A stretch of 64,000 bases of DNA, taken from assembly GCA_021846045.1 (NCBI GenBank), contig JAJZCM010000002.1:16585-80584 (forward strand). Reading direction: 5' to 3'. Below the pieces are notes generated by a model. It saw only the letters and a list, made by a program, of their open reading frames with translations, did no database searches and was not told where the DNA came from. The translations under genes were made by a program, and so were the position numbers. This stretch comes from a bacterium (lineage in GTDB: Bacteria > Elusimicrobiota > Elusimicrobia > UBA1565 > UBA9628). Within the stretch, counting starts at the first letter, position 1; every line of letters begins with the position of its first letter. Below are positions 1 to 64,000 of this stretch, piece by piece.

Positions 1-1020
1 ATTGTTGGGAAGGCGCAAGAAAGCCCGGTAAGCGAGCCAGGCAAAACAAGCCGCTTCTTTAGCCATGACGGGCATCCCGAGAGATTCGGAGCTTAAGACT
101 GAGACGGGGCTGAGGGCTTGGGATAATTTTTTCATCAAAAAAGGGTTTAAGGCTCCGCCGCCGCTGACGATGACTTCCGACACTTTTCGAGGGGCGAACT
201 TTTGGATGGACCACGCGACGGATAAGGCCGTAAAATCGGCTAGGGCGGCGAGAATGTCGGGAAGATCACCCCGCCTTAATTTTCCGAAATGATCCCTCAG
301 GAATTTTTCTCCGAATTCGTTTCGGTCCAAGGACTTTGGCGGATATTTGTTGAAATAGGGAAGTCTAAGCCACTTCTTAACCTTGTCAGGGTCTGATTTT
401 CCTTGAGAAGCCAAGCGGCCATTTTGATCGATAGATTTTTTTCCGGAGCTTAGGATTCTCATGGCTAAATCCATCAGGCAGTTTCCCGGCCCGGTGTCAA
501 AGGAACTCCAAAGCTTATTTTCTCCAACAAAGCTGACATTGGCGATTCCGCCGATATTGAGAACGGCGCGTAAGGGGCCTTGCCCGTAGAGAAATTGGTC
601 AAAGCCCGCGATGAGAGGCGCTCCTTGCCCTCCGGAAGCGATGTCTTGGGGCCTAAAATCCGCGATGACGGGGCGCTTCATTTGTTCGGCGATAAAGGCG
701 GGTTCCCCAATCTGGAAAGTATTGGGGGGATTGTCCCTGGGGCCGTGCCAAAGCGTTTGTCCATGAGAGCCGATGATGTCCACCGCGCGTCCCTTGGATA
801 TTTTTCGCGCGGCCGCGGCAAAAAGAATTCCCAATTCAGCGTTAAGCCGCGAAATTTCCTTGAGATTCAGCGCGGCGGCATTGAGAATTCTTTCCCGCAC
901 GGATTTTTTTAACGGGAAGGTTTCAAAGCAAAGGACTTTAACGGACTTCCCCGAAATTGAAGTCAAGGCGGAGGTGATGCCGTCGGCGGAAGTTCCCGAC
1001 ATGAGGCCTAGGACCGTCAT
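1..1020 (-). CDS. anmK: anhydro-N-acetylmuramic acid kinase (3' end runs off window start)
   Basis: Reverse translation from ATG (revcomp at 1018-1020) reads MTVLGLMSGTSADGITSAL..., the AnmK N-terminal signature. The frame stays open to position 1. It is absent from the ORF track because it is truncated by the window edge. Confidence 0.75.
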   Translation of the reverse strand, partial: MTVLGLMSGTSADGITSALTSISGKSVKVLCFETFPLKKSVRERILNAAALNLKEISRLNAELGILFAAAARKISKGRAVDIIGSHGQTLWHGPRDNPPNTFQIGEPAFIAEQMKRPVIADFRPQDIASGGQGAPLIAGFDQFLYGQGPLRAVLNIGGIANVSFVGENKLWSSFDTGPGNCLMDLAMRILSSGKKSIDQNGRLASQGKSDPDKVKKWLRLPYFNKYPPKSLDRNEFGEKFLRDHFGKLRRGDLPDILAALADFTALSVAWSIQKFAPRKVSEVIVSGGGALNPFLMKKLSQALSPVSVLSSESLGMPVMAKEAACFAWLAYRAFLRLPNN

Positions 1021-1136
1021 TTTTTTCTGTAACATTTTGTTTATAACCTTGAAATCTTTTTGTGACGCGCATCTGTTAATCTAAATAGTGACGGCACACA
1101 ACGGTACGACATCAAGATTGACAACAGCTCACATTA

Positions 1137-2717
1137 CTAAATCTTGGCGCCTCCAGCCCCGGAGGCGCCTCTGCTTTTTAGAAGAGGCAAAGACAAGGTG
1201 ACCGTCGTTCCCTTCCCCAGTTGACTCTGAATTTGCACGTTTCCACCGTGGTTTTGCGCCACCTTCTTAACATAGGGAAGTCCCAGTCCCAGCCCCTCGA
1301 CTTGCCCTGTAAAATAGGCCTCGATCTGATGAAAGCGGTCGAAAACCTTGTCCATGTCCTCCGGAGGAATTCCCGGTCCTGAATCGGCGACGGAAAAAAG
1401 AGCGGAGGACGCGTCCTCCTTTAATTCGACCGCGACTGTTTTTGACGCGGGCGCGGAAAACTTGACGGCGTTTTCAATGAGATTGGCCATCGCGTTTTTT
1501 ATTTGGAGTGGATTGGCCAAGACCGGGGATAATGAATCTTTTTTGACGGACACGGAAAAATCGTGTTTTTTGACGAAAGACTCGGTTTCCCTCAAGGCTT
1601 CATCGAGAATGCGGGCCAAGGGCGTCGGCTCGAAATGAACGGTGTCTTCGGGGCTCTCAAGAGAGACGTAGCGCAAAAGCTTGTCGACTAAATTCGCCAA
1701 TTTTTGTCCTTGCTGGCGAATGGAATCCAAAAACGGCTCCGCCGTCGGGCGCGGGTTTTCCTTGAATTCGCCCGTCAATAGGTCGGTAAAGCCCAAGATC
1801 GAGGACAGGGGAGTCTTGAGCTTGTGGGAGATAAAAGAAAGAAAGGTTCTCTTGATGGCTTCTTGTCTCCGCGATTCCGTCTCATCGCGGAACACATAAA
1901 GAAAAACGGATTTTTCTTTGGAGGAGGAGGAGTTGTTATTTTTAATCGGAGTCGCGATTCCACCCAGAATCAAGGGTTTTATTTCACGTCTCTCGGCGCT
2001 AAAGTGGACCGGCCCCGCGGCCAGGCGCCTTGAAATTTCAGGCCAAGATGGAAACATCGTCCATTGGCCGAAAACCTCGTTTAGAACTGAACGCCCACCC
2101 AAAAATTTATTGGCGGCGCGGTTGGCGATCAAAATATTTCCCGCTTCGTCAGCCAAAACCGCCCCATCGGACATTTCGACGAAAACGATATCCAGCTTTT
2201 GGCGCTCTTCTTCCAAACTCGTGAAAAGCCGGGCGTTTTCAAGGGCGACGGCGGCTTGAGAGGCGAGGGCTTCCAAAAGTTCGGCGTCATCTTGGCCGAA
2301 GGCCCCGGCCTTTTTGTTGATGACCTCGATGACTCCCAAGAAGCGGTCTTGCCTCATCATTGGAACGGCCAGAATTGAGCGAGTGGAAAAGCCTGAAATT
2401 TGGTCCATTTGAGAAGACCAGCGGGAGTCTTGATGCACGTCTGGAATTAAGAGCGGCTTTTTGTCGAATGCAACTGCGCCCGCGATCCCCTGGCCTATTT
2501 TAAGGCGTATTTTCGAGGCGTCTTCTTTCTGCCCCAAGGCGATGTCGAAATAAAGCTCCTGCGTTTCCGCATCGAGCAAAAGAAGAGAAGCGCTCTCCGC
2601 GTCGGCCACTTCAGCGGAGAGTTTTGTGATCGCGCGGAGAAGATTTCCAATGTCCAGATTTGACGAAAGAAGCCTTCCCGCTTCGAGAACTTTTTTCCAA
2701 GACTCTTTGGCGCCCAT
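1137..2717 (-). CDS. sensor histidine kinase with N-terminal GAF domain(s)
   Basis: 526-aa ORF with GAF-like N-terminal half, an H-box (FLSFISHKLKTPLSSI) and HATPase_c motifs (NLIENAVKF, GLGLGLPYVKKV). Confidence 0.8.
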   Translation of the reverse strand: MGAKESWKKVLEAGRLLSSNLDIGNLLRAITKLSAEVADAESASLLLLDAETQELYFDIALGQKEDASKIRLKIGQGIAGAVAFDKKPLLIPDVHQDSRWSSQMDQISGFSTRSILAVPMMRQDRFLGVIEVINKKAGAFGQDDAELLEALASQAAVALENARLFTSLEEERQKLDIVFVEMSDGAVLADEAGNILIANRAANKFLGGRSVLNEVFGQWTMFPSWPEISRRLAAGPVHFSAERREIKPLILGGIATPIKNNNSSSSKEKSVFLYVFRDETESRRQEAIKRTFLSFISHKLKTPLSSILGFTDLLTGEFKENPRPTAEPFLDSIRQQGQKLANLVDKLLRYVSLESPEDTVHFEPTPLARILDEALRETESFVKKHDFSVSVKKDSLSPVLANPLQIKNAMANLIENAVKFSAPASKTVAVELKEDASSALFSVADSGPGIPPEDMDKVFDRFHQIEAYFTGQVEGLGLGLPYVKKVAQNHGGNVQIQSQLGKGTTVTLSLPLLKSRGASGAGGAKI

Positions 2718-2771
2718 CCAAGGCTATTATGATACTTTCCAAAGACTTAGTAAAATGAAAAAGGCGCGGAC

Positions 2772-3980
2772 ATGGAAAAATCAAACCGATTTTTGCTCTG
2801 GGTTTTCTTGGTCGGACTGACCTCGGCCCTCTGTGGAGCGGCGTATCTTTTCATCCTTAACCGGCTGTCCTTGTTGATGGGCCCGCAATCGCCTTTTTTT
2901 GGATATTTATCCCATGGACTCATCTTGGTCGCGGTGGGCGTCGCGATCGCGCTTCTGGAGCGCGGGGTTGGGCCCGCAGGCAACGTGGAAATGCTAGTCG
3001 ACAATATTCATGAAATGGGCGGAAACAAAGAAAGAAAAAATCTTTTGTGCCTAATCCCAACATCGCTAATTTGCATCGCTTCCGGCGGCGCGATGGGGCC
3101 GGAAGCGCCCCTGGTTCAAACCACCGGTTCCTTGGGAAGCTGGGTGTCTGATCTCAAGAATTTAGGCGTGTCAGAAAAAAGAACCTTGACGATTACTGGA
3201 ATGGCGGCGGGGTTTACTGTTTTATTTGGCGCGCCTCTAGGGGCGAGCTTATTTGCTCTTGAAATTTTGCATCGCCGCGGAATGGAATATTACGAGGCTC
3301 TTTTGCCCGCGATTTGGGGTTCTTTGTGCGGCTATGTGGCTTATGCGGCTTTGACCCATCTGGATTTGAGTCCCATTTGGTCTTTCCCCTACCCTGCCCA
3401 AGCCTTTCAGCTGCGTGATTTTGGTTTTTCCATCTTGTGCGGAATAATCGCCGCCGCAGTTGCGGCGTCGTTTATCTTGTCCAACCGTTTTTTAAGCCGC
3501 GCGTTCAAGATTTTTCCACCGCTTGCGCGTGGAGCGACGGGGGGGTTCATTTTGGCGTTGCTTGTTTATTTCTCTCCCTATGCGCTGACTTTTGGCGAGG
3601 CTCAAATGAACGCCTTGGCCGCATCCGTTCCGACTGTTTCTTTTCTTCTGATGGCTTTTATCGCCAAATTCTTGGGAACCTCGACTACTTTTTCCTCCGG
3701 TTGGAAGGGAGGCTTTATTATTCCGCTTCTTTTTATGGGGCTCTGCCTAGGAAGATTTCTCCATCTGGAGATTCCGCAAAGCCAGGAGATTTTACTCGTT
3801 GCGTCCTTGATGGCAGCCTTGAACGCGGGGGTGACGAAGACCCCGCTGGGTTCGGTCTTGGTTGTCACCGAAATGACGGGAATCCGGCTTTTCCCCACAA
3901 CGGTGCTTGCGGTCATGACGGCGATGCTTTTAACCAGCAGCATCGGCTTGATTGAGTCCCAGCGTCCCCGCGAGAAATAG
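2772..3980 (+). CDS. ClC-family chloride channel protein
   Basis: 402-aa polytopic membrane ORF with ClC selectivity-filter-like motifs (GGAMGPEAP, GIIAA, GGFIIP). Confidence 0.7.
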   Translation: MEKSNRFLLWVFLVGLTSALCGAAYLFILNRLSLLMGPQSPFFGYLSHGLILVAVGVAIALLERGVGPAGNVEMLVDNIHEMGGNKERKNLLCLIPTSLICIASGGAMGPEAPLVQTTGSLGSWVSDLKNLGVSEKRTLTITGMAAGFTVLFGAPLGASLFALEILHRRGMEYYEALLPAIWGSLCGYVAYAALTHLDLSPIWSFPYPAQAFQLRDFGFSILCGIIAAAVAASFILSNRFLSRAFKIFPPLARGATGGFILALLVYFSPYALTFGEAQMNALAASVPTVSFLLMAFIAKFLGTSTTFSSGWKGGFIIPLLFMGLCLGRFLHLEIPQSQEILLVASLMAALNAGVTKTPLGSVLVVTEMTGIRLFPTTVLAVMTAMLLTSSIGLIESQRPREK

Positions 3981-3997
3981 GGACTGTCCCTATTTGT

Positions 3998-4495
3998 TTA
4001 TAAAACGGCTTCGATTTCTTTGGTGAGTTCCTTGGACAGCGGCTCAACTTGGGGGCCGAAACGTCCTATAATGCCGCCGTCACGACCGACCAAAAATTTC
4101 GTGAAATTCCAAGGAATGTCTCCGTTGCGCCCCGATTCAGTGGTCAAAAACTCATAAAGGGGGTGGAGTCCTTCGCCCTTGACTTTGATTTTGGCGAACA
4201 AGTCAAAACTGACGGAATATTTCGTCCGGCAGAAAGCGGCGATTTCCTGATTGGTCCCCGGCTCTTGAGATCCAAATTCATTGGCGGGAAAAGCTAAAAT
4301 TTTAAACCCCTTCTCCGCGAATTTTTTATAAAGCTTTTCTAATCCGTCATATTGCGGGGTGTATCCGCAGAGAGAAGCGACATTGACGATTAAAAGAACT
4401 TGTCCTTTATAATCGGCCATAGATTTCTTTTGTCCGTCGATTGTATCGAACGCGAATTGATAAATCTTCCCCGCCGCCGCCGTTTTTTCTCCCAT
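3998..4495 (-). CDS. glutathione peroxidase
   Basis: GPx core (LIVNVASLCGYTPQYDGLEKLYKKFAEKGFKILAFPANEFGSQEPG). The track ORF extends to 4696, but that extension overlaps tRNA-Gly, so the internal Met (MGEKTAAAGKIYQF) at 4495 is the likelier start. Confidence 0.75.
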   Translation of the reverse strand: MGEKTAAAGKIYQFAFDTIDGQKKSMADYKGQVLLIVNVASLCGYTPQYDGLEKLYKKFAEKGFKILAFPANEFGSQEPGTNQEIAAFCRTKYSVSFDLFAKIKVKGEGLHPLYEFLTTESGRNGDIPWNFTKFLVGRDGGIIGRFGPQVEPLSKELTKEIEAVL

Positions 4496-4659
4496 AATGC
4501 GCCCTCTCATTTCCCTAATTTTTTCCTGCGCCCCAAAAATAAGCCCGCCGATGAAAAGCGCCGCTTTTTGCCCCCAATTGTTTTCCATTTTTTGATTGGA
4601 ACGGATGAACGCCTCTATTTTATATAATGAAAGGGCCGCTTCGCGCGGCTCGCTTCTAT

Positions 4660-4733
4660 GCGGGCGTGGTTCAATGGTAGAACGGGTCCTTGCCAAGGAT
4701 CAGACGAGGGTTCGATTCCCTTCGCCCGCTCCA
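4660..4733 (+). tRNA. tRNA-Gly (anticodon GCC)
   Basis: Cloverleaf GCGGGCG...CGCCCGC acceptor, anticodon loop TTGCCAA, T-arm GGTTCGATTCC, 3' CCA encoded. Confidence 0.85.
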
Positions 4734-4755
4734 GATTCCCAAAGGCATTTCCTCG

Positions 4756-4789
4756 ACGACAGCGGCGTCTAATCTGTCGTTTTTATTTT
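4756..4789 (+). terminator. rho-independent terminator downstream of tRNA-Gly
   Basis: Stem ACGACAG / CTGTCGT followed by TTTTATTTT. Confidence 0.5.
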
Positions 4790-4908
4790 CCGGCGGCTGA
4801 TCCAATTTAGGCGCTGGTGTCCATATGGTGGCTGAATTCAACCTGTAAGTGCAACACCCAAGGTTATGAAGGCCTCGCTGGGTTTTTCTTGAACGCTAAA
4901 AAATAGCA

Positions 4909-5004
4909 TTGACGGGACATGATTTTGTGGTATACTACTAATACAACCCCATTCCCTTCGGGGGGTGGGCGCGAAGCCATCCGCAAGGGTGGCTTCTGCT
5001 TTTT
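4909..5004 (+). promoter_or_regulatory. promoter plus structured 5' leader (repeat A1) of the NYN nuclease gene
   Basis: TTGACG-17nt-TATACT sigma70-like promoter, then a leader with hairpins (CCCTTCGGGG; GAAGCCA...TGGCTTC) ending in a T-run immediately before the ATG. A ~75% identical copy (A2) lies at 12306-12420. Confidence 0.5.
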
Positions 5005-5619
5005 ATGAGAACATTCGTTTACGTGGACGGCTTTAACCTCTACTACCGCGCCTTGCGCAATACGCCCTACCGGTGGCTTGACCTCTCCAAACTCGCGCAA
5101 ATTCTGTTGCCCAAGCATCAAATCCACAGGATTCGCTACTATACGGCCCGCGTTACCGCTCGCCCCGGCGATCCTGATCAGCCGACCAGACAGCAGTTCT
5201 ATCTGCGGGCCTTGGCGACGATTCCCAACCTTTCCATCACCTACGGCCAATTCCTAACGCATAAAAAGAAAATGACTTTAGCCTCCGATCCGGCTAAAAC
5301 CATCGAGGTGCTCAAGACGGATGAAAAAGGCTCCGATGTGAATTTAGCGACCCACTTGATCTACGAGGCCATGCGTGATGAGTTTGACGCGGCCGTCGTC
5401 GTCTCGAACGATTCAGACCTAGCGGAACCCATTCGTATCGTTACTCAGGAGGTTCACAGGAAAGTAGGCATCCTGACTCCGGCCAGAATCCCGACACGTG
5501 AATTGCTTAAATATTGCACCTTCTATAAGCCGATACGAAACGCCGTGCTGGCGGCCAGCCAATTTCCTCTGGAACTTGAGGACGCTCATGGCAAGTTCCG
5601 CAAGCCGGACTCCTGGTAG
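5005..5619 (+). CDS. NYN-domain (LabA-like, PIN-fold) putative nuclease
   Basis: MRTFVYVDGFNLYY..., EKGSDVNLATHLIYEA, VVVSNDSDL: canonical NYN/LabA motifs. Confidence 0.7.
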   Translation: MRTFVYVDGFNLYYRALRNTPYRWLDLSKLAQILLPKHQIHRIRYYTARVTARPGDPDQPTRQQFYLRALATIPNLSITYGQFLTHKKKMTLASDPAKTIEVLKTDEKGSDVNLATHLIYEAMRDEFDAAVVVSNDSDLAEPIRIVTQEVHRKVGILTPARIPTRELLKYCTFYKPIRNAVLAASQFPLELEDAHGKFRKPDSW

Positions 5620-5624
5620 ATTCT

Positions 5625-5859
5625 TGGTGTCTATCCGGTGTCCATAACAGTCTAATTCCAGCAAAGAGGCGGGCTTGTGATTATCGCATTTCCCGACGGC
5701 GGTCATAAACCGTCAGAATCGGTCAAAGTTTAGATTTCCCCTCGCCCGCTGGGGCATCTTCAAGGCCGGTTCAGGTGCGCTCGATCTCGATTCCGAATTC
5801 CCCGTCCTCTTCGTGGACGTGAAGCGTCAGCGCCCGGCAACAGACCTGGCAGTCCTCGT
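5625..5859 (+). repeat. 235-bp perfect direct repeat, copy B1 (contains orphan 3' end of CPXCG zinc-ribbon gene)
   Basis: Identical base-for-base to 13442-13676. The reverse strand encodes ...EDCQVCCRALTLHVHEEDGEFGIEIERT*, the C-terminus of the gene at 13588-13902. Confidence 0.9.
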
Positions 5860-5860
5860 C

Positions 5861-7276
5861 TCAAGGGATGTTCCCCTCGGGGCATGGGGGTTTGGATTCC
5901 GCCCTTTTTTTCCAGTCTTCGATAAGGGATACGATTTCTGGACGGGATGTCTCTGCAAAGTCCTCCGCATTGAGCCCATGATTCTCCTTGGCATCAACGT
6001 CGGCCCCAGCTTGGAGAAGAAGGGAGATCACGTTTGCATGACCTTTGCCAGCCGCCCAGATCAGCGCGGTGAACCCCTTCATGTTCTTGGCATTGACATC
6101 GGCCCCGGCCTTGAGAAGAAGGGGGATCACGTTCACATGACCATTATTAGCCGCCCACATCAGCGCGGTGGACCCACCCACGGTCCTAGCATTGACATCT
6201 GCCCCGGCCTGGAGAAGAGGGGGGATCATGTCCGCATGACCATCGTGGGCCGCCCACATCAGTGCGGTGTTCCCATCATTATCCCCGGCATTGACGTCAG
6301 CCCCAGCCTTGAGAAGAAGGGGGATCACGTTCGCATAACCACTGTGAGCCGCATTCATCAGCCCGGTGTCCCCATCCTTGTCACTGGTATTGACATCGGC
6401 CCCGGCCGCAAGAAGAAGGGGGATCGCGTTCGCATGACTCTGGGCAGCCGCATATATCAGTGCAGTCCTCCCACTCTTGTTCCCGGCATTGACGTCAGCC
6501 CCAGCCTTGAGAAGAAGGGAGATCGTGTCCGCATCACCACCCAACGCCGCCCACATCAGCGCGGTTAACCTATTATTGTCCCTGGCATTGACATCAGCTC
6601 CGGCCTTGAGAAGAGGGCGGATCACGTTCGCATAACCACTGTGAGCCGCCAACATCAGCGCGGTGGCCCCCTCCTCGCCCCTGGCATTGACGTTGGCCCC
6701 AGCCTTGAGAAGAAGGGAGATCACGTTCGCATGACCATTGTCAAGCGCGAACATCAGCGTGGTGTACCCATCATCGCTCTTGGCATTGACATCGGCCCCG
6801 GCCTGGAGAAGAAGGGGGATCACGCTCGCATGACCATTGCTAAGCGCACGCATCAGCGCGGTGAGCCCAAGCTCGCCCTTAGCATTGACGTTGGCCCCAG
6901 CTTGGAGAAGAAGGCGGACCACGTTCGCATGACCATCCGCAGCCGCATACATCAGTGCGGTGTCCCCACCCACGCCCCTGGCATTGACGTTGGCCCCAGC
7001 CTTGAGAAGAATGGGGATCACGTTCGCATGACCACTATCAACCGCCCATATCAGCGCGGTCCACCCAACCTTGTTCCCGGCATTGACATCGGCTCCGGCC
7101 TGGAGAAGAATGGAAATCACGTTCGCTTGACCTTGTTGAGCCGCATTCATCAGCGCGGTGGTCCCGTTCTCATCCTTAGCGTTGACGTCCGCGCCTTTTT
7201 CTATGAGGGTCAGAATTTTCCCGACGTTTTCCTCCTTACAGGCATCGATGAAACTTTGATCTGCTCGTTTTTCCAT
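5861..7276 (-). CDS. ankyrin-repeat protein (about 13 ANK repeats)
   Basis: 471 aa with tandem 33-aa units (G.TALM.AA..GH..V...LL.AGADVNA...). The stop codon sits exactly at the B1 repeat boundary. Confidence 0.85.
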   Translation of the reverse strand: MEKRADQSFIDACKEENVGKILTLIEKGADVNAKDENGTTALMNAAQQGQANVISILLQAGADVNAGNKVGWTALIWAVDSGHANVIPILLKAGANVNARGVGGDTALMYAAADGHANVVRLLLQAGANVNAKGELGLTALMRALSNGHASVIPLLLQAGADVNAKSDDGYTTLMFALDNGHANVISLLLKAGANVNARGEEGATALMLAAHSGYANVIRPLLKAGADVNARDNNRLTALMWAALGGDADTISLLLKAGADVNAGNKSGRTALIYAAAQSHANAIPLLLAAGADVNTSDKDGDTGLMNAAHSGYANVIPLLLKAGADVNAGDNDGNTALMWAAHDGHADMIPPLLQAGADVNARTVGGSTALMWAANNGHVNVIPLLLKAGADVNAKNMKGFTALIWAAGKGHANVISLLLQAGADVDAKENHGLNAEDFAETSRPEIVSLIEDWKKRAESKPPCPEGNIP

Positions 7277-7346
7277 TTGCTCTAACCCCCTCGTCCGTTC
7301 TGAGATTTTTTCTGAACTACCAAGACAAATCGCTCAAGGATTAATC

Positions 7347-7781
7347 TCATTGGAGAAACCGATACAACTTACTATATTTTTCCAACTGCCTTCTTCTTTC
7401 TCGATAATTTCGATGTCTTTCCACGGCATTGGGATTGTAAGGATTCCAATTATCCCGAACCTTCTTAATGCGATAATTCTCCGCCGCTGTTTTAAAGATT
7501 GGAATCCCTGCTATGGAAGACGCTCCATTCTCAAAACTCCGTCTAATGAATTCACGGGATTCTTTTTTGGGGAGAGTCGCGTATTGAATGACAACTTGGC
7601 CGTTTTTCTCTTTTCGCAATTCGGCTAATTGTTCTTTGATGGAGGATATCTCGCTGTGCAACCTCGCGATAGAACCTGTTTGAGAACTTGTATGCGGCTT
7701 TTCAGAGGTTTTTATCGTTATTAACTCTGCTGATGCCGAACCGGCAGTCACTAATAAAAACAGAATCCAATTTTTTGACAT
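7347..7781 (-). CDS. small secreted hypothetical protein
   Basis: The ORF has signal-peptide-like MSKNWILFLLVTAGSASA at an internal Met. The mature part is charged and Arg-rich. Confidence 0.4.
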   Translation of the reverse strand: MSKNWILFLLVTAGSASAELITIKTSEKPHTSSQTGSIARLHSEISSIKEQLAELRKEKNGQVVIQYATLPKKESREFIRRSFENGASSIAGIPIFKTAAENYRIKKVRDNWNPYNPNAVERHRNYRERRRQLEKYSKLYRFLQ

Positions 7782-7807
7782 GTGATTATCCCCCCTACGC
7801 TTAATCA

Positions 7808-8188
7808 TTATTTCCTTTTAGAAATTGCTGAAGCCGCCATCGCCAAGAAAACTCCAATAAAAAACCACTTTATTATGAAAAAAAATACTTTAAAGATACC
7901 GCCCAAGACGCTAAGCGTAGTATCCCCAGCCTTACTCCATTCTGACGCTTGAGAAGAGTTTTTCCTTAACTTCGTTTCCGGCATCTCCACGGCTTCCATT
8001 CTTTGAGACATCGTCGTCTGGCAGCTTGGGATAAAAAACTTCATGTTTGCTTCTTGATGAGCTTTGAGTTCTGCCCTTATTTTACTGCTGCAATTCAAGA
8101 TATTGATGTTGTTATCAATATTATCCGTATCAATCTCCGCCTCCACGTTATTATCCCAATCCTGCTCAAGGGCCTCATTAAAATTCAT
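7808..8188 (-). CDS. hypothetical tail-anchored membrane protein
   Basis: 126-aa ORF with acidic N-terminus and a single C-terminal TM (FKVFFFIIKWFFIGVFLAMAASAI). Confidence 0.35.
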   Translation of the reverse strand: MNFNEALEQDWDNNVEAEIDTDNIDNNINILNCSSKIRAELKAHQEANMKFFIPSCQTTMSQRMEAVEMPETKLRKNSSQASEWSKAGDTTLSVLGGIFKVFFFIIKWFFIGVFLAMAASAISKRK

Positions 8189-8198
8189 AAACCACCCC

Positions 8199-8531
8199 CT
8201 ATTTCATCCCCAACTCTCCCAATAGATTGCCAACAATGATCCCGGAATCGGATTTCCAGTTCTCGATCCTAGGGTCTGCTTGATGCCCTAAAATTCTCCT
8301 TCCTTGGTAAAAAGTCAAGCTTTTTTGAATTCCACGATTTAATCGTGTCGTGGCAACTCTCGCGAGCCGGCAATACCTTAAAAACAACGCGACTTGTCTT
8401 AAGGTAAGTGGAAAAAGACTCATGTTAATATCTTTTTCAAAGGCCGCGACTGTCTTTTTAACGTCTTCCAACAACATTTCCCGTTCTCTATGCCGGAACA
8501 TCGCGATTTTCCTTGTGTTAGGTGACATCAT
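8199..8531 (-). CDS. hypothetical small protein (possible HTH)
   Basis: 110-aa ORF tightly packed between neighbours on the same strand. No recognisable family. Confidence 0.3.
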   Translation of the reverse strand: MMSPNTRKIAMFRHREREMLLEDVKKTVAAFEKDINMSLFPLTLRQVALFLRYCRLARVATTRLNRGIQKSLTFYQGRRILGHQADPRIENWKSDSGIIVGNLLGELGMK

Positions 8532-8546
8532 TATCTTAACCCCCTT

Positions 8547-10007
8547 TTATCCCCAAGCGTTATACTTGCTGTTGATATATCTTGAAAAATCACTTTCTTT
8601 GGAAAGAAGCCTGCTCTTATCCTCAAAGTAATAATCGTTATAACGATCCAAATTAATCGTATTTTCTTCGGTGACTATTCCAATTTCCTTGGCTTGGCGT
8701 ATAATAAGCCCCCATTTTTCTTTTGAGAGAGTTATCCTTTTGGATATAAAATCCTGGATATACTCGCCCGCGTCTACACCTTCTTCATGCTTTAAACAGG
8801 ACACCGCGCTATTAAAAGCCATAATAAAGAGAGACCAATCTTTCCAAATCTTAAAGGTATACGATGACTTTGTGTAACCGCTTGGTCTTCCGTAAATCAT
8901 GCCTCTGTCCGGCTTTTCCATCTTTTCTAACTCCTCCAAGCCTTCAACCCGAGTCATTCTAAACTCTGGAGTAGGCGCCGCCTTTATACTGACGGTTTTA
9001 GGAGGAACGCAGGTCTGCACGTGGAATAATCCCTCGCCTTCCGGGGATTTTACCCACGCGGACCCTATCGCTTCGGAATCCGTATTATCAGGGCATTCCC
9101 CCAGTATGGACATATAATCTGTATTCGTAGGAAGCCTAAAAGCTATCCTCGTTGGAAAATTAACTTTTATGGAATTTGATACCGCCGCAACCGTGGGACG
9201 CTGCGTCGCCACTATTAAATGAATCCCAGCCGCTCTCGCCAATTGACCAAGGCGAGTAACGCAACTCTCAATCATAGCCCCATCCCCACAGCTTAATAAT
9301 TCCGCGAATTCATCAATAATAACGACTATCCTCGGCATCTTCTTCCCAGATTGGATATATTGATGAATATTCAAATATCCCTCTTTTCCAAAAATGGATA
9401 ATCGCTGCTTCATTTCGACGATGAGAAGCCCCAATATTTTTACGCAGTCTACAGCGGATTTAACAACGCTATACGGGGCGATTGGATTATATAGGAAGGC
9501 ATCATTAGCATAACAGGTGAAATCAACGCCTTTTGGGTCCATGAGAACAATCCGAACTTCGTTCGCGGTATTGGCCCTTCTTAACGCCTCGATCACGCAC
9601 TTAATGTAAGAAGATTTTCCAGAACCGGAGCTCCCCGCGATAAGCAAATGCGTGGTCTTAAGAAAATCAAAGAACCTTAATTTTCCAAACGCATCCATCC
9701 CAACCGGAATTGATAATGATGAAAAACCCTCCGGCACGGATTTTATTACGTCCTCAAATAACAAAGAGATGGGGGCATGGGACCGAAGCTCAAATCCGAT
9801 CAAGCCTCGCTTATACGGAACATGGAGGCGGATATCGCATCCAATAGCGACGGAGATATCCAGCAGTCTTGATTTTAAAGAAGAGACTCTTAATGCGGGA
9901 GAAACCGCTAATTCGTGAATCTCTGAATTAAGCGTTTTAACGATGCCGCTGGATTTTAAATCAAACCCATAAGACTTTAGAACCTCTTCCAAGTCTTTCC
10001 CAAGCAT
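8547..10007 (-). CDS. FtsK/SpoIIIE-family DNA-translocase-like ATPase with unknown C-terminal domain
   Basis: Walker A GSSGSGKSS, Walker B VVIIDEFAELL, FtsK motif VATQRPT. The ~160-aa C-terminal extension has no recognisable family. Confidence 0.75.
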   Translation of the reverse strand: MLGKDLEEVLKSYGFDLKSSGIVKTLNSEIHELAVSPALRVSSLKSRLLDISVAIGCDIRLHVPYKRGLIGFELRSHAPISLLFEDVIKSVPEGFSSLSIPVGMDAFGKLRFFDFLKTTHLLIAGSSGSGKSSYIKCVIEALRRANTANEVRIVLMDPKGVDFTCYANDAFLYNPIAPYSVVKSAVDCVKILGLLIVEMKQRLSIFGKEGYLNIHQYIQSGKKMPRIVVIIDEFAELLSCGDGAMIESCVTRLGQLARAAGIHLIVATQRPTVAAVSNSIKVNFPTRIAFRLPTNTDYMSILGECPDNTDSEAIGSAWVKSPEGEGLFHVQTCVPPKTVSIKAAPTPEFRMTRVEGLEELEKMEKPDRGMIYGRPSGYTKSSYTFKIWKDWSLFIMAFNSAVSCLKHEEGVDAGEYIQDFISKRITLSKEKWGLIIRQAKEIGIVTEENTINLDRYNDYYFEDKSRLLSKESDFSRYINSKYNAWG

Positions 10008-10414
10008 AACCTTACCCCCCTTATAGAAGTTTAAGCTCTGGACTTTCGTTTTAACGCTTTGTTTATTGCATCAACCGAGCAAGGGTGCAGAACCAACATC
10101 TCGGTTGCTTAGGCCAGTGTAGCCATAAGTTAAACTAAAAAACACCCAGCGTTACTACGCTACAAAAGTGGTGGGTAATGGCCGAAATACGCAACTTCTT
10201 CAACCATCCGCTTTATCCGTGAAATATCTTTTATCAATTCCTCAACACAACCTCACCCCAGGATTATAGACCCCATCTTGAACTTTTTCAAGGGGGCGAA
10301 AAATTTGCGCAACGGAAGGGTTATGAGTTAAACTAAAAAATCGCTCGGCCGGGGTGGGTCCAGGTAGGTGGGACGCGACAGGCGGAACAAAGCCGACAAT
10401 GGGAGGGAACCTAA

Positions 10415-10882
10415 GTGCATTATATTGACGACAATCTTGTGGAAGGCGAGTCCGTTATTTTTCAAACAACACTCCACTGGATAACCGCGTGTTTGCCGCT
10501 TATCGGCAGTCTGTTTTTTTGGCTCTGCGCTTGGCTCGAAATCGGTCTCAATGAGGGCTATCCTGCACTGGGCTACTTTCTAATGGGGGGCCTAATTGCC
10601 TCAGCGCCCTTCATTGCAATATCTACTTCGGAATTTGGAATTGCGACGCAAAGGGTGATGATTAAGGTCGGGCTCCTTCAGACGCATACTCTTGAGATAT
10701 TCCTGTCCAAGGTGGAGTCCATATCCGTGGACCAAACGATTGTCGGATGACTTTTAGGATATGGGACACTGGTGGTCAAAGGGACTGGCGGAACAGCAGA
10801 GCCGTTCCCATGAGTAAAAGATGCTTTTGAATTCCGCAAGAAAGTGCAAGAGCAAATTGCAAGGACGAAAACAGAAAAATGA
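10415..10882 (+). pseudogene. bPH_2 (YdbT-like bacterial PH) domain membrane protein interrupted by two in-frame TGA codons
   Basis: Two TM helices then RVMIKVGLLQTHTLEIFLSKVESISVDQTIVG-[TGA 10748]-LLGYGTLVVKGTGGTAEPFP-[TGA 10811]-VKDAFEFRKKVQEQIARTKTEK-[TGA 10880]. The conserved bPH_2 motifs continue in the same frame across both internal TGAs. Confidence 0.55.
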
Positions 10883-10966
10883 AGCTCTCAAAAAAGTTTT
10901 CTCCTCCGGGAACTCCCAGATTGCGAAGATGAGTGTGAGATGAATGAATCAAAGGAGAAAAAACGA

Positions 10967-11254
10967 ATGCCGACCTATAAAACATACACGTGCTACCAGT
11001 CCCCCATGGGACCGCACACTGTCTCTGTGCCCGAATGGCAAGAGCCGCCGGATGATATATGTCCGGAGACTGGCATCAAGAGACACAAATGGGTCATTGC
11101 CACCAATGCTCGCTCGGGAACCTGGAACTGTGGCGAATGCGCTAAGCCAATAGGAGTAAATGATTGCGTCCTCTGTGAGAATGGTTGCGGACAAAAATTC
11201 CACAAAACTTGCTTCGAAAAGCACAATCGAGGGGCGCATTCCGGGCAAGCGTAA
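10967..11254 (+). CDS. Cys-rich RING/PHD-like zinc-finger protein
   Basis: AAGGAG RBS 7 nt upstream. C-x2-C-x7-C-x2-C-x3-C-x4-H-x2-C-x3-H pattern (NCGECAKPIGVNDCVLCENGCGQKFHKTCFEKH). Same frame as the bPH_2 ORF, TAA stop. Confidence 0.45.
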   Translation: MPTYKTYTCYQSPMGPHTVSVPEWQEPPDDICPETGIKRHKWVIATNARSGTWNCGECAKPIGVNDCVLCENGCGQKFHKTCFEKHNRGAHSGQA

Positions 11255-11272
11255 AGGGTTTGAGACAATAGT

Positions 11273-11581
11273 ATGAACATAAAATCGGTTGCGCATCTAT
11301 TTGAGTCCTCAGGCACTGCTTTAGGTGCCGTAAAGGATTTGCAATGGAATGAGGGCCAACAAAAATTTGTGAAGGTCCAGAGCATAGGCGGCGCAGTGGA
11401 ACTAGTGCCCGGATTCCAAGAAAGCGGCGAAATTACTTTCTACATCAACAAACCTCTCAGCGTAGCAAAAACGTATCGGCTCAAAATGCTTAGCAAGGCC
11501 ATTCCAATTAAAATAACGCACGTGGAAGGTCCCGGTGGGGATGGATTCTATTTTGTCCGTGCCAGTCAAATGCAGGCGTAG
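11273..11581 (+). CDS. hypothetical protein
   Basis: 102-aa ORF directly downstream of the Cys-rich gene. No recognisable motif. Confidence 0.3.
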   Translation: MNIKSVAHLFESSGTALGAVKDLQWNEGQQKFVKVQSIGGAVELVPGFQESGEITFYINKPLSVAKTYRLKMLSKAIPIKITHVEGPGGDGFYFVRASQMQA

Positions 11582-11584
11582 CCC

Positions 11585-11932
11585 ATGGGCTGTTGCGTGG
11601 AATGTTTGGCGGCCTCTTGGTGGTGGATTTTTGGGGTGGCATTCAGCGCCTTTTGGAGCATTCGTAGCTGCTGTCTCTTTACGAAAGAATATCGAGATTG
11701 TGAAAAATTTTGGTGGGGTAGCTACCAATTCATTCTCAATTTTTCTTGCTCCTTTGCTGGCTGGATATGCCTTCATATTCTGGAATTACGTTTCATGTCT
11801 GTGGGTCATGTCAATCAACTTAGCTGGGCAGACTTCGCTCTGTTTTTGCTTGCCCTGCTTGGCGTTACCGGATCGCTACCACAGTTTTTAGTCAAGTTGC
11901 CGGAGGCCATTGTCAAGGCGACCAAGAGCTGA
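11585..11932 (+). CDS. hypothetical Cys/Trp-rich membrane protein
   Basis: 115-aa ORF 3 nt after the previous stop. An overlapping alternative frame (11535-11891) also looks membrane-like, so the frame assignment is uncertain. Confidence 0.25.
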   Translation: MGCCVECLAASWWWIFGVAFSAFWSIRSCCLFTKEYRDCEKFWWGSYQFILNFSCSFAGWICLHILELRFMSVGHVNQLSWADFALFLLALLGVTGSLPQFLVKLPEAIVKATKS

Positions 11933-12305
11933 ACGAAGAAATGAGGAGAACTATGCCAAGAACAAGAAGAGGGACACCACTGATCCGGAGAAAGATAGTT
12001 GAACACGTAGCCTATCCGGAATGCAAGACGGAATTAGCCGTCAGCATCAGAGTATTGAGACGCAGGTAGCCGCGCCGCGAAGTTGCCGGAGGCTGAATAC
12101 GGCCTTCAGTCAGATGAAACTTGGAGCGCACCGTGGAATCACCCCTTTCGCTTTCTTCCCTCTTGTCTTGTGATGCCGAACATACATCTCTCTCATGTAT
12201 TCCCACCTCGCATTGGGACTCATCAAAATGACCTCCCGGATCCAAAAAGAAACCTTCAGGAAGCATTATACCTCGCCCTTTTTTCGGTAACATTTTCAAA
12301 TGAGT

Positions 12306-12420
12306 TGACACGACGACATGATTTTGTGGCATACTAATTACACAACCCCCAACCCTAGTGGAAGGGGTGCGAGGCCGCTCGAAAGGACGGCTTCTGCATT
12401 TTATGAGAACATACGTTACG
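12306..12420 (+). promoter_or_regulatory. promoter + structured leader repeat A2 with truncated NYN-like start (MRTYV...)
   Basis: TTGACA...CATACT followed by a leader homologous to A1, including the GAGGCCG...CGGCTTC hairpin and T-run. ATG at 12403 opens only a 16-codon remnant. Confidence 0.45.
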
Positions 12421-12606
12421 CAGACGGTCGCAAAGACTCTTGCTTTTTTTGATACAACGAATCATCATTAGGGGAGATAAGATGACCCATCAAGAGATTT
12501 ATGAGAAGGAGTATGGCGAAAAAGGTTGGGAGAAGCTCAATTCTAGGATTAAGAAAATCTTCAAGCGTATTGATTCTTTGCCGTCTTTAAGCGACAAACA
12601 AGTTAA

Positions 12607-12831
12607 TTGATTTCGTGGGCATTGACAATCTTTATAATCTGTCTTATACTGAAGTGTATTCGACAAGGGGATGTTAACATGAGTAGCAAAAAATTCTTGA
12701 TTAGCGCGATGGGTAGAAAGAATTATCTCAACCTGTCGAAAAGCTTCAGAGAAAATATCGATCTCTTAGACAAGCTCCCACCGACCGCCAAGCCGGTCAC
12801 ATTGAAGCAGATCGAAAACGCCCTGAAATAG
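12607..12831 (+). CDS. small hypothetical protein, possible antitoxin-like partner of the PIN gene
   Basis: 74-aa ORF (the likelier start is the internal MSSKKFLISAMGRKNYLNL at 12679) ending 15 nt before the PIN gene. An extra 42-codon ORF at 12481-12609 precedes it. Confidence 0.3.
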   Translation: MISWALTIFIICLILKCIRQGDVNMSSKKFLISAMGRKNYLNLSKSFRENIDLLDKLPPTAKPVTLKQIENALK

Positions 12832-12846
12832 CGCTATACAAGAGCG

Positions 12847-13404
12847 ATGGGCCAATACTGTTACTTGTTTGATGCAAGTGCCTTGGTTGCGCTGTTGCTC
12901 AAGAATCCCGATGGCGATGTGAAAATTGCCAAAGGGAAAATTTTAAAATTGCTTGCCAATGGGCGCAAGAATGAAAATTCGCTGTTTTTCGTTCCAAATA
13001 TTTGTATGGCCGAGGTATCTTCGGCTTTGGCCAAAATTTTTCTAGCAGACGGCTATACAGAACAAAGAGAGAACTCGTATCGACAGCATGTTGAATTTCT
13101 TCTGGAGTGGGTTTCATCGAAGAAAAGGCATGTAATACAAACCTACGCTCTCAAACGCTCACATCTTGTCGATATCGAACATATTTTTATTGCCGACCGG
13201 AAGTTGCCTGGGAGAAAAGGGAACCCGCTGAGTGGGCATGATGGCATCATAATTGCCATGGGGCGTGTCCTTGGAAGAACATATGGGAACGGGAACGTAA
13301 TAATTTTAACTCTTGACGGAAGAATGGCTGACGTTTGCGTCCATAACCGGGATTTTTTCCCCCATGCCATAGACCTTGCCAGACAAGAAATTCCTGGCGC
13401 CTAG
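12847..13404 (+). CDS. PIN-domain (VapC-like) putative nuclease
   Basis: N-terminal YLFDASALVALL, later AEV and SGHDGIIIAMG acidic motifs, consistent with a PIN fold. It ends 37 nt before repeat B2. Confidence 0.5.
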   Translation: MGQYCYLFDASALVALLLKNPDGDVKIAKGKILKLLANGRKNENSLFFVPNICMAEVSSALAKIFLADGYTEQRENSYRQHVEFLLEWVSSKKRHVIQTYALKRSHLVDIEHIFIADRKLPGRKGNPLSGHDGIIIAMGRVLGRTYGNGNVIILTLDGRMADVCVHNRDFFPHAIDLARQEIPGA

Positions 13405-13441
13405 AAGTTTTGCGTTGATTGCCGCCGCTCGTATGTCTGAG

Positions 13442-13676
13442 TGGTGTCTATCCGGTGTCCATAACAGTCTAATTCCAGCAAAGAGGCGGGCTTGTGATTA
13501 TCGCATTTCCCGACGGCGGTCATAAACCGTCAGAATCGGTCAAAGTTTAGATTTCCCCTCGCCCGCTGGGGCATCTTCAAGGCCGGTTCAGGTGCGCTCG
13601 ATCTCGATTCCGAATTCCCCGTCCTCTTCGTGGACGTGAAGCGTCAGCGCCCGGCAACAGACCTGGCAGTCCTCGT
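13442..13676 (+). repeat. 235-bp perfect direct repeat, copy B2 (native 3' end and downstream region of the CPXCG gene)
   Basis: Identical to 5625-5859. Confidence 0.9.
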
Positions 13677-13902
13677 AGAGAATTTGGCCCGCGTCATCGG
13701 ATGAAACCTTGATCTCGAAGCTTTCGTCGCAGTAGGGGCATTCAACCAATACGTCTTGCTCCAAGACCTCGTCTCCGGATTGAGTGGATATTTCTTCGAG
13801 GACGGATTCGAGAACCTGTCCGTTTGAATAGGCGGGGGCTTCCGGCTGAGATTTTTGCCGCTCCTTTTTTACGTGGCCTGCGGTTTTAGTTTTGCTTTTC
13901 AT
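13588..13902 (-). CDS. CPXCG-motif cysteine-rich zinc-ribbon protein with Lys-rich N-terminal extension
   Basis: VECPYCDESFEIKV...YEDCQVCCRALTLHVHEEDGEF matches the CPXCG family. The last 28 codons lie inside repeat B2. Confidence 0.6.
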   Translation of the reverse strand: MKSKTKTAGHVKKERQKSQPEAPAYSNGQVLESVLEEISTQSGDEVLEQDVLVECPYCDESFEIKVSSDDAGQILYEDCQVCCRALTLHVHEEDGEFGIEIERT

Positions 13903-13977
13903 CTCTTCACCTCTTAGACTTTCTTCTTTTTCAAAATATAATGCACGAACTCATTTTGCGCAAGACCCAGAAAGGAC

Positions 13978-14247
13978 CTAGTGTAGCGTTCCGAAAATAA
14001 CTGGACAATGGAAGGCCTAGATTTGAGGGCAGTTCGAGGCGCGACGAGGACGCAGGCCGAGGCCTGTAACCGAGGAGCAACGAAGAAATACCCCGAAGAT
14101 AGGCCTTCCCTTCGGGTTGGGCTATTTTGCCCAGCTTCTATGTTGCTCGGCGCTTACATAGCTCAAGCTATGCTCGCTTCTCGCGCCTTGAATCTGGCCA
14201 AACTAGCCCCAACCATTGTCCAGTTATTTTCGGAACGCTACACTAGA
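13978..14247. mobile_element. MITE-like element with 34-bp perfect terminal inverted repeats
   Basis: CTAGTGTAGCGTTCCGAAAATAACTGGACAATGG at 13978-14011 is the exact reverse complement of 14214-14247. The interior is further imperfectly palindromic. No coding capacity (the 80-aa ORF 14008-14250 is spurious). Confidence 0.6.
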
Positions 14248-14282
14248 TAAAATGATAATATCGGCAAGGAGGGGGAAATTTT

Positions 14283-17006
14283 ATGTCAAAATCCAAGGAT
14301 AGTTTTAAAGCCGCGTCAATTCTCGACGTCGACGGAAAAAAATATCATTATTACGCTCTTGATGCCTTGTCCCGACAGGGCTTTGATTTATCAAGGCTCC
14401 CATTTTCCTTGAAAGTATTTTTGGAGAATCTCTTGAGGTTTGAGGACGGGCAAAACGTCAAGGCTTCCGATATCGAGGCCTTGGCCTCGTGGACAAAAAA
14501 ATCCGCGTCCGGGCGCGAGGCGTTTTTTATGCCCGCCCGCGTCTTAATGCAGGATTTTACCGGCGTTCCGGCGGTGGTGGACTTGGCTGCGATGCGGGAC
14601 GCGGTCAAAATGCGCGGCGGGGACCCGCAGGCGATTAACCCCTCGATTCCGGTCGATTTGGTCATTGACCACTCGGTCCAGGTTGATTTTTTTGGAACTG
14701 CAGATTCTCTGGCTAAAAACGCGGAGATTGAATTTTCGCGCAACCAGGAGCGCTACGCTTTCCTTAAATGGGGGCAAAAGGCGTTTCGTAATTTCCGCGT
14801 TGTTCCGCCGGAGACCGGCATCTGCCATCAAGTCAATTTGGAATATTTGGCGAAGGTCGTCTGGTCTCAAGAAATCGAAGAGAAAACCTGGGTTTATCCC
14901 GACACCTTGGTCGGCACCGATTCCCACACGACGATGATTAACGGGCTCGGCGTTTTAGGTTGGGGAGTGGGCGGAATCGAGGCCGAGGCGGCGATGTTGG
15001 GACAATCCTTGTCCATGTTGATTCCCGAGGTTGTCGGCTTTAAGCTTACCGGGCGCTTGCCAGCCGGGTCCACCGCTACCGACGCGGTTTTGACCGTCAC
15101 CGAGATGCTGCGAAAAAAAGGCGTGGTCGGGAAGTTCGTCGAATTTTACGGCCCGGGGCTTTCTTCTCTTCCGGTCGCCGACCGCGCGACCTTGGCCAAC
15201 ATGGCGCCGGAATACGGCGCGACCGCAGGCTTTTTCCCGGTTGATAGCCAGACGCTTAAATATCTTCATTTAACCGGGCGTGCGGAAAAAGAAATCGGCT
15301 TGGTTGAGGCCTATTGCAAAAAACAGGGCCTTTTTAGGGAAGACTCTTCTCTGGAACCGCATTTTTCAAGCTCTCTCTCGCTTGATTTGGGGACCGTCGA
15401 GCCTTCCGTCGCCGGGCCCAAGCGTCCGCAGGACCGCGTGGTTTTATCCGAGGTCAAGAAATCTTGGAAGGCGGCCTTGGAGGTTCTGGTTAAGGAAAAA
15501 GACAAAAAGGGAAACTTGCCCGCTCCCATGGGAACCACAGTTGAGGTTAAAGTGGGCGGGGAAACGGCGTCTCTCTCGCATGGTTCGGTCGCTATAGCGG
15601 CGATCACCTCCTGCACGAATACGTCAAACCCCGCCGTTCTTGTCGCCGCCGGGCTTCTCGCTAAAAAAGCCGTGGAGAAGGGCCTAAAAGTCAAACCTTG
15701 GGTCAAGACAAGCCTGGCCCCGGGGTCAAAAGCCGTTGCGGAATATCTTAGAGCTTCCGGGCTTTCAAAATATTTGGACGAACTCGGCTTTCAACTGGTG
15801 GGCTACGGCTGCACAACCTGCATTGGAAATTCGGGTCCCCTTCCCGAACCCGTGGCCCAGGCCGTTTCGGACAAAAATTTGATTGTCGCGGCGGTTTTAT
15901 CCGGAAACCGGAATTTCGAGGGGCGCGTCAACGCCTTGGTCAAGGCCAATTATTTAGCCTCGCCGCCCTTGGTCATCGCCTATGCCTTGGCCGGAAATAT
16001 CGAGATGGATTTAAAATCCGATCCCTTGGGAAAAGACGCCAAGGGCGCGCCGGTCTATCTCAAGGACATTTGGCCGACGCACGAGGAAGTTTCAAAAATC
16101 ATATCGGATTTCGTCCACCGGGAACTTTTCGTTAAAACCTACGCCGATGTTTTTTCCGGAGGAAAAAATTGGCGCTCGATTGAGGTTTCAAAGGGGGACG
16201 TCTACGACTGGGCGATGAGTTCGACCTACATCCGCAAGGCCCCTTATTTCGATCATTCCGAAAGCCGGGACGGAAAAGATGTCGCCGGCGCTCGGGCGCT
16301 GGCGGTTTTCGGCGATTCCATTACCACCGACCATATCTCCCCAGCCGGGTCTTTCCCGAAAGATTCTCCTGCGGGAAAATACCTGCTTGAGCGCGGTGTT
16401 GATTTTAGGGATTTCAACTCGTACGGTTCTCGGCGCGGCAACCACGATCTGATGACGCGGGGCGCTTTCGCCAACACCCGCATTAAAAACCTGATGCTCG
16501 ACATCTCCGGCGGATATTCCTTGGTTCTGCCCGAGAAAAAACAGACGACCATTTTCGAGGCCGCCGAGGAATATCTCAAGCGGAAGGTTCCGCTCATTAT
16601 TTTGGCCGGAAAAGAATACGGCTCCGGCTCCAGCCGCGACTGGGCGGGAAAAGGCCCGGCCCTTTTAGGGATAAAGGCCGTCATCGCCCAAAGTTTTGAG
16701 CGCATTCATCGCTCGAACTTGGTCGGCATGGGCATTCTGCCGCTGGAATTTTTGCCGGGCCAAAACGTCCAGTCCTTGGGCCTGACCGGCTTTGAGACCT
16801 TTTCCATTGAAGGCATCAAGGCGTTGAGCCCCAAGAAAGAGTTACGGGTCGCGGCCAAAAAAGAAGACGGAAAGACGACCGAGTTTAATGTCCTGGCCCG
16901 CATTGATACCGCAGTTGAGCTTAAGTATTGGAAGTTCGGCGGCATCTTGCCGTATGTCCTTGAGCAAATTCTTGCCCAGGGCCAAAAGGAAGCCGTGGGG
17001 GCGTAG
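14283..17006 (+). CDS. acnA: aconitate hydratase A
   Basis: 907 aa with aconitase/IRP family hallmarks (SGNRNFEGR, Cys ligand regions CTNTSNP / GCTTCIGNSGP). Confidence 0.9.
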   Translation: MSKSKDSFKAASILDVDGKKYHYYALDALSRQGFDLSRLPFSLKVFLENLLRFEDGQNVKASDIEALASWTKKSASGREAFFMPARVLMQDFTGVPAVVDLAAMRDAVKMRGGDPQAINPSIPVDLVIDHSVQVDFFGTADSLAKNAEIEFSRNQERYAFLKWGQKAFRNFRVVPPETGICHQVNLEYLAKVVWSQEIEEKTWVYPDTLVGTDSHTTMINGLGVLGWGVGGIEAEAAMLGQSLSMLIPEVVGFKLTGRLPAGSTATDAVLTVTEMLRKKGVVGKFVEFYGPGLSSLPVADRATLANMAPEYGATAGFFPVDSQTLKYLHLTGRAEKEIGLVEAYCKKQGLFREDSSLEPHFSSSLSLDLGTVEPSVAGPKRPQDRVVLSEVKKSWKAALEVLVKEKDKKGNLPAPMGTTVEVKVGGETASLSHGSVAIAAITSCTNTSNPAVLVAAGLLAKKAVEKGLKVKPWVKTSLAPGSKAVAEYLRASGLSKYLDELGFQLVGYGCTTCIGNSGPLPEPVAQAVSDKNLIVAAVLSGNRNFEGRVNALVKANYLASPPLVIAYALAGNIEMDLKSDPLGKDAKGAPVYLKDIWPTHEEVSKIISDFVHRELFVKTYADVFSGGKNWRSIEVSKGDVYDWAMSSTYIRKAPYFDHSESRDGKDVAGARALAVFGDSITTDHISPAGSFPKDSPAGKYLLERGVDFRDFNSYGSRRGNHDLMTRGAFANTRIKNLMLDISGGYSLVLPEKKQTTIFEAAEEYLKRKVPLIILAGKEYGSGSSRDWAGKGPALLGIKAVIAQSFERIHRSNLVGMGILPLEFLPGQNVQSLGLTGFETFSIEGIKALSPKKELRVAAKKEDGKTTEFNVLARIDTAVELKYWKFGGILPYVLEQILAQGQKEAVGA

Positions 17007-17073
17007 CCGGGACAATCCTGGAGCCCGAAAGCGCGCGGCTAAATTTGTCCATATTATTCTGTCACGGAGACTA

Positions 17074-17589
17074 ATGGCCCTTCCTTCCTTCGCCGCAATT
17101 GATTTCGAGACCGCCAATCCCTCGCGCGCAAGCGCCTGCGCGGTGGCGGTGGTCCGCGTGAAAAACGGGCTTATCAGCGGCCAAAAAATCCAGATTCTAA
17201 AACCCGCAGACGCAGATTTCGCGTTTACCTACATTCATGGAATCACCCCGGAAATGACGGCTCGACAACCGACTTTCGGGGATTACTGGCCGGAACTTAA
17301 AAAACAGTTGGACGGGGTTGATTTTTTGGCCGCGCACAATGCGTCTTTTGATTCTTCCGTCCTGAAGGCCTGCTGCGGGGAGGCCGGGGTGGATTGTCCC
17401 GAATATTTATTTCGCTGCACGGTTAAGGAATCTCGCCGCGCTTGGGGACTCTACCCGACCAAACTTCCCGATGTCTGCCGTCATTTGGGGATTTCTCTTA
17501 ACCATCATGACGCTCTTTCCGACGCGATGGCCTGCGCTCAAATTATGATTGAAATTTTAAAATCGCCTGCGGGGCCGGGCAGCGTTTAA
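17074..17589 (+). CDS. DEDDh 3'-5' exonuclease (DnaQ/epsilon-like)
   Basis: AIDFETANP (Exo I), FLAAHNASFD (Exo II), HHDALSDAMA (Exo III). Start taken at MALPSF rather than the longer ORF start. Confidence 0.75.
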   Translation: MALPSFAAIDFETANPSRASACAVAVVRVKNGLISGQKIQILKPADADFAFTYIHGITPEMTARQPTFGDYWPELKKQLDGVDFLAAHNASFDSSVLKACCGEAGVDCPEYLFRCTVKESRRAWGLYPTKLPDVCRHLGISLNHHDALSDAMACAQIMIEILKSPAGPGSV

Positions 17590-17608
17590 TTTTAAAAATT
17601 ATTTTTGA

Positions 17609-17824
17609 AGAACGAAGTTCTCAAAGCCAAGGGCAAAACCCGTTTTATATCTTTCCCATTATTTTAAGCGCTTTCGCGCGGACTACTACGAGCGATTGCA
17701 GGCTGTGCGCGATCAGGGCGATTGGGAGGGGTGGCTTCGCTTTTTCTTGACCGGGGTCGCGACCATTCGCAGATTTCGCTTTGAACCTTTCTTGCGCTTA
17801 TTTGAAGACGGACGCGCAAAATGA
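17609..17824 (+). pseudogene. C-terminal remnant of a Fic-family protein
   Basis: VLYLSHYFKRFRADYYERLQAVRDQGDWEGWLRFFLTGV is the conserved segment that follows the Fic HPFxDGNGR core in COG3177-type proteins. No Fic core is present upstream. Confidence 0.55.
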
Positions 17825-17868
17825 GCGACAGTGATAAACTCAAAAAGGCGGGCTAGGGGTTCTAAGAA

Positions 17869-18156
17869 GCTGATGCCCTTCGTTGTTCCAGCGGGGTTTG
17901 CCGCCAATGCGGAACTGGGAGCGCCTCATACGTTAAAGAACTGAAGGGACGACTGGAACTTCACTTCTTGCCGGGGTACGCGCCGGAACTCAACCCTGAC
18001 GAATTCGTGTGGAACTACGTCAAGAACGAAGGCGTCAGCAAGAAGCCGTTGAAGCGCAACGAGTCGCTTCGGCGGCGTGTCGAAAGCGATCTCGCTGGCA
18101 TCAAGCGTCGGCCCGCGCTGGTACGATCATTCTTCGGAGCGCCAAGTGTATCCTAT
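17869..18156 (+). pseudogene. IS630-family (DDE_3) transposase C-terminal remnant
   Basis: LELHFLPGYAPELNPDEFVWNYVKNEG matches the IS630 C-terminal LPPYSPELNP motif. No intact transposase or inverted repeats. Confidence 0.6.
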
Positions 18157-18180
18157 ACCAAGGACTGATTAGTAACAACC

Positions 18181-18531
18181 TCAGCCGTATTTGTATTTTA
18201 CGCCCATGCCGCCTTCGGGCCAATCACAGACGACATTATCAAAAGGGCACAGCATCCGGCATCCGCCGCACTCAATGCAGTTCTCGTAGTTGACGATGAT
18301 TGAATTTTTTTCTCCGTGCCATTCGTAAACCTTGGCTGGACAAACCGTGACACAGGTTTTATCCTTGCACTGGGTGACGCAGGGGGAATCGGAGGAAGAG
18401 TCTTTTAGCTGAATGTGAGGGGTTGGCGATTTTTTCCACTCAAGAGTTCCGAGCTTGGTTTCGGTCGTTTCCTTGATGGCGGTGGCGAGTTTATTTTCTT
18501 CCATTAGATTCCAACCTTTCTGAGCGGCCAC
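18181..18531 (-). CDS. fixX: ferredoxin-like protein FixX
   Basis: CIECGGCRMLCP and CVTVCPAKVYEW motifs. 28-nt overlap with fixC upstream. Confidence 0.75.
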   Translation of the reverse strand: MAAQKGWNLMEENKLATAIKETTETKLGTLEWKKSPTPHIQLKDSSSDSPCVTQCKDKTCVTVCPAKVYEWHGEKNSIIVNYENCIECGGCRMLCPFDNVVCDWPEGGMGVKYKYG

Positions 18532-19799
18532 AGATCCTTGGCGATTCTAAAAAACCCGCGTTTCCCCACGAGTTTAAGCGCCTCTTTTAAATGGCCCTTT
18601 TTGGGCTGGCCGTCGGCGGAAAAACGCAGATGCGCCAAATCGCAGGCCAGTTTCGGATAGAATTCCAGGAAGCCCTGGCTTTTTTCAACCGCGTCTTCTA
18701 AATCCTTGACCTCTTCCATATCCTGGAGAACGTAGCTTTTCTTGAGCTTTTGAACGTAGGTAGAAAGAGAATTCTTGGAAAAATCATTTTTTTTCTTGGC
18801 TTCGATGACGGTTTCTCCCGCCAGTTTGCCTGAGGTCATCGCAAGATTAGATCCTTCCCGGTAGGCGGGGTTGGTCATCTGAGCCGCGTCTCCGGCGACT
18901 AAAAACCCGTCTGCGGCTAGGGGGGGCATGGATTTCAGCCCACCTTCGGGGATCAAATGGGCGGAATACTCGAGAGTTTTTCCGCCGGAAATCAGCTTTT
19001 TAATCAAAGGATGGGTTTTAACATACTCGAGATGATCGGACGGGCGGATGTTTTTCTTTTGATAATCCGAAAATTTGCATCCAACGCCGAGGGAAAGGCT
19101 TTCTTTATTGGTGTAGAGAAAAACGTATCCCATCATGCCGAGAGTCGTGGCCCCGAACATTTCCATGGTTGAGCCCTCGCCAGCGTTCAGCTGAAAGCGG
19201 TCTTCGATAATCTTGGGGTCGAGCGCGATGACTTCCTTGGCGCCCAAGGCAACTTCTGCGGGCTTGAGTTCATCGATAAAGCCCGCTTTTTGGGCGATGA
19301 TTGAATTAACGCCGTCAGCCGCGATGACAACCGAGGCCCGAAGCTCGTCTCCCTCGGAGGTCTTGATGCCGACGATTTTCCCGTTTTCCTTGATTACGTC
19401 TTTGACGGTGACGCCGCAGAAAACCTCGGCTCCCGCTTCTTCCGCTTTTTGAGCGTACCAGCGGTCGAATTTTACGCGGATGATGGTGTAGCAGTTAGGG
19501 ATACCCTCAAGAAATTTAAGCGAGCGATAAGCCGTCGTGACCCAGGAATCCTCGGTCGTGATGCATATCTTCTGCTCAACGACCGGACGCTCGACCGGAG
19601 CATTTTCTTCTTTCCAAAAATTGGGAACAATTTCATGGAGCATCTTGGAATAAAGAACGGCGCCTTGGACGTTCTTGGCTCCGGGATATTCTCCCCGTTC
19701 CAGGACGACGACTTTAAGACCCGCGCGGGCCATCGTGATCGCCGAAGAAAGGCCGGCCGGGCCGGCTCCGACTACGAGCGCATCATATTCGTCGGCCAT
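18504..19799 (-). CDS. fixC: electron-transfer flavoprotein-quinone oxidoreductase FixC
   Basis: N-terminal FAD fold DALVVGAGPAGLSSA. Length and FixX partner typical of FixC. Confidence 0.75.
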   Translation of the reverse strand: MADEYDALVVGAGPAGLSSAITMARAGLKVVVLERGEYPGAKNVQGAVLYSKMLHEIVPNFWKEENAPVERPVVEQKICITTEDSWVTTAYRSLKFLEGIPNCYTIIRVKFDRWYAQKAEEAGAEVFCGVTVKDVIKENGKIVGIKTSEGDELRASVVIAADGVNSIIAQKAGFIDELKPAEVALGAKEVIALDPKIIEDRFQLNAGEGSTMEMFGATTLGMMGYVFLYTNKESLSLGVGCKFSDYQKKNIRPSDHLEYVKTHPLIKKLISGGKTLEYSAHLIPEGGLKSMPPLAADGFLVAGDAAQMTNPAYREGSNLAMTSGKLAGETVIEAKKKNDFSKNSLSTYVQKLKKSYVLQDMEEVKDLEDAVEKSQGFLEFYPKLACDLAHLRFSADGQPKKGHLKEALKLVGKRGFFRIAKDLWPLRKVGI

Positions 19800-19801
19800 G
19801 G

Positions 19802-20176
19802 CTATGGCGTCGCTTGTCCGACCGCTTTTTGAGCTTGAGAAACCAGTGCGTCAACATCGCAAGGCTTGGTCATGAAGGAAACGACTTGGGGAAACTTCTG
19901 AAAGAGGGGCTTTGAAGGCTCAAGGGCGGTTAAAATGATGACTGGGAGCGTTTTAGTTTCGGGGTTTTCCGCGATTTGTTGTCCCAAGGAATATCCATCG
20001 ATGCCCGGAAGCATCACATCCAAAATGAGAAGATCCGGCTTATGGGTGGAGATGGCGGCGAGGGCTTGCTTGCCGCTGTCACAGGTCGCGGTCTTAAAAC
20101 CGGCCTTTTCAAGGGCGTAAGAAATCATTTTAAGCATTTCGGGATCATCATCAATAATAAGAACTTTCTTTTCCAT
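19802..20176 (-). CDS. single-domain response regulator (CheY-like receiver)
   Basis: LIIDDDPEML...KPDLLILDVMLPGIDGYSL receiver motifs. 124 aa. Confidence 0.8.
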   Translation of the reverse strand: MEKKVLIIDDDPEMLKMISYALEKAGFKTATCDSGKQALAAISTHKPDLLILDVMLPGIDGYSLGQQIAENPETKTLPVIILTALEPSKPLFQKFPQVVSFMTKPCDVDALVSQAQKAVGQATP

Positions 20177-20233
20177 ATTTCTAAGCTATAAATTACGCAT
20201 CTAGGCTGTCAATGATGCGCTATAACTACTCAT

Positions 20234-20365
20234 GTCACCCCGACGAAAGTCGGGGTCCAGGTTTCTAACTGGCCGTTTTCCTTCGGAATCTGGAAACGGC
20301 GCTTCCTCGCGTTATCGCTCGGTCGGATTCCGGCTTTCGCCGGAATTACGAACCTGAGCAGTTAC
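20234..20365 (+). repeat. REP-like two-hairpin repeat element, copy R1 (longest, with internal extra hairpin)
   Basis: GTCACCCCGACGAAAGTCGGGGTCCAG ... GATTCCGGCTTTCGCCGGAATTACGAACCTGAGCAGTTAC. Related copies at 43807-43888 and 54491-54556. Confidence 0.8.
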
Positions 20366-20410
20366 GATACGCTATACTATGCTGAGCTGAAAAGGGCAAA
20401 GGATTATTCC

Positions 20411-21739
20411 ATGAATGATATTAAAGACACAGGCGAAACGTTGGAGGCGGCGGGAAAAATTGTCCAAAATTTCAATGAAACGGCGGCCTTGCCTTCTTAC
20501 GCGAGAGCCGACATTCTGCAAAAAATTTCGGGGAAGATAGCGGGTTTGTCCGAAGATTTTGCGCGCCTCATCTGCGAAGAAGTCAAAAAACCCATAAAAG
20601 AATCGCGGCGAGAGGTCGCGCGCGCGGTTTTCACTTTTAATTGGGCGGCCGAGGAAGCGAAACGTTTCGGCGGAGAAGTGTTGCCGCTGGATTTAGACGC
20701 GTCCAGCGCCGGGCGTTTGGCTTTAACCCGTCGTTTCCCTCGGGGGCCGGCGCTCTTGATCTCTCCTTTTAATTTTCCGCTCAATCTTGTCGCCCATAAG
20801 GTGGCGCCGGCGATTGCCTTAGGAATTCCTTTTGTTCTTAAACCCGCTCCTCAGGCTCCCAAAACCGCTCAAAAATTAATGAAAATTATTTTTGAATCGG
20901 ACTGGCCCAAGGGCGCCGCTGCGGCGCTGCCCTGCTCAAATGAAGTGGCGGAGAAACTGGTCCAGAGCGATTTGTTTTCCATTCTTTCCTTTACCGGAAG
21001 CGCCGCAGTCGGATGGAAATTAAAATCCTTGTCCGGAAAAAAACGCGTGGTTTTGGAATTGGGCGGGACCGCTCCTCTTTACATTGATGAAAAAGCCGAT
21101 TTGGCGTTCGCGGCCAAAAGGACGGCGTGGGGGGCCTTTTATTACAGCGGACAGGTTTGTATTTCCGTCCAGAAAATTTTTGCGGCCGCGCCTTGTTATG
21201 AGAGTTTTAAAGAGTTGCTGCTTAAGGAAATAGCGGATTTAAAATTGGGAGATCCGGCGGATGAAAATACCGATATCGGCCCCTTGATTGATAAAAAATC
21301 CGAAGAGCGCGTTGAAAATTGGGTTTCGGAAGCGGTCGCGGGGGGCGCGCGGGTTTTATTTGGCGGGAAACGGCTTGATGGAGTTTTTATGCCGACATTA
21401 ATTGAAAACGCGCCTCAAAGTTGCAAACTGAATTGCGAGGAAGTTTTCGGCCCCGTGGCGACTCTCGAAAAAGTCTCGAATTCCGAAGAGGCGCTTAGGA
21501 AAATGTCGGAAGGCGCCTACGGACTTCAGGCAGGAATTTTCACCAACGATTTGAATCTAGCCGTTCAATCTTGGACAACGCTTCCCCATGGGGGCGTGAT
21601 TATTAACGATATTCCGGCCTTTCGCTCGGATGTAATGCCTTACGGAGGAAACAAGGATTCCGGCTCCGGGAGGGAAGGCGTACGCTATGCGATGGAGGAA
21701 TATTCGGAACTCAAGACGCTGGTGCTCAACCCTCAATAG
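20411..21739 (+). CDS. NAD(P)-dependent aldehyde dehydrogenase family protein
   Basis: ELGG motif (VLELGGTAP) and catalytic Cys region GQVCISVQKIF. Confidence 0.8.
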   Translation: MNDIKDTGETLEAAGKIVQNFNETAALPSYARADILQKISGKIAGLSEDFARLICEEVKKPIKESRREVARAVFTFNWAAEEAKRFGGEVLPLDLDASSAGRLALTRRFPRGPALLISPFNFPLNLVAHKVAPAIALGIPFVLKPAPQAPKTAQKLMKIIFESDWPKGAAAALPCSNEVAEKLVQSDLFSILSFTGSAAVGWKLKSLSGKKRVVLELGGTAPLYIDEKADLAFAAKRTAWGAFYYSGQVCISVQKIFAAAPCYESFKELLLKEIADLKLGDPADENTDIGPLIDKKSEERVENWVSEAVAGGARVLFGGKRLDGVFMPTLIENAPQSCKLNCEEVFGPVATLEKVSNSEEALRKMSEGAYGLQAGIFTNDLNLAVQSWTTLPHGGVIINDIPAFRSDVMPYGGNKDSGSGREGVRYAMEEYSELKTLVLNPQ

Positions 21740-21745
21740 GGGTCC

Positions 21746-22744
21746 TTATTTTTTCCTGTAATCGGCGGGAATTGAGAAATTATTCCCGGCAATGGGCGTG
21801 AGTTTAATTGAGGAGACGACCGTCTTCATCGACATCAAGGGCGAAGTTCCATTGGGGTTTGCGGCTTGTACAAGTCCTTGAAGGAGATTCTTAGTTGCGG
21901 CGGGGATACCGGCCGGGAGTTGTGAAACGTCGAGGCTTCCCGGGGCGGAGGCCTTTTGGGATTTTTGCCTTGGGAAAGAAGTATACCAATCGCTTTCCAT
22001 TTCTATCGGGAAACCCGGCAACTCGGACATCTTTTTTCTAAATTCAGCAATCCCCTTGGTGAGCGCCGTTCCGGTCTCCCCGTTATAATGGGTCATGGAC
22101 TTAAGCATTTCAAGGCCGAGTGGCTGAGCTCCAATTTGGGCGGATTGTCCCCCCGTTTTCCGAAGGTAAAGGGAGTTGAAGGCTTCGATTTCCCGATGGG
22201 CTTTCCGTAGGGTTAAAGTCCAGGGCGCGACCCAAAATTTCAGCTTAACCTTGAAAGTGGAAATTTGTTTGTTGGTGGTGTTTTCCAATTTCATGGTAAA
22301 TGTTGCGTTGTAAAGGCGGGTTTTAAAACCATTAATGGTTTTTCGTATCTTTGAAGGAGTCATCCTAAAAGAAGTTCCTTTCAGTTGGACCGGAATGTGG
22401 TCCATATTCGGCGGCTTGGATGGATGGGGAGCCAGAGGCGCTTCGATATAGGTACGGTTTTCCGGGTTCAATATCCATCTTTTTCCTTCATCAAGGCGGA
22501 TGAGGTCTATCTTGCGTTTAGGCCCTGCCGTTCCACCCATTAAAGCCATCATGGGGCCGGAAAAATTTTGAGAGGAGTCAATGGAAGAGTCGCTCCCTTT
22601 GATTTTTTGGACGGTTTCTCCGTTGGTTGCTCCGATTCCCATGAAGCCGCTAGTTTGATATTTCTCGCTGATTTGAACATCGGCCTTTAGAGCTGAGGGA
22701 AAAAACAATGTCAAGAAAACCAGAAGGGCGGTGAATGTATTCAT
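21746..22744 (-). CDS. secreted hypothetical protein
   Basis: Signal peptide MNTFTALLVFLTLFFPSALKA at an internal Met. No recognisable domain. Confidence 0.45.
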   Translation of the reverse strand: MNTFTALLVFLTLFFPSALKADVQISEKYQTSGFMGIGATNGETVQKIKGSDSSIDSSQNFSGPMMALMGGTAGPKRKIDLIRLDEGKRWILNPENRTYIEAPLAPHPSKPPNMDHIPVQLKGTSFRMTPSKIRKTINGFKTRLYNATFTMKLENTTNKQISTFKVKLKFWVAPWTLTLRKAHREIEAFNSLYLRKTGGQSAQIGAQPLGLEMLKSMTHYNGETGTALTKGIAEFRKKMSELPGFPIEMESDWYTSFPRQKSQKASAPGSLDVSQLPAGIPAATKNLLQGLVQAANPNGTSPLMSMKTVVSSIKLTPIAGNNFSIPADYRKK

Positions 22745-24093
22745 GAGTTGGCCGAGTTGTTGAGTTGGCTTTCCAAGGGAGACAAAATAGTCATGCGGTG
22801 CCTGGCCCGGCGCCTTCTCCACCAAGAGGCGGGGTCATACCAATGTCCCGGATAGGCGAGATATCTTTGATAAAGCTTTTCCGCGCGGGCCGGATCTTTC
22901 GTTTTTTCATAACAAAGTCCGGCCGCTTTGTAGAGGGCAATCGGCGCTTGCCGGCTTTGGGAAAAGGCGTCGGCAAAAGAGACGAGAAAAGAAACCTCGC
23001 TGGAAAAGTCCGACAGTTCTCTTGAGGCCTTGATCGCGTTTTCAAAGGCGGATTTCGAAGCGGGAGTATTGGGGTAGAGTTTGATAATTTGTTGGTCGGT
23101 TTTAATCGCCAAAGTCCACTGATCCAATTTTGAGAAGAGAGCGCTTAAGGACTCCAAGGAGGATTGAACTTTATCGCTTTGCGGATAATCGGCGATGAGC
23201 TTTTGATAGATGCCGATGGCGTTTTTATAATTCCCGATTTTTTTGTAGAGATGCGCGGCCTGGAACTCGGCTTTGGGGGCATAAACGCTTTCCGGATAGG
23301 CCGAAAAAATTTCCCGGAAGAAAATAATGGCTTTGCGCCTTTGCGAATCCGCCGCGAGCAATTGCGCCAGGCTCATTAAAATGGCGTCGGATTGTGGATA
23401 GCGGGGAAAGCGAACCTCAAATCTCCTAAATTCCCGCGCGGACGCTTTCCTTAAAGAGCCTCCGGTGTATTGTGGAATGTTCTCAAGCAGCGAAGCCAGG
23501 CGCTCTTCTTTGCTGGCCCCTTGAGGGGGATTGCTCAAATTTTGCCAATTCGGTTTTAATTTTCGTCCCAATGTTTTTTCCGCCAAGGTTAGGAAACTGG
23601 ATTGCGCTTCCAGAACTTCGGAAGATTTCGGATATTCGTAGATCAGGCATAAATAATCCAGCAGGGCTTTTTTATTTTGTTTGGCCGCTTGGTGAAAAGA
23701 AGCCAATAGCAGCCATGCTTTAGGAGCTTTTGGGAAATTCGGATTCGCGGCGATGAAAAAACTCATGGCATTGGCCAGGGCGGACGCCTCTTTTTTATTT
23801 CGTGGAGAGGGCTCGGAACTGAGAAACCTCCATTCCGTTTCCTTGTCGAAAGTCTTGCCGGCGCTTTTCTCTGAGGCGGAAGAGTCTACGCGAAGGCTGG
23901 TATGGCTCACGTCCGGGCGTTTCTTGTGCGGTTTTTCTTGCGGAGCGGGTTGAACAGGGGGGGCGCTTGAAGAAGATGGGGAATCCGTCGCCGTCGTTTC
24001 TTGTGCGGGCAATAGATGCGGAGTAAAGATAAGTCCGGCTAGGGACAAGATAAAGAGATTTTTGACTCGCTTAAAAGGCAGTTTGTTTGTCAT
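22741..24093 (-). CDS. secreted tetratricopeptide-repeat protein (BamD/YbgF-like)
   Basis: Signal peptide, Pro/Ser-rich linker, multiple TPR-like helical repeats (AIGIYQKLIADYPQSDKV...). Confidence 0.55.
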   Translation of the reverse strand: MTNKLPFKRVKNLFILSLAGLIFTPHLLPAQETTATDSPSSSSAPPVQPAPQEKPHKKRPDVSHTSLRVDSSASEKSAGKTFDKETEWRFLSSEPSPRNKKEASALANAMSFFIAANPNFPKAPKAWLLLASFHQAAKQNKKALLDYLCLIYEYPKSSEVLEAQSSFLTLAEKTLGRKLKPNWQNLSNPPQGASKEERLASLLENIPQYTGGSLRKASAREFRRFEVRFPRYPQSDAILMSLAQLLAADSQRRKAIIFFREIFSAYPESVYAPKAEFQAAHLYKKIGNYKNAIGIYQKLIADYPQSDKVQSSLESLSALFSKLDQWTLAIKTDQQIIKLYPNTPASKSAFENAIKASRELSDFSSEVSFLVSFADAFSQSRQAPIALYKAAGLCYEKTKDPARAEKLYQRYLAYPGHWYDPASWWRRRRARHRMTILSPLESQLNNSANS

Positions 24094-24188
24094 AATATGA
24101 ATATAGCTTAATTTTCCCCCATTTTAATCAGATTTCCCATCGGCAAAAATAACTTGAGTGTTTTTATCATGTATGCTATACTTATTAT

Positions 24189-25637
24189 ATGGCGAATGGA
24201 AAACCCGATGTCCTCAACCAGATTACCGAGCGCGAATATCAATACGGCTTTGTTTCTGATATCGAGGCTGATCAAGTTCCCAAAGGCCTTAGCGAAGACG
24301 TCATTGGCCTGATTTCGCAAAAGAAAAAAGAGCCGTCTTTCCTTCTTGAATTTCGCTTAAAGGCCTATCGCTATTGGCTGAAAATGAAGGAGCCTCAATG
24401 GGCCAACGTCCATTACCCGGCGATCAATTATCAGGATATCGTCTATTATTCAGCGCCGAAACCCAAGAAAAAGCTCGCCAGCATGGATGAGGTGGACCCC
24501 GAGATTCGGAAAACCTTTGAAAAACTGGGCATTCCCCTGGAAGAGCAGAAAATGCTCTCCAACGTTGCGGTTGATGCTGTTTTTGACTCGGTTTCGGTCG
24601 CGACAACCTTTAAAAAAACCTTATCAGATGCCGGCGTCATCTTTTGCCCTTTTTCGGAAGCCGCAATTGAACATCCCGACTTGGTTGAAAAATATCTGGG
24701 TTCGGTCGTTCCTTACACTGACAATTTTTTTGCCGCGCTTAATTCCGCCGTGTTTTCGGATGGCTCTTTCTGCTACATTCCAAAAGGCGTGCGCTGTCCG
24801 ATGGAGCTTTCAACCTACTTCCGAATCAACGCGAAGGAAACCGGGCAATTCGAACGGACATTGATCGTCGCTGAGGAAGGGGCTTCGGTTTCTTATCTGG
24901 AAGGCTGCACCGCCCCGATGCGGGATGAAAACCAGCTTCATGCCGCGATCGTCGAACTCGTCGCCTTGGACAACGCCCAAATCAAATATTCGACCATTCA
25001 AAATTGGTATCCCGGCGATAAAAATGGGAAAGGCGGCATTTATAATTTCGTGACCAAACGCGGGAAGTGCCAGGGGAAAAATTCCAAAATTTCTTGGACG
25101 CAAGTGGAGACGGGTTCCGCGATTACCTGGAAGTATCCCAGCTGTCTTTTGTTGGGAGATAATTCCGTTGGGGAATTTTATTCGGTGGCCTTGGCCAACC
25201 ATTATCAGCAAGCCGATACCGGAACGAAGATGATTCATGTCGGAAAAAACACCAAGAGCACGATTATCTCAAAAGGCATCTCCGCCGGACACGGGCAAAA
25301 CACCTATCGGGGGCTGGTTAAAATTGCCAAGGGAGCTAAATCGAGCCGCAATTATTCCCAATGCGATTCGCTTTTGATGAGCAATCAGTGCGGGGCGCAT
25401 ACCTTCCCAAGTTTGGAAGTGGGAAATACCTCGTCCCAAGTTGAACACGAGGCCACGACTTCAAAAATCGGGGAAGATCAGCTTTTCTATCTTAGAAGCC
25501 GGGGTCTCTCGGCTGAAGACGCGGTGGGGCTCATCGTCAATGGCTTTTGCAAGGAAGTTTTTCAAGAGTTGCCGATTGAGTTTGCGGTGGAGGCTCATAA
25601 GCTTTTAAGCATCAGTCTTGAAGGCGCGGTGGGATAA
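24189..25637 (+). CDS. sufB: Fe-S cluster assembly protein SufB
   Basis: 482 aa, SufB-specific conserved blocks. Followed by sufC and sufD. Confidence 0.9.
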
Positions 25638-25650
25638 GAGGAGAAAATTC

Positions 25651-26412
25651 ATGCTAGAAATTAAAGATTTGTGCGCAAAAATCGGAGATAAACAAATTTT
25701 GAAGGGAATTAATCTCACCATCAAACCCGGAGAGGTTCATGCAATCATGGGGCCGAACGGTTCCGGAAAAAGCACCTTGTCCTATATCTTGGCCGGGCGG
25801 GAAGGCTATGAGGTGACGGAGGGCCGGGTTCTTTATGAAGGGAAGGATTTGCTTTCAATGCCGACCGAAGTCAGAAGCCGAGAAGGCGTTTTCCTTGCGT
25901 TTCAATATCCGGTTGAAATTCACGGGGTGACCAATAAATATTTTCTTAAGGCCGCCGTCAATGCGAAACTTAAACATCAGGGAAAACCTGAAATGAGCGC
26001 GGGACAGTTTCTCTCTTTTGTGAAAGAAAAGGCGAAATTTGTCGAGACAGATGAGGCTCTTTTAAGCCGGCAGGTCAACGCCGGTTTTTCCGGTGGAGAG
26101 AAAAAAAGAAATGAAATTCTTCAGATGGCGGCCTTGGAGCCTAAATTGGCCATTTTGGATGAGACCGATTCGGGTTTAGACATCGATGCCCTTAAAATCG
26201 TCTCTCACGGCATCAATGCGATGAGAAGCCCTCAGAGGTCATTTTTGGTCATCACCCATTATCAGCGCCTTTTGGACTATGTCGTTCCTGATTTTGTCCA
26301 TGTCTTGTTGGGTGGGCGCATCATTCGTTCCGGCGGCAAGGAATTGGCGCATCAGCTTGAGAAAGAAGGTTATGCGTGGGCCAAGGAAGAATTTGTGGGA
26401 GGGAAAGCGTGA
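25651..26412 (+). CDS. sufC: Fe-S cluster assembly ATPase SufC
   Basis: Walker A GPNGSGKST, ABC signature FSGGEKKR, Walker B ILDETDSG. Confidence 0.9.
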   Translation: MLEIKDLCAKIGDKQILKGINLTIKPGEVHAIMGPNGSGKSTLSYILAGREGYEVTEGRVLYEGKDLLSMPTEVRSREGVFLAFQYPVEIHGVTNKYFLKAAVNAKLKHQGKPEMSAGQFLSFVKEKAKFVETDEALLSRQVNAGFSGGEKKRNEILQMAALEPKLAILDETDSGLDIDALKIVSHGINAMRSPQRSFLVITHYQRLLDYVVPDFVHVLLGGRIIRSGGKELAHQLEKEGYAWAKEEFVGGKA

Positions 26413-27806
26413 AGGAAGCGGTCTTGGAAAAATCTCCGCTTGCGCTTGAGTTTGAGCAATCTTTTCCTCATTTGCCCGCCGGAGATGTCCCGTGGGTTGA
26501 GCGCATGAGAAAGCGCTCCTTTGAGCGTTTTGCCCAAACAGGGTTTCCCGATGAGAAAACTCCTGGGTGGAAGTTTTTTCCCGCTTCCAAAATCCAGGAG
26601 ACCCCTTGGAAGCTCTTTGAGTTTCCTGTAAGCGCCCGGGCTTCGGACTTGAGAAATTCCCCGCTTTTTGCCCAAGAAGATTGTTTGCCGCTTTCATTTT
26701 TAAATGGATATTATCTTCCCGATCTCCAGGGTCCTCATTCGGAGGGCTTTGTCGCCGCAAATCTTTCCGCTCTTTTAAAAAATAATCCGGAGCGGTTTGA
26801 AAATTTTTGGGGGCATCGCCCAGTTGGCGGCTTGGGGGCTTTTGAGGCTTTAAACGGGGCTTTCTTTCAAGACGGTTCGGCGATCGTTTTGCCGCAGGGA
26901 TTTATCTCCCCCAAGCCCATTCATCTCTTCTTTTTTAATCGGCCTTCAAATCATGCTTCGATGACGCATCCTCTTAATTTAATCGCGCTGGGGCCTCGCT
27001 CTAAGGCGGTCATTGTCCAGGAATATGCCGGAGAAGATGGGGTTTGTTTGACCAATGCAGTGACTGAGATTTTTCTCGATGAGGGCGCACAACTGGATTT
27101 GATTGTCATTGAGAGAGAAGGCGCCGGAGCGTTTCATCTGGAGTCCATCGCCGTTCATCAAGCATCTCACAGCCGCTTTTCCGCCTCCTCAGTTTTTATG
27201 GGCGAATCTTCTTCCCGCCAAGAGTTGGAAGTCGAACTTGAGGGAGAAAATGCCGAGTGCGCCGTCAACGGTCTTTACCGTTCAAATGGGGATCAAAGTA
27301 AAAATATCAAGACCGCTATCACTCATTCAAAGCCGCATACCAGAAGCGTTGAACTCTACAAAGGGATTTTAGACGAACGGGGAAAAGCGGCCTTTGAGGG
27401 TTTGATCGCGGTAAAACCCGAGGCGCAAAAAACTGATGCGAGCCTCTACAATAAAAACCTCATTCTTTCGGAAGAGGCCCAAGTTCACACCAGTCCCGAA
27501 TTTAAAATCGAGGCCGATGATGTTCGCTGCAAGCATGGTTCGGCGATAGGACAAATGGACACAAACGCGCTTTTCTATTTGAAAAGCCGCGGCTTTGGCG
27601 ATAAAGAGGCGCGGGAAGCCCTTCTCTACGCGTTTCAAAGCGAGATTATCAGCGCTATTCCCGTGGAAGGCATTCGCTTGGCGGTGTTGGACATTCTGTC
27701 CAACTGCGTTCCTTACTCGCAAAGCGAGAGCGTGCCGAATCATCTTCAGGAAGGGCGTTATGATTCGGCGAAATCCGGATTGGAGGGGTCTTCCGATGGG
27801 CTTTGA
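26376..27806 (+). CDS. sufD: Fe-S cluster assembly protein SufD
   Basis: SufB/D-family C-terminal beta-helix region. The exact start is uncertain because it overlaps the sufC end. Confidence 0.8.
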   Translation: MGQGRICGRESVKEAVLEKSPLALEFEQSFPHLPAGDVPWVERMRKRSFERFAQTGFPDEKTPGWKFFPASKIQETPWKLFEFPVSARASDLRNSPLFAQEDCLPLSFLNGYYLPDLQGPHSEGFVAANLSALLKNNPERFENFWGHRPVGGLGAFEALNGAFFQDGSAIVLPQGFISPKPIHLFFFNRPSNHASMTHPLNLIALGPRSKAVIVQEYAGEDGVCLTNAVTEIFLDEGAQLDLIVIEREGAGAFHLESIAVHQASHSRFSASSVFMGESSSRQELEVELEGENAECAVNGLYRSNGDQSKNIKTAITHSKPHTRSVELYKGILDERGKAAFEGLIAVKPEAQKTDASLYNKNLILSEEAQVHTSPEFKIEADDVRCKHGSAIGQMDTNALFYLKSRGFGDKEAREALLYAFQSEIISAIPVEGIRLAVLDILSNCVPYSQSESVPNHLQEGRYDSAKSGLEGSSDGL

Positions 27807-29049
27807 TGCCTTGGAAATTCGCCGGGATTTCCCGATTCTTTTCCGCCAGGTGCATGGCAAACCCCTCGTTTATTTTGATAACGCGGCGACGACTCAGAAG
27901 CCGAAGTCTCTCATTGCCGCCCTAGGTTCTTTCTATGAGAATCATAACGGGAATATCCACCGTGGGGCCCATACCTTGTCGGATGAAGCGACGACCCTTG
28001 TGGAAGAAGCGCGCCAAAAAACCGCAGATTTTATCAATGCCCCGAAGCCGGAAACGATTATCTTTACCCGCAATGCGACCGAGGCAATTAACTTAGTCAC
28101 CCATTCTTGGGGCCGAAAATTTCTTAGGCCTGGAGATGAAATCATTCTCACGGAATTGGAACACCATTCAAATCTAGTTCCTTGGCAGATTCTGGCCAAG
28201 GAAAAATCAGTCAAGCTCCGTTTTATTCCGATCGGCGCTGATGGGGATTTGGATTTGGTCGAAGCGAGGAAACTCTTTTCCGAAAAAACCAAACTCGTTT
28301 CCTTTACCGCGGCTTCCAATGTTTTGGGAACGCTTCCCCCGGTAGAGGAGATTATTAGCCTAGCGAAAAAAAATGGGGCCAAGACCTTGGTGGACGCCTC
28401 TCAATGGACCCCGCATTTTAAAACCGATGTCAGGGCGTGGGACCCGGACTTTCTGGTTTTTTCCGCCCACAAGATGCTGGGACCGACAGGCCTAGGCGTT
28501 CTTTATGGACGGGAGAGTTTGCTTGAGGAGATGGACCCTTTTTTGGGCGGCGGAGACATGATTGAGACAGTCGAGCTTGAGACCTTTACTCCGAACGTTT
28601 TGCCCGCGAAATTCGAAGCGGGAACCCCGGCGATAGCTGAGGCCGCTGTTTTTCCTGAGGCTTTAAAATATCTATCTAAAATTGGTTTTTCCGCAATTGA
28701 CGAGCAGGAGCAAACGCTTTTAAAAAGAGCTCTTGAGATTTTAAAAAATGAACCGGAAGTCGATATCTACGGGTCTCTCTTGCCTCAAAACCGCGGCGGG
28801 GTGATTTCATTTAATTTAAAAGGTCTTCATCCCCATGATGTGGGAACCGCTTTGGACTTGGAAGGAGTGGCGGTCAGGACCGGACATCATTGTTGCCAGC
28901 CGTTGATGCGCCGCCTAGGCGTTGGCGGAACGGTGCGCGCCAGTTTCTATTTTTACAATACGATTGATGAGGTTGAGGTTTTTGGACGGGCGCTTCGAAA
29001 AACCATCGCATTTTTTAAGCCCAAATTGAAAACAGCGGGAGCCAAATAA
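27796..29049 (+). CDS. sufS: cysteine desulfurase SufS
   Basis: YFDNAATTQKP N-terminus, PLP Lys (SAHKMLGPTG), active Cys (RTGHHCCQP). Confidence 0.9.
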   Translation: MGFDALEIRRDFPILFRQVHGKPLVYFDNAATTQKPKSLIAALGSFYENHNGNIHRGAHTLSDEATTLVEEARQKTADFINAPKPETIIFTRNATEAINLVTHSWGRKFLRPGDEIILTELEHHSNLVPWQILAKEKSVKLRFIPIGADGDLDLVEARKLFSEKTKLVSFTAASNVLGTLPPVEEIISLAKKNGAKTLVDASQWTPHFKTDVRAWDPDFLVFSAHKMLGPTGLGVLYGRESLLEEMDPFLGGGDMIETVELETFTPNVLPAKFEAGTPAIAEAAVFPEALKYLSKIGFSAIDEQEQTLLKRALEILKNEPEVDIYGSLLPQNRGGVISFNLKGLHPHDVGTALDLEGVAVRTGHHCCQPLMRRLGVGGTVRASFYFYNTIDEVEVFGRALRKTIAFFKPKLKTAGAK

Positions 29050-29504
29050 TGGAAGGCGACCAAGAACTTAAAGAGCTTTATCAGGATGTTCTGCTTGATT
29101 ATTCTCAGAGCGGAGTCCATAAAGGGGCAATCGAGGACGCCGACTTCCATTCTCATGGAATCAATCCCGTTTGCGGGGATGAAATCGAGATTACGATGAA
29201 AACCGGAAACTCCGGCGGCGTGATTGAAAAAATTCGCTACAGCGGTCATGGTTGCGTCATCAGTCAAGCTTCTTCCGCGATGATGGCGGAATGCTTGGAA
29301 GGTAAAACTTCAAAACAGGCCCGCGAGTTGGTTTTGTCTTTTAAGGACATGATGCTTTCCAAAACGCCTCTTGAAGCATTACCCCCGGAACTTTCGGTGA
29401 TGAAAGCCCTGGAAGGCGTCAGAAAATTTCCTCTTCGCGTGAAATGCGCGACGTTGGCCTGGAATACGATTCAAAAGAGTTTTCCGGAGGAGAGAACCGC
29501 GTGA
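29049..29504 (+). CDS. sufU: SufU/IscU-like Fe-S/sulfur-transfer scaffold
   Basis: NPVCGDEIEI and SGHGCVISQASSAMM motifs. Confidence 0.8.
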   Translation: MEGDQELKELYQDVLLDYSQSGVHKGAIEDADFHSHGINPVCGDEIEITMKTGNSGGVIEKIRYSGHGCVISQASSAMMAECLEGKTSKQARELVLSFKDMMLSKTPLEALPPELSVMKALEGVRKFPLRVKCATLAWNTIQKSFPEERTA

Positions 29505-29830
29505 GCGAATTAACGAAGGAAATAACCTTTAAAGAAATCGGGGAAGCCTTGCGCCCGGTTTTTGATCCCGAAATCCATATGAGCATCGTGGATTTAGGCC
29601 TTATTTACGGCGCTGAAATTCGTAGAGGAGAAACGCCGATGGTGAAAGTATACATGAGCTTGACTTCTCCCGCATGTCCTTACGGGCCGATGCTTCTTTC
29701 TTCCGCCCACGGTTCCTTGGCTAAGATCGTTGGAATGGAGGAAGTTGATATCGATTTGGTTTTCGATCCACCCTGGGATCCGAAGACGATGGCCAGTGAA
29801 GAGGCAAAAGAGCAATTGGGGTTATTCTAA
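29501..29830 (+). CDS. DUF59/MIP18-family Fe-S assembly protein (SufT-like)
   Basis: GTG start overlaps the sufU stop (GTGA). MSIVDLGLIYG and TSPACPYGP motifs. Confidence 0.6.
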   Translation: MSELTKEITFKEIGEALRPVFDPEIHMSIVDLGLIYGAEIRRGETPMVKVYMSLTSPACPYGPMLLSSAHGSLAKIVGMEEVDIDLVFDPPWDPKTMASEEAKEQLGLF

Positions 29831-29842
29831 AGAGAGGGACTA

Positions 29843-30304
29843 ATGAAAATTACAAGTTCGATTGAATACGCGACGCGCCTGATCGTCGCTTTGGGGAAAT
29901 TCTACGGAGGAAAATCCCTCGCTTCGAAGAAGCTCGCGGAAATTGAGAATATTCCGGCGGATTTCGTCGATCAAATTCTTATGCACTTGCGCCGGGCGGG
30001 CTTGGTAGAAAGCCGTAGAGGCGCCGGAGGGGGATACGTTCTTTCTCGTCCTCCATCTGAAATCAAGCTGGGAGATGTCTTGCGCGGAATGAATGGGCGG
30101 ATTCTCGATGATGTGTGTGAAAAATATCAATCCGGCGAAAGGGAATGCCGCCGTCAAGGCTCTTGCAAGATTTCTCCGGTGTGGAGAAACCTTGGAAATC
30201 TGATTGAGAACTATCTCGATTCGGTGACGATCGAGCAGTTGATTGGAGAAAAACCCCCCTGTGTTCAATCCGCTCAATTGCCGACGGCGGAGATGGCTGG
30301 ATGA
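29843..30304 (+). CDS. Rrf2-family transcriptional regulator (IscR/SufR-like)
   Basis: MKITSSIEYATRLIVAL winged-helix N-terminus. Clustered C-terminal Cys residues. Confidence 0.75.
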   Translation: MKITSSIEYATRLIVALGKFYGGKSLASKKLAEIENIPADFVDQILMHLRRAGLVESRRGAGGGYVLSRPPSEIKLGDVLRGMNGRILDDVCEKYQSGERECRRQGSCKISPVWRNLGNLIENYLDSVTIEQLIGEKPPCVQSAQLPTAEMAG

Positions 30305-30540
30305 ATCTAAACGATCGCGTTTTAAGGGGTTTGGATAAAATACGCCCTTATATTGAAATGGACGGCGGAGGCGTGTCCTTGGTTGACATCAGCGAAGCGC
30401 GGGGGGTTGTTCGCGTGTCGCTTAAAGGGGCTTGCTGCGGTTGCCCGAGCGCACAGGCGACTTTAAAGGGCGGAGTTGAGAGAGCGGTCAAAGCCGAGGC
30501 GCCGGAAATCAAAGAAGTCATTCTGGCGAACAAGTTCTGA
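30301..30540 (+). CDS. NifU-like (Nfu-type) Fe-S carrier domain protein
   Basis: KGACCGCPSAQATLKGGVE CxxC motif. 79 aa. Confidence 0.75.
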   Translation: MNLNDRVLRGLDKIRPYIEMDGGGVSLVDISEARGVVRVSLKGACCGCPSAQATLKGGVERAVKAEAPEIKEVILANKF

Positions 30541-30599
30541 AGAAAATAGATTTCCATACCCATTCCCATTATTCCGATGGGACTTCAAGCCCGGAAAAT

Positions 30600-31364
30600 T
30601 TGGCTCTTCGCGCTTCGACCGCCGGTCTTGAGCTTTTGATTTTAACCGATCACGACAGCGTGGCAGGGTTTCCCGAGCTTTTGGAAGCGGCCAAGGCCCG
30701 CCAAGCGCCCGTTTCCTGTGGGATCGAAATCAACACTGCCGATTCCGGCGTTCATATTTTGGGATATGGCTTTGAGTGGGATTCTCCATCGTTGATGAAA
30801 ATATTGGCGGATTTCCGCGCGCGAAGGCTGATGCGGGTTGAGAAAATGGTCGACAAACTCAAATCTCTGGGGTTTCCGATTAATTTGGACGACGTGGGGA
30901 GAGTATCCAAGGAAAGTTTGGGGCGCCCCCATATCGCGGATGCTTTGATTAAAAAAGGCGTCGTTAAAAGCCGAAAGGAGGCTTTTGATCGCTGGTTGAG
31001 CGGGGGAAAGCCCGGTTACGTCGAGTCCTTGGGGCCGTCTCCGAAAGAGGCGATAGAACTCATCAGGCGTTTCGGAGGCTTTGCCTCCTTGGCCCATCCT
31101 CATATCATCAAGAATCCCGAGAGAATTCCGGAATGGGTTGAAGCGGGGCTTGAAGGCCTTGAGGGCTATTACGCGGATTTAAATCATCCTCAAAAATGGC
31201 GGGATTTGGCTCAGTCAAAAAACCTGCTTTTGACCGGTGGAAGCGATTTCCACGGGCCGGGCAGCGGACGGGATAAAATTTTCGGCGTTCAAATTCCGGA
31301 TGAAATCTATCAAGCGTTTTTGGACCGGCTTTTAAGGTGTTCTCATGGAATTTATCGCGCATAG
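30600..31364 (+). CDS. PHP-domain metal-dependent phosphoesterase (TrpH/YciV-like). True start probably upstream.
   Basis: PHP-family motifs in the body. The in-frame upstream sequence encodes KIDFHTHSHYSDG (the N-terminal HxH metal motif) at 30543-30581 but has no ATG/GTG/TTG. Confidence 0.6.
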   Translation: MALRASTAGLELLILTDHDSVAGFPELLEAAKARQAPVSCGIEINTADSGVHILGYGFEWDSPSLMKILADFRARRLMRVEKMVDKLKSLGFPINLDDVGRVSKESLGRPHIADALIKKGVVKSRKEAFDRWLSGGKPGYVESLGPSPKEAIELIRRFGGFASLAHPHIIKNPERIPEWVEAGLEGLEGYYADLNHPQKWRDLAQSKNLLLTGGSDFHGPGSGRDKIFGVQIPDEIYQAFLDRLLRCSHGIYRA

Positions 31365-32055
31365 GGGGGCCAGCGCCCACGCGCCGGAAAACACTCTAGC
31401 CTCTTTTAAGAAGGCCTTGGAGATGAAGGCGAAAGCCATCGAACTTGATATCGCCGAAAGTCGGGATGGCCGCTTGGTGGTCATCCATGATGACGATCTC
31501 AAAAGAGTCGCCAAAATGCCGGGACGGGTTGAGACCTACACTGCGGCGCGGATGAAAAAGATTGACGTAGGATCTTGGTTTTCAAAAGAATATGCGGGCG
31601 AAGGCATTCCAACCTTGGAGGAGGTTTTTAAACTGGTGGGGCAAATGGCGGAAATCAACGTTGAAATGAAGGGCGGGTGCCGAATTTATCCTAAAATAGA
31701 GGAGAAGCTTTGCCGCTTGTTGAAAAAACAGGCCGCTCAATCCCGGTTTTTAATTTCCAGCTTCGATCATGAGGCCCTGTTTCATTTCAGAGCCTTAGAC
31801 GGAGATGCGCGCATTGGGTATCTTTTAGGGAGAACCTCGAAATCGAGAGCATTTAGGGAGATGGCGGAATTGAAGGCGGAAAGCCTTAATTTGAGCGCGC
31901 GGCAGGTCAATGCTCGAATTGTTTCCGAGGCCCATTCAAAGGGGTTTAAAGTTTTGGTGTATACGGTTAATAAAATTAAAGAGGCAAGAAGTCTTGAAAA
32001 GATAGGGGTGGACGGAATTTTTACTAATTTCCCGGAAATGAAAAATGACTTTTAA
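31345..32055 (+). CDS. glycerophosphodiester phosphodiesterase
   Basis: MEFIAHRGAS...ENTLASF...IELDI: GDPD catalytic motifs. Confidence 0.8.
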   Translation: MEFIAHRGASAHAPENTLASFKKALEMKAKAIELDIAESRDGRLVVIHDDDLKRVAKMPGRVETYTAARMKKIDVGSWFSKEYAGEGIPTLEEVFKLVGQMAEINVEMKGGCRIYPKIEEKLCRLLKKQAAQSRFLISSFDHEALFHFRALDGDARIGYLLGRTSKSRAFREMAELKAESLNLSARQVNARIVSEAHSKGFKVLVYTVNKIKEARSLEKIGVDGIFTNFPEMKNDF

Positions 32056-33109
32056 AACCGCTTCAAAATCTTCCGAACCGACGGAGAAAGACATTGAGCT
32101 TGAGGCCGAACGACTTTTTGGAAAAGGTCTTGGCGATTTAGGCTATTCCGAGGATGATTTGCGCCGTTGCGCCGGTCTCACCTGGAAAATTAACGCTCTC
32201 AAACAGGAAAAGCGCGCCGTCATCCCCGCCCATGTGTATCAGCGGGCCGAAATACTCCACGGAGTGGCTGATTTCATCGGAGATTCCTACAAACTGGCCC
32301 GCCTATGCCAAGAGAGTCGGGCTGAACGCATTATTTTTTGCGGCGTGCGCTTCATGGCCGAGACCGCGAAGATTTTAAACCCGGAAAAAGAGGTGATTTT
32401 GCCGGCCCCCCAGGCGGGGTGTTCTCTTTCCGAAAGCATTGCCGGTCAAGACGTCCTTAAATTGCGCGCGGAACACCCCGGGGCTCCGGTCGCGACCTAC
32501 ATTAACACTTCCGCCGAGGTCAAAGCCGAGTCGGATGTGATCGTCACCAGCGCCAACGCCCCCAAGATTCTTTCCAAGCTGTTTGAGACCCATGAAAAAG
32601 TCATCTTTTTGCCGGATGAAATGATGGGAAAAAATTTAGCGAAAGCCCTGGGTAAAAAAATTGGGACCGATCTGATTCTTTGGAAGGGCAGCTGCATCGT
32701 CCATGAAAATTTCGACGCTTCCTCCATTGAATATTACCGGAAGATTTATCCCGGAGTCAGGATTTTAGCCCATTCGGAATGCAGCCCCGGATTGGTTTCC
32801 TTGGCTGATTTGGTCGGCGGAACCGGAGACATGATGCGCTATGTTGAAAAAACCAAGGCTCCGTATTATATGCTGATCACCGAATGCGGGCTCGGAGATT
32901 TGGCGCGGACTGAATTTCCGGACAAGGTTTTCGTGCCCATGTGCCGCCTTTGCCCCCACATGAGGGCGACGGATTTAAAGTCGGTTTTAAGGGCTCTTGA
33001 AAATCCTCAGTCCTCTAGCATCATCAAGGTTTCTAAGGAAATCGCCGAACGCGCCAAGAACCCGATTGAAAAGATGTTTGAAATGTCCGAGGACTCGGTT
33101 TCGCGCTGA
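32045..33109 (+). CDS. nadA: quinolinate synthase
   Basis: Three Cys ligands in NadA-typical contexts (GCSLSES, HSECSP, MCRLCPHM). FCGVRFMAETAKIL motif. Confidence 0.8.
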   Translation: MTFKTASKSSEPTEKDIELEAERLFGKGLGDLGYSEDDLRRCAGLTWKINALKQEKRAVIPAHVYQRAEILHGVADFIGDSYKLARLCQESRAERIIFCGVRFMAETAKILNPEKEVILPAPQAGCSLSESIAGQDVLKLRAEHPGAPVATYINTSAEVKAESDVIVTSANAPKILSKLFETHEKVIFLPDEMMGKNLAKALGKKIGTDLILWKGSCIVHENFDASSIEYYRKIYPGVRILAHSECSPGLVSLADLVGGTGDMMRYVEKTKAPYYMLITECGLGDLARTEFPDKVFVPMCRLCPHMRATDLKSVLRALENPQSSSIIKVSKEIAERAKNPIEKMFEMSEDSVSR

Positions 33110-34341
33110 TGGGAAGCGGCGGGTGGGGCGGTTCCGCGGGGACGTCAAAACCGGTTTCGGGTTTCGACGTCGCTATTTTTCCGCGCGCCCTTGAGGGGTT
33201 GCGGTCGCATTCCACCGCGAAAGAAAGTCTTGATTTAAGGGCTTTGCATCTTTTTCTCTATGCCGTGTCCGAGAAACAAGACATGGACCTCCAGAGGCTT
33301 CTGGAAAAAAAACTTTCTCTACTCTCCGGCCAAATACTCGGTCCCGAATTCCTAGCTTCCTTGGCGGGAGGGGATTTGTTTTCTCAAGTCGCCGCGGCGG
33401 CCAAGCTTTTATTTGACGCCTTTTCTGTTTTGAGACTCGATCATCTTCGGGAATCCGGCTTTAAGCTCATTGATTTTCTGGATGGTTTTTATGACGAAAA
33501 ATTGGGAGCTTTTGTCGATCCAAAAAAAACAGGGGCGGCTTTTGCTTTTCAAAATGCCGTGGGGGCCCGAGCTTTTTTGTCGGCCTATCCGCATCTTCAA
33601 AACCCTCAGATTCGAGACAAGGCCGGAAATGCGCTTAACTTTATTCGGGAAAAACTCTACGATCCGCTTTTGGGGCTCATCAACCGCTTTCCTCCGGAAT
33701 CGGAAACCTTGGAATACGGGCGCTTGGCGGACTGCGCCGTGTCCATTCTTGCTTTGACCGACGCTTATCTTCAGAGCGGAGATAAAAGCTATCGGGATTT
33801 CGCCGATATCTTGGCCAAGTATTTGCTCCAAGATCTTTGGGATAGGGAAAAAGGCGGTTTTTTGCCTCATTCTAGGGCGGAGCCTTCGCAAGAAAAAGTT
33901 TCCAAAGAGACGCTTTCAAGCAATGCGGCGGCTTTCGAGGCCTTGTGGCGGTTGGGATATCTTAAGGGGCAAAACGCCTATTTTAAATGGGCGGATTTGG
34001 GGCTTCACCGGTTCTTGGATGAAAAAAATCCAGAGGCGGAGGCCTCTTTCGCCCATATTTTAGACATGCGATCGCGTGGGCGAATCGAGCTTGAGATCGT
34101 CGGCCGCGCGGAGGAAGAAGTTTCTCAAAGGATGCTTGAGACGCTCGCTACTTTGTACGCGCCGCGGAAAATTATTTCCTTCATTAATCCCGATGACCAG
34201 GACTATATCTTGGCCCACGGGCTTGACGCCGAGTCCTATCCGCGCCTCTTTGGTTGCGTAAATCTCAAGCGCTGCGCCGATACCCCGAACTCCGACCGCG
34301 AATCCGTTTCCCGTGTTCTCAACGCCGCCTGGCGCTGTTAG
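33109..34341 (+). CDS. hypothetical protein resembling the C-terminal (alpha/alpha)6-barrel half of DUF255/YyaL thioredoxin-domain proteins
   Basis: Long helical repeats with conserved G.F / Y...A motifs. No N-terminal thioredoxin part. Weak call. Confidence 0.3.
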   Translation: MGSGGWGGSAGTSKPVSGFDVAIFPRALEGLRSHSTAKESLDLRALHLFLYAVSEKQDMDLQRLLEKKLSLLSGQILGPEFLASLAGGDLFSQVAAAAKLLFDAFSVLRLDHLRESGFKLIDFLDGFYDEKLGAFVDPKKTGAAFAFQNAVGARAFLSAYPHLQNPQIRDKAGNALNFIREKLYDPLLGLINRFPPESETLEYGRLADCAVSILALTDAYLQSGDKSYRDFADILAKYLLQDLWDREKGGFLPHSRAEPSQEKVSKETLSSNAAAFEALWRLGYLKGQNAYFKWADLGLHRFLDEKNPEAEASFAHILDMRSRGRIELEIVGRAEEEVSQRMLETLATLYAPRKIISFINPDDQDYILAHGLDAESYPRLFGCVNLKRCADTPNSDRESVSRVLNAAWRC

Positions 34342-34359
34342 AAATTGGGGCAAAAAAAC

Positions 34360-34437
34360 TGGGGTGGCTGAGGGGACTTGAACCCCCGACCTCCTGGTTC
34401 ACAGCCAGGCGCTCTAACCAGCTGAGCTACAGCCACC
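34360..34437 (-). tRNA. tRNA-His (anticodon GTG)
   Basis: The reverse complement gives G(-1)GTGGCTG acceptor, anticodon loop CTGTGAA, T-arm GGTTCAAGTCC, discriminator C and encoded CCA. Confidence 0.85.
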
Positions 34438-34499
34438 AAGATGGGTTATTATACTATTTCGCCCGAAGAGGGGCAAAAAAATAGTATATTCAAGTTAGG

Positions 34500-35210
34500 A
34501 TGGCTTTTTTAAAGAGCGAAGCGCCGAATTGCGACTGGTGTCCCAATAGGAAGACCTGCTTTTATAATTTTTTGGGGAATGCTGAGGCCAAAAAGGCTTG
34601 GCGGGACATGCGGGTCGCATCTCCTTTTAAATCCGGCGAAGTCGTTTTTCATGAAGGAACTCCCGCTCCAGGGCTTTATGTCGTCTGCAAGGGAAGCGCC
34701 AAGGTTTATAAATCCACTCGGAGCGGACAGCAATTGACGGCCCGAATCGAGCTGGCTGGAGATTTGTTGGGGCACATCACTTTGTTGGCTGACGATGGCC
34801 CTTATACCGGAACTGCCGAGGCCTTGGAGCCGAGTATTGTATCAATGATTGATTCAAAAACGTTCTTTGATTTCTTATCCAAGTTTCCGGACGCGGCGCG
34901 CGCCCTTTTGAAGGAATTGTCCAGGGATGTTCGTCGCGGGGAAAATAAGGCCCGCGATATCGCTTTTAAATCCGCCAAATCCCGCATTGCCGACACGCTC
35001 ATTAGAACCGCGCAAAAGCCAGGGAAATCCTATCCGCTTCTGATCAACATCAAAAGAAAAGATTTGGCGGAACTGGCGGGGCTGACCATGGAGACCTCGG
35101 TCCGAACCCTCCATGAGCTCGAGCTTAAAGGTCTCATTAAGCGCGAGGAAAAGAGCATTAAGATACTTAAAGAAGAAGAGCTGCGTCGCTTGGCTTCTTC
35201 CGCTTCTTAA
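34500..35210 (+). CDS. Crp/Fnr-family transcriptional regulator with N-terminal Cys cluster (FNR-like)
   Basis: N-terminal CDWCPNRKTC, cNMP-binding fold, C-terminal HTH (RKDLAELAGLTMETSVRTL). Confidence 0.75.
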   Translation: MAFLKSEAPNCDWCPNRKTCFYNFLGNAEAKKAWRDMRVASPFKSGEVVFHEGTPAPGLYVVCKGSAKVYKSTRSGQQLTARIELAGDLLGHITLLADDGPYTGTAEALEPSIVSMIDSKTFFDFLSKFPDAARALLKELSRDVRRGENKARDIAFKSAKSRIADTLIRTAQKPGKSYPLLINIKRKDLAELAGLTMETSVRTLHELELKGLIKREEKSIKILKEEELRRLASSAS

Positions 35211-35211
35211 T

Positions 35212-35838
35212 TTAGGTTCCGAAAATCCGGTCGCCCGCGTCTCCCAGGCCGGGAACGATATATCCCGATTTGTTCAAGATGGGATCAATGACCGCTGTGT
35301 GAATGGGAACATCGGGGTGGGCTTCCTGAACGCGTTTAATTCCCGTCTTCGAGGACAAAAGAGTTAAAAGGGAAATCTGTCGCGCCCCATCGGTCTTGAG
35401 AATTTGAATGGCTTCGGAGGCCGAGCCCCCGGTCGCCAGCATCGGGTCGCAGAGAACGACGAAGGATTCTGAGATTTGTTTGGGGAGCCTCACATAGTAG
35501 CGCACGGGGTTTAAAGATTCCTCGTTTCGGTAAAGGCCGATATGGCCTATTTGAGCGTTGGGAACGATTCCACTCACGCCGTCAACCATCCCGAGCCCCG
35601 CGCGCAAAATGGCGACCAGGGCGATTTCTTGATCAATATATTCAGCCTGCGCGCTTTTAAGTGGAGTTTGAACTAGGGACCTCCGAGTCCTGAGGCCTTT
35701 AAAAATATCATAAGCCATCAAGCCTGAAACTTCTCCCAGGATGCGGCGAAAATCTTCAGGGTGGGTTCTTTTGTCTCTCAGGGCCGAGAGTTTGTCTTGA
35801 ACCAAGGGGTGATTTGAGACGGTTACTTTCGCGGGCAT
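35212..35838 (-). CDS. upp: uracil phosphoribosyltransferase
   Basis: 208 aa with VLCDPMLATGGS PRPP-binding motif and YIVPGLGDAGDRIFGT C-terminus. Confidence 0.9.
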   Translation of the reverse strand: MPAKVTVSNHPLVQDKLSALRDKRTHPEDFRRILGEVSGLMAYDIFKGLRTRRSLVQTPLKSAQAEYIDQEIALVAILRAGLGMVDGVSGIVPNAQIGHIGLYRNEESLNPVRYYVRLPKQISESFVVLCDPMLATGGSASEAIQILKTDGARQISLLTLLSSKTGIKRVQEAHPDVPIHTAVIDPILNKSGYIVPGLGDAGDRIFGT

Positions 35839-35873
35839 TGTTAAGCTCCTAGGGGCTCAGCCAAATGGTCATA

Positions 35874-37193
35874 TTATTTCGTTGCGAGCCCTAATGTTTT
35901 GATGATGACCGGCTTTCCTTTAACTGTGCCAGTAGAAATTGAGAACCCTTCTTTAAATCGAGCCTCTGCCTCTTTGATTTTTTTCTCGTTGGCCGCGTAG
36001 AAATTGGCCACGGCCTCACCAGCTTTGACCGCGTCTCCGGTTTTTTTGAAAAAAATGATTCCCGCTCCGTAGTCAATGGCGTCTTCCGCGCGGCTTCGTC
36101 CGGCGCCCAATAAAATGGCCGCTTCGCCCGTTTTTCGGGCATCCATGCGGGCGATGACGCCCGATGTCGCGGCTTTAAAAAGGGTCATTTTCTTGGCCCT
36201 GGGGAGAAAAGAAGGATTTTTTAATACACGGACTTCTCCGCCTTGATGGCGGATAATCTCTTCCATCCGTTTAAGGGCGCGTCCGTTTTTAAGAAGCTTT
36301 TCCAGGGTTTCCCGGCCTTCATCGGCGCTTCGAGAGAGGCGGGCTATTTTAAGAGCCCAGCCGCCCAAGGCGAGCGTGCATTCGACAAAATCACGGGCTG
36401 AGAAATCGCCGTTGAGAACTTCGACGGCTTGTTTGACCTCAAGAGCGTTTCCAACCGCGCGCCCCAAAGGCTCTTCCATGGCGGTCAGGACCGCGACGGC
36501 TTTGAGTTTTAAGCGGCGGCTGGTTTGAATGAGGGCTTGAGCCAAGGCCTCGGCTTCCTTGGCGGTTCTAAAGATGGCGCCGGAGCCGACCTTGATGTCT
36601 AAAATAAGGCCGTCCAAATCCTCCGCCATTTTTTTTGAGAGAATGCTTGAGACGATCAGCGGCAGTGAATCCACGGTCGCGGTGGCGTCGCGCAGTTGAT
36701 AAAGTTTCCGGTCGGCGGGGGCGATGTTTTGGTTTTGACCAAAGAGGCACACGCCGATTTTTTTAATTTGAGATTCTATTTCGGATTTTGAAAATCTGAT
36801 GCGAAAGCCGGGAATGGATTCGAGCTTATCTAAGGTGCCGCCCGTATGCCCGAGGCCTCTTCCCGACATCATGGGAATGATCAGGCCGGCCTCGGCTAAA
36901 AGCGGGGCCAAAACTAGGGAAACCCCGTCTCCCACTCCGCCGGTTGAATGTTTGTCGATTTTTGGGCGCTTGAGACTTCTTAAATTAAGGGTTTCTCCGG
37001 ATTCCGACATCGCGCGGGTCAGTTCCGCGATTTCATTTTGTTCCATTCTCCGCCAGAGAACGGCCATTAGCCAAGCGGAAAGTTGATAGTCGGGAACGGC
37101 TCCGGATGCGGCGGATTCGGCGATAAAACGAAGCTCTTCTTCGGAGTGGGCTTGCCCTGATTTCTTTTTTTCGATGAGATCAATGAGTCGCAA
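35874..37193 (-). CDS. pdp: pyrimidine-nucleoside (thymidine) phosphorylase
   Basis: HSTGGVGD and GRGLGHTGGTLDKLE motifs. Confidence 0.85.
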   Translation of the reverse strand: MRLIDLIEKKKSGQAHSEEELRFIAESAASGAVPDYQLSAWLMAVLWRRMEQNEIAELTRAMSESGETLNLRSLKRPKIDKHSTGGVGDGVSLVLAPLLAEAGLIIPMMSGRGLGHTGGTLDKLESIPGFRIRFSKSEIESQIKKIGVCLFGQNQNIAPADRKLYQLRDATATVDSLPLIVSSILSKKMAEDLDGLILDIKVGSGAIFRTAKEAEALAQALIQTSRRLKLKAVAVLTAMEEPLGRAVGNALEVKQAVEVLNGDFSARDFVECTLALGGWALKIARLSRSADEGRETLEKLLKNGRALKRMEEIIRHQGGEVRVLKNPSFLPRAKKMTLFKAATSGVIARMDARKTGEAAILLGAGRSRAEDAIDYGAGIIFFKKTGDAVKAGEAVANFYAANEKKIKEAEARFKEGFSISTGTVKGKPVIIKTLGLATK

Positions 37194-38007
37194 TCAACTC
37201 CCCCAAAACTTTGCTGATGGAACTGGAAACTTTTTCGCCAAGAGACAATACTTCCTCATGGCTTAAGAGCGCGCCTTTAAGTCCGCTTCCCATGTTGGAA
37301 ACCCAGGTCAAAGCCGAGGTTTTGATTTCCATTTGAGCCGCCGCGATGACTTCCGGAACGACCGACATTCCAACGACATCTCCACCCAATTTCCTAAACG
37401 CGCGGATTTCCGTCGGGGTTTCATAGGAAGGGCCGGAGACGGCGACATAGACCCCTGTTTGCGCGCGAATTTTGAGCTTGCGACAAATCGCCAAGGCTGA
37501 TTTGCTCATCTGGGGGTCGTAAGCGCAGCTGAGATCGGGAAACATTGCTCCAAATTCCGGACTGACGAGGCTGCGGAGAGGATTTTGTCCCATTAAATTA
37601 ATGTGGTCCTTGATTACGATGACATCGCCGGGTTTTATTTTTGCGTGAAGCGCCCCCACGGCGGCGGTAATGATGAGAGAATTAATGCCCAAAGATTTAA
37701 GAACTCGAAGCGGGAATGTGACTTCAGATAAATCGTGTCCCTCGTAGTAATGAAGGCGTCCCTGCATGACGGCGACCGTTCGACCCTGATACTCCCCGAA
37801 GATAAGCCGTCCCAAATGTCCAGCTACATGGGTCTTTGGAAAGCCGGGAATGTCTTGATAGGAAATTTCACGCCGATTAGAAAATTCCGGCGTCGCTTTT
37901 GAAAGTCCGCTTCCCAGAATAATTCCAGTTTGAGGTTTGAAGGCGGTCTGTTTTCGGATAAATTTGGCCGCTTCCTCAATCATCTCCAGATGAATCCGAG
38001 TATTCAT
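37180..38007 (-). CDS. punA: purine nucleoside phosphorylase (PNP/MTAP family)
   Basis: ILGSGLS and VGMSVVPEVI motifs. 14-nt overlap with pdp. Confidence 0.8.
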   Translation of the reverse strand: MNTRIHLEMIEEAAKFIRKQTAFKPQTGIILGSGLSKATPEFSNRREISYQDIPGFPKTHVAGHLGRLIFGEYQGRTVAVMQGRLHYYEGHDLSEVTFPLRVLKSLGINSLIITAAVGALHAKIKPGDVIVIKDHINLMGQNPLRSLVSPEFGAMFPDLSCAYDPQMSKSALAICRKLKIRAQTGVYVAVSGPSYETPTEIRAFRKLGGDVVGMSVVPEVIAAAQMEIKTSALTWVSNMGSGLKGALLSHEEVLSLGEKVSSSISKVLGELIATH

Positions 38008-38073
38008 TTCGTACTGGATTTTAGCACATCCGGCGCCAGGTGCGCCGTTTTCCCGAAGAGAGGCTCAGAAAAT

Positions 38074-39312
38074 TTATTGGGCGGCTTTTTCTTCCGCAGT
38101 TAAAGCGGCCCAGGCTTCTTGGGCGGTGTCGACAATCTTAAAAAGAGAAAGATCTTTGGATGAAATGACTCCCATTTTCGAGAAACTTTGGAAGTTTAGA
38201 ATTTGCTTCCAGTATTTCTTGCCCACCAATACGATCGGGACGCGAGGAATTTTCCCGGTTTGGATCAGCGTGAGGGTCTCAAAAAGTTCATCCATCGTCC
38301 CAAACCCGCCGGGAAAAAATGCCAAGGCCACCGCTCCACGTCGAAGGTTGATTTTTCGTGGGGCGAAATTGTCGTAGAGAAAATTAAGGCCTTTGGTGAT
38401 ATAGGGGTTTGAAGACTCTTCATGGGGAAGGCGTATCGTGTGGCCGATGGAGGCGCCGCCGGCCTCAAAAGCTCCGCGATTGGCCGCTTCCATGATTCCG
38501 GGGCCGCCGCCAGTTGCGACGGCAATTTTACCGCCGCTTTCATGGGCCACGATTTGTCCGAACCGGTAGGCTTCTTCGTAATACTTGGACATCTGTAAAT
38601 TTTGCCGCGCGAGTTTCAAGGCTTCTTGAACGTTTTTGTCATTGGGATTTAAGCGCGCCAAAGCCAAGGCTTTTTTGTGATCGGCTTGGGCCTTTTGTTG
38701 GGGCATGAGGCGCGCGCTGCCGAAAACGGTGATCGAAGCGGCGACCCCTTTCTTGTTGATTTCCTTCGGGGCTTCTTCAATTTCACGGGCGAATCTTTCT
38801 CCCTCGCCGATATCCGCGACCGGGTAACCCTTGGCGCCATCAATAAAATGGGAAAGAGCCCCTAAGGCGTTCGACTCCTTTAAGGAATTAGAAAATTTAC
38901 TTAATGACGCGACGGTCTTTTTTGAAAGTTTTTTTAGAGAGCGCCGGGGACTGGACGCCTGGGCGCCTTCGGCGATGGGAGTTTTTTGAGCGGCTGTTTG
39001 CGTGGGCGGGTTGTCCTGAGAATTTCTCCTTGAGACATTTTTCTCTGTTTTGAGAATCGGCAAATTCTCCGGGATGTTGCCCTGAATATCAGGGAGGGCT
39101 TGCTCTTTTAAAATATCTTCATTGTTGGCCGCAGCGTCGGGAAGAGACCATGAGTCTTGCGGAATGATTGCCGGCAGGGCAACCGGAGCGGTTTCATCCG
39201 AGATGTTGCGGTTTTGATAGGCCTCCGGCAAGGCAAAAGAATATTGCGAAGCTAAAAATGAGACGATGAAAAACGCCAGAATTTTTGGATGAAGGTCTTT
39301 TCGTGTTTTCAT
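38074..39312 (-). CDS. LOG-family nucleotide 5'-monophosphate nucleosidase with signal peptide and long low-complexity N-terminal region
   Basis: C-terminal VATGGGPGIMEAANRGAFEAGG and PGGFGTMDEL LOG/TIGR00730 motifs. N-terminal signal peptide followed by about 170 aa of low-complexity sequence. Confidence 0.65.
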   Translation of the reverse strand: MKTRKDLHPKILAFFIVSFLASQYSFALPEAYQNRNISDETAPVALPAIIPQDSWSLPDAAANNEDILKEQALPDIQGNIPENLPILKTEKNVSRRNSQDNPPTQTAAQKTPIAEGAQASSPRRSLKKLSKKTVASLSKFSNSLKESNALGALSHFIDGAKGYPVADIGEGERFAREIEEAPKEINKKGVAASITVFGSARLMPQQKAQADHKKALALARLNPNDKNVQEALKLARQNLQMSKYYEEAYRFGQIVAHESGGKIAVATGGGPGIMEAANRGAFEAGGASIGHTIRLPHEESSNPYITKGLNFLYDNFAPRKINLRRGAVALAFFPGGFGTMDELFETLTLIQTGKIPRVPIVLVGKKYWKQILNFQSFSKMGVISSKDLSLFKIVDTAQEAWAALTAEEKAAQ

Positions 39313-39401
39313 AATTAAATGGTAATAGAAACGGCGGTTATTTGCCTGGGCCTAAAGGCCTAGACGAGTTTCGGCAAAGGACCTAGTATGACCAAACGCC
39401 C

Positions 39402-39417
39402 TTGACTGCCGTGTCAA
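39402..39417 (+). promoter_or_regulatory. palindromic Crp/Fnr-type box upstream of the cytochrome oxidase operon
   Basis: TTGAC-TGCCGT-GTCAA perfect dyad, 43 nt upstream of the coxB start. Confidence 0.35.
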
Positions 39418-39459
39418 AGTTTGCATGCTCCGTGTGGGTTTTGATTTAATAAGGGAACC

Positions 39460-40233
39460 ATGAAACAATATGGATGGGGTTTGCCTTTAGCGGCATCTAG
39501 TTACGCGGGAAGTATTGACTTTGGAATCTACCTGATTCATGCCGTGATGATTTTAATTTTTATCATCTGGGGCATTTTCTTTGCGTATCTGCTCGTTAAA
39601 TATCGAAAGAAAGCGAATGTCCCTGCGCGCCGCGATCATTCCCACGGAGTTTTTAAAAGCCTGATTCCCGATCTAATCGTGATGGCCTTTGAAATTATTC
39701 TGATCGCTGTTTACGCGATTCCGGTTTGGAGCAAGATTAAAATCGACATTCCACCTTCTGGGAAAGCCAATAGGGTGGCCATCGAAGCTCAGCAATGGTC
39801 TTGGAATATCCATTATCCCGGCCCCGATGGTAAATTTGGAAAAACAGAGCCGAAATATGTTCATTTCTCCAACCCGATTGGTTTGGATTATAAGGACCCG
39901 GCGGCTAAAGACGATATCGTGCTCGCCAACGAGCTTCATTTGCCGGTCAATCAGCCTACGGTTATTGAATTGACATCGATGGATGTGATTCACAGTCTTT
40001 TCATTCCAGAATTCCGCCTTAAGCAGGACGCGGTGCCGGGGATGAAAATTCCCGTCTGGGTTAAACCGACCAAAATCGGGACTTTTGAAATTTCTTGCGC
40101 CCAGTTGTGCGGGATGGCGCACAGTTTCATGCGGGGCAAGGTCATAGTTCAAAGCCAGGCAGATTACGATGCGTGGCTCAAAAGCCGTGAACCCCAGGTT
40201 GCGCAGCCGGTTCCCGCAAGCGAGGCCTTCTAA
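39460..40233 (+). CDS. coxB: cytochrome c oxidase subunit II
   Basis: CuA motif H-x34-CAQLCGMAHSFM, two N-terminal TM helices. Confidence 0.9.
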   Translation: MKQYGWGLPLAASSYAGSIDFGIYLIHAVMILIFIIWGIFFAYLLVKYRKKANVPARRDHSHGVFKSLIPDLIVMAFEIILIAVYAIPVWSKIKIDIPPSGKANRVAIEAQQWSWNIHYPGPDGKFGKTEPKYVHFSNPIGLDYKDPAAKDDIVLANELHLPVNQPTVIELTSMDVIHSLFIPEFRLKQDAVPGMKIPVWVKPTKIGTFEISCAQLCGMAHSFMRGKVIVQSQADYDAWLKSREPQVAQPVPASEAF

Positions 40234-41957
40234 TGAATCACGATTCCCATTCATCGTCAAAACCTTTTTATCATTACTTTTTTTCCACCGATCATAAAGT
40301 GATCGGCCTTCTTTACACAATCACGGCTCTTGTCTTCTTATTGTGCGGTTTCATGTTGATGTTGGTGATGCGTTGGCAATTGGCTTTCCCGGGAAGCCCC
40401 ATTCCGCTGTTGGGCCGCATTCTTTCTCCAAGCTTGGCCCCCAACGGCGTTATGACTCCCAATTTTTATAACGCCTTGGGCGCGATGCATGGGACGATCA
40501 TGGTGTTTTTGGGGATCGTGCCTTTGGGCGTCGGCGGGTTCGGCAATTATGTCCTTCCCCTTCAAATCGGCGCGGAAGACATGGCTTTCCCGCGTCTTAA
40601 CTTGGCGAGCTATTGGTTTTTCTTGTCGGGCGGCCTTTTGATGCTCTCTTCTTTTATCTTACCCGGCGGCGCGGCGCAGTCCGGTTGGACTTCTTATCCA
40701 CCCTTGGCCATCATCAATCCCGGTCAGACTGTTTGGCTGTTTGCGATGGTGCTCTTAATCACTTCATCGCTTCTTGGGGCGATCAACTTCTTAGTCACTT
40801 CTCTTAATATGCGCGCAGCGGGAATGAAACTTTCTCGCCTTCCGATTTTCGTTTGGGCTCAAATTGTGACGGCTTTCCTCCTTTTGCTGGCCTTTCCGCC
40901 TCTTGAAGCGGCTTCGGTTCTTCAATTAATGGACCGTATCGCTCATACCAGCTTTTATCTTCCCCAAGGCCTTGTGATTTTGGGCATGCGGCATATCGCT
41001 TCCGGCGGTGGGCAGCCGCTTTTATGGCAGCATCTTTTCTGGTTCTTGGCCCATCCCGAGGTTTATGTCCTTTTGCTTCCGGCCATGGGAATCGTTTCTG
41101 AGATCATCGCCAATAATACGAGAAAGCCGATTCACGGCTATAACGTCATCGTAGGGTCGATGATTGCAATTGGGCTTCTGGCGTTTGTCGTCTGGGCCCA
41201 CCATATGTTCATCAGCGGAATGAGCGCGGTTTTAAGCGACTTTTTCCTTGTGACGACGATGATCATTTCGGTCCCCTCGGTTGCGATATTGACGAGTTTT
41301 GTCTTCAGCTTAAGAGGGGGGTCCATTCGCTTTACGACCCCGATGCTTTTTGCCTTGGCCTTTCTCCCGATGTTTGGGATTGGAGGGCTCACGGGGCTTC
41401 CCTTGGGCCTCACCGTCACCGATATCTATTTGCATGACACCTACTACATTATCGGCCACTTTCACTACATCGTAGTTCCCGGCTCGCTTCTTGCTTTAAT
41501 GGGGGGAGTTTATTATTGGTTTCCTAAATGGTTCGGACGGAAAATGAATGATACTTTGGGCCAATGGCATTTCTGGACATCTCTTATCTGCATGAATGGA
41601 GTTTTTTTTCCGATGTTTATTCAGGGCTTGGCCGGCCAAGACCGCCGCTATTACGACCCGATGGCGGCCTTGCACAGCGTGCCTACGCAACCTCTTCACG
41701 TTGTTAGTTCCGCTTTTGCGGGGCTTCTCTTTCTCTCGCAGATTCCTTTTATCTATAATTTCTTTCATAGCATATGGCATGGCGAGAAAACCGATGATAA
41801 CCCGTGGCAGGCGACAACCTTGGATTGGGCGTGTCCTTCTCCGCCCCCCCATGGCAATTTTACCAAGCCGATTCGCGTCTATCATGGACCGTATGAATAT
41901 TCGCCTGTTGGACACAAGACTGATTGGATTGCCCAAAATGAGGAGGTTTTAGCATGA
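40233..41957 (+). CDS. coxA: cytochrome c oxidase subunit I
   Basis: 574 aa, 12-TM haem-copper oxidase with conserved His ligands (WAHHMF, HDTYYIIGHFHY). Confidence 0.95.
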   Translation: MNHDSHSSSKPFYHYFFSTDHKVIGLLYTITALVFLLCGFMLMLVMRWQLAFPGSPIPLLGRILSPSLAPNGVMTPNFYNALGAMHGTIMVFLGIVPLGVGGFGNYVLPLQIGAEDMAFPRLNLASYWFFLSGGLLMLSSFILPGGAAQSGWTSYPPLAIINPGQTVWLFAMVLLITSSLLGAINFLVTSLNMRAAGMKLSRLPIFVWAQIVTAFLLLLAFPPLEAASVLQLMDRIAHTSFYLPQGLVILGMRHIASGGGQPLLWQHLFWFLAHPEVYVLLLPAMGIVSEIIANNTRKPIHGYNVIVGSMIAIGLLAFVVWAHHMFISGMSAVLSDFFLVTTMIISVPSVAILTSFVFSLRGGSIRFTTPMLFALAFLPMFGIGGLTGLPLGLTVTDIYLHDTYYIIGHFHYIVVPGSLLALMGGVYYWFPKWFGRKMNDTLGQWHFWTSLICMNGVFFPMFIQGLAGQDRRYYDPMAALHSVPTQPLHVVSSAFAGLLFLSQIPFIYNFFHSIWHGEKTDDNPWQATTLDWACPSPPPHGNFTKPIRVYHGPYEYSPVGHKTDWIAQNEEVLA

Positions 41958-42547
41958 GCGGGACGGCGGCAGTTTTAACTCACCAGCCTGGAGAATCAAC
42001 AGGAGTTACCAACGCCAAGTTGGGGATATGGCTTTTCTTGGCTTCCGAGATCATGCTGTTTTCAACTCTTTTTACGACCTATATCGTCTTAAGAATCGGC
42101 GCCGCCTCTTGGCCTCGGGGTTGGAACGTCTTGAACGTCCCACTGGGAATGATCAATACTTTTGTGTTGATTACCTCAAGCGTGACCATGGTCATGGCGT
42201 ACGCGAAAGCCCACGAGAGAGACTTAAAAGGTTTTCAGCGATATATTTCCTTGACGATTCTTCTCGCTTTTGCGTTTTTGGTGATCAAGGGCTTTGAGTG
42301 GGGCGCTCATTTTCGCCATAACGAGTTTCCGTCCACCTCTATTTTCCATGCCGTCTATTTTACGCTGACCGGGCTTCATGGGCTCCACGTCATTGGCGGC
42401 ATTATCGTCAACTCGACCTTGCTTTATCTCTCAAGGACGGATTTTGAACATCCCCTTTTCGTGGGCCGCGTTGAAGGCGCCGGACTTTATTGGCATTTCG
42501 TCGATATCGTTTGGATATTCTTGTTTCCGGCCCTATACCTGTTATAG
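41954..42547 (+). CDS. coxC: cytochrome c oxidase subunit III
   Basis: 197 aa, COX3 family (GLHGLHVIGG). Confidence 0.85.
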   Translation: MSGTAAVLTHQPGESTGVTNAKLGIWLFLASEIMLFSTLFTTYIVLRIGAASWPRGWNVLNVPLGMINTFVLITSSVTMVMAYAKAHERDLKGFQRYISLTILLAFAFLVIKGFEWGAHFRHNEFPSTSIFHAVYFTLTGLHGLHVIGGIIVNSTLLYLSRTDFEHPLFVGRVEGAGLYWHFVDIVWIFLFPALYLL

Positions 42548-42558
42548 TTGGAGGCAAT

Positions 42559-42912
42559 ATGAGCGCAAATGCAGTCGCGTCGACCGAGAATTCTTCCCAC
42601 GGGCCAAACGTGCGCGCCTATATGACGGTTTTCGGAATACTTCTTTTCTTAACGGTTCTCACGGTGCTGGTTTCTTATTGGCATCTGCCGATTAAGATGG
42701 CGGTGGCGGTCGCCTTAGCCATAGCCACTTTGAAATCAGCCTTGGTGGCCGCTGTTTTCATGCACCTCAAAGGCGAACGGATTATCATTTACGGGCTTTT
42801 GGGATTAACTGTATTTTTCGTTCTTTTTTTAATCGCCGGACCTTCTTTCGATGTGTTTGATGTCGGCGGACATTCCGTCCATGCTCCTGTCGCTATTCAG
42901 GCGGAGAAATAA
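42559..42912 (+). CDS. coxD: cytochrome c oxidase subunit IV (caa3-type CoxD)
   Basis: About 117 aa, three TM helices. Position and sequence type (MHLKGE) of bacterial subunit IV. Confidence 0.65.
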   Translation: MSANAVASTENSSHGPNVRAYMTVFGILLFLTVLTVLVSYWHLPIKMAVAVALAIATLKSALVAAVFMHLKGERIIIYGLLGLTVFFVLFLIAGPSFDVFDVGGHSVHAPVAIQAEK

Positions 42913-43109
42913 TGTCTCTGAAGAAATTTCATTTGTTCTTTATCATCGTCAGCCTGACCTTGATGGTTTTTGTCGGGGGTTGGGTGGCCTATCAGTTTCA
43001 CATGGGTATGGGAAAAGACTGGGTGAGCACTGGAATCATGGCCATTATCGGCTTTATCCTCGGACTTTTTTACGCGAACTGGTTTAGAGTCAAATATAGA
43101 AATTTATGA
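42912..43109 (+). CDS. small two-TM membrane protein in the oxidase operon
   Basis: 65 aa. Start overlaps the coxD stop. Two hydrophobic helices. Confidence 0.4.
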   Translation: MSLKKFHLFFIIVSLTLMVFVGGWVAYQFHMGMGKDWVSTGIMAIIGFILGLFYANWFRVKYRNL

Positions 43110-43318
43110 GATTTTTTGCTCTGTTGCTCAATCAAATTGCGCCTTCGTCTTTTGCTTGCGCGGTTTGTTTCGGCGCCAAAGGCTCTCCCGATCTCCTCCG
43201 AGGCCTCATTATCAGCGGAGTCATACTTTTAGCTTTTGTTTTCTCGATTTTAGGCGTTCTGATTAAGACGGTCTATGATATGGAAAACCGCAAAAATGCG
43301 GCCGATCGTCTGTCATGA
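43106..43318 (+). CDS. small CxxC-containing single-TM protein in the oxidase operon
   Basis: 70 aa. FACAVCFGAK followed by a TM helix. Translationally coupled to both neighbours. Confidence 0.4.
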   Translation: MRFFALLLNQIAPSSFACAVCFGAKGSPDLLRGLIISGVILLAFVFSILGVLIKTVYDMENRKNAADRLS

Positions 43319-44286
43319 GTGAAATTTCTTCCGCGTCGCTAACGCCTTCCCCAGTTTCGCCGTCTTTTCATCTTTTTGCCGTGCTGACCTCCGTTTGCGC
43401 TTTTATTTTAGTTTTTGTCGGCGCCCTGGTAACCTCAACGGGATCGGCTTTAGCGGTTCCAGATTGGCCGCTTTCTTTCGGAAAATTTTTCCCGCCGATG
43501 ACAGGCGGAGTTTTATTTGAGCACGGGCACCGGATGATTGCCGGTTCTGTCGCCTTGATGACCTGGGCCTTGGGCTTATGGGCTTATTTCTCGCGCTTAT
43601 CCAAGCCGGTCAGGCTTTTGAGCTATCTCATCGCTTCCGCGATCTTGCTTCAGGCCATTTTAGGAGGGCTCACGGTTCTTCTTCTTTTGCCGCCGTCTAT
43701 TGCGGTTTTTCACGCTCTACTGGGGCAAACGGTTTTTTGCCTTCTTCTGATTTTGGCGGACGTTTCTTCCCCATCCTCCAAATCTAAAATTGAGGTAACT
43801 ACTGGCGTCACCCCGGCGCAAGGCGGGGTCCAGAGCGGCAATTTTCTGGATTCCGGCTTTCGCCGGAATGACGAATCTGAGCAGTTACAAATTGAGTCTT
43901 CAAAACCCGGGCTTTGGAAATACGGCGCCGTTGCTGTGACGGCGCTTTATCTTCAGCTTCTTTTCGGCGCGATTTTAAGGCATTCCGGAAAATACGGGTT
44001 TCTTCACTACGCTTGGTCCATTGGGGCGTCGATTTCCCTGATTACCTTGTTTATCGCGGGGTTGAGAAGCAAGATTAAAAGTTTAAAGGGGCTTTCTATT
44101 TTCGCGGGCATTTTCGTCTTTTTTCAAGTTGCTTTGGGGCTTTTGGCTTATATGCGCCGGATTTCCCTTGATATGCAGCCGGGTTATAACCCAGGAGCCT
44201 TGTTGACCTCCATCCATGTGGCTTTGGGGGCTTTGCTTTTAGGCTCTTCGGTTTTATGGACTTTTCGCGCTTGGCAAGTTCGATGA
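43315..44286 (+). CDS. ctaA: haem A synthase (CtaA/COX15) carrying an in-frame REP-element insertion in its central loop
   Basis: Two four-helix halves with His ligands (FEHGHRMIAG; HYAWSIGAS). REP copy R2 at 43807-43888 is translated in-frame as ...GVTPAQGGVQSGNFLDSGFRRNDESEQLQ... Confidence 0.8.
   Translation: MSEISSASLTPSPVSPSFHLFAVLTSVCAFILVFVGALVTSTGSALAVPDWPLSFGKFFPPMTGGVLFEHGHRMIAGSVALMTWALGLWAYFSRLSKPVRLLSYLIASAILLQAILGGLTVLLLLPPSIAVFHALLGQTVFCLLLILADVSSPSSKSKIEVTTGVTPAQGGVQSGNFLDSGFRRNDESEQLQIESSKPGLWKYGAVAVTALYLQLLFGAILRHSGKYGFLHYAWSIGASISLITLFIAGLRSKIKSLKGLSIFAGIFVFFQVALGLLAYMRRISLDMQPGYNPGALLTSIHVALGALLLGSSVLWTFRAWQVR
43807..43888 (+). repeat. REP-like two-hairpin repeat element, copy R2 (inside ctaA)
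   Basis: GTCACCCCGGCGCAAGGCGGGGTCCAG...GATTCCGGCTTTCGCCGGAATGACGAATCTGAGCAGTTAC. Confidence 0.8.
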
Positions 44287-45122
44287 TTAAAGACTATTTG
44301 TCTCTCTGCAAACCGAGAATTTCTCTTTTAGTCGCGCTGACTGCGGCTTTGGGATATGCCTTGGCGCATGGAGTTTCCGGAGCGCATTTTTATTGGATGA
44401 TACTCGGCGTTACCTTAAGTTCGTCCGCGAGCGCGTGCTTGAATCAGTGGATGGAATTTAAACAAGACGCTCTCATGGAAAGAACGAAAAAGCGCCCGAT
44501 TCCTCAAGGGCGAATTACGCCGAAAGCGGCTTTTATTTTCGGAGTTTCCTTAGCCGTTGCCGGATTTTTGATTCTTTTCTTTAAGTCCAATTTTCTCGCC
44601 TTATTTTTGACCGAATTGACGGTGGCCGTCTACGTTTTGGTTTATACCCCGCTTAAGATGTCGACGCCGCAGACGACCTGGATTGGCGCGTTTGCCGGGG
44701 CGACGGCTCCTTTGATCGGTTGGGCCGCGGCGGCGGGTAGGCTTTCTCTGGAAGCGTGGATTTTGTTTGGAATTCAGTTCTTGTGGCAGATTCCGCATTT
44801 TTTGGCGTTATTTTGGATCTACCGCGACGATTATGCCCGCGCGGGGTTTAAGGTGATGCCGGTCCTTGATCCCGACGGAAAAATTACTTCCGCTCAGATT
44901 GCGCTTCATTCTTTTTCCGTTCTGCCCGTCGTTCTTTTGCCCGCCTTTTGCGGCATGGCGGGAACTGGTTATGAGGTGGGGGCGTTGTGCGTGGGAACCG
45001 CCTATATGAGCTTGGGCCTTAAGGCTAGTTGGGGATTAGAAAGAACCGATACGAAGCGGCTGTTTTTCGCGTCGCTTATTTACCTTCCCCTTATTTTCGG
45101 AATGCTTTGGATAGGAGCGTGA
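44256..45122 (+). CDS. ctaB: protohaem IX farnesyltransferase
   Basis: UbiA-family polytopic protein. Follows ctaA in the oxidase operon. Confidence 0.85.
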   Translation: MDFSRLASSMIKDYLSLCKPRISLLVALTAALGYALAHGVSGAHFYWMILGVTLSSSASACLNQWMEFKQDALMERTKKRPIPQGRITPKAAFIFGVSLAVAGFLILFFKSNFLALFLTELTVAVYVLVYTPLKMSTPQTTWIGAFAGATAPLIGWAAAAGRLSLEAWILFGIQFLWQIPHFLALFWIYRDDYARAGFKVMPVLDPDGKITSAQIALHSFSVLPVVLLPAFCGMAGTGYEVGALCVGTAYMSLGLKASWGLERTDTKRLFFASLIYLPLIFGMLWIGA

Positions 45123-45123
45123 A

Positions 45124-45819
45124 ATGGTGAAGAAAACTTTGATCGGCTTTGGACTCTTGATGGCGGTTTTGTCCGCCTGCCAGACGGTTTCTCAAGATCC
45201 GGTGGTCAGAGGAGACGCTTATTTCCACGCCTTGGGCTGCCTACAATGCCATCAAATTGGAAATGAGGGCGGAACTTGGGGGCCGAACTTGACTTTTATT
45301 GGGTTTAGAAAAAGCCCTCAGTGGCTGACCTTGTGGCTTAAGAGTCCGCACTCGTGGAATCAAAAAACCGTTATGCCTAATTTCCATTTGACCCAGGATG
45401 AATTAACGTCCTTGGTCGCTTATTTGTCCGCTCAAAAAGGGCAGGCTTGGACTGATGCCCAAAGGCCTTGGAATAAACCGGGACTTACCGAACTTGAGAG
45501 GGGTCATATTCTTTTTAACGAAGCAGGTTGCGTGGCTTGCCACGGGCAAGACGGCAGAGGCGGATATCCCAACAACAACGTCGTTGGCGGCCAGATTCCG
45601 GGACTCACGCAGGTTTCCTTGGGATACAGCCGGCATGAATTAATCGCTAAAATCACCAACGGCGTTCCGCAGTCGGCTCCGGCTGACCCGAATAAGCCGC
45701 TTCCCATGATCTTTATGCCGTCTTGGGGACGGGTCTTGTCGCAGTCTGAAATTTCCGACGTCGCGGATTATCTCTTGTCGTTAGGGCCCAAGCCTTCTTC
45801 TAGCGCGGATAGCTTTTAA
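45124..45819 (+). CDS. dihaem cytochrome c
   Basis: Signal peptide/lipobox-like N-terminus. Two CXXCH motifs (CLQCHQ, CVACHG). Confidence 0.8.
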   Translation: MVKKTLIGFGLLMAVLSACQTVSQDPVVRGDAYFHALGCLQCHQIGNEGGTWGPNLTFIGFRKSPQWLTLWLKSPHSWNQKTVMPNFHLTQDELTSLVAYLSAQKGQAWTDAQRPWNKPGLTELERGHILFNEAGCVACHGQDGRGGYPNNNVVGGQIPGLTQVSLGYSRHELIAKITNGVPQSAPADPNKPLPMIFMPSWGRVLSQSEISDVADYLLSLGPKPSSSADSF

Positions 45820-45822
45820 GCC

Positions 45823-46272
45823 TTAACCGCCCCAGCCGACCTTGACGACGCCCATTCCATAGTCAAAGACCAGCCGTCCGCCAAGATAGGCGGTTGACAA
45901 AAGGATGCCCAACGCGGCGGCCCATAGAATGGTTTGCGCGATTTTGTCTTGTTTCCGAAATATCCGCCACAGGGATAAGAGGCTAAAAACCCCTACGGTC
46001 CAAAAAGCCCTCGCTTTATGATTCGCCAAGACTTCCCAGGCCGGAGGCACATGCGGGGCTTTGTCCTCGGCCAAAAGTCCAAGCCCCATGGCCGACCAAG
46101 CGCCGATGGTTCCCAGCCACAAGGCCCAGGAAACGGCGGCGTCGATCCATTTAAAAGGTTCCTTTTTTCTTAGAAATCCGGCCAATAGCGCCAGGATAAA
46201 ACCCAAGGATAAAAGCGCGATGGGAAAATGAACGGCGATGGGGTGGAAAAGATAAAGGGGAGGGATTTCCAT
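45823..46272 (-). CDS. DUF2231-like integral membrane protein
   Basis: Four TM helices. Start taken at the second Met (MEIPPLY) so the upstream terminator hairpin is not translated. Confidence 0.45.
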   Translation of the reverse strand: MEIPPLYLFHPIAVHFPIALLSLGFILALLAGFLRKKEPFKWIDAAVSWALWLGTIGAWSAMGLGLLAEDKAPHVPPAWEVLANHKARAFWTVGVFSLLSLWRIFRKQDKIAQTILWAAALGILLSTAYLGGRLVFDYGMGVVKVGWGG

Positions 46273-46276
46273 GGTT

Positions 46277-46319
46277 AAAAAGGGGACTGTCACTTTTTAA
46301 AGGGACAGTCCCCTTTTTT
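46277..46319. terminator. perfect-palindrome rho-independent terminator
   Basis: AAAAAGGGGACTGTC-ACTTTTTAAAG-GGACAGTCCCCTTTTTT. Flanked by A- and T-runs, so it can terminate in both directions. Confidence 0.7.
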
Positions 46320-46327
46320 GCGTGTGA

Positions 46328-46738
46328 TTAGCTTTTTACTTTTTCGACTTTGTCGACGATCAAGGCTTTGAGGCCGCCTTTATGCGACATATCGCCGGTG
46401 ACTTTAACGAGTTTTGCCGCCAGTTTTTTTGCCGAGTCATAAGCGGATTGTTTCTCGTGGTCATTGACCAAGAGATAAAGCGAGCCCTTTTTGGTCAAAA
46501 GTCCCATCGGAGCTCCGTCCGCCAGACATTTTTTCGCGCACGCCGCATGATTGGCCCCTTTGGCGCTGTGGCCAAGGTAGCAGGCGAGATCGACGATTTC
46601 ACCGGTGACGGTTTTATCGGCCGCCTCATGCTTTTCGCCCTTCATATTCATGCCTTTCATGTCCATGTCATGAGACCACGCCAAGGCGGCGGTGGTCATG
46701 AGTGACACGGCTAAGAAGGCAATGTTGAGTTTTTTCAT
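46328..46738 (-). CDS. secreted Met/His-rich hypothetical protein (possible metal binding)
   Basis: Signal peptide MKKLNIAFLAVSLMTTAALA, then HDMDMKGMNMKGEKHE and several Cys. Confidence 0.45.
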   Translation of the reverse strand: MKKLNIAFLAVSLMTTAALAWSHDMDMKGMNMKGEKHEAADKTVTGEIVDLACYLGHSAKGANHAACAKKCLADGAPMGLLTKKGSLYLLVNDHEKQSAYDSAKKLAAKLVKVTGDMSHKGGLKALIVDKVEKVKS

Positions 46739-46810
46739 CAGTATTCTCCCAAGACAATGGACCTAAGCTGTCCATCCTTGTTTGTATTTTAGCAAAATTG
46801 GGGGCTGTCG

Positions 46811-48259
46811 CTATTTATTCTTAAGAAGAGACTTCGCAGCTTTGAGGACGATGTCTGTTATGGCGGGGCCGACGGAATTGGTTTCCTCATAATGATCGCC
46901 CTTGGGGCGCGGTTCCATGATGAGGTCCTGGGTCGCTTTAAAGTCATAACCGGGAACCATGTAGCCGAGTTCATCATTGGCGAGTCCGGCCACGATTTTT
47001 ATTTTCCCCGGCATTTCATCCCAGAGATACGGCCCTTTCGGCGCTTTAGAAAGGTCCGGCGGGTTGGGGTTGTTCGGCTTAATCAAGGGATGTCCAAAGC
47101 GGTAGCGCCCGTGATATCCGCCGATGACGAGTTCCGGGAAAATCTCTCCGGGAATCCCCAAAATGGTCAGCGGCCCGATTCTGATGAGACTCACCTCGCT
47201 TTTGATCCAGGGACTTTCCTCCGGTTTAAGCAGATGAAAAGCATGCTTAAGCGCGATCCAGTAGGGGCTCTCTTTGAGGGGCGTTCCGTCTTTCAAAAAG
47301 AGTTTATGCCCGAAAACGAGCGAATAAAGAAAAAGGAGATAGCGCGAATTCTGGACGGGGATAAAAAGGGTCTGGCTGGATACGGAAATTTTTGAGCTCG
47401 AGATAGGCAAGGCCTTCGGAAGATTTTGAAGCGCGAAATCGGCGACGGCTTTCCCGATGCGCTCATTTTCCTCCCAAGAGCCGTCCTTTCCTTTTATTTC
47501 TTCTGGAGTGAGCAGTCCGCCGATGGGGCCGTTGATAAAAACGCAGGCGCCTCCGGATTTTTGTTCTACGCGGTTGCAGAGAACCCCAGGGAAGTCGGCG
47601 GTTAGAAATTTGTTGGCGTGATTGAGAACTTCCGCATGGCAGGGCCAGTGGATGAGATTGGCCACGGTTTTTCCGGCGCGGTCTTGAACGTGGATGACGG
47701 AAAAATAAGGGTCTATGACAACAGGGTCACGGCTGTCGCGGCAAAGCCCGTTGGGCGCGAGTTCTTTCGTGATCCCGGACAGACGGACGGGTTTGAGATT
47801 TTGCGATAATTCTTTGATTTTCTCAGAGACAGACTTTTCGATTCTTTGAAGATATTGGGAATTGACTCCAGAAACTCCGGGCCAAGGTCCCCACAGTCCC
47901 AAAGTGTCCGGGCCGGAGTGATCATGGGTTGAAGCGACAAAAAGATAGCGGCCGGGCCGGTCAAAGCCGGAAATTTTTCTTAAGTCTTCGACTTGATTGC
48001 GAAAAAATCCGATCAGGTCCAATCCGACGATCGCGAGAGTTTCCTTTTTGTCGGACAAGACGAGAATGCGGGCGTAAAGGGGGTCATGAACGCCGACGGG
48101 AGTTCTCCCCATGAATCCGTATCCGGCAAGATAGGTTTTTTCCGTGGCGAGATTTGGAGTGATGTCCACTTTGCCGGCGGCGGCCCGCATCGAAGCGTGA
48201 AGAGAGGCGGCTGTTGACGATAAAACACAAAAAAGAACGAGAATTTTTAAAGACCTCAT
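46811..48259 (-). CDS. neutral/alkaline ceramidase-family secreted hydrolase
   Basis: Signal peptide. The N-terminal region (GKVDITP...YLAGYGF...HDPLYARILVL) matches the neutral ceramidase N-terminal domain. Confidence 0.55.
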   Translation of the reverse strand: MRSLKILVLFCVLSSTAASLHASMRAAAGKVDITPNLATEKTYLAGYGFMGRTPVGVHDPLYARILVLSDKKETLAIVGLDLIGFFRNQVEDLRKISGFDRPGRYLFVASTHDHSGPDTLGLWGPWPGVSGVNSQYLQRIEKSVSEKIKELSQNLKPVRLSGITKELAPNGLCRDSRDPVVIDPYFSVIHVQDRAGKTVANLIHWPCHAEVLNHANKFLTADFPGVLCNRVEQKSGGACVFINGPIGGLLTPEEIKGKDGSWEENERIGKAVADFALQNLPKALPISSSKISVSSQTLFIPVQNSRYLLFLYSLVFGHKLFLKDGTPLKESPYWIALKHAFHLLKPEESPWIKSEVSLIRIGPLTILGIPGEIFPELVIGGYHGRYRFGHPLIKPNNPNPPDLSKAPKGPYLWDEMPGKIKIVAGLANDELGYMVPGYDFKATQDLIMEPRPKGDHYEETNSVGPAITDIVLKAAKSLLKNK

Positions 48260-48297
48260 ACCACGATTCTACATTAATATTGTAAAATCAAAAAGTT

Positions 48298-48370
48298 GAG
48301 CCCGTAGCTCAGGGGTAGAGCATTCGCCTTTTAAGCGAGGGGTCGTGGGTTCGAATCCCACCGGGCTCAC
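48298..48370 (+). tRNA. tRNA-Lys (anticodon TTT)
   Basis: GAGCCCG acceptor, anticodon loop CTTTTAA, T-arm GGTTCGAATCC. Confidence 0.85.
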
Positions 48371-48383
48371 AGCGATTTTTTAA

Positions 48384-48455
48384 GCCCCCGTCGTCTAACG
48401 GTTAGGACGCGGCCCTTTCAAGGCCGAAACACGAGTTCGATTCTCGTCGGGGGCA
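48384..48455 (+). tRNA. tRNA-Glu (anticodon TTC)
   Basis: GCCCCCG acceptor, anticodon stem CGGCC/GGCCG with loop CTTTCAA, T-arm AGTTCGATTCT. Confidence 0.85.
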
Positions 48456-48517
48456 TGAATCTCCTGCCAGGCTTTCCTCTATTGACAGTCCACCGCTTGT
48501 CCGTTACACTTTGATGT

Positions 48518-51187
48518 GTGCCGATGAGACAATCCCGGGGAATCTCGATTATTGAAGTAATGGTGACCGTCGCTTTAATCGCGGTCGGGGCCATGGCCTT
48601 TGTCAGCGCTTTTCGAGGCATTAACCGAGCCTTGCAATCGTCGCGGATGCGGACCATTGCGACCAATTTGGCGCAAGAGGAAGTGGAATATCTCAAGAAT
48701 TTTTCCTATTACAATCTCTTAGTTACGACCTCAACCTCCGTCAATAATAATTTTAGCCCCAACCTCAGCTACGATAATGCCTCCTACCCTCCCCAGGCCT
48801 TCGGTTATTGGGGGAATTCGCTAACAAGGGCGGTCTATATTCAGTATGCGGTTCCCGTGGGTGGGCAGATTCAGCCTTTACCTTGGTCAGCCAACGACCC
48901 CGGGCTTAAAATGATTACCGTTTATGTGTGGTGGAATGATGGAACGTCTTGGCGCGACGTTGAAATGCAAAATCTTTTAGAAAATCCAAATATCGCTACT
49001 CTCAATTCTCAAATCACGGGCTTTGTCTACGATGCTTCCGCCGGAAATGTTCCGTTATCCGGGGCTATTGTCAGCGTTTTAGGAAGCCCTCAGTGGAATA
49101 GCGAGTCAGGGTTCAACGGAAGTTTCAGTTTGAGCGTTGCGGCAGGGTCCTACACCGTGGTTGCCTCCTCCATCGGTTTTTTTTCCGAATCGTCTCCCTT
49201 GTTGTCCGCTCCTTCCGGCGGTTCCGTGAACCAGAGTTTCTATTTGACTCAAATGGCTTCCGGAACCGTTATTTCTAACAGCGTTTATTTTTCCAGTCAT
49301 GTCTTGGTTAGTCAAGTCGTTGCCGACACAAAAACGGTGGTTGGAGACGGCACCAGCCAGGATGTGCAATATGTCGAACTTTTTAATCCCACGACCGGAG
49401 TTGTTTCCGTCGCCAGTGACGTCTCGGGTCCCGGATGTTCAAATTCGGTGACCCCATTGGTTCAATTCAATTACTATTGTGGAAATGGCTTAAGCTGCAC
49501 ATCCAATGGTCAGACCTTAATTCCATTGTGTTATATCTCGTCTTCGGTCGTATCCGGCGGCTATTATCTTGTCGCCAATACGACCGAGAGTTTTTTTGTG
49601 GATGGGACGACGGTTTCTCCGGATGCGTACTTTAAAAATAATTATTATCCGGAATATAACTGGTCTAGTTCGCCCACGACAGAACTCATCCAGACTGGTC
49701 ACGCGGGGGCCGTTCAAATCCAAGGTTCTGGAACTTTAGGCAGCGGCGTAATTGATGAGGTCGGTTGGTCTAATACCGTCAATGGACACAACCCGCAGAT
49801 ATCTTGGGGAAACCCTATTCCCCAAAAAGGAGGCATTCAAAGCGGAGATCAAATCGTGAGGATGTCAAGCCCGTGCGCGGTCGTAGCCGGTCTTGGCCGG
49901 GCGTATGATACCCAGGACAACGCCGATAATTTTGGCTATGATACGACTGGAGTGGGAGGGAGTTATTTCATAAATCCCGCTTATGACAGCTTGTCTTCAA
50001 CCCAGTCTTTAATTGCCGGGGATCCCGCAATAGGAGGCTACGCCTCTTCTGATGACGGGCTTTCCGCCCCTGCCGTTATTGCGGAATCTCTTTTGCCCAA
50101 TCCCTTTGATTCAACGCCGCCCGCCGGGTATTGCCCTTACGCCGGTTTTAATTTGACCAATGTCGCGACTGGGACCTGGACGGTGATGGCGGCCAGCGGA
50201 ACTTACGAACAAACAATTTCAAGCGTAACGATTTCCGCGTCCGGTCAAACGATTGCGCTTCTTAACCCCTTTACTATTCCGGTTTCCTCTTTCGCGCCGG
50301 AAGGTTTTGTTCCCCTCTCTTCCTCCGCTGCCGGCGGATACATCGCGGGAACGGTGACGAGCGTTCAGGGAGTTCCTTTAGGGGGCATCACTATCTTGGG
50401 AGGAGCAGGAAGCGTCGTGACTAATTCCGCCGGCTTTTATTTCCTTTTTTCCTCCACGGGTTCGGCTTCTCTTGGGACGGCGATATCGGTAACGGCCAAT
50501 CCCAACCAGGAAGACCCCCTTTATGTGAGCGCCATGGCTTCGGTGGATGTTTATGCCGGGGAAGTGGCGGATCAGAATTTTGTCTTATCCCAGGGAGGAG
50601 AAGTGGTCGGATACGCGACCAGCGGGCTTGCGGCTTTGCCCGGCATTGTCTTTGTCGCTTCCAACACGGAAACCTCTCAAGCTGGGACCAGCGATGATAC
50701 CGGACATTTTTATATCGCCAATTTGACGACCGGTACCTATACGGTTACGCCCCAGCTTTCTACGGGACAAACGTCAAGCCCGCCGCAGGTTTCGGTCAAC
50801 ATAACGAACGGAAGTTTAGCGGTTTTTTCCGCGAGCTTTACCATCTCGGGAATCATGGGAAACTTTACGGGCACGGTCTCTGCCGGGGGGAGCCCGGTGA
50901 CGACGGGCGTCATCATCCTGGCTTCAACTGGAACTCTTTCTTATCCTCCGCCCAACGTTACGGGTTCAGGGGCCGGACAAATTTACTATGCGACGATGAG
51001 TCAACCGGACGGTTCTTACTCCTTGCCCGTGCGCGGCAGTAATTCTTCGACTTCATATACCTATAATTTGCTGGCGATTTATCCTTCGGTCAACGAGGGA
51101 AACGGCGCGGTTAGCGTTGTTTCTCAAACGCAAAGCGGCTCGGTCGACGCCGGCCAAAATCAGTCGGTTAATTTCTCGGGATTATGA
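48518..51187 (+). CDS. giant type IV pilin-like protein (prepilin N-terminus + about 850-aa Ig/CarboxypepD_reg-like repeat region), module 1
   Basis: Class III signal RG|ISIIEVMVTVALIAVGAMAF (Gly-1, Glu+5). Long Ser/Thr/Gly-rich beta-repeat body. Paralogue of 55079-57634. Confidence 0.75.
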   Translation: MPMRQSRGISIIEVMVTVALIAVGAMAFVSAFRGINRALQSSRMRTIATNLAQEEVEYLKNFSYYNLLVTTSTSVNNNFSPNLSYDNASYPPQAFGYWGNSLTRAVYIQYAVPVGGQIQPLPWSANDPGLKMITVYVWWNDGTSWRDVEMQNLLENPNIATLNSQITGFVYDASAGNVPLSGAIVSVLGSPQWNSESGFNGSFSLSVAAGSYTVVASSIGFFSESSPLLSAPSGGSVNQSFYLTQMASGTVISNSVYFSSHVLVSQVVADTKTVVGDGTSQDVQYVELFNPTTGVVSVASDVSGPGCSNSVTPLVQFNYYCGNGLSCTSNGQTLIPLCYISSSVVSGGYYLVANTTESFFVDGTTVSPDAYFKNNYYPEYNWSSSPTTELIQTGHAGAVQIQGSGTLGSGVIDEVGWSNTVNGHNPQISWGNPIPQKGGIQSGDQIVRMSSPCAVVAGLGRAYDTQDNADNFGYDTTGVGGSYFINPAYDSLSSTQSLIAGDPAIGGYASSDDGLSAPAVIAESLLPNPFDSTPPAGYCPYAGFNLTNVATGTWTVMAASGTYEQTISSVTISASGQTIALLNPFTIPVSSFAPEGFVPLSSSAAGGYIAGTVTSVQGVPLGGITILGGAGSVVTNSAGFYFLFSSTGSASLGTAISVTANPNQEDPLYVSAMASVDVYAGEVADQNFVLSQGGEVVGYATSGLAALPGIVFVASNTETSQAGTSDDTGHFYIANLTTGTYTVTPQLSTGQTSSPPQVSVNITNGSLAVFSASFTISGIMGNFTGTVSAGGSPVTTGVIILASTGTLSYPPPNVTGSGAGQIYYATMSQPDGSYSLPVRGSNSSTSYTYNLLAIYPSVNEGNGAVSVVSQTQSGSVDAGQNQSVNFSGL

Positions 51188-51690
51188 AAAAATCTGGCGA
51201 TAGACGGCTTCTTCAAGGCTATACCCTCGTTGAAGTCATGATTACGGTCGCGATTATGTCGGTGGTGGCCGCTCTTATTTCTCCATTGCTGACGAATATG
51301 ACCAGTTTCTGGCGCTTGACCCAGGCCCGAACCGTTATTGAGAGAGACGCCCGTGTTTCCATGGATTTGATGAATCGGGCCATTCGCCAGGCGCAGAGCT
51401 CGACGATTATTCTTTCTAGTTATCCGAATGAGCCCCCCTATTCGGAAATTAGTTTTACCGATATAAAGGGTAATTTAGTTTCTTTTTATCAACAGGGAAA
51501 TTATCTCTATGAAAAATTCAATACCACGGTTTCCATGTTGACCAAGAATCTGGAATTTGTATCGTTTACTTTTCCGGATAGTTCCCAGACCGGTATATTG
51601 TCGGTGGCGATGACGACTCAGAAAAGCACTTATTTAGGCCGCAGCAAGGCCTTGGAGCTTTCCATTGAAGAAGTCCGGATTATGAATTGA
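51184..51690 (+). CDS. minor pilin/pseudopilin, module 1
   Basis: G|YTLVEVMITVAIMSVVAAL prepilin motif. 168 aa. Translationally coupled. Confidence 0.75.
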   Translation: MKKSGDRRLLQGYTLVEVMITVAIMSVVAALISPLLTNMTSFWRLTQARTVIERDARVSMDLMNRAIRQAQSSTIILSSYPNEPPYSEISFTDIKGNLVSFYQQGNYLYEKFNTTVSMLTKNLEFVSFTFPDSSQTGILSVAMTTQKSTYLGRSKALELSIEEVRIMN

Positions 51691-52952
51691 TGAAAATCCT
51701 CCAAAACAAGTCTCGCGGTCAAGTCTCGATGGGGGCGATGGCGCTTTTAATTGGACTCATGATCCTCGGATCCGCGATGGTTTCCTATATTTTTTATGAA
51801 TCGAAATGGACGGTCAAAGAGCAAAAGACGACGGTGGCTTTTCAATTGGCCGAAGCGGCGACCGAGCGCGGTTATTGGGAAATCAGCCAGCTGAGTTCTC
51901 CAACGGCCAATATTCCGATCTCCGGATACAACTTTGATCAGGAATACAGCGACTTATCTGGGGGGAGCTACGCGATAGAGATTTCCAGCGATTCTGCGAG
52001 CGATATCATCATTACCGGAATTGGGCGGGATAATTTAAAAAAAGAGACGCGCGAGATAGAGTCTCTCTACGAAAATGGAAGCGGAGGAAAAAACGCGATT
52101 GTCGGGGGAGGCGGCGTAGACGCGAGCGGGACCAATATGCATGTGGAATGGGGAGCGATTATCAGCCAGAGTTCGATGACGGCCAATTCCTCGCGACTTC
52201 ACCCGTCTTTGTGGAGCAGCGGCGAGATATCTCCCTTTGACACTGCGAATACTCCGTCTAACTGCGATTCTCCCAACTGTTGGTGGTGGCATGCCTATGA
52301 TCCCAACCTGCCGCCGATGCCTTCGCTCAATTTTACCTACTATGAGAATTTAGCCCAATCCGAGGGCGCAAGCCCCTGCGGCGGCAGCTACTATACCAAT
52401 GGGAGCCGTTCCGGAAGCTGCAGCGATTTAAGCGGAAATACTTACTACGTCACCGGAAATTGGACTTCCTTTGACGGTCCGATTTTTGGAAATGTCATCG
52501 TGCTGGGCGATATGACGACTCCCAACGGCGTTTTGAGCGGTGAGGCGATTTCCGCCGCCATGCCTCAAAACGCTTGGGCGCAATATTGCAATGATTGGAA
52601 TTTTTATTTAACTACCTATAACGACACATACGCGCAATCCCACTATCCCAGCGCTTGTCCGGGTCTCAGCAGCAGTTACTTGTCGTCTCCCGCCATTACT
52701 TATCCCATCAGCCCGGCTGTTCAGGGACTTCTCTATGTGGGCGGGGATTTTACCGGTCCCAATGGAGGCGGAAACAGCGTGTTGACTTACGGAGTCCTGA
52801 TGGTTTCCGGCAATGTTCACCTCAATTCCAATTCCCATGTCGCGGTTTATTATGATGCCAATGTTGGGGACAATCTCCATGTGACTAAGACCAGCTACTC
52901 CCGCGTCGAATGGCAAGAAATTCAGCCCATTTGGCCGAGTGGACTTCCGTGA
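51687..52952 (+). CDS. PilX-like minor pilin/tip-associated protein, module 1
   Basis: N-terminal hydrophobic pilin-like helix (G|QVSMGAMALLIGLMILG) and a KEQKTTVAFQLAEAATERGYWE PilX_N-like block. Paralogue of 52960-54474. Confidence 0.6.
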   Translation: MMKILQNKSRGQVSMGAMALLIGLMILGSAMVSYIFYESKWTVKEQKTTVAFQLAEAATERGYWEISQLSSPTANIPISGYNFDQEYSDLSGGSYAIEISSDSASDIIITGIGRDNLKKETREIESLYENGSGGKNAIVGGGGVDASGTNMHVEWGAIISQSSMTANSSRLHPSLWSSGEISPFDTANTPSNCDSPNCWWWHAYDPNLPPMPSLNFTYYENLAQSEGASPCGGSYYTNGSRSGSCSDLSGNTYYVTGNWTSFDGPIFGNVIVLGDMTTPNGVLSGEAISAAMPQNAWAQYCNDWNFYLTTYNDTYAQSHYPSACPGLSSSYLSSPAITYPISPAVQGLLYVGGDFTGPNGGGNSVLTYGVLMVSGNVHLNSNSHVAVYYDANVGDNLHVTKTSYSRVEWQEIQPIWPSGLP

Positions 52953-52959
52953 AGCGCGT

Positions 52960-54474
52960 TTAAGGCCAGGATTGAGGCTTAGTGTCCTGCCAATCCGTTT
53001 GGACCAAGACGACGTTTAAAGTCGGAACCTGGAGTTGGTCATTGTAGAATATTCCGCAGAAACTGCTCAGACAATTGGGGTCTCCCGAAGGACAACTGGC
53101 CGCGACCGAACCATTGACCCAGACGGCGCCGTTAAAATCCATGAAATTTTTGATGATCAAATTCCCGCCAACATAGGTAAATCCCCGCACTCCGACGGTA
53201 TTGACCCATCCGCAGGTCATCGTGTTAGGGGGCTTGCTTGGGAAGCAAAATGAATTAGTTCCGAAAGCCCAGGTGGCCGCGCTTTGGTGGTAGCCAATGT
53301 CTGCGGGATATTCGCCGCTGGCAGGCGTGTCATAGCGGGTTTCCGTGAATTTCTGATGCTGCCGCCAGGCATTAGCTGGGACGTGCCCGGTATAATCATA
53401 ATCGCCGCCGCTGTCGATGGTCAGTTTTCCGCGAACGATGATGGTGCCTTGTAGCCCGGAATCGAGTCCGGCCGAGGGCGCCGCGCCTTGTCCGGTGAAG
53501 GTCACGTCCCCATCCCAATACCAGACGTAATTGGTATTGGGATGATATTGCGGGGAAAAAGGGTGATTCCAATTGTTTCCAAAATGGCAATAGGGTCCGT
53601 AACAAGCTCCTCCCGTTGGGCTGGAATAATGCGGAGAGCCTGTCGGGCAAGTTCCTTTATTGGCCCAGGGAGCGCGTCCTGTCATGTTGGCCCCGGTCGT
53701 CGGATCGGTGTAGTTGGAGCTTTTTCTGCAGCCGTAAACATTGAGGGTATGGGTGGCGGCGGCCGAGGAGCGAAGAGCGGCGAAATCGAGAATCGGGAGT
53801 TCCGGAACCTTGGGGTAATTGGCCCACCATTCGATGCCGTCGGTGTTGGGCGGCAAGGGCCAGCTGGTGTCCCGCGGGTTTGCGGCGGTTCCAATGACGT
53901 CAGCCCGCGCGTATTTTTGTGGGAAATACCATTGAGCGGTGGTGTTATCGAGGGTGATATTACCTTGAGAGATAATGGGGCCCCAAAAGATGCTGACCCC
54001 TTTGGAATAGCTGACGTTCCCCTGCGTCAGAAGCGGGCTATAAACCGTCTCATTTTGAAAAATGGCCTCAATTTCCCTGAGTTCATGCGTGGAATTGTCC
54101 CGCCCTTCGCCGTAAATCGTAATTCCGCCATTCGCGGCGGAAGTGATGAGAATGCGATATTCTCCGCCTGGGATATCGCCGTAATTTTTATCGAATTGAT
54201 ATCCGGGAAACGGGGTTCCCGCCGACATCTCCGCGAAAGTTCCCGTTGAGCTTTTGGCTTTCCAATAGCCGCGGTTGACCGCCGCTTCGGCGAGGTTCAG
54301 AGCAGCGGTTGATTTTTGGTTTTTGACCGAGGTTCTTGCCTCCGATTGGACCCATTGAACGACCGCCGGAACGATGGCCAGAAGAAGAAGCATCAAAAGC
54401 AAGGTTCCGACCAATATCTGCCCGAAGTCTTTTCTAAACAAAATATTTTTCTTCATATTAGTGTAGTGATTCAT
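52960..54474 (-). CDS. PilX-like minor pilin/tip-associated protein, module 2
   Basis: FGQILVGTLLLMLLLLAIV helix and a KNQKSTAALNLAEAAVNRGYWK block. Start taken at an internal Met so that REP copy R3 is intergenic. Confidence 0.6.
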   Translation of the reverse strand: MNHYTNMKKNILFRKDFGQILVGTLLLMLLLLAIVPAVVQWVQSEARTSVKNQKSTAALNLAEAAVNRGYWKAKSSTGTFAEMSAGTPFPGYQFDKNYGDIPGGEYRILITSAANGGITIYGEGRDNSTHELREIEAIFQNETVYSPLLTQGNVSYSKGVSIFWGPIISQGNITLDNTTAQWYFPQKYARADVIGTAANPRDTSWPLPPNTDGIEWWANYPKVPELPILDFAALRSSAAATHTLNVYGCRKSSNYTDPTTGANMTGRAPWANKGTCPTGSPHYSSPTGGACYGPYCHFGNNWNHPFSPQYHPNTNYVWYWDGDVTFTGQGAAPSAGLDSGLQGTIIVRGKLTIDSGGDYDYTGHVPANAWRQHQKFTETRYDTPASGEYPADIGYHQSAATWAFGTNSFCFPSKPPNTMTCGWVNTVGVRGFTYVGGNLIIKNFMDFNGAVWVNGSVAASCPSGDPNCLSSFCGIFYNDQLQVPTLNVVLVQTDWQDTKPQSWP

Positions 54475-54490
54475 AAATTCCTTCACATTC

Positions 54491-54556
54491 GTCACCCCGA
54501 CGAAAGTCGGGGTCCAGAGCATCGATCTTCTAGATTCCGGCTTTCGCCGGAATGAC
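54491..54556 (+). repeat. REP-like two-hairpin repeat element, copy R3 (truncated, intergenic)
   Basis: GTCACCCCGACGAAAGTCGGGGTCCAGAGC...GATTCCGGCTTTCGCCGGAATGAC. Confidence 0.8.
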
Positions 54557-54593
54557 GGCCTTTCCAATGTAAAGAAGTGTTGGAATCACTATA

Positions 54594-55085
54594 TCAGTTC
54601 ATGACCTCGACTTCTTCAGAGGCCATGTGAAGCGCCTTGGAGCCTCCTTGATAAATTCCGGTTTGAAACGTGATGGAGACGGAAATAATGTTCATGTCAT
54701 CGGAGCGCGGAAAAGTAAACGCAAGATAGATTATATCTTGAGATAAGATTTTGGTCATATTCCCCACTTGCATTTCAAGAAGATTCCCATTTTGGAAAAA
54801 ACTCATCGTCGCTCCTTGCGAGGTTGTGAAGGTAATTTGGGAATAGTAGGGCTCACTCGTAGAATAGCGGCTGAGCGTGATCGTTGAGCTTTGAGCTTGC
54901 CTGAGATTGCGGGTAATTACGTAGAGAATGCTGCGCCCCTCCTCTTGAAGCTGAACCTTGGAATTGGAAAGCATGAAGTATCGGTTGGCTTGCACGGTGA
55001 GGCCAGCGCCGACGGATATGAGAATTCCGGTGATGGCGACGACCATCATCATTTCAAGCAGGGTATACCCGTTTTTTTTCACCAT
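54594..55085 (-). CDS. minor pilin/pseudopilin, module 2
   Basis: G|YTLLEMMMVVAITGILIS prepilin motif. 163 aa. Confidence 0.75.
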   Translation of the reverse strand: MVKKNGYTLLEMMMVVAITGILISVGAGLTVQANRYFMLSNSKVQLQEEGRSILYVITRNLRQAQSSTITLSRYSTSEPYYSQITFTTSQGATMSFFQNGNLLEMQVGNMTKILSQDIIYLAFTFPRSDDMNIISVSITFQTGIYQGGSKALHMASEEVEVMN

Positions 55086-57634
55086 GATAGATTCTGGCCG
55101 GATACGGTTTGCCCTTCAAGAATCGGGACATTTGACAGCGATTTCTGGACGATGTTGATTCCTCCTGTGGGCGATATTTCCGGATAATATCCATAAATGT
55201 TATAGGCCGGATACGTGCTTTGCCGGACTTGGACGCTGAAAGTTCCGTTCTCATTGCTGGAAGCCGAATAATACGAAATTCCCGTGAGTGACGCCGAACT
55301 AATAACGGGCGGACCTCCGGGCAAGGTGTCGGTCGTGACCACGATAAGAACGCCGGTTGAAATGGGATTTCCGGACAACGTGACGTTTCCTGATAGCGTT
55401 CCCATCGCTCCAGTAATCGTGAATGTGCCTACAAAAATGGTTTGGCCTGACAAGACGCTTGCGGAGACGACGTTGGGATTGGAAACTTCGGTTGAGTCCA
55501 AAGGAATGCGGACGGTGTAGGCGCCCGTGGCGAGGTTGATAGTTTGAAAATGCCCGGTCGCATCGGTGACTTCTTGATCTTGGGTGTTTCCATTGGAATC
55601 AATAGCGCTCATTGATATCCCTTCTAATCCATTAATTCCGTCGCGGGTTACCCATCCGCTGAGCCGTCCGCCTTGGGTCAGCGTGAAATTAATTCCGCTT
55701 TCGATTTGGCCCGGATAGACGGTGATGGCGTTTGAGGACATAGAAACGTAGTTGGAATTAAGAGATGCAGGGTTGGCCGTCACATCAGTGATTCCGCTGG
55801 ATACCCGCAATAGATAGCGCCCGGTTGCGGTATTGGCTGTTGCGTTGGAGCCTCCGGCGGAAACTTCAATTGCGGTGGGAACGGAAATGGGGTTACCATT
55901 GGCGTCGGTGACGAGTCCCGCGATAAAGCCGGAGTTGGTCGTTTGGTTGAGAATGCTCGCCGTGCTTGGAAAAACGTAGATGGAATTGGAAGCGGCGACG
56001 GTGACGGTGTCATTTTCCGTTTCGTAGGAGGCGCTGGTCATAACCACGCTCCAGGTTCCCGTTGCGACATTGAGGAGACTAAAGGCGGCGACGGGAGGGC
56101 TTCCGCTGAGCACGGCTTCGGTTGAGGAAGAAAGTCCGTCATTGGAGGTGATGACCGCCCCGGCGGCGGGAACGCCGGAAATAACGAGGGCGGGTGGAAA
56201 TTGAGAGTTCTCCGGGGAAACGGGAATGCCGGAAATGGATAAAGGAGGATTGGTACTACCCGGATAGGCAAAATCGATGCTGTTGTTTTCGGAATTATAG
56301 GCAGGGCCAAAGAAGGTATTGACAAAAGAAGGACTGGAGGCGCGCACGATTTCTTGTCCGGCAGGGAGCCCTCCGCTTTGGGGGATGCAGGTTCCATTAC
56401 AATAACTGGGATTGGGGGTTGATCCACCGTTGGTCCAGCCGACGGCGTCGATCAGGCTGCCGGGGCCGTCTGTCAAATAGATTGTGCCGCTATTGCCGGG
56501 GGCCATGATGTTCATTGCCGAGGGCGTCCAGTCGTAAGCGGAGGGGGTGCAGGGATCGGCGGCTGGATAGGTGTAATAGGCGTCGGCGGAAATCGAGCTT
56601 CCGTTGACCGTAAAAGTCGTGGTGTTGGCGATAAGATAATATTGTCCGGGGGGGACATCGCCTACGACGTAAGTGAGGAGGACATTGGCGCATTGAGTAT
56701 TAGTGTTGTAACCGGACACAAAATTGAGATTTACATTGCCGCTAATAACGATAGTGTTGGTCGTGGGATTAAATAATTCGACATACTCTACGTTGTAGCC
56801 GTTGGCTTGGGGCGTGGAAACGACCACCTGGCTGATTAAAAGATTGGGTTCAATCCAGGCTTCTCCCGTAACCGTTCCGGAACTCATCGGCGTTAATGAA
56901 AAATTGACTGTGACGGTGTTGTCGGCGGGGGCGGATTGAAAGGCATAGCCGGTAAAGTATCCCGGAGCGGAAGCGACTAGGTTGAAGCTTCCCGGTGAGA
57001 GTGAAATGGCGTAAAGGCCGGAGGCATTGGTGACGCCGCTCCAGCCCAAGTTTTCCGCGACAGCGACATTGCTTCCCTGAATGGGGTTGCCGGTTGTCGC
57101 ATCGCTGACGGTTCCCATGAAACTTGAATTGGCTTCGACGGTGTCGGGGTTAGACATGACATTGGTGAGAGGAAGATATTGCGTTTGCCCATCTTGAGTC
57201 CAGGCGATGGTGACGGTGATTTGCCGCATTCCCGTGTCCGGAGTCGTTGGAGGAAGAGGCGTCAGAGTTCCGTTTTTATCCGAGATCACTTGAATATAGG
57301 TATAGCGCTCAAAATTAACCCCGCCTTCAAGAACATTCTCCGGAGGGAAATTAACCGTGTCATAGGGCGTTCCGTTGGATAAAAAAGAAGGGTTTTGCGT
57401 GGGAATGACATTCGGATAAGACTCCTCTTCGATAATTTGTATCTGTTCTTGAGCAAGGTTGGTGGCGAGGGTTTTGTCCCGGGACATTTGGATGGAGCGT
57501 TGAACGCCTCGAAAAGATGCGACCAACCCCAGGGTCGCGATTGAAAGGATGCCGAGGGCGATCATCATCTCGACTAAACTCGCCCCCATCTGACTTGAAG
57601 GGAGACTGATTTTTAGAGGCCCCATCCTGCCCAT
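55079..57634 (-). CDS. giant type IV pilin-like protein, module 2
   Basis: MG|ASLVEMMIALGILSIATLGLVASF prepilin motif. 851 aa. Clear homology to 48518-51187 in the first ~230 aa. Confidence 0.75.
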   Translation of the reverse strand: MGRMGPLKISLPSSQMGASLVEMMIALGILSIATLGLVASFRGVQRSIQMSRDKTLATNLAQEQIQIIEEESYPNVIPTQNPSFLSNGTPYDTVNFPPENVLEGGVNFERYTYIQVISDKNGTLTPLPPTTPDTGMRQITVTIAWTQDGQTQYLPLTNVMSNPDTVEANSSFMGTVSDATTGNPIQGSNVAVAENLGWSGVTNASGLYAISLSPGSFNLVASAPGYFTGYAFQSAPADNTVTVNFSLTPMSSGTVTGEAWIEPNLLISQVVVSTPQANGYNVEYVELFNPTTNTIVISGNVNLNFVSGYNTNTQCANVLLTYVVGDVPPGQYYLIANTTTFTVNGSSISADAYYTYPAADPCTPSAYDWTPSAMNIMAPGNSGTIYLTDGPGSLIDAVGWTNGGSTPNPSYCNGTCIPQSGGLPAGQEIVRASSPSFVNTFFGPAYNSENNSIDFAYPGSTNPPLSISGIPVSPENSQFPPALVISGVPAAGAVITSNDGLSSSTEAVLSGSPPVAAFSLLNVATGTWSVVMTSASYETENDTVTVAASNSIYVFPSTASILNQTTNSGFIAGLVTDANGNPISVPTAIEVSAGGSNATANTATGRYLLRVSSGITDVTANPASLNSNYVSMSSNAITVYPGQIESGINFTLTQGGRLSGWVTRDGINGLEGISMSAIDSNGNTQDQEVTDATGHFQTINLATGAYTVRIPLDSTEVSNPNVVSASVLSGQTIFVGTFTITGAMGTLSGNVTLSGNPISTGVLIVVTTDTLPGGPPVISSASLTGISYYSASSNENGTFSVQVRQSTYPAYNIYGYYPEISPTGGINIVQKSLSNVPILEGQTVSGQNLSW

Positions 57635-57712
57635 CTCAGAAGTATAACAGGGAAAAATACAAAGTCAATGGGGTGGAGAAAGGCGCGGAACTGGTAAAAT
57701 ATGGGAGTATCC

Positions 57713-58390
57713 ATGAACCATCCGCTAAAACTTGGCGTTGTCGGATCTCTGGGCCGCATGGGGCGGCGCGTTTGCGCCTTGGCCCGGGAAAACCCGCGCT
57801 TTTCTCTTGCGGCCCCAATAGAGCGTAAAAATTTTGGGCAGACGAATTGGCCCGGTTTGGATGTCCTCATTGATTTCTCGATCCCTAAGACTTCTTTAAC
57901 GGTTCTGAAAATAGCCGTCGCGGAAAAAATCCCTCTAGTCATCGGTGTCACCGGGTTTTCGAATTCCCAGATGTCTCAAATTAAGGCGGCCTCCCGCAAA
58001 ATCCCGATTTTTTTATCGCCCAATTTCAGCCCCGGAATTTTTTGGATGGAGCGCTTGGCCCAAGAGGCGGCTGGAGCCTTGTCAAATTACGACTTATCAA
58101 TACTGGAAACGCATCACAAGGCTAAAAAAGACGCGCCCTCGGGCACCGCGAAAGCTCTCGCTTCCGTCTTGGGCCGCAAGGTTGAGATTTTGTCGTCTCG
58201 CGTGGGAGACGTGGTCGGCGAACATACCTTGGTTTTAGCCGGGTCGTTTGAGCGTTTGGAAATCAAGCATTTGGCTCATAGCCGGGACGTCTTTGCCAAG
58301 GGAGCTTTGGACGCCGCCGCGTGGATATATTCCCAAAGGCCCGGGCTTTACGGCATGGAAGATTTATTCGGCAAAAATGGGAAAAATTAG
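57713..58390 (+). CDS. dapB: 4-hydroxy-tetrahydrodipicolinate reductase
   Basis: LGVVGSLGRMGRRV NAD(P)-binding N-terminus. DapB C-terminal domain motifs (ETHHKAKKDAPSGTA). Confidence 0.85.
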   Translation: MNHPLKLGVVGSLGRMGRRVCALARENPRFSLAAPIERKNFGQTNWPGLDVLIDFSIPKTSLTVLKIAVAEKIPLVIGVTGFSNSQMSQIKAASRKIPIFLSPNFSPGIFWMERLAQEAAGALSNYDLSILETHHKAKKDAPSGTAKALASVLGRKVEILSSRVGDVVGEHTLVLAGSFERLEIKHLAHSRDVFAKGALDAAAWIYSQRPGLYGMEDLFGKNGKN

Positions 58391-58748
58391 GTCTTTTTTT
58401 TCCGCCTTGGCGCGCTTTATCGGCGCAGACGATGACCCCGATGAACCTATTTATGATCCGATTCATTTGGCCGCGGTCTTAATTGGAAGCCTTGCCGCCT
58501 TAGGCCTTCTTTACTGGCTTTTATGGACGCTCTTGGTTTACGATGGCGGCCTTTTCTCTAAAATTGGGCCCTTGGCGCATGTCCTCTCAGGTTCTAAGAC
58601 CTTGGCTGATTATGGATACCGGGGTTCTCCCTATCAAATGGGAGCGTTTCGAGGCTGGACGGGCAATCTCGGGGCTTTGATTATTTCGCTTGTCGTCATT
58701 GTTTTTTTACATCGCAGGTATCGGGATGCCGCTGAAAAGGCAAAGTAG
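58377..58748 (+). CDS. small hypothetical membrane protein
   Basis: About 123 aa with two hydrophobic helices. Start at an internal Met. Confidence 0.35.
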   Translation: MGKIRSFFSALARFIGADDDPDEPIYDPIHLAAVLIGSLAALGLLYWLLWTLLVYDGGLFSKIGPLAHVLSGSKTLADYGYRGSPYQMGAFRGWTGNLGALIISLVVIVFLHRRYRDAAEKAK

Positions 58749-59241
58749 GAGCGCGAAATCCGTTGAATGCCTGATTTCCTTGGGGAGTAATGTCGGGAAT
58801 AGGGGGAAGCGCCTTAAAAGGGCCGTCGCTTCCATCGGGAAAATTGCCGGAGTTAAGGTTTTAAAAAAGTCGCGCGTCTATGAAACCAAACCCCTCGGCC
58901 CCAGCCGCCGGACGTTTTTTAATTGCGCGCTCAAAATTAAAACGACAAGAAGCGCGATGGGGCTTCTCATCGAGTTTAAGCGCCTTGAAGTTTTGGCCGG
59001 ACGAAAGCCGGGACTCCGTTGGGGGCCCCGGCCCCTGGATATTGATTTGATCGCCTACGGCTCCCAAAAAGTGAAAAATGCCTGGCTTCAAATTCCCCAT
59101 CCCCAAGCGGTCAAACGGGCTTTTGTTTTAGCCCCGCTTTTAGACATCGCGCCAAAGGCGAAATTAGGAAGCTCCCAGAGTCTCCGGGAAATTCTGGCCC
59201 GGTTGACGGATGTCCCGCGAAATATTAAATTGTCTTTATGA
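58726..59241 (+). CDS. folK: 2-amino-4-hydroxy-6-hydroxymethyldihydropteridine pyrophosphokinase (HPPK)
   Basis: LISLGSNVGNR...SRVYETKPLGP...GPRPLDIDLI motifs. Confidence 0.85.
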   Translation: MPLKRQSRSAKSVECLISLGSNVGNRGKRLKRAVASIGKIAGVKVLKKSRVYETKPLGPSRRTFFNCALKIKTTRSAMGLLIEFKRLEVLAGRKPGLRWGPRPLDIDLIAYGSQKVKNAWLQIPHPQAVKRAFVLAPLLDIAPKAKLGSSQSLREILARLTDVPRNIKLSL

Positions 59242-60029
59242 TCACTCCCCAGACGCTTATCGAGATGAAGAAAAAAGGCGAGAAAATCGCCGCGCTGACG
59301 GCTTATGATTTTCCGACCGCCCAAATTTTGAGCGAAAGCGGGGCGGATGTTCTTTTGGTCGGAGATTCTCTCGGAATGGTTAAACTGGGATATTCCAGCA
59401 CAATTTCAGTCACCATGGATCAAATGCTCCATCATCTCCTCGCAGTTTCGCGCGGTATTTCCGGGCCGCTGCTCGTGGCGGATATGCCGTATCTCAGCTA
59501 CGAGATTGATTTGAAGGAAGCCCTTGTCAATGCCGGACGCCTAGTTAAGGAAGGCGGGGCCCAAGCGGTTAAAATCGAAGGCGGCGGTTTTGTCGCGGAT
59601 ATTGCCCGGGAACTTTTAAAAATCCATATTCCAGTCATGGGGCATTTGGGCCTGACCCCGCAATCGGTCAACCGCTTGGGGGGATATAAAGTTCAAGGAC
59701 GCGACTCAAAAAGCGCAAAAAAAATTTTAGACGACGCGAAAGCTCTTGAGAAAGCCGGCGTCTTCGCCTTGGTCCTTGAATGCGTTCCGGCCGATTTGGC
59801 GAGGAAAGTTACCTCCCAGCTTCAAATTCCTACCATCGGAATTGGCGCGGGAATTCACTGCGACGGACAGATTTTGGTTTCCGACGATTTGTGGGGAATT
59901 TCAAGGGGGCCCGACCTTAAATTCGTCAAGCGCTACGCTCGTCTTCGTGAAACGATGATTTCCTCTTCCCGCGCGTATATGCAAGAGGTTCGCAAGGGGA
60001 AATTCCCCGGAGCCGAACACTCTTTCTAA
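59238..60029 (+). CDS. panB: 3-methyl-2-oxobutanoate hydroxymethyltransferase
   Basis: ALTAYDFPTAQIL, LVGDSLGMV and KIEGG motifs. Confidence 0.9.
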   Translation: MITPQTLIEMKKKGEKIAALTAYDFPTAQILSESGADVLLVGDSLGMVKLGYSSTISVTMDQMLHHLLAVSRGISGPLLVADMPYLSYEIDLKEALVNAGRLVKEGGAQAVKIEGGGFVADIARELLKIHIPVMGHLGLTPQSVNRLGGYKVQGRDSKSAKKILDDAKALEKAGVFALVLECVPADLARKVTSQLQIPTIGIGAGIHCDGQILVSDDLWGISRGPDLKFVKRYARLRETMISSSRAYMQEVRKGKFPGAEHSF

Positions 60030-61033
60030 TGGTAGCCTTTCGGCCTCTAAAACCGCGGCGGATTTTGATGTTCTATCCGCGCCGAATCGGCGACTGGGTG
60101 GTCACGACCCCTTTCTTGCGAGGACTCCGCGCAAAATTTCCGGAAGCTGAAATTACGGCGGTCGCCTCGGCCAAAAGCGCGGCGGTGATGCCGCTTATTC
60201 CTTTCATTGATTATTTTCATATTTTAGGCCGGCCTGAAAAGATAGGCCAAAATCTGAAACTACTGGGCTTTCTTTTATTTTCAGGGAAGCGCGACCTCTA
60301 TATTGATTTGGATCCCAACCCTGCTTTTTCCCGCGGCGGCTGGATTTTTTCTTTTTTGACTCGCGCGCGGGTCAAGGGGGCGTTCGCCCGATCTGGAAAT
60401 GAGGCGTTTCAGATTCGAGTTCCCTTTGCGGAGGGGGAATGCACGATGCTTGAGAGATACGCGCGCCTGGCAAAAGCGCTGGATATTTCTTATGAAGCTC
60501 GCCCTGAACTTAAGGCTTTTAAAGCGGATATGGAAATGGCGCATGAAAAAATCGGCAGCCTAGGCCTTTCCGGTCGCCCTAAAATTATGATTCATCCCGG
60601 AGACCTGAAAAGGGAATCAGGGGTTCGTTGGCCGCTGGAAAAATTCGCGGATTTGAGCCGCCATCTCATGGCCCATGGAGCGGCTTTATTTTTTTTGGCC
60701 GGCCCCAACGAAAAAGACTCTGTTCAAGAATTCGTTCGTCAAATCGGGCTTGATGTGTCCTGCGTTATCGGCCCGCGCCCTTTGCGGGAAGCGGCGGCTT
60801 TTATGCTGGAGATGGATTTATTCGTGTCGAGCCTCAACGGGGCTTCTCATGTGGCTGCGGCTTTGGGGGTTTCGACATTTTCTTTCTATATGGGTTATGA
60901 TTGGCGGGTTTGGCGAATTGCAGGCGAGCGTCATTTCGGGCTTGTCGGCGAGGAAAATAATTGCCGCGTTATCGCCGTTGATGAGGCTTATGAATCCATC
61001 AAGAAAATTATAGGGAGCGCGTCCTTAAAATGA
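60029..61033 (+). CDS. glycosyltransferase family 9 (LPS heptosyltransferase-like)
   Basis: RILMFYPRRIGDWVVTTPFLRGLR N-terminus and GT9 C-terminal fold (GPNEKD...VSSLNGASHVAAALG). Confidence 0.75.
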   Translation: MVAFRPLKPRRILMFYPRRIGDWVVTTPFLRGLRAKFPEAEITAVASAKSAAVMPLIPFIDYFHILGRPEKIGQNLKLLGFLLFSGKRDLYIDLDPNPAFSRGGWIFSFLTRARVKGAFARSGNEAFQIRVPFAEGECTMLERYARLAKALDISYEARPELKAFKADMEMAHEKIGSLGLSGRPKIMIHPGDLKRESGVRWPLEKFADLSRHLMAHGAALFFLAGPNEKDSVQEFVRQIGLDVSCVIGPRPLREAAAFMLEMDLFVSSLNGASHVAAALGVSTFSFYMGYDWRVWRIAGERHFGLVGEENNCRVIAVDEAYESIKKIIGSASLK

Positions 61034-61857
61034 GGAGCCCCTGTGTCGCGGTTTTGGTTCGAGTCCATCAAAGAACAGCGGATCTGAAAGTATGCCTTGA
61101 GGCAATTCGCAATTACTGGAAAATTTATGACTACCATGTCATCGTTATCTCAAATGGCGTTAAGAAGGGATATGCCCTTTCCGAAGAGATTCGCGCTTTG
61201 GCCGATCAAGTGGTGGAGTTGGAGCCCCTTGAACATATCGCGGGATCTTCCCAGCTTCTTCTTGAGGGGCTTTCGTTTATTCCGGAGAAATGCGAATATA
61301 CCGTTTTGTTGGAAGCCGACATCTGGATTTTCTCGGACAAACTTGTCAGTAAATATATTCGTTTAATGGAGGCTAAAAAAGCGGTATGGGCGAGCGCGGA
61401 ATGGATTAAAAAAGTTCACTCCGTCGCGCTGGATTTCGCGATCGCCCAAACGCGGTTTTTAAAAACCAATCCCGGCCTATTTAGGTTTATGAAGACGCCG
61501 GAGTGCTTTGTCTGCAATTATCTGCGTTCCCATCAGGCTCGCTATTTATTCATCTCCGAATGCATGCCCGTTCATTTTCCGAAATTCATGCGCCTGTTTT
61601 ATAAATCCGATACCGGGAGAAAACACAGTTTTAGCCGAGCGCAGATGGTGACCCATCACCTGGAGCATCTGAACGGAGGGATGGAGGAAAAAAAGCTGCT
61701 TGCCAACATCGCCGCCGGGTTTAAGGCGTTCGATACGGAACAGACTCCGAGTGAAATCCGCGCTGGAAGATGGAGACTTCAGCGCTTGGAACTTGCGATG
61801 AAGGTGATGCCCCAATCTCGTTGGGTCAAACCCCAAAAAACCCAAAATACGGACTGA
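61030..61857 (+). CDS. hypothetical protein (possible glycosyltransferase-associated)
   Basis: 275-aa ORF coupled to the GT9 gene. No recognisable motif. Confidence 0.35.
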   Translation: MRSPCVAVLVRVHQRTADLKVCLEAIRNYWKIYDYHVIVISNGVKKGYALSEEIRALADQVVELEPLEHIAGSSQLLLEGLSFIPEKCEYTVLLEADIWIFSDKLVSKYIRLMEAKKAVWASAEWIKKVHSVALDFAIAQTRFLKTNPGLFRFMKTPECFVCNYLRSHQARYLFISECMPVHFPKFMRLFYKSDTGRKHSFSRAQMVTHHLEHLNGGMEEKKLLANIAAGFKAFDTEQTPSEIRAGRWRLQRLELAMKVMPQSRWVKPQKTQNTD

Positions 61858-61934
61858 TTCGGTTGTAATGTGGGGATTGACGATGCGGATTTCTGATGCT
61901 ACAATGATGCATATAGATGCAATGGGGGATGCAA

Positions 61935-62189
61935 ATGAAGACTTTGACTCTGCGACGCCTGAGACCTGAATTGGCCCGGGCGATCGAGCGTAAGGCGCAC
62001 GAAGTCGGAACGAGCTTGAGCGGGGCCGTGCTCGCTCTCTTAGAGCAGGCGACGGGGCTGTCCAAGAAGCGCAAAGCCTCCCATCACGATCTGGACCGAT
62101 TCTTTGGGGCTTGGTCTGCCGAGGAAGCTCGAGCTTTCGATAGATCGCTCTCGCGGCAGCGGCGGATCGACCGCGAGTTGTGGACATGA
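61935..62189 (+). CDS. vapB: VapB/FitA-like antitoxin
   Basis: 84 aa. MKTLTLRRLRPELARAIERKAHEVGTSLSGAVLALL (RHH/plasmid-stability-like). Stop overlaps the vapC start (ATGA). Confidence 0.65.
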   Translation: MKTLTLRRLRPELARAIERKAHEVGTSLSGAVLALLEQATGLSKKRKASHHDLDRFFGAWSAEEARAFDRSLSRQRRIDRELWT

Positions 62190-62590
62190 GCCGGCTGCTT
62201 CTCGATACCTCGGCGTACTCTGCGGCTTTTCGCGGCGCTACGGCGGCCAAGGAGGCGATCCAATCGGCGGACGAGATATTCCTCAATCCCATCGTGATCG
62301 GTGAGCTGTTGGCCGGCTTCATGGGTGGCAGTCATCGGCAGAAGAACGAAAAGGAACTGCGCGAGTTCTTGGCCGCGCCTTCCGTCGGCGTCCTTAAAAT
62401 TGATGAAGAGACGTCAGGCCGCTATGCGCTGATCTTGAATTCCCTTCGCGGGGAGGGAACTCCAATCCCGACCAACGACATCTGGATCGCGGCCAGCGCG
62501 ATGCAGCATGGTCTTGAGGTGCTCACGGCGGATGCCCATTTTTCCAAGGTGACGCAGATCGTGGTGAGATCGCTTAAACCCATCCAGTGA
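62186..62590 (+). CDS. vapC: PIN-domain toxin VapC
   Basis: LLLDTSAY (first Asp), IVIGELLAG (Glu) and IPTNDIWIAASA (Asp) motifs. Confidence 0.8.
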   Translation: MSRLLLDTSAYSAAFRGATAAKEAIQSADEIFLNPIVIGELLAGFMGGSHRQKNEKELREFLAAPSVGVLKIDEETSGRYALILNSLRGEGTPIPTNDIWIAASAMQHGLEVLTADAHFSKVTQIVVRSLKPIQ

Positions 62591-62660
62591 GATTTGCCCT
62601 TACGTCCGACACTCACATGATGCGCGATCGGGTTTCCATACCCGACGGCGATGGTTTGAT

Positions 62661-63545
62661 TCATGCCGGTCGCTTGGACGCCATCTTTGCGTTTTTGTAA
62701 ATTCGGCGCAGGATCTCGGTGGTGGAGTGGCTTTTATTGAGCGTAAAAAGATGGATTCCGGGTGCGCCGCCCTTTAAAAGTTCTAGAGCCTGGCGGCTGG
62801 TCCACTCAACGCCGTAGCGAATCACGGCTTCTGAATTTCCCGCGATTTTTTCGAGATCGTCCGCCATTTCTTTCGGTATTTTCGCCCCGCAGAGAGAAGA
62901 AAAACGCTTGAGCTGGGAAAAATTGGTGACCGGCATCAGACCCGGGACGATGGGGCGGGAAACCCCCGCCGCGCGCGCGCGGGAGACGAAGTTGAAATAA
63001 TCCGTGTTGTCGAAAAAAAGCTGGGTAATAATCCAGTCCGCTCCGGCACGGACCTTGTTGGCAAGATGGGCGATGTCGGCCTCGGGGGACGCGGCCTCGG
63101 GGTGGGTTTCAGGGTATCCCGCCGCCGCGATTTGAAAACCTCCTATTTCACGGATAAGCCCGATGAGATCCTCCGCGTGCGGGAAATCTCCGGGCAATGG
63201 GGGAGATTTTTTCGGGACGTCTCCTCTTAACGCGACGATTTGCCTTATGTCGAGTTCTTGAAGGCGTTTAAGGATATCCTTAATTTCTCCGCGAGTGTGC
63301 GCGATTCCGGTGAGATGGCAGACGGTTTCAAAGCCCGTCTCACTTTTGACGATTCCGGCGGCCTTGATGGTTCTTTCGTGTTCCGAGCCCCCGGCTCCGT
63401 AGGTCAGCGTGATGAAATCCGGATTAAGGACTTTAAATTCCTCGAGGCTTTTGATGAAAGCAGACAGATTTTCTGGAGCCTTGGGAAGAAAGAATTCGAG
63501 GGAAATGACCGGGCGTCCGCGGCCGAAAACTTCACGGATGTCCAT
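62661..63545 (-). CDS. metF: 5,10-methylenetetrahydrofolate reductase
   Basis: PVISLEFFLPK start region and MTHFR TIM-barrel motifs (DFITLTYGAGGS). Confidence 0.85.
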   Translation of the reverse strand: MDIREVFGRGRPVISLEFFLPKAPENLSAFIKSLEEFKVLNPDFITLTYGAGGSEHERTIKAAGIVKSETGFETVCHLTGIAHTRGEIKDILKRLQELDIRQIVALRGDVPKKSPPLPGDFPHAEDLIGLIREIGGFQIAAAGYPETHPEAASPEADIAHLANKVRAGADWIITQLFFDNTDYFNFVSRARAAGVSRPIVPGLMPVTNFSQLKRFSSLCGAKIPKEMADDLEKIAGNSEAVIRYGVEWTSRQALELLKGGAPGIHLFTLNKSHSTTEILRRIYKNAKMASKRPA

Positions 63546-63581
63546 CAGCGGTTGCGCCCATGGTATAGAGCGTCGCAAAAA

Positions 63582-64000
63582 CTAGTCATGGGGAGAAACG
63601 GAAAAATAGCGCGCCTCGGGGTGGTGAAAAACAAGGGCCGAAACGCTTGCCTCCGGCTCCATCATGAAGCCCTCGGTGAGTTTGACGCCGATGGATTTCT
63701 CGACGTCTAAAAGCCGGAATAGTTTTTCTTGATCCTCGAGATTCGGACAGGAAGGATAGCCGAAACTAGCCCTGAGCCCGCGATATCTCGCCTGAAATTT
63801 TTCCTTAATGGACATCGTCGGGAAATCCGGTATTCCCCAATCCTCGCGAATTTTTTCGTGCACAATTTCGGATAAGGCCTCGGCCGACTCTATCGCCAAG
63901 GCCTGAAGGGCATGGGATTTAAAATATTCCCCACGCTCGCGGTAAAACTCGGACAACTCGCGAATTCCTTTGCCGCAGGTGACGACAAAAAAGGCGACGA
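63582..64000 (-). CDS. metH: methionine synthase, C-terminal (AdoMet activation domain) portion. The 5' part is beyond the window.
   Basis: C-terminal ...EASVSALVFHHPEARYFSVSPHD* is typical of the MetH reactivation domain. The frame stays open to the window end. Confidence 0.6.
   Translation of the reverse strand, partial: VAFFVVTCGKGIRELSEFYRERGEYFKSHALQALAIESAEALSEIVHEKIREDWGIPDFPTMSIKEKFQARYRGLRASFGYPSCPNLEDQEKLFRLLDVEKSIGVKLTEGFMMEPEASVSALVFHHPEARYFSVSPHD

Follow-up and report, generated by a model that had tools for sequence, protein, structure and literature searches.

RESULTS

Repeats and genes at the locus

The window, the whole 64,000-nucleotide stretch of DNA that was analyzed, holds two pairs of repeats described in an earlier note, and both pairs are genuine. 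Repeat comparison within the window shows the B copies (B1, 5625-5859; B2, 13442-13676) to be 100% identical over 235 nt, whereas the A copies (A1, ~4909-5030; A2, ~12305-12428) are homologues of ~80% identity with two ungapped blocks at 81-83%, so that the note's view of the two repeat types as differing in age holds. The homology between A1 and A2 takes in a promoter, two hairpins, a U-run, and an ATG, and reaches 26 nt into the NYN coding sequence. B1 is a copy of the NYN/CPXCG intergenic region together with the final 89 nt of the CPXCG gene. The chromosomal features are as follows.

4909..4936, + strand: promoter of sRNA copy 1, TTGACG, 16-nt spacer, extended -10 TGnTATACT (promoter scan)
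4937..5004, + strand: sRNA copy 1, A1 (covariance model R1, 69.7 bits, E 2e-16; fold; terminator scan)
5005..5619, + strand: NYN-domain nuclease gene, HEC-09 family, 204 aa (Pfam NYN, 44.9 bits, cut-off 24.2)
5625..5859, no strand: B1, left direct repeat of the insertion (repeat comparison; the empty site has one B)
13442..13676, no strand: B2, right direct repeat, running on into the intact CPXCG gene
13588..13902, - strand: chromosomal Cys-rich CPXCG gene with its 3' end within B (Pfam Cys_rich_CPXG, 50.1 bits)

The NYN-domain gene after A1 is intact, as the note had it, its Pfam score lying well above the cut-off. Its product matches PADLOC HEC-09 over the full length (E 2e-42) and phrog_7929 (E 2e-70), and four aspartates of catalytic type, D8, D111, D136, and D138, are invariant in the family. 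No Shine-Dalgarno sequence precedes the window's gene; at other loci, NYN genes begin with the near-cognate start codons AUA, AUC, AUU, or UUG, several of them behind GGAG-type sites.

A small RNA linked to NYN genes

A1 consists of a single-stranded 5' tail, a first stem (P1, 9 bp, UUCG loop), a second stem (P2, GNRA loop), and, directly against the NYN ATG, a U-run that is predicted to act as an intrinsic terminator. The predicted fold (-36.2 kcal/mol, z -4.5) comprises hairpin 1 and a terminator-like hairpin 2. The conserved leader hairpin of the earlier note is structured and real, but there are two conserved hairpins rather than one, the first being UUCG looped in A1. The sRNA is predicted to be ~65 nt long, with an intrinsic terminator at its end and a sigma-70 promoter. 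Its consensus has a 5' tail of the AUAUCCCCCC type, a P1 that is usually UUCG looped, a YGCGARGCC junction, and P2 with a U-run; related loci have a -10-like box whose end lies 8 to 13 nt 5' of the C-run.

Covariation in the stems is abundant. RNAalifold with 30 seed sequences finds compensatory changes at 16 of 18 pairs, and in an 83-sequence alignment, with 95.8% of cells paired, they occur at 17 of 18. Double-change cells in that alignment number 236, versus 52 in shuffles and 16 to 46 in slid controls, counts that are inflated to some degree, as the alignment was fitted to the model and the sequences are related. Variation is restricted to compensatory stem changes, with the 5' tail and junction highly conserved, and frequent G-U pairs make the structure strand specific. 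A tandem-repeat scan found a single unit and no repeat array in the RNA. The sRNA has no entry in Rfam 15 and no description in the literature searched.

Covariance model R1 matches 78 of 80 NYN loci, in genomes of many phyla. The earlier note had proposed such a search, and the leader does recur beside NYN genes with abundant covariation. A DNA-only metagenome scan yielded 76 motif copies: 38 in tandem upstream of an NYN gene, 18 next to an NYN gene of opposite strand, 15 without NYN, and 5 unassigned. The sRNA is thus usually directly upstream, but divergent, convergent, and solitary copies also occur, and because of these it behaves as a separate gene. Contigs L096, L114, and L146, which are viral or mobile, carry well-preserved orphans with promoters. 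We hold with great confidence that A represents an NYN-linked sRNA gene that has been conserved. It belongs to the NYN system itself and is not a generic flank.

The note had also read the leader as an attenuator or other cis-regulatory RNA. That reading was right in that the RNA is structured, conserved, and equipped with a terminator. The RNA is more than a cis attenuator, however, and is also present in divergent, convergent, and NYN-less copies. That the RNA acts purely in cis as a leader, whether terminator, attenuator, or autoregulatory site bound or cut by NYN, and does nothing as a free sRNA is suggested by half of the unbiased sample. These copies stand immediately 5' of NYN in the same orientation, and their median gap of 12 nt from sRNA end to NYN start leaves no space for another promoter, so that the RNA is the nuclease's leader in those loci. 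However, the ~25% of copies on the strand opposite NYN cannot be leaders, ~20% lack NYN within 400 nt and yet score 65 to 71 bits and keep their promoters, and no alternative (antiterminator) pairing is conserved in the folds or the RNAalifold alignment. We therefore consider a leader of this kind unlikely.

A mobile insertion between the B copies

The segment between the B copies has the following features.

5860..13676, equivalently 5625-13441, no strand: inserted mobile element, 7,817 bp, unique part plus one B (empty-site comparison)
5861..7276, - strand: ankyrin-repeat protein, 471 aa, 12 repeats of 99 nt (Pfam Ank families; tandem repeats)
7347..8531, - strand: three small ORFs of 153, 126, and 110 aa (ORF list)
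8547..10007, - strand: FtsK/SpoIIIE-like ATPase, 486 aa (Pfam FtsK_SpoIIIE, E 4e-28; phrog_1358, E 2e-53)
10415..10882, + strand: bPH_2 membrane-protein gene, broken by two in-frame TGA codons (Pfam bPH_2)
10940..11932, + strand: three small ORFs, encoding a 104-aa Cys-rich C1-like zinc-finger protein, a 102-aa protein, and a 115-aa protein

Another assembly of the same organism (L001) is 100% identical to window positions 1-5859 and 13442-23436 and has a single B; lacking exactly the 7,817-bp segment, it represents a precise empty site. The element sequence also closes as a cycle in an assembly graph, in a k141 contig (L007) of 7,958 bp, that is, 7,817 plus a terminal repeat of 141 nt. The filled junction NYN-B-ankyrin is present in the independent assemblies L002 and L006 as well as in the window. 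B is, in our view, very probably the marker of a mobile insertion, and A is present twice here because an element bearing the diverged A2 copy was inserted between the two B copies.

Besides these genes, the element bears A2 and a VapBC-like PIN module of two genes. No Pfam or PHROG family was found for the 153-, 126-, and 110-aa ORFs. The bPH_2 match has an E value of 5e-11 with both TGA stops read through. For the FtsK-like ATPase, the sole full-length homologue found is P0127, at 42% identity. A related element, L137, shares the gene order FtsK, 110 aa, 146 aa, and Sel1/Ank, and homologues of the 153- and 110-aa ORFs adjoin its FtsK-like gene. L137 too terminates in its Sel1/Ank gene, as the window's element does with the ankyrin gene.

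No recombinase domain was found in element ORFs of about 65 aa and longer on either strand, and no attC-like sites were found. A circular form would have integrated by one crossover within B, a Campbell-type, RecA-dependent event; this homologous route is assumed solely for want of an integrase among the genes recognized on the element, and the perfect 235-nt repeat suggests homologous over site-specific recombination. A host-encoded or unrecognized recombinase may nevertheless be the agent.

As B is longer than k, short-read graphs are alike for an integrated element and for an empty chromosome plus a free circle, and the integrated state depends on the assemblers' resolution of the repeat. 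The element could then be only a free circle with a B copy, joined to the chromosome by the assemblers by way of the 235-nt repeat, a reading in keeping with the empty path in L001 and the cycle in L007. At least three assemblies (the window, L002, and L006) connect NYN, B, and ankyrin over the full B, and we judge such an artifact improbable. Even if the integrated state were an artifact, the repeats and the element's A2 and B copies would stay real.

The element's sRNA copy and PIN module

From A2 to B, the element is colinear with A1-NYN-B of the chromosome and represents a diverged version of that host locus.

12305..12335, + strand: promoter of sRNA copy 2, weakened: TTGACA, 19-nt spacer, TGnCATACT (read from sequence)
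12336..12402, + strand: sRNA copy 2, A2 (R1, 40.7 bits, E 3e-8)
12403..12471, + strand: NYN-start remnant, 22-codon ORF (sequence comparison with A1)
12482..12610, + strand: s1, 42-codon ORF (ORF list; no family match)
12622..12650, + strand: promoter of the s2-PIN operon, TTGACA-17-TATACT, 11/12 matches (promoter scan)
12679..12831, + strand: s2, 50-aa candidate antitoxin (C terminus conserved upstream of the PIN homologue in L011)
12847..13404, + strand: VapC-like PIN-fold protein, 185 aa (predicted structure)

The promoter TTGAC-17-TATACT that the note gave to both A copies fits A1 but not A2, with its 19-nt spacer and a -10 of CATACT; the promoter scan, which allowed spacers of 16 to 18 nt, listed only the former. 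The segment GACATGATTTTGTGG of the A2 promoter region is the same as in A1. P1 of A2 is cut down to 4+2 bp and has lost the UUCG loop, while P2 is retained and precedes the U-run; it has a single mismatch and a single compensatory change, from A-U to G-C. The predicted fold is -24.5 kcal/mol (z -2.3), and the R1 score of 40.7 bits, versus 69.7 for A1, ranks among the lowest in the family; the A2 body is more diverged than those of distant relatives. The remnant of the NYN start seen by the note is real, although its ORF has 22 codons rather than 16: 26 nt are homologous, with a 1-nt deletion that shifts the frame, and unrelated sequence follows.

Judged from its weak promoter, degraded P1, low score, and frameshifted NYN stub, A2 is most probably what is left of an sRNA-NYN unit in decay. 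Alternatively, it may be a functional decoy, an orphan antidote sRNA with which the element would neutralize the host NYN, as phage pseudo-ToxI does with ToxIN. The element is inserted directly beside the host NYN gene and has kept the sRNA while losing the nuclease, the compensatory change preserves P2, and the promoter-bearing orphans on viral or mobile contigs offer parallels. Yet divergence beyond that of distant relatives while a frameshifted stub persists is a pattern of decay, and orphan frequency (3/6 in viral contigs versus 15/71 in metagenomes) involves too few cases for comparison. We find an anti-defense decoy doubtful and less likely than a relic.

The note's PIN-domain gene scores 15.7 bits against Pfam PIN, under the cut-off of 23.6, but has a PIN/VapC fold in its predicted structure (AF2 pLDDT 89), the best PDB matches being VapC/PIN proteins (probability 1.0, E 2e-5 to 1e-3). 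Residues D9, E56, D109, E111, and D132 are invariant in this family, which is very rare. The s2 C terminus, LDKLPPTAKPVTLKQIENALK, is conserved 5' of the PIN homologue in L011, whose PIN is 67% identical. Since the s2-PIN operon has a strong promoter of its own, A2 does not obviously drive the PIN gene.

Cassette exchange, with A and B as flanks of a site that swaps PIN-fold cargos and the A hairpin as a cis attenuator of the nuclease that follows, captures part of this arrangement. In the element copy, the VapBC-like module takes the place of NYN coding sequence between +27 and a point just beyond the stop, and with the rest colinear this resembles precise cargo replacement; in A1, moreover, the terminator immediately precedes the ATG. 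However, B is accounted for as the direct repeat of the 7,817-bp insertion with its exact empty site, and A adjoins NYN genes, not other cargos, in many phyla. NYN relatives L377-L380 have A without B, and L011, the other PIN homologue with flanks, has neither. The separate promoter of the PIN module and the failure to find a recombinase or attC-like sites also argue against exchange, which we regard as highly improbable.

DISCUSSION

We lean modestly toward explaining the locus as a whole by a conserved sRNA-NYN unit and a separate mobile insertion bearing a relic copy of that unit. The sRNA appears to be new, an undescribed small RNA gene beside one NYN nuclease family in many bacterial phyla.

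How the two parts work together can be sketched from their layout. In tandem loci, A1 included, the nuclease start lies only 0 to 14 nt past the U-run, and NYN mRNA would therefore arise only when transcription runs past the terminator of the sRNA. NYN would also be poorly translated, with no Shine-Dalgarno sequence here and weak start codons elsewhere. Together, read-through transcription and poor translation would give much sRNA and little nuclease; the sRNA ends, its abundance, and the read-through are what we infer from sequence. The sRNA is proposed to be the nuclease's cognate RNA partner. By analogy with type III toxin-antitoxin systems, it may be an inhibitor, or antitoxin, of NYN, an idea that we advance tentatively and at somewhat less than even confidence. 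A positive cofactor of the nuclease (guide, activator, or specificity scaffold) would also account for obligate linkage in any orientation, which suits a ribonucleoprotein as well as a toxin-antitoxin pair, and for the strong conservation of the 5' tail and junction. Still, there is no variable "spacer-like" segment, changes being confined to compensatory stem positions, nuclease expression would be throttled by weak starts behind a terminator, as is typical of toxins, and an inhibitor would account more readily for the orphans that mobile elements carry. A cofactor role is accordingly quite unlikely.

Type III toxin-antitoxin systems have a Rho-independent terminator before an endoribonuclease gene and are found on mobile DNA, with links to phage defense. 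ToxIN, CptIN, and TenpIN show the same order of promoter, structured RNA, terminator, and nuclease gene, and their RNA exceeds the toxin mRNA, as the layout here would also lead one to expect. Unlike type III antitoxins, the sRNA is a single unit rather than a tandem array, the nuclease has an NYN/PIN-like fold and not a ToxN-type one, and the RNA gene occurs on either strand; our system is known from sequence alone. Phage phiTE is said to carry a pseudo-ToxI, an antitoxin mimic. Like it, A2 and the orphans of L096, L114, and L146 are the RNA half on a mobile element without the nuclease, although A2, known only as sequence, looks degraded.

The s2-PIN pair resembles type II VapBC in its small upstream ORF, PIN-fold protein with VapC toxins as best structural matches, conserved acidic residues, and own promoter. 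It differs in that the PIN protein, at 185 aa, has insertions, falls below the Pfam PIN cut-off, and is of a very rare family, and in that the 50-aa s2 is without a recognizable DNA-binding domain. The insertion recalls Campbell-type integration of an episome via cloned host DNA, as well as elements such as phage 21 and e14 at icd, which supply a new 3' end to the gene that they target. As there, the direct repeats hold a host gene 3' end (CPXCG), the empty site is exact, and the target gene is left intact; in contrast to phage 21 and e14, no integrase was found on the window's element, and its repeat is 235 nt long and perfect.

The closest known system for the nuclease is HEC-09, a PADLOC candidate defense gene, with which the window's NYN shares its protein family, NYN/MARF1-like with conserved aspartates. 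HEC-09 was described by Payne et al. as a single protein gene (bioRxiv 10.1101/2024.01.29.577857), and a term search of that paper found neither "ncRNA" nor "non-coding RNA." In the sole published test, from the same paper, HEC-09 with its native upstream region gave no defense against the phages tried. In contrast to the published description, the gene here travels with a conserved sRNA.

A conserved structured RNA accompanies HEC-09-type NYN genes

The two copies of the promoter and leader, A1 before the NYN gene (5005-5619) and A2 on the inserted element, can be aligned over a stretch that begins at the -35 region and ends 26 nt into the NYN frame, with ~80% identity. Both leaders fold into two hairpins (P1 and P2) followed by a U-run and then the ATG, at -36.2 kcal/mol for A1 (z -4.5) and -24.5 kcal/mol for A2 (z -2.3). 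As to a transcription attenuator or riboswitch, with its antiterminator or ligand pocket, the computed folds and the consensus structure show just two simple hairpins.

The same two-hairpin element recurs upstream of the genes of 80 NYN homologues, sampled from Latescibacterota, Armatimonadota, Acidobacteriota, Chloroflexota, Proteobacteria, Verrucomicrobiota, Gemmatimonadota, Planctomycetota and others. A seed alignment of 30 sequences has compensatory changes in 16 of 18 predicted pairs, and the covariance model built from it, R1, recovers the motif at 78 of the 80 loci; within the window its only matches are A1 (69.7 bits) and A2 (40.7 bits). Among the 83 matches that were aligned, the paired cells make up 95.8% and double changes are seen at 17 of 18 pairs; double-change cells number 236, compared to 52 in shuffles and 16-46 with slid partners, in an alignment that was itself fitted to the model. 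G-U pairs are frequent, and the structure is therefore strand-specific. In most loci a -10-like box ends 8-13 nt upstream of a C-run, and a U-run follows P2. We read A as a transcribed RNA of ~65 nt that ends in an intrinsic terminator, with predicted transcript ends. An earlier note had suspected a regulatory RNA here and proposed folding and a covariance-model search as the check; the suspicion was borne out and can be extended, as the alignments show a conserved, covarying predicted small RNA (sRNA) gene linked to HEC-09 NYN genes. A search with a short DNA pattern covering P2 only returned mostly generic terminators, 3 of 79 being confirmed by the model, and was discarded.

The RNA is apparently new. 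Run at the gathering threshold, Rfam reports only tRNAs in the whole window, and Rfam 15 has no match to A1 at E<=10 in a permissive search, only chance matches far below gathering for locus L049 and none at gathering score over 16 loci. The permissive searches, of A1 and of the best-scoring family member, thus gave no relevant match, and the sRNA is undescribed in the searchable literature, including the paper naming the HEC-09 protein family. R1 offers a simple covariance model for annotating the sRNA-NYN module.

The sRNA as leader and as independent gene

Placement of the sRNA relative to NYN is not fixed. In 11 loci of the genome set, from Acidobacteriota, motif and NYN diverge on opposite strands, and 1 locus is convergent. 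Second copies occur at one NYN locus in three (L030, L041 and L065). As starting from the protein biases the sample, we also scanned metagenome contigs by DNA pattern alone, which gave 76 copies confirmed by the model.

Placement of sRNA copies in the DNA-only metagenome sample, and positions at the double-copy loci
38/76, directly upstream of NYN, same strand
18/76, adjoining NYN, opposite strand (about 12 convergent, 7 divergent)
15/76, no NYN gene within 400 nt
5/76, at contig ends, position not assignable
L030, 2857-2983, tandem copies
L041, 994-1066 and 2912-2986, two copies
L065, 2926-2991 and 3672-3736 (flank gene), two copies

The orphan copies score 45-71 bits and keep their promoters. 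Among their neighbors are AbiEii-like, Abi_2-like and ParA-like ORFs, defense or plasmid genes by labels read from translations rather than domain searches. Viral contigs hold both NYN-linked copies (L103, L112 and L152) and clear orphans (L096, L114 and L146). Because opposite-strand, second and orphan copies occur, the sRNA is best read as an independent gene, yet one in close linkage with NYN. For tandem loci, the distance from sRNA to start codon has a median of 12 nt and is typically 11-14 nt; in such loci the sRNA would also be the leader of the nuclease, which would be made only by read-through of the terminator.

Two placements involve tRNA genes. The viral orphan in L146 (1610-1734) lies directly behind a sequence resembling the 3' end of a tRNA gene (a putative tRNA), and in the window the sRNA-NYN unit is found 175 nt past a tRNA-Gly (4660-4733). 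Such placements may hint at a unit that travels on tRNA-targeting islands.

The NYN nuclease and its expression

The NYN protein (204 aa) matches Pfam PF01936 over residues 2-171 (44.9 bits, gathering 24.2) and phrog_7929 (E 2e-70). Its match to PADLOC HEC-09 is full-length (E 2.1e-42, residues 2-204 on profile positions 3-202 of 203), which places it by sequence in that family. Across 21 homologues, with identities down to 57%, D8, D111, D136 and D138 do not vary; they make up the acidic set expected of an active PIN-like nuclease. Homologues number 7,952 at E <= 0.001 among 8,000 candidates scored; the nearest named ones are from Elusimicrobiota MAGs.

The window's NYN gene has no Shine-Dalgarno sequence, and 8 nt separate its ATG from the terminator stem. 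At other tandem loci, Met-1 often aligns with UUG, AUA, AUC or AUU, an approximate assignment extrapolated from tblastn, and near-cognate starts sit 6-7 nt after a GGAG-type site (for example, in L292, L291, L271 and L334). These weak starts suggest selection for very weak translation, and expression of NYN looks deliberately weak; a terminator combined with poor initiation is the pattern that a gene would have if its product must be kept scarce.

HEC-09 is a candidate defense gene whose sole published test gave no protection against the phages used (bioRxiv 10.1101/2024.01.29.577857). A candidate defense nuclease of thousands of genomes in many phyla comes with a conserved, covarying sRNA absent from Rfam 15 and the searchable literature. 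HEC-09 should be studied as a two-part module, which may help explain the missing phenotype of the protein in that test.

A polymorphic 7.8-kb insertion

The second repeat pair, B1 and B2, is identical over its 235 nt, so that both of the repeat pairs described in the earlier note exist. When the NYN protein was looked up across other assemblies, one contig, L001 (GCA_027401925.1), proved to have one B rather than two. L001 matches the window at 100% identity over 1-5859 and 13442-23436 and lacks exactly 7,817 bp, with the gene order sRNA, NYN, B, CPXCG (the chromosomal Cys-rich gene) and aconitase at a precise empty site. With a single B and identical flanks in L001, the window therefore holds a 7,817-bp insertion flanked by B, and the cassette-exchange locus first proposed gives way to insertion of a mobile element.

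Features of the element (window coordinates)
5625-5859, B1
10128-10142 and 10326-10340, exact 15-nt repeat AGTTAAACTAAAAAA, 198 nt apart
10415-10882, + strand, bPH_2 (bacterial PH-domain) membrane-protein gene with two in-frame TGA
12622-12650, near-consensus promoter of the PIN module
13442-13676, B2
Gene list: ankyrin-repeat protein; three small ORFs; FtsK/SpoIIIE-like ATPase; bPH_2 gene; Cys-rich protein; more small ORFs; A2, s1, s2 and PIN (s1 and s2 being small ORFs)

The filled left junction, NYN-B-ankyrin, is present in two contigs of independent origin, L002 and L006. A k=141 assembly supplied contig L007, which is equal to window positions 5625-13582; its 7,958 bp are 7,817 + 141, and it has a 141-nt terminal repeat, so that in the assembly graph the element forms a closed loop. 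An integrated element and an empty chromosome accompanied by a free circle give the same picture in short-read graphs, which on their own do not tell the two apart. What is observed is a polymorphic 7.8-kb insertion bounded by B.

B consists of the final 89 nt of the CPXCG gene together with the intergenic region; as the 3' end of the gene lies inside B, the target gene stays intact. No recombinase or integrase domain was found in any scanned ORF of the element, on both strands. Given this and the long perfect repeat, the simplest mechanism would be a single homologous crossover of a circular form, Campbell-type, through B. Direct repeats and a precise empty site are shared with integrative elements that use a site-specific recombinase, whereas the integrase or recombinase is not. 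A dif-like Xer site in B was considered, as GGTGTCCATAA resembles a XerC arm by eye, but no XerD arm follows and the candidate was dropped. The locus is naturally polymorphic, with filled, empty and circular states of a small integrase-less element, and the mechanism of integration is therefore directly testable from existing read sets.

Other repeats were seen in these contigs. The end of L002 (11296-11346) is a 51-nt inverted copy of part of B that looks like an assembly artifact at the repeat. A perfect 34-nt inverted repeat (13978-14011 and 14213-14246) encloses 201 nt between the CPXCG and aconitase genes; it has the look of a MITE or a very long hairpin and is also in L001. A small dispersed, REP-like family of GC-rich hairpins (GGATTCCGGCTTTCGCCGGAAT...) lies at 20325-20365, 43806-43888 and 54490-54572, with an extra copy just upstream of the window, in L001 1906-2050.

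Relatives and gene content of the element

The element's ATPase is FtsK/SpoIIIE-like (Pfam E 4e-28; phrog_1358 E 2e-53) and has one full-length relative only, at 42% identity, in a search of 5.8 billion proteins; no relatives of the element were found in viral contigs when sought through this protein. The relative sits on a 5.6-kb contig, L137, in the same order of FtsK, 110 aa, 146 aa and Sel1/Ank repeats. With a single full-length ATPase relative of matching gene order, the element is thus a member of a rare family of small plasmid-like elements. Since L137 additionally encodes a primase-polymerase (Prim-Pol, E 4e-29; L137 3-452, - strand) and a MerR-type HTH protein, both absent here, the window's element may be a reduced, non-autonomous derivative. 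The AGTTAAACTAAAAAA pair, for which chance expectation is none, lies between the element's divergent gene blocks, which are 400 nt apart, and could represent iterons, an origin or a regulatory region.

The bPH_2 gene has no frameshift, its Pfam match (E 5e-11) runs across both stops, and every assembly of the element has the same sequence here. Either the gene has recently become a pseudogene (CGA to TGA) or its stop codons are read through; TGA recoding was judged unlikely, as the neighboring ankyrin ORF itself terminates on TGA.

A2 departs from A1 in several respects. The earlier note had assigned both copies a TTGAC-17-TATACT promoter and A2 a 16-codon NYN remnant. In A2 a 19-nt spacer separates the -35 box from the -10 box, which is CATACT, so that a promoter scan permitting 16-18 nt spacers lists A1 only, and NYN homology ends after 26 nt with a 1-nt deletion that leaves an ORF of 22 codons. 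Its P1 is down to 4+2 bp without the UUCG loop, and in its P2 one pair is mismatched, one is G-U, and one has changed from A-U to G-C in a compensatory way. The promoter segment GACATGATTTTGTGG, common to A1 and A2 and not to closer NYN relatives, indicates a recent common origin of the two, and the RNA body of A2 is more diverged than the RNA bodies of relatives with NYN proteins at 76-84% identity to that of the host. A2 could be an antidote carried by the element against the host's NYN, which is possible but less likely; the diverged RNA body, longer promoter spacer, weaker -10 box and frameshifted stub make A2 look like what is left of an sRNA-NYN unit after replacement of its nuclease. 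The search for a donor locus found none, the close NYN relatives in L377-L380 having A1-like sRNAs and no B or PIN homology.

Having its own promoter, the PIN module is not obviously driven by the A2 flank that the earlier note had made part of its unit. The PIN-domain assignment held for the fold and not at the level of sequence: the 185-aa protein scores 15.7 bits against a Pfam PIN cut-off of 23.6 (E 0.023), whereas its predicted structure (pLDDT 89) has PIN/VapC proteins as all of its top 40 Foldseek matches (probability 1.0, target TM-score 0.41-0.76), and the model shows a predicted PIN fold. D9, E56, D109, E111 and D132 are invariant. Homologues numbered four in an indexed word search and 122 cluster representatives among 1.84 billion in a full profile search. 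The 50-aa s2 has no recognized domain; its C terminus is kept upstream of a 67%-identical PIN homologue in L011, in one comparison. We regard s2-PIN as a probable divergent VapBC-like pair with its own promoter, sharing with VapC toxins the fold, the acidic residues and a small upstream partner, although the Pfam sequence cut-off is not reached.

Comparison with type III toxin-antitoxin systems

In type III toxin-antitoxin systems, the antitoxin RNA is a tandem array of direct repeats and the toxins belong to the ToxN, CptN or TenpN families. The sRNA-NYN module resembles them in having an RNA gene and a nuclease gene in one unit with an intrinsic terminator between, as in A1 and in half of the copies in the DNA-only sample; this layout is absent in the ~25% of copies that lie on the opposite strand. 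The differences are that A1 and A2 contain no tandem repeat array, second copies being only occasional, and that the sole Pfam family here is NYN and the sole PADLOC match HEC-09, not ToxN, CptN or TenpN. Because two defining features fail, the repeat array and the toxin fold, the module is not a type III member despite its similar layout.

Under the mechanism that we propose, NYN would be transcribed by read-through of the sRNA terminator, and the sRNA would inhibit the nuclease in the manner of a type III antitoxin. We put forward, as a tentative reading more likely to be wrong than right in its full form, that a HEC-09-type NYN protein and a ~65-nt sRNA make up a widespread, unrecognized RNA-protein toxin-antitoxin or defense module, that mobile elements and phages carry orphan sRNAs as antidotes, and that the 7.8-kb element is an example or a recently lapsed one. 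Such a module would be a single-unit counterpart to type III systems and would add a new nuclease fold to RNA-controlled toxin-like systems.

What the first reader, a model, noticed from the sequence alone, without database searches (positions are those of the whole stretch)
5625..13676. 7.8-kb accessory island bounded by 235-bp perfect direct repeats that duplicate the 3' end of a CPXCG zinc-ribbon gene
Positions 5625-5859 and 13442-13676 are identical base-for-base over 235 bp. Copy B2 holds the authentic last 28 codons plus downstream region of the minus-strand CPXCG gene (13588-13902). Copy B1 holds an orphan copy of those codons with no gene body attached. The ankyrin gene stop codon falls 1 nt outside B1. 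Duplicating a target gene's 3' end at both junctions is the classic footprint of site-specific integration (attL/attR), though it could also result from homologous recombination. The cargo is atypical. It has a 13-repeat ankyrin protein, an FtsK/SpoIIIE-like ATPase, small secreted or tail-anchored proteins, a TGA-interrupted bPH_2 gene and a RING-like Cys-rich protein. No integrase, recombinase or relaxase is recognisable. Either a decayed element was fixed in place or mobilisation is supplied in trans. A tRNA-Gly lies 0.9 kb to the left.
Basis: seen in the sequence. Interest (0 to 1): 0.75.

Follow-up and report, generated by a model that had tools for sequence, protein, structure and literature searches.

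The report
Integrase-less island remnant at tRNA-Gly hotspot
A 7.8-kb stretch of foreign genes in an uncultured Elusimicrobia bacterium is present in some strains and cleanly missing in others; it is the decayed, integrase-less remnant of a rare mobile element lodged at a tRNA gene, which is ordinary genomic-island biology with a few unusual details.

Summary
Window 5625-5859 and 13442-13676 are identical over 235 bp, and the gene content is as described.

- **Empty site.** It exists in GCA_027401925.1. There, 5.9 kb of left flank and 10.5 kb of right flank match the window at 100%, with one repeat copy and no island.
- **Related species.** Four related Elusimicrobia species lack both the island and the NYN gene. 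In them tRNA-Gly abuts the CPXCG gene.
- **The landmark is the tRNA, not the CPXCG gene.** Each repeat contains a 15-nt copy of the tRNA-Gly 3' end, 20 nt from the CPXCG stop, exactly where the real tRNA ends in relatives.
- **A nested structure.** An 8.8-kb composite insertion sits at a recurrent tRNA-Gly insertion site. The inner 7,817-bp unit varies within the species.
- **Origin of part of the cargo.** The FtsK-like gene and three small genes (7326-10066) are 91% identical in DNA to the same module of an element in another MAG. That element carries a tyrosine integrase, an excisionase-like HTH, a primase and a helicase. None of these survives in the window.
- **Most likely mechanism.** This is a non-autonomous remnant, gained or lost by recombination across the 235-bp repeats.

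How the first copy of the repeat formed is unresolved.

The parts
4660..4733 (+). tRNA-Gly(GCC). Its 3' end (4716-4730, TTCCCTTCGCCCGCT) is the left copy of the att-like core.
   Evidence: ARAGORN, Rfam tRNA 67.9 bits, core search. In relatives L110 and L044 this tRNA ends 18-20 nt from the CPXCG stop.
4731..4872 (+). Left arm of the composite insertion, including a tRNA terminator-like hairpin at 4761-4781. Its first ~30 nt (CCAGATT...ATTTCCT) resemble the sequence after the tRNA core in L045 and L043.
4873..5030 (+). A1: promoter (TTGACG-16-TATACT), a two-hairpin leader and the first 26 nt of the NYN gene. This is the NYN family's own conserved 5' region.
   Evidence: Homology to 12271-12427. 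Fold z-score -4.6. The same leader precedes a 76%-identical NYN gene in another Elusimicrobia genome, L130.
5005..5619 (+). NYN-domain gene (204 aa), a PADLOC HEC-09-like candidate defence RNase. It is present in both the empty and the filled allele and absent from related species.
   Evidence: Pfam NYN 2.2e-11, PADLOC HEC-09 2.1e-42 full length, phrog_7929 1.8e-70, no tblastn hit in L110/L043/L044/L045.
5625..5859 (.). B1, left copy of the 235-bp repeat. It consists of 111 nt of element-side arm (5625-5735), the tRNA-Gly-like core (5736-5750), a 20-nt spacer (5751-5770) and an orphan copy of the last 89 nt of CPXCG (5771-5859, minus strand).
5861..7276 (-). Ankyrin-repeat gene (471 aa, GC 0.58). 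Its TGA stop is in frame with the orphan CPXCG tail.
   Evidence: A distant relative of the element (L020) carries a Sel1/ankyrin-repeat gene in the same position.
7326..10066 (-). Conserved four-gene module: FtsK/SpoIIIE-like ATPase (8547-10007), p110 (8199-8531), p126 tail-anchored membrane protein (7808-8188) and p153 secreted protein (7347-7808). GC is 0.40-0.43.
   Evidence: 91% nt identity to L123 9942-12738. Protein identities 93%, 91%, 78% and 93%. dN/dS 0.13-0.19. The module is also conserved in L020.
10067..10414 (.). Divergent promoter region. It has a minus-strand promoter-like site at 10291-10263. Segment 10230-10298 is homologous to L123. Segment 10067-10229 (164 nt) is absent from L123. 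In contig L014 a different sequence joins at 10071.
10415..10882 (+). bPH_2 (membrane-flanked domain) pseudogene with in-frame TGA codons at 10748 and 10811.
   Evidence: Pfam bPH_2, phrog_3707 1.5e-13, translation, stop-codon usage.
10940..11932 (+). Three small genes of unknown function: a Cys-rich RING/C1-like protein (10940-11254), p102 (11273-11581) and the membrane protein p115 (11585-11932).
   Evidence: The same genes are called in independent assemblies.
12271..12427 (+). A2: a diverged (~82%) copy of the NYN promoter, leader and first ~26 nt of the ORF, with a 1-nt deletion. It is the remnant of a second NYN gene whose body has been replaced.
12482..13404 (+). Three-gene cassette: p42 (12482-12610), p50 (12679-12831) and a PIN-like 185-aa protein (12847-13404). 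It may be a toxin-antitoxin or defence cargo.
   Evidence: Pfam PIN at only E=0.023, below threshold. No PDB, NCBIfam or PADLOC match. The structure model is too poor to use.
13442..13676 (.). B2, right copy of the 235-bp repeat. It consists of the arm (13442-13552), the tRNA-Gly-like core (13553-13567), the spacer (13568-13587) and the authentic last 89 nt of CPXCG (13588-13676).
13588..13902 (-). CPXCG zinc-ribbon gene (104 aa), part of the chromosomal backbone and conserved next to acnA in related species.
   Evidence: Pfam PF14255 2.5e-13. 77-89% identical orthologues in L110 and L043-L045.

Best explanation
**What it is.** The region from the tRNA-Gly 3' end (4716) to the tRNA-like core in B2 (13567) is a composite insertion in an Elusimicrobia chromosome. 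It sits at a site that has been hit repeatedly in this clade.

**The inner unit.** The inner 7,817-bp unit is one B copy plus 5860-13441. It is a mosaic, non-autonomous remnant of a rare family of integrative elements.
- It keeps the family's FtsK-like DNA-translocase module (four genes) and cargo: the ankyrin gene, small membrane proteins and a PIN-like cassette.
- It has lost the integrase, excisionase-like and primase/helicase modules that an intact relative still carries.

**What the repeats are.** The two 235-bp repeats are copies of the right-hand junction of the older insertion. Each consists of an element arm, the 15-nt tRNA-Gly core, the native 20-nt spacer and the last 89 nt of CPXCG.

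**How it most likely works (inferred).**
- The island loops out by recombination between B1 and B2. This leaves the observed empty allele and a 7,817-bp circle.
- It can re-enter an empty allele by a single crossover in B (Campbell-type).
- The crossover is most simply RecA-type homologous recombination, because the identity is perfect for 111 nt left and 109 nt right of the core and ends abruptly. An integrase supplied in trans and acting on the core would give the same products.

**Shown versus inferred.**
- Shown: the repeats, the empty and filled alleles, the tRNA-like core, the absence from related species, the homology to an integrase-bearing element, and the absence of a recombinase.
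- Inferred: the recombination mechanism, the direction of change (loss or gain), any present-day transfer role of the FtsK-like module, and the event that first joined a CPXCG tail to the ankyrin gene.
For: **Alleles within the species**
- Perfect 235-bp repeat.
- Empty allele in GCA_027401925.1 contig DAHZHZ010000005.1. It is identical to window 1-5859 and 13442-23902, with one B copy.
- Filled allele in independent assemblies:
  - GCA_027330785.1 crosses NYN-B1-ank and runs through to PIN;
  - GCA_027401875.1 has both outer junctions;
  - several MEGAHIT and Logan contigs match the window at 100%.
- MEGAHIT (k141-named) contigs end exactly 141 nt into B, as expected at graph forks in samples that hold the island.

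**Related species**
- L110 and L044 have GSHPx-tRNA-Gly directly followed by CPXCG-acnA.
- L045 has about 130 extra nt at the site. L043 has about 940 extra nt, including a 13-nt duplication of the tRNA core.

**The core**
- TTCCCyTCGCCCGCT occurs three times in the window: in the tRNA, in B1 and in B2.
- In B it lies 20 nt from the CPXCG stop, as the real tRNA end does in L110 and L044.

**Link to an integrative element**
- L123 (GCA_021829385.1) is arranged as tRNA-Cys, tyrosine integrase, HTH_3, HTH_17, AAA_25 helicase, DnaG-type primase, p256, FtsK-like gene, three small genes, then restriction-modification cargo.
- Window 7326-10066 is 91% identical to its module, with dN/dS 0.13-0.19.
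- None of L123's other genes leaves a trace in the window.
- A more distant relative, L020, has a Prim-Pol gene, a MerR-type HTH and the same module followed by a repeat protein.

**Foreign and decaying**
- GC is 0.40-0.43 for the module and 0.58 for the ankyrin gene, against about 0.52 for the host genes.
- Signs of decay are the bPH_2 pseudogene and the truncated NYN remnant A2.

**Homology rather than core-only recombination**
- B is 100% identical on both sides of the core, whereas the adjacent homologous A segments are only about 82% identical.
Against: - No reads could be mapped. Neither a circular junction nor the real frequency of the empty allele was measured.
- The empty allele was seen directly in one short-read MAG contig. 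A second is only inferred from contig-length bookkeeping.
- Simple integration or excision does not explain how B1 came to include 109 nt of chromosomal flank joined to the ankyrin gene. The model explains maintenance and loss, not the first event.
- In L123 the integrase lies on the 5' side of tRNA-Cys and the element's other end is off the contig. Integration of this family into tRNA genes is therefore not demonstrated.
- Which side of the tRNA-Gly junction is native is argued from short spacers only.
- The function of the FtsK-like module is unknown. The protein falls far below the NCBIfam cut-offs for FtsK, EssC and TraB.
Confidence: 0.6

Rival explanations
1. The island is an active non-autonomous element, comparable to a mobilisable island or satellite. 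A tyrosine integrase from a sibling element in the same community excises and integrates it in trans by site-specific recombination at the 15-nt tRNA-Gly core inside B. Its own FtsK-like module helps move the DNA between cells.
For: - The core is present in both repeats and in the tRNA.
- A sibling with a 99.94%-identical FtsK gene but a different upstream neighbour coexists in sample ERZ27237206.
- An intact relative encodes integrase and excisionase-like proteins.
- The module's ORFs are intact and under purifying selection.
- The island is 100% identical across many samples and occurs in at least two slightly different strain backgrounds.
- Contig k141_94834 is 7,817+141 nt long, with identical first and last 141 nt.
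Against: - No integrase specific for tRNA-Gly was found anywhere.
- Core-only recombination does not predict perfect identity for 111 and 109 nt on either side of the core.
- The circle-like contig starts exactly at the left edge of B, which points to a graph fork rather than a free circle.
- L123's own att site is unidentified.
Confidence: 0.2
2. There is no real polymorphism. The 'empty site' contig is an assembly artefact in which the assembler jumped from B1 to B2, and the island is simply a fixed piece of the chromosome.
For: - B (235 bp) is longer than any short-read k-mer, so NYN-B-CPXCG and NYN-B-ank cannot be told apart without spanning read pairs.
- The empty contig has zero differences from the window over 16 kb, as expected if it comes from the same genotype.
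- MAG bins often drop short contigs.
Against: - In samples that hold the island, assemblers broke contigs at the edges of B instead of jumping. A contig that runs straight through implies that no competing branch was present.
- No island contig is recorded for that MAG in the look-ups of FtsK, PIN or p102.
- The longest contig that carries NYN and acnA (108,781 nt) is longer than the longest that carries FtsK and PIN (95,751 nt). This suggests a second empty contig.
Confidence: 0.1
3. A mobile element integrated site-specifically into the 3' end of the CPXCG gene and carried a replacement copy of that gene end, so B1 and B2 are attL and attR.
For: The repeat does duplicate the last 28 codons of CPXCG, and the gene stays intact.
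Against: - Most of B (146 of 235 nt) lies outside the gene and includes a tRNA-Gly 3'-end copy at the ancestral tRNA position.
- Other insertions in related species are at the tRNA core, not in CPXCG.
- The left part of B follows the NYN gene, which is itself inserted DNA.
- No recombinase is present.
Confidence: 0.05
4. This is a purely chromosomal rearrangement, such as a segmental duplication or unequal exchange between alleles of a variable defence locus. No mobile element is involved, and the FtsK-like genes are ordinary accessory genes.
For: - There are two paralogous units, A1-NYN-B1 and A2-(NYN remnant, PIN cassette)-B2.
- NYN and PIN-like nucleases are typical of variable defence loci.
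Against: - The FtsK-like module is 91% identical to part of an integrase/primase/helicase-bearing element in another genome.
- GC content deviates strongly from the host.
- A and B differ in divergence (82% against 100%), which a single duplication does not predict.
- The insertion lies at a tRNA 3' end with a duplicated core.
Confidence: 0.05

Closest known systems
[quoted passage not shown]
   Same: - The intact relative L123 has the AICE-style layout: tyrosine integrase plus small HTH proteins, a replication module, a single FtsK/SpoIIIE-domain protein followed by a few small and partly hydrophobic proteins, then cargo. It lies beside a tRNA gene.
- Tandem accretion at one tRNA, and integrase- or rep-deficient remnants, are described for AICEs. 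They resemble the nested structure found here.
   Different: - The host is Elusimicrobia, not an actinomycete.
- The ATPase is closest to the cellular FtsK motor (PDB 2iuu, 6e-32) and scores only 59.5 bits against the TraB model, whose cut-off is 800.
- The replication genes are a DnaG-type primase and an AAA_25 helicase.
- The small proteins have no detectable relatives outside three clusters among 1.84 billion.
- The window copy lacks the integration and replication modules.
- Conjugative transfer is untested.
Classical tRNA-linked genomic islands and prophage remnants (integration at a tRNA 3' end, with short direct repeats of the tRNA end at both borders); from general knowledge
   Same: - Insertion at the T-loop/acceptor end of tRNA-Gly, with a duplicated 15-nt core.
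- Intact tRNA on one side and a decayed core on the other.
- Absent from sister species, deviant GC, defence-type cargo, pseudogenes.

   Different: - The repeats that delimit the variable unit are 235 bp and perfect.
- They extend 109 nt past the core into the neighbouring gene and 111 nt into the element arm.
- No integrase remains.
Campbell-type integration and loop-out by homologous recombination between long direct repeats, as with suicide-plasmid single crossovers or aberrantly excised lambda gal/bio; from general knowledge
   Same: - The geometry is exactly that of a single crossover between a circle carrying a 235-bp chromosomal segment and the chromosome.
- The empty allele is the exact reciprocal product.
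   Different: - No circular form was observed.
- The source of the first circle, a chromosomal junction fragment fused to the 3' side of an ankyrin gene, is unknown.
PADLOC HEC-09 (NYN-domain candidate defence gene; bioRxiv 10.1101/2024.01.29.577857)
   Same: The flanking 204-aa NYN protein matches the HEC-09 model over its full length (2.1e-42).
   Different: - HEC-09 gave no protection against any phage tested.
- The gene lies outside the variable unit; only a 5' remnant of a second copy lies inside it.

Membership tests
tRNA-targeted integrative element / genomic island | Inserted at the 3' end of a tRNA gene, with the tRNA end duplicated at the far border | tested here: met
   The core TTCCCyTCGCCCGCT is at 4716-4730 (tRNA), 5736-5750 and 13553-13567. 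The copy in B lies 20 nt from the CPXCG stop, where the tRNA ends in L110 and L044.
tRNA-targeted integrative element / genomic island | Encodes its own integrase or recombinase | tested here: not met
   No hit in Pfam, PHROGs, PADLOC or NCBIfam for any island ORF. tblastn with L123's Int, HTH_17, primase and helicase found nothing below E=0.5.
tRNA-targeted integrative element / genomic island | Empty site in close relatives | tested here: met
   There is a within-species empty allele with 100% identical flanks. Related species L110 and L044 have the tRNA directly next to CPXCG.
tRNA-targeted integrative element / genomic island | Border repeats limited to the att identity segment within the tRNA (tens of bp) | tested here: not met
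   The repeats are 235 bp and extend 109 nt beyond the core into CPXCG and 111 nt into the element arm.
AICE-like element (single FtsK-type translocase) | FtsK/SpoIIIE-domain transfer protein | tested here: inconclusive
   The Pfam FtsK_SpoIIIE domain is present (3.9e-28). The NCBIfam plasmid_TraB score is 59.5 against a cut-off of 800, and the FtsK score is 104 against 1566. The best solved structure is the FtsK motor, then TcpA.
AICE-like element (single FtsK-type translocase) | Integration/excision and replication modules | tested here: not met
   Both are absent from the window. They are present in the relatives L123 (Int, HTH_17, AAA_25, DnaG Zn-ribbon) and L020 (Prim-Pol, MerR HTH).
AICE-like element (single FtsK-type translocase) | Small hydrophobic Spd-type proteins next to the translocase gene | tested here: inconclusive
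   Three small conserved ORFs follow the ATPase gene. p153 has an N-terminal signal-like segment and p126 a C-terminal hydrophobic tail. They have no homology to anything named.
AICE-like element (single FtsK-type translocase) | Actinomycete host and demonstrated dsDNA conjugative transfer | tested here: not met
   The host is an Elusimicrobia MAG. Transfer cannot be tested with these tools.
Prophage or phage satellite | Capsid, terminase, portal or tail genes, or satellite hallmark genes | tested here: not met
   PHROGs gives only FtsK/SpoIIIE-like, membrane-flanked domain and one unknown family. IMG/VR holds nothing closer than generic FtsK motors. The phage collection gives at most 35% identity over the motor only.
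Transposon / IS-bounded element | Transposase, terminal inverted repeats, short target-site duplication | tested here: not met
   There is no transposase domain. There are no inverted repeats at the island borders. The 'duplication' is 235 bp.
PADLOC HEC-09 (NYN) for the flanking gene | Full-length match to the HEC-09 model | tested here: met
   2.1e-42, covering residues 2-204 of the protein and positions 3-202 of the 203-position model. The published test found no antiviral activity.

The most novel reading that the evidence does not exclude
The island is a living hitchhiker rather than a fossil. It would be an integrase-less, replication-less derivative that keeps only a DNA-translocase module and a portable 235-bp copy of its host's junction. 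It would spread among conspecific Elusimicrobia by FtsK-type dsDNA transfer followed by RecA-mediated Campbell integration. Its parent family (integrase, primase/helicase, FtsK-like gene, three orphan small proteins) would be an AICE-like single-translocase conjugation system in a phylum where none is known.
Probability: 0.15. Interest if true: 0.6.

Novelty: new member of a known kind. Interest (0 to 1): 0.35.

Why it matters
- **A clean example.** It shows how a tRNA-linked island decays and still remains variable in a natural population of an uncultured phylum. The recombinase genes are gone, yet long perfect repeats keep the segment removable.
- **A rare element family.** It points to an undescribed family of integrative elements. 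The marker protein p110 has only three cluster representatives among 1.84 billion. The conserved FtsK-like module of this family may be a minimal DNA-transfer apparatus outside the actinomycetes.
- **A caution for annotation.** Duplication of a gene's 3' end at both borders does not identify that gene as the integration target. Here the signal comes from a 15-nt tRNA remnant hidden inside the repeat.

None of this overturns current understanding.

Tried and rejected
- **Public viral and metagenome collections.** The following searches found nothing relevant:
  - IMG/VR with the p110 alignment found nothing, and the FtsK alignment gave only generic FtsK motors at 27-38% identity;
  - JGI metagenomes and IMG/VR have no exact match to the B arm or to a back-translated invariant p110 motif.
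- **Plasmid and phage collections.** tblastn hits cover only the FtsK motor, at 35% identity or less.
- **The variant contig L014.** The 59-aa fragment upstream of FtsK in this contig has no homologues. The presumed sibling element could therefore not be recovered.
- **RNA families.** Rfam finds nothing in 4000-14500 except the tRNA.
- **TGA recoding.** I considered it as an explanation for the interrupted bPH_2 gene and the in-frame ank-CPXCG arrangement. It is rejected because TGA is a normal stop for p153, p115 and p42 in the island.
- **Is the CPXCG 3' end foreign?** I compared identity to relatives inside and outside B. There is no clear discordance and only 89 nt to work with.
- **Does CPXCG homology extend beyond B1 into the ankyrin gene?** BLAST extended the match by 17 nt, but a local alignment against shuffles is not significant.
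- **Does the B arm hold a whole tRNA pseudogene?** Only the 15-nt core scores, and the fold z-score is -0.6.
- **Structure of the PIN-like protein.** The model has a mean pLDDT of 42 and is unusable, so no fold search was run.
- **Integrase elsewhere in the window.** Ten larger ORFs near the other tRNAs are housekeeping genes or unknown.
- **att repeats of L123.** None were found because the far end of the element is off the contig.

Full report
**1. The observation**

Positions 5625-5859 and 13442-13676 are a 235-nt direct repeat with 100% identity, spaced 7,817 nt. I call the two copies B1 and B2.
- B2 holds the last 89 nt of the minus-strand CPXCG gene (13588-13902; Pfam Cys_rich_CPXG, 2.5e-13) and 146 nt downstream of it.
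- B1 holds the same 89 nt with no gene body.
- The ankyrin gene (5861-7276, minus strand) stops at a TGA one base beyond B1. The stop is in frame with the orphan tail.
- The listed cargo is present: an FtsK/SpoIIIE-domain ATPase, small membrane or secreted proteins, a bPH_2 gene with two in-frame TGA codons, and a Cys-rich protein with only sub-threshold RING/C1 hits.
- No recombinase or relaxase was detected with Pfam, PHROGs, PADLOC or NCBIfam.
- A second, diverged homology also exists. Segment A1 (4873-5030) matches A2 (12271-12427) at about 82%.

**2. Host and alleles within the species**

The neighbours are housekeeping genes: a histidine kinase, a CLC channel, glutathione peroxidase, aconitase and Suf genes. 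The closest aconitase loci in public genomes are all Elusimicrobia MAGs.

Exact-protein look-ups recovered the same locus from several assemblies.
- **Empty allele.** Contig DAHZHZ010000005.1 of GCA_027401925.1 matches window 1-5859 and 13442-23902 with no mismatch. It carries one copy of B and no island.
- **Filled allele.**
  - GCA_027330785.1 runs from the CLC gene through NYN, B1 and the whole island into B2.
  - GCA_027401875.1 has both outer junctions on two contigs.
  - MEGAHIT and Logan contigs from several samples carry the island at 100% identity.
- **Contig breaks.** In samples that hold the island, the MEGAHIT (k141-named) contigs stop exactly 141 nt into B. That is what a de Bruijn graph fork predicts. 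A contig that runs straight through B therefore argues that the island was absent or rare in that sample. Without reads this stays an inference.
- **Direction of change.** Strain differences in the flanks are few and clustered. The empty allele is identical to the window's flanks, and a slightly different strain also carries the island. Recent loss is at least as likely as recent gain.

**3. Related species, and what the repeat contains**

Four related species have aconitase 81-86% identical to the window's.
- The order in them is kinase, CLC, peroxidase, tRNA-Gly(GCC), then CPXCG and aconitase.
- They have no NYN gene and no island genes.
- In L110 and L044 the tRNA ends 18-20 nt from the CPXCG stop codon.

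Inside B, 20 nt from the CPXCG stop, lies TTCCCCTCGCCCGCT. This matches 14 of 15 nt of the tRNA-Gly 3' end, TTCCCTTCGCCCGCT. The motif occurs three times in the window: in the tRNA, in B1 and in B2. Similarity fades immediately upstream of it, as at an att core.

Each repeat is therefore made of four parts:
- 111 nt of element-side arm;
- the 15-nt tRNA core;
- the native 20-nt spacer;
- 89 nt of CPXCG.

The site has been hit repeatedly.
- L043 has the tRNA core duplicated around a 240-nt insert, followed by an ORF6N gene.
- L045 has about 130 extra nt.
- The first ~30 nt after the tRNA are similar in the window, L043 and L045.

The structure is nested. An outer 8.8-kb insertion runs from 4716 to 13567 and is absent from sister species. 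The inner 7,817-bp unit is variable within the species. The CPXCG gene is a bystander.

**4. What the island is made of**

*The FtsK-like module.* The FtsK-like protein has very few relatives.
- Apart from a 93%-identical variant and one 42%-identical protein, the best matches are cellular FtsK motors at about 35% identity over 60% of its length.
- The 93% variant lies in L123 (GCA_021829385.1). Its arrangement is tRNA-Cys, tyrosine integrase, HTH_3, HTH_17, AAA_25 helicase, DnaG-type primase, p256, the FtsK-like gene, three small genes, then a type IIG restriction-modification enzyme.
- Window 7326-10066 is 91% identical in DNA to L123's four-gene module, and the homology stops sharply at both ends.
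- dN/dS between the two copies is 0.13-0.19.
- None of L123's integrase, HTH, primase, helicase or p256 genes leaves a trace in the window.
- The 42% relative, L020, has a MerR-type HTH, a Prim-Pol gene, the same module and then a Sel1/ankyrin-repeat gene in the position of the window's ankyrin gene.
- The family is rare:
  - p110 has three cluster representatives among 1.84 billion;
  - nothing turned up in IMG/VR, JGI metagenomes, or the plasmid and phage collections beyond generic FtsK motors.
- A contig from sample ERZ27237206 has an FtsK gene with one mismatch to the window's, but a different sequence upstream of position 10071. A sibling element therefore coexists in the community. It could not be extended.

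*The rest of the island* is unrelated to L123.
- It comprises the ankyrin gene (GC 0.58), the bPH_2 pseudogene, three small genes, and a cassette of p42, p50 and a weakly PIN-like protein.
- The module's GC is 0.40-0.43, against about 0.52 for the host genes.
- The island is therefore a mosaic remnant that keeps one functional-looking module.

**5. The A segments**

A1 is the promoter and leader of the NYN gene. It has two hairpins, with UUCG and GNRA loops, directly before the ATG (z-score -4.6).
- The same leader precedes a 76%-identical NYN gene at an unrelated locus in another Elusimicrobia genome.
- A2 keeps the promoter, the leader and about 26 nt of the ORF with a 1-nt deletion, and then diverges. 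The island's right end once carried its own NYN gene.
- The NYN protein matches PADLOC HEC-09 over its full length. The published test of HEC-09 found no phage protection.

**6. Mechanism**

Site-specific integration at the tRNA core explains the outer structure. It does not explain B.
- The identity runs 109 nt past the core into chromosomal flank and 111 nt into the element arm.
- It is perfect and ends abruptly, while the next homologous segment (A) is only 82% identical.
- The two B copies therefore share a very recent common origin.

The geometry is that of a single crossover between the chromosome and a circle that already carries B. The empty allele is the exact reciprocal product.
- My best account is that the island is a non-autonomous remnant that loops out, and may re-enter, by recombination across B.
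- This is most simply RecA-type recombination. An integrase acting in trans on the core would give identical products, and I rank that second.
- I cannot reconstruct the event that first joined a CPXCG tail to the 3' side of the ankyrin gene. Aberrant excision or an unequal exchange are possibilities only.
- Contig k141_94834 is 7,958 nt long, which is 7,817+141, and its first and last 141 nt are identical. It looks circular. However, it starts exactly at the left edge of B, which points to a graph fork, so it is not evidence for a free circle.

**7. Comparison with known systems**

The intact relatives resemble actinomycete integrative and conjugative elements. Those have integration, replication, a single FtsK-domain translocase, small hydrophobic proteins and tRNA-linked sites, with tandem arrays and remnants (PMC2440964).

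Membership is not established.
- The host is Elusimicrobia.
- The ATPase scores far below the TraB, FtsK and EssC cut-offs.
- The small proteins are orphans.
- Transfer is untested.
- The window copy lacks the integration and replication modules.

Prophage, satellite and transposon readings fail their defining tests.

**8. Verdict**

This is a decayed, strain-variable island at a tRNA-Gly hotspot, which makes it a new member of a known kind. The interest is moderate and lies mainly in two points: the rare FtsK-like element family, and the long perfect repeats that replace a lost recombinase as the means of loss or gain.

Noticed in passing
window 4936-5010; remnant at 12335-12408; L130 7931-8006: NYN (HEC-09-like) genes carry a conserved promoter and a two-hairpin leader (UUCG loop, GNRA loop, then a U-run and the ATG). 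The second hairpin keeps its pairing, with one compensatory change. No Rfam family matches. The NYN family has more than 7,700 homologues at E<1e-20, so this may be an undescribed cis-regulatory RNA.
   Followed up: partly
window 13978-14246: Perfect 34-bp inverted repeats (13978-14011 and 14213-14246) bracket 201 nt between CPXCG and acnA. Related species have only about 130-140 nt between these genes, against 381 nt here. This looks like a MITE-like insertion. It is single-copy in the window and present in all assemblies of this species.
   Followed up: partly
L043 8600-9480: In a related species the tRNA-Gly core CCCTTCGCCCGCT is duplicated around a 240-nt insert. An ORF6N-domain gene follows, before CPXCG. 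This is independent evidence that the tRNA-Gly end is a recurrent insertion site.
   Followed up: partly
L014 1-139 (ERZ27237206 k141_263071), joining window position 10071: This contig has an FtsK-like gene with one mismatch to the window's, but an unrelated co-directional gene end upstream. It is probably a sibling element in the same community. The 59-aa fragment has no homologues.
   Followed up: partly
It looks circular but starts exactly at the left edge of B. The B-to-CPXCG branch is missing in that sample's graph. Reads are needed to interpret this.
   Followed up: partly
window 10067-10229 and ~10130 / ~10329: The leader of the FtsK-like operon has a 164-nt insertion relative to L123. 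A 14-nt direct repeat, GTTAAACTAAAAAA, occurs twice about 199 nt apart.
   Followed up: no
window 12283-12310: Logan contigs from at least two samples break here, just inside the left edge of A2. This suggests a short repeat or an alternative junction in those metagenomes.
   Followed up: no
window 10415-10882: The bPH_2 gene has in-frame TGA codons at 10748 and 10811, with homology continuing after each. TGA is also a normal stop in the island, so this is a pseudogene and not a sign of recoding.
   Followed up: yes
L130 ~7490-7525 and 11050-11469: At the unrelated NYN locus of another Elusimicrobia genome there is a tRNA 3'-end fragment (GGGTTCGAATCC...CCA) about 480 nt upstream of NYN, with no intact tRNA. 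Nearby are weak Zn_ribbon_recom fragments and a Schlafen/AlbA_2 gene. NYN sits in mobile or defence contexts there too.
   Followed up: no
window 20220-20364 and 43848-43891; L005 1906-2050: A dispersed repeat of about 145 nt (94% identical) links window 20220-20364 to sequence just left of the window. A 44-nt piece recurs at 43848-43891.
   Followed up: no
window 40000-45000: There is a strong negative AT skew (-0.23 to -0.33) over about 5 kb.
   Followed up: no

Follow-up and report, generated by a model that had tools for sequence, protein, structure and literature searches.

In-frame TGA codons in a bPH_2 gene on a small mobile element very probably mark a recent nonsense pseudogene rather than a recoding event

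Results

Features of the locus

The window, by which we mean the whole 64-kb stretch of DNA analysed, contains a small mobile element, and within this element lies a gene of the bPH_2 family whose reading frame is interrupted by in-frame TGA codons. The features concerned are the following.

5625–5859, no strand: left copy of a perfect 235-nt direct repeat (100% identity between copies, spacing 7,817 nt)
5860–13441, no strand: body of a 7,817-bp integrative/circular element (GC content, circular contig, empty site, domain matches)
5861–7276, minus strand: ankyrin-repeat protein of the element
Between the ankyrin and FtsK/SpoIIIE-like genes: p153, p126 and p110, three small proteins of the element
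8547–10007, minus strand: FtsK/SpoIIIE-like ATPase of the element
10415–10882, plus strand: bPH_2 (YdbT-like, 'membrane-flanked domain') gene, very probably a pseudogene (PF03703, phrog_3707, alignments to 21 and then 82 homologues)
10415–10750, plus strand: 111-aa ORF (P0001), the sole ORF of the gene remaining under the standard code (ORF list)
10748–10750, plus strand: first premature TGA, codon 112, replacing a family-invariant Arg (CGC in the closest intact relative, L008)
10811–10813, plus strand: second premature TGA, codon 133, in the last beta-strand and in a variable, mainly basic column (CAA, Gln, in L008)
10940–11254, plus strand: Cys-rich zinc-finger-like protein of 104 aa, or 95 aa from the ATG at 10967 (ORF list)
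11273–11581: p102, an element gene
12847–13404: p185, an element gene preceded by small ORFs
13442–13676, no strand: right copy of the 235-nt repeat (100% identity)

The frame that opens at 10415 with a GTG start, preceded by GGGAGGG, spans 279 codons and is terminated by the TAA at 11252–11254. Upon translation, its only internal stops are the TGA codons at 10748–10750, 10811–10813 and 10880–10882, as the initial annotation had proposed, and the peptides it gave on either side of the stops are as quoted. Residues 1–155, with X at the first two TGAs, match the Pfam family bPH_2 (PF03703) well above its cut-off of 22 bits (43.1 bits, E=5e-11) as well as phrog_3707, the 'membrane-flanked domain' (E=2.4e-24). 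The PF03703 match covers residues 73–142 and profile positions 5–76 of 78, with both TGAs inside it, confirming the earlier suggestion that the domain runs on across these two codons. The same annotation had seen no frameshifts, and indeed there are none, since a tblastn alignment to the closest intact homologue stays in one frame over 10421–10870 (65.6% identity). The alignment to homologues is free of gaps over the whole bPH_2 domain, and two transmembrane helices are predicted ahead of the PH-like domain.

The initial annotation treated the frame up to 11254 as a single gene with three interruptions, which holds for the first two TGAs but not for the third. The TGA at 10880–10882 aligns with the natural stop of the family, homologues finishing within a few residues of it, and 10940–11254 is a separate gene, so that, as judged from these alignments, only the TGAs at 10748 and 10811 are premature. 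Two separate genes had thus been merged. The downstream ORF has its own AAGGAG and its own ATG at 10967, is annotated as a 95-aa gene on public contigs and gives a weak match to C1_1 (E=6e-4, under the Pfam cut-off); the genes that adjoin bPH_2 genes elsewhere are not homologous to it. It is unrelated to the bPH_2 gene and shares its frame by chance.

A small mobile element carries the gene

The sequence between the two repeats has a GC content of 0.43–0.47, compared with 0.50–0.54 in the flanks, and the right repeat contains the last 89 nt of a CPXCG zinc-ribbon gene (13588–13902, minus strand). A MEGAHIT contig, L001, is 7,958 nt long, which equals 7,817 + 141, and its first 141 nt are identical to its last 141 nt. 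As a terminal overlap of this length is the signature of a circle at k=141, we interpret this contig as the circular form of the element. In a sister metagenome-assembled genome (L093; DAHZHZ010000005.1, GCA_027401925.1) both flanks are present at 100% identity with a single copy of the repeat and no element, while a further contig (L094; GCA_027401875.1) spans the right junction and supports the integrated form. The features expected of an integrative element are therefore all found here: flanking direct repeats, a circular form and a relative with an empty site.

Among the element proteins, only the FtsK-like ATPase, the ankyrin protein and the bPH_2 protein have matches in Pfam, PHROGs, PADLOC or NCBIfam, and no integrase, recombinase or replication protein was found with these four collections. 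A search of the element against a plasmid database gave no match. One possibility is that the element moves by Campbell-type recombination through the 235-nt homology. An FtsK-like protein with 93% identity led us to related elements (L097–L099), with which only the FtsK-p110-p126-p153 module is shared (window 7326–10066; L097 9942–12738; 91% DNA identity) and which carry no bPH gene. One of these, L097 (GCA_021829385.1), encodes an integrase and has a primase-like gene, an AAA_25 helicase gene and a type II restriction-modification gene. From this comparison, the element in the window looks like a reduced or mosaic relative of an L097-type element.

Several other observations were made on the element and its surroundings. 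The ankyrin gene consists of 12 tandem 99-nt units with 61–78% identity, and its product matches the giant phrog_9049 as well as PADLOC PDC-M72A (E=4e-94). Between the FtsK-like and bPH_2 genes, which are divergently oriented, the intergenic sequence holds two copies, 198 nt apart, of an 18-nt motif, AT(A/G)AGTTAAACTAAAAAA (10125–10142 and 10323–10340), which could be an operator, an origin-like repeat or a chance occurrence. Adjoining the left repeat is a gene for an NYN-domain protein (5005–5619, plus strand) that matches phrog_7929 (E=2e-70) and HEC-09, a candidate defence family of PADLOC (E=2e-42). This protein and p185 occupy equivalent positions beside the repeats, and a relationship between the two was considered and rejected, as no similarity was found. 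Positions 4911–5019 are repeated at 12310–12417, inside the element, at 81–83% identity; besides two GC-rich hairpins, the repeat comprises a promoter close to the consensus (TTGACG-17 nt-TATACT) and the opening five codons of the NYN gene, and it gave no match in Rfam. In the element copy, the body of the NYN gene is replaced by small ORFs and the 185-aa gene, and the two copies of the repeat resemble a common, cassette-like entry point that is followed by different cargo in each case.

The TGA codons replace an invariant Arg and a mainly basic residue

The residues replaced by the two premature TGAs were determined by aligning the gene with 21 and then with 82 homologues, as the initial annotation had recommended. 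The column of codon 112 holds Arg in 82/82 homologues, in agreement with the earlier remark that Arg is usual at this position in bPH_2 proteins, and it is encoded by CGC (22), AGA (20), CGG (16), AGG (11), CGA (9) or CGT (4). The column of codon 133 is more varied (K 32, R 14, N 10, L 7, M 5, Q 4 and others), with Lys or Arg in 46 of the 82. The closest intact relative, P0002 on L008, shares 65% amino-acid and 73% nucleotide identity with the window gene and has CGC and CAA at the two sites; beyond the gene itself there is no synteny between the two loci. At codons 112 and 133, homologues thus carry sense codons, and a single base change suffices to reach TGA from, e.g., the CGA that 9 of them use at codon 112. 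Both stops would fit a C-to-T change in a CGA Arg codon, for which the ancestral residue is certain at codon 112 and inferential at codon 133.

The consequences of truncation were considered on an AlphaFold model of P0002 (pLDDT 89). The model begins with a short strand, followed by helices 22–49 and 52–78 and four strands; next come a short helix (116–121), which holds the Arg equivalent to window codon 112, two strands (123–130 and 135–142), the second of which includes the residue equivalent to codon 133, and a C-terminal helix (144–158). This is the architecture of bPH_2 proteins, with two transmembrane helices, a PH-like beta-sandwich and a C-terminal helix. Foldseek returned PH-domain matches to the model, including the bacterial PHb1 structure 3dcx, and a sequence search of the PDB found no meaningful match. 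When projected onto the model, the 111-aa product retains the N-terminal strand, both transmembrane helices and, of the PH fold, the first four strands. It would lack the last third of the fold, from the short helix through the final two beta-strands to the C-terminal helix. Because of these missing parts, we presume the product to be inactive.

Downstream constraint and the timing of the stops

All 13 of the 13 invariant or near-invariant family residues downstream of the first TGA are kept, and the coding signal past the stops is therefore real. At downstream positions where the window and P0002 differ, it is usually the window that agrees with the family consensus. Relative to L008, dN/dS is 0.155 over codons 113–152 and 0.17 over codons 66–111, the upstream part of the domain. 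Since dS to L008 is ~0.8–0.9, a short period of neutral evolution would be invisible in these ratios, and the low downstream value means that the disruption would be recent, not that the sequence is still under selection. No further lesion was seen downstream. Unchanged ratios and the lack of further lesions are in keeping with a very recent event, though in themselves they do not argue for a pseudogene.

The two nonsense changes, which lie 21 codons apart, are thus the only lesions visible in the gene. By our own count, a stop results from about 16–18 of the 387 single-base changes that are possible in the 43 downstream codons (~4–5%), suggesting that under drift alone a second stop would precede any other visible change in about 1-in-20 cases, which is somewhat unlikely. 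It would be less rare if C-to-T changes at CGA are favoured. A plausible variant of the pseudogene reading is that the first UGA was leaky and that selection would then have favoured a tighter inactivation. It should be noted that all public copies are identical over the gene (7 contigs), showing no within-population variation, and that a search of 5.8 billion proteins returned no relatives between 100% and 65% identity. With the nearest intact relative at only 73% DNA identity, the ancestral codons and the timing of the changes cannot be fixed.

The stops are not a family trait, and read-through is improbable

The absence of downstream decay is mildly odd, and it leaves a small chance that the stops are read through functionally. 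The pair of UGAs could be a functional gate, such that the full-length membrane protein is made only upon UGA suppression or read-through, for instance under stress or when a recoded phage supplies a suppressor tRNA, and the gene would then be a conditionally expressed effector. Both stops are UGA, the leakiest stop codon, and the first is followed by C, a weak termination context in E. coli data; the gene has no frameshift or other lesion and an unchanged downstream dN/dS, resides on a mobile element and belongs to a family that occurs as phage 'moron' genes. A distant homologue with TGA at the codon of the same Arg, described below, also speaks for a gate. Against this, no stop was found at either position in any of 80 loci from GTDB representative genomes. 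Stops elsewhere in the gene occur at 2 of these 80 loci, L037 (TAG) and L076 (TGA), both in the transmembrane part. When the 111-aa product was searched against 1.84 billion cluster representatives, 22 short proteins were retrieved from the best 150 representatives, none of which ends just before the Arg except the query's own product. Phage homologues, the records of which are mostly from Ackermannviridae, have one matching place covering at least 80% of the query in 282/282 records.

A single distant homologue, P0032 on L009 (23–560), does have a TGA at the codon of the same invariant Arg, and it was examined as a possible case of a recurrent stop. Its 85%-identical relative on L010 has CGG at this codon, and L009 itself has in addition lost 1 nt, a deletion by which the frame is shifted ahead of the C-terminal helix, on a contig with a coverage of 0.7x. 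With no further case among the proteins checked, the recurrent stop was rejected. The TGA of L009 probably represents either an independent knock-out or errors, in a codon from which a stop is only one step away, and not a conserved feature. On these comparisons, the stops at codons 112 and 133 are not a trait of the family, while sporadic knock-outs occur elsewhere in it (L037, L076 and L009).

The 60 nt after each of the three TGAs fold no better than shuffled sequences (z −0.41, −0.64 and −0.39), and no SECIS-like or read-through-stimulating hairpin follows the stops. A suppressor tRNA (anticodon UCA), which the initial annotation had proposed to look for, was not found in the 64-kb window or the element; the four tRNAs of the window are those for Gly, His, Lys and Glu. 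Two serial stops at typical bacterial read-through would allow well under 1% of full-length product, and read-through usually inserts Trp, here at an invariant Arg. Programmed read-through is expected to show a stop conserved in relatives together with downstream constraint, and this combination is not seen. The phage Qbeta A1 protein is a product of programmed UGA read-through, and the gene in the window resembles it in having an in-frame UGA followed by coding-like sequence. In known cases of this kind, one stop appends an extension to a complete protein and is conserved among relatives, whereas the window has two unconserved stops inside one compact domain. Taken together, we consider a functional gate improbable. 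A stronger form of it, in which the two UGAs are a deliberate double lock on a membrane-active effector of the mobile element, is more doubtful still, the hints for it being the absent downstream decay and the second homologue with TGA at the same Arg, and nothing else. If it were true, the UGA suppressor tRNA of a recoded phage would trigger a response by the host or the element.

The element and its host use TGA as a stop codon

As an alternative to a pseudogene, the initial annotation had raised the option that the gene comes from a donor that decodes UGA as sense, or that UGA is read through, and had added that such an origin would mark the island as foreign or recoded. A donor of this kind could be a recoded phage or a lineage using code 4 or 25, and the location of the gene on a foreign, lower-GC mobile element is in keeping with it. 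TGA, however, is used as a stop in the window, as the initial annotation had noted; it is the commonest one and ends 23 of the 53 genes, and two of the island genes (5861–7276 and 7347–7808) also terminate in it. No in-frame TGA was found in the 1,737 codons of the 8 other element genes or in the 10,616 codons of 22 host genes, giving 0 in 12,353 codons for genes of the element and the host part of the window; the initial annotation had recommended such a scan for the whole genome or contig set. Ten CGA codons stay intact in the element, and Trp is encoded by TGG throughout (3 times in the bPH_2 gene and 23 times in the element). A mechanical scan of the window for ORFs joined by TGA proved too noisy, and the codon counts in confident genes were used instead. 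Upon six-frame inspection of the larger non-coding gaps, we found no other TGA-interrupted gene but only gene remnants; the gaps inspected also include normal genes ended by TGA, e.g., that of a FixX-like ferredoxin.

The positions of the two TGAs are equally at odds with a donor that reads UGA as sense. Known reassignments of UGA give Trp or Gly, while here one TGA falls on an Arg shared by 82/82 homologues and the other on a Lys/Arg/Asn column. In addition, L008 and the 80 genomic homologues are intact at both positions under code 11, and the phage homologues align without interruption over at least 80% of the query. In recoded phages and in bacteria with code 4 or 25, reassignment is a whole-genome effect, with TGA in many genes of the replicon and at Trp or Gly positions. 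The window shares with them an in-frame TGA in a gene with intact homology and nothing else, since it has one affected gene, Arg/Lys positions and neighbouring genes that end in TGA. A UGA-sense donor is thus very unlikely, and the option as raised finds no support in the element's codons, its TGG Trp codons or the residues replaced. Of its corollary, the foreign nature of the island stands, as it is a mobile element, while recoding does not: the island is foreign, yet uses the standard code.

Two observations on the host part of the window belong beside the gene remnants mentioned above. What remains of a DDE_3 transposase of the IS630 type, a C-terminal piece (Pfam E=7e-10), is found at about 17880–18110 (plus strand) and a second fragment, with no Pfam match, at 17620–17800 (plus strand), both between an RNase T-like gene and the FixX-like ferredoxin gene. 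Dead pieces of genes are therefore present in the host part of the window as well.

The stops are authentic

The source is evidently a metagenome-assembled genome, in which stops could be due to errors in sequencing or assembly. The 111-aa product is recorded on 11 public contigs, and 7 contigs that were retrieved, which come from other samples and were built with two assembly pipelines, match the window at 100% identity over 10300–11300 (1,001 nt). Based on these identical contigs, sequencing or assembly error is excluded for practical purposes, bearing out the initial annotation, which had thought it unlikely; we regard an artefact as scarcely credible. That the TGAs encode selenocysteine, for which the in-frame UGA codons themselves are the only indication, can be dismissed as next to impossible, given that homologues have Arg and Lys/Arg/Asn and in neither column Cys, that no hairpin beyond shuffled expectation lies 3' of either UGA (z −0.41 and −0.64), that an Rfam search of the island was empty even at E≤1, with no SECIS match, and that the window has no tRNA-Sec.

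Discussion

Based on our results, we consider it very probable that the interrupted frame is a recent bPH_2 pseudogene that arose by nonsense mutation, in an accessory gene on a small mobile element. This was one of the two options of the initial annotation, which had pictured CGA-to-TGA transitions, and the Arg found in 82/82 homologues, encoded by CGA in 9 of them, speaks in its favour. The ancestral gene would have encoded an inner-membrane bPH_2 protein of ~155 aa, in which a bacterial PH-like domain comes after two transmembrane helices. TGA would then have been introduced by two single-base changes, at codon 112, an invariant Arg, and at codon 133, a position of Lys/Arg type, the likeliest route at each site being a C-to-T transition in a CGA Arg codon; such CGA intermediates are inferred. 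Under the standard code, used by host and element, translation would end at codon 111, presumably with loss of function.

This kind of feature, an ordinary nonsense pseudogene, is already known. With other pseudogenes formed by CGA-to-TGA changes, the gene described here shares a premature stop at a conserved Arg, intact orthologues elsewhere, its accessory position on a mobile element and its membership of a family that is sporadically disrupted (L009, L037 and L076). It is unlike ordinary cases in that it has two stops without other damage and that a relaxation of constraint is as yet undetectable.

The intact members of this family, PF03703 bPH_2 (formerly DUF304) or PHROG 3707, which are YdbS/YdbT-like, have in common two transmembrane helices and a PH-like domain of ~80 aa. 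The copy in the window differs from them in its two stops, in having no complete domain under the standard code and in its location on a small mobile element. One 183-aa homologue, P0031, is encoded 1–2 genes upstream of SLATT_5 and RVT_1 genes (L010 3001–6119; L011 545–3663). A pairing of SLATT with a reverse transcriptase is typical of defence-associated reverse-transcriptase systems, which hints, by analogy, that some family members may reside in defence islands. In a previous study, DUF304 (now bPH_2) was tied to bacterial PH domains, and membrane-anchored oligomeric rings formed via the PH domain were proposed (Xu et al. 2010, PMC2817789). Such PH-domain proteins have also been implicated in bacteriocin transport or immunity in work on leaderless bacteriocins (e.g., PMC8657885).

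For annotation, our findings mean that a disrupted bPH_2 gene, rather than a recoding event, should be recorded at 10415–10882. The locus is also a useful worked negative in the search for alternative genetic codes, demonstrating that an in-frame TGA with preserved downstream homology is by itself insufficient. What decides the matter is whether in-frame TGA also occurs in other genes of the replicon, and which residues the TGAs replace. The more interesting by-product is the element that carries the gene, 7.8 kb in length and without a recognisable integrase, which is seen integrated, circular and absent.
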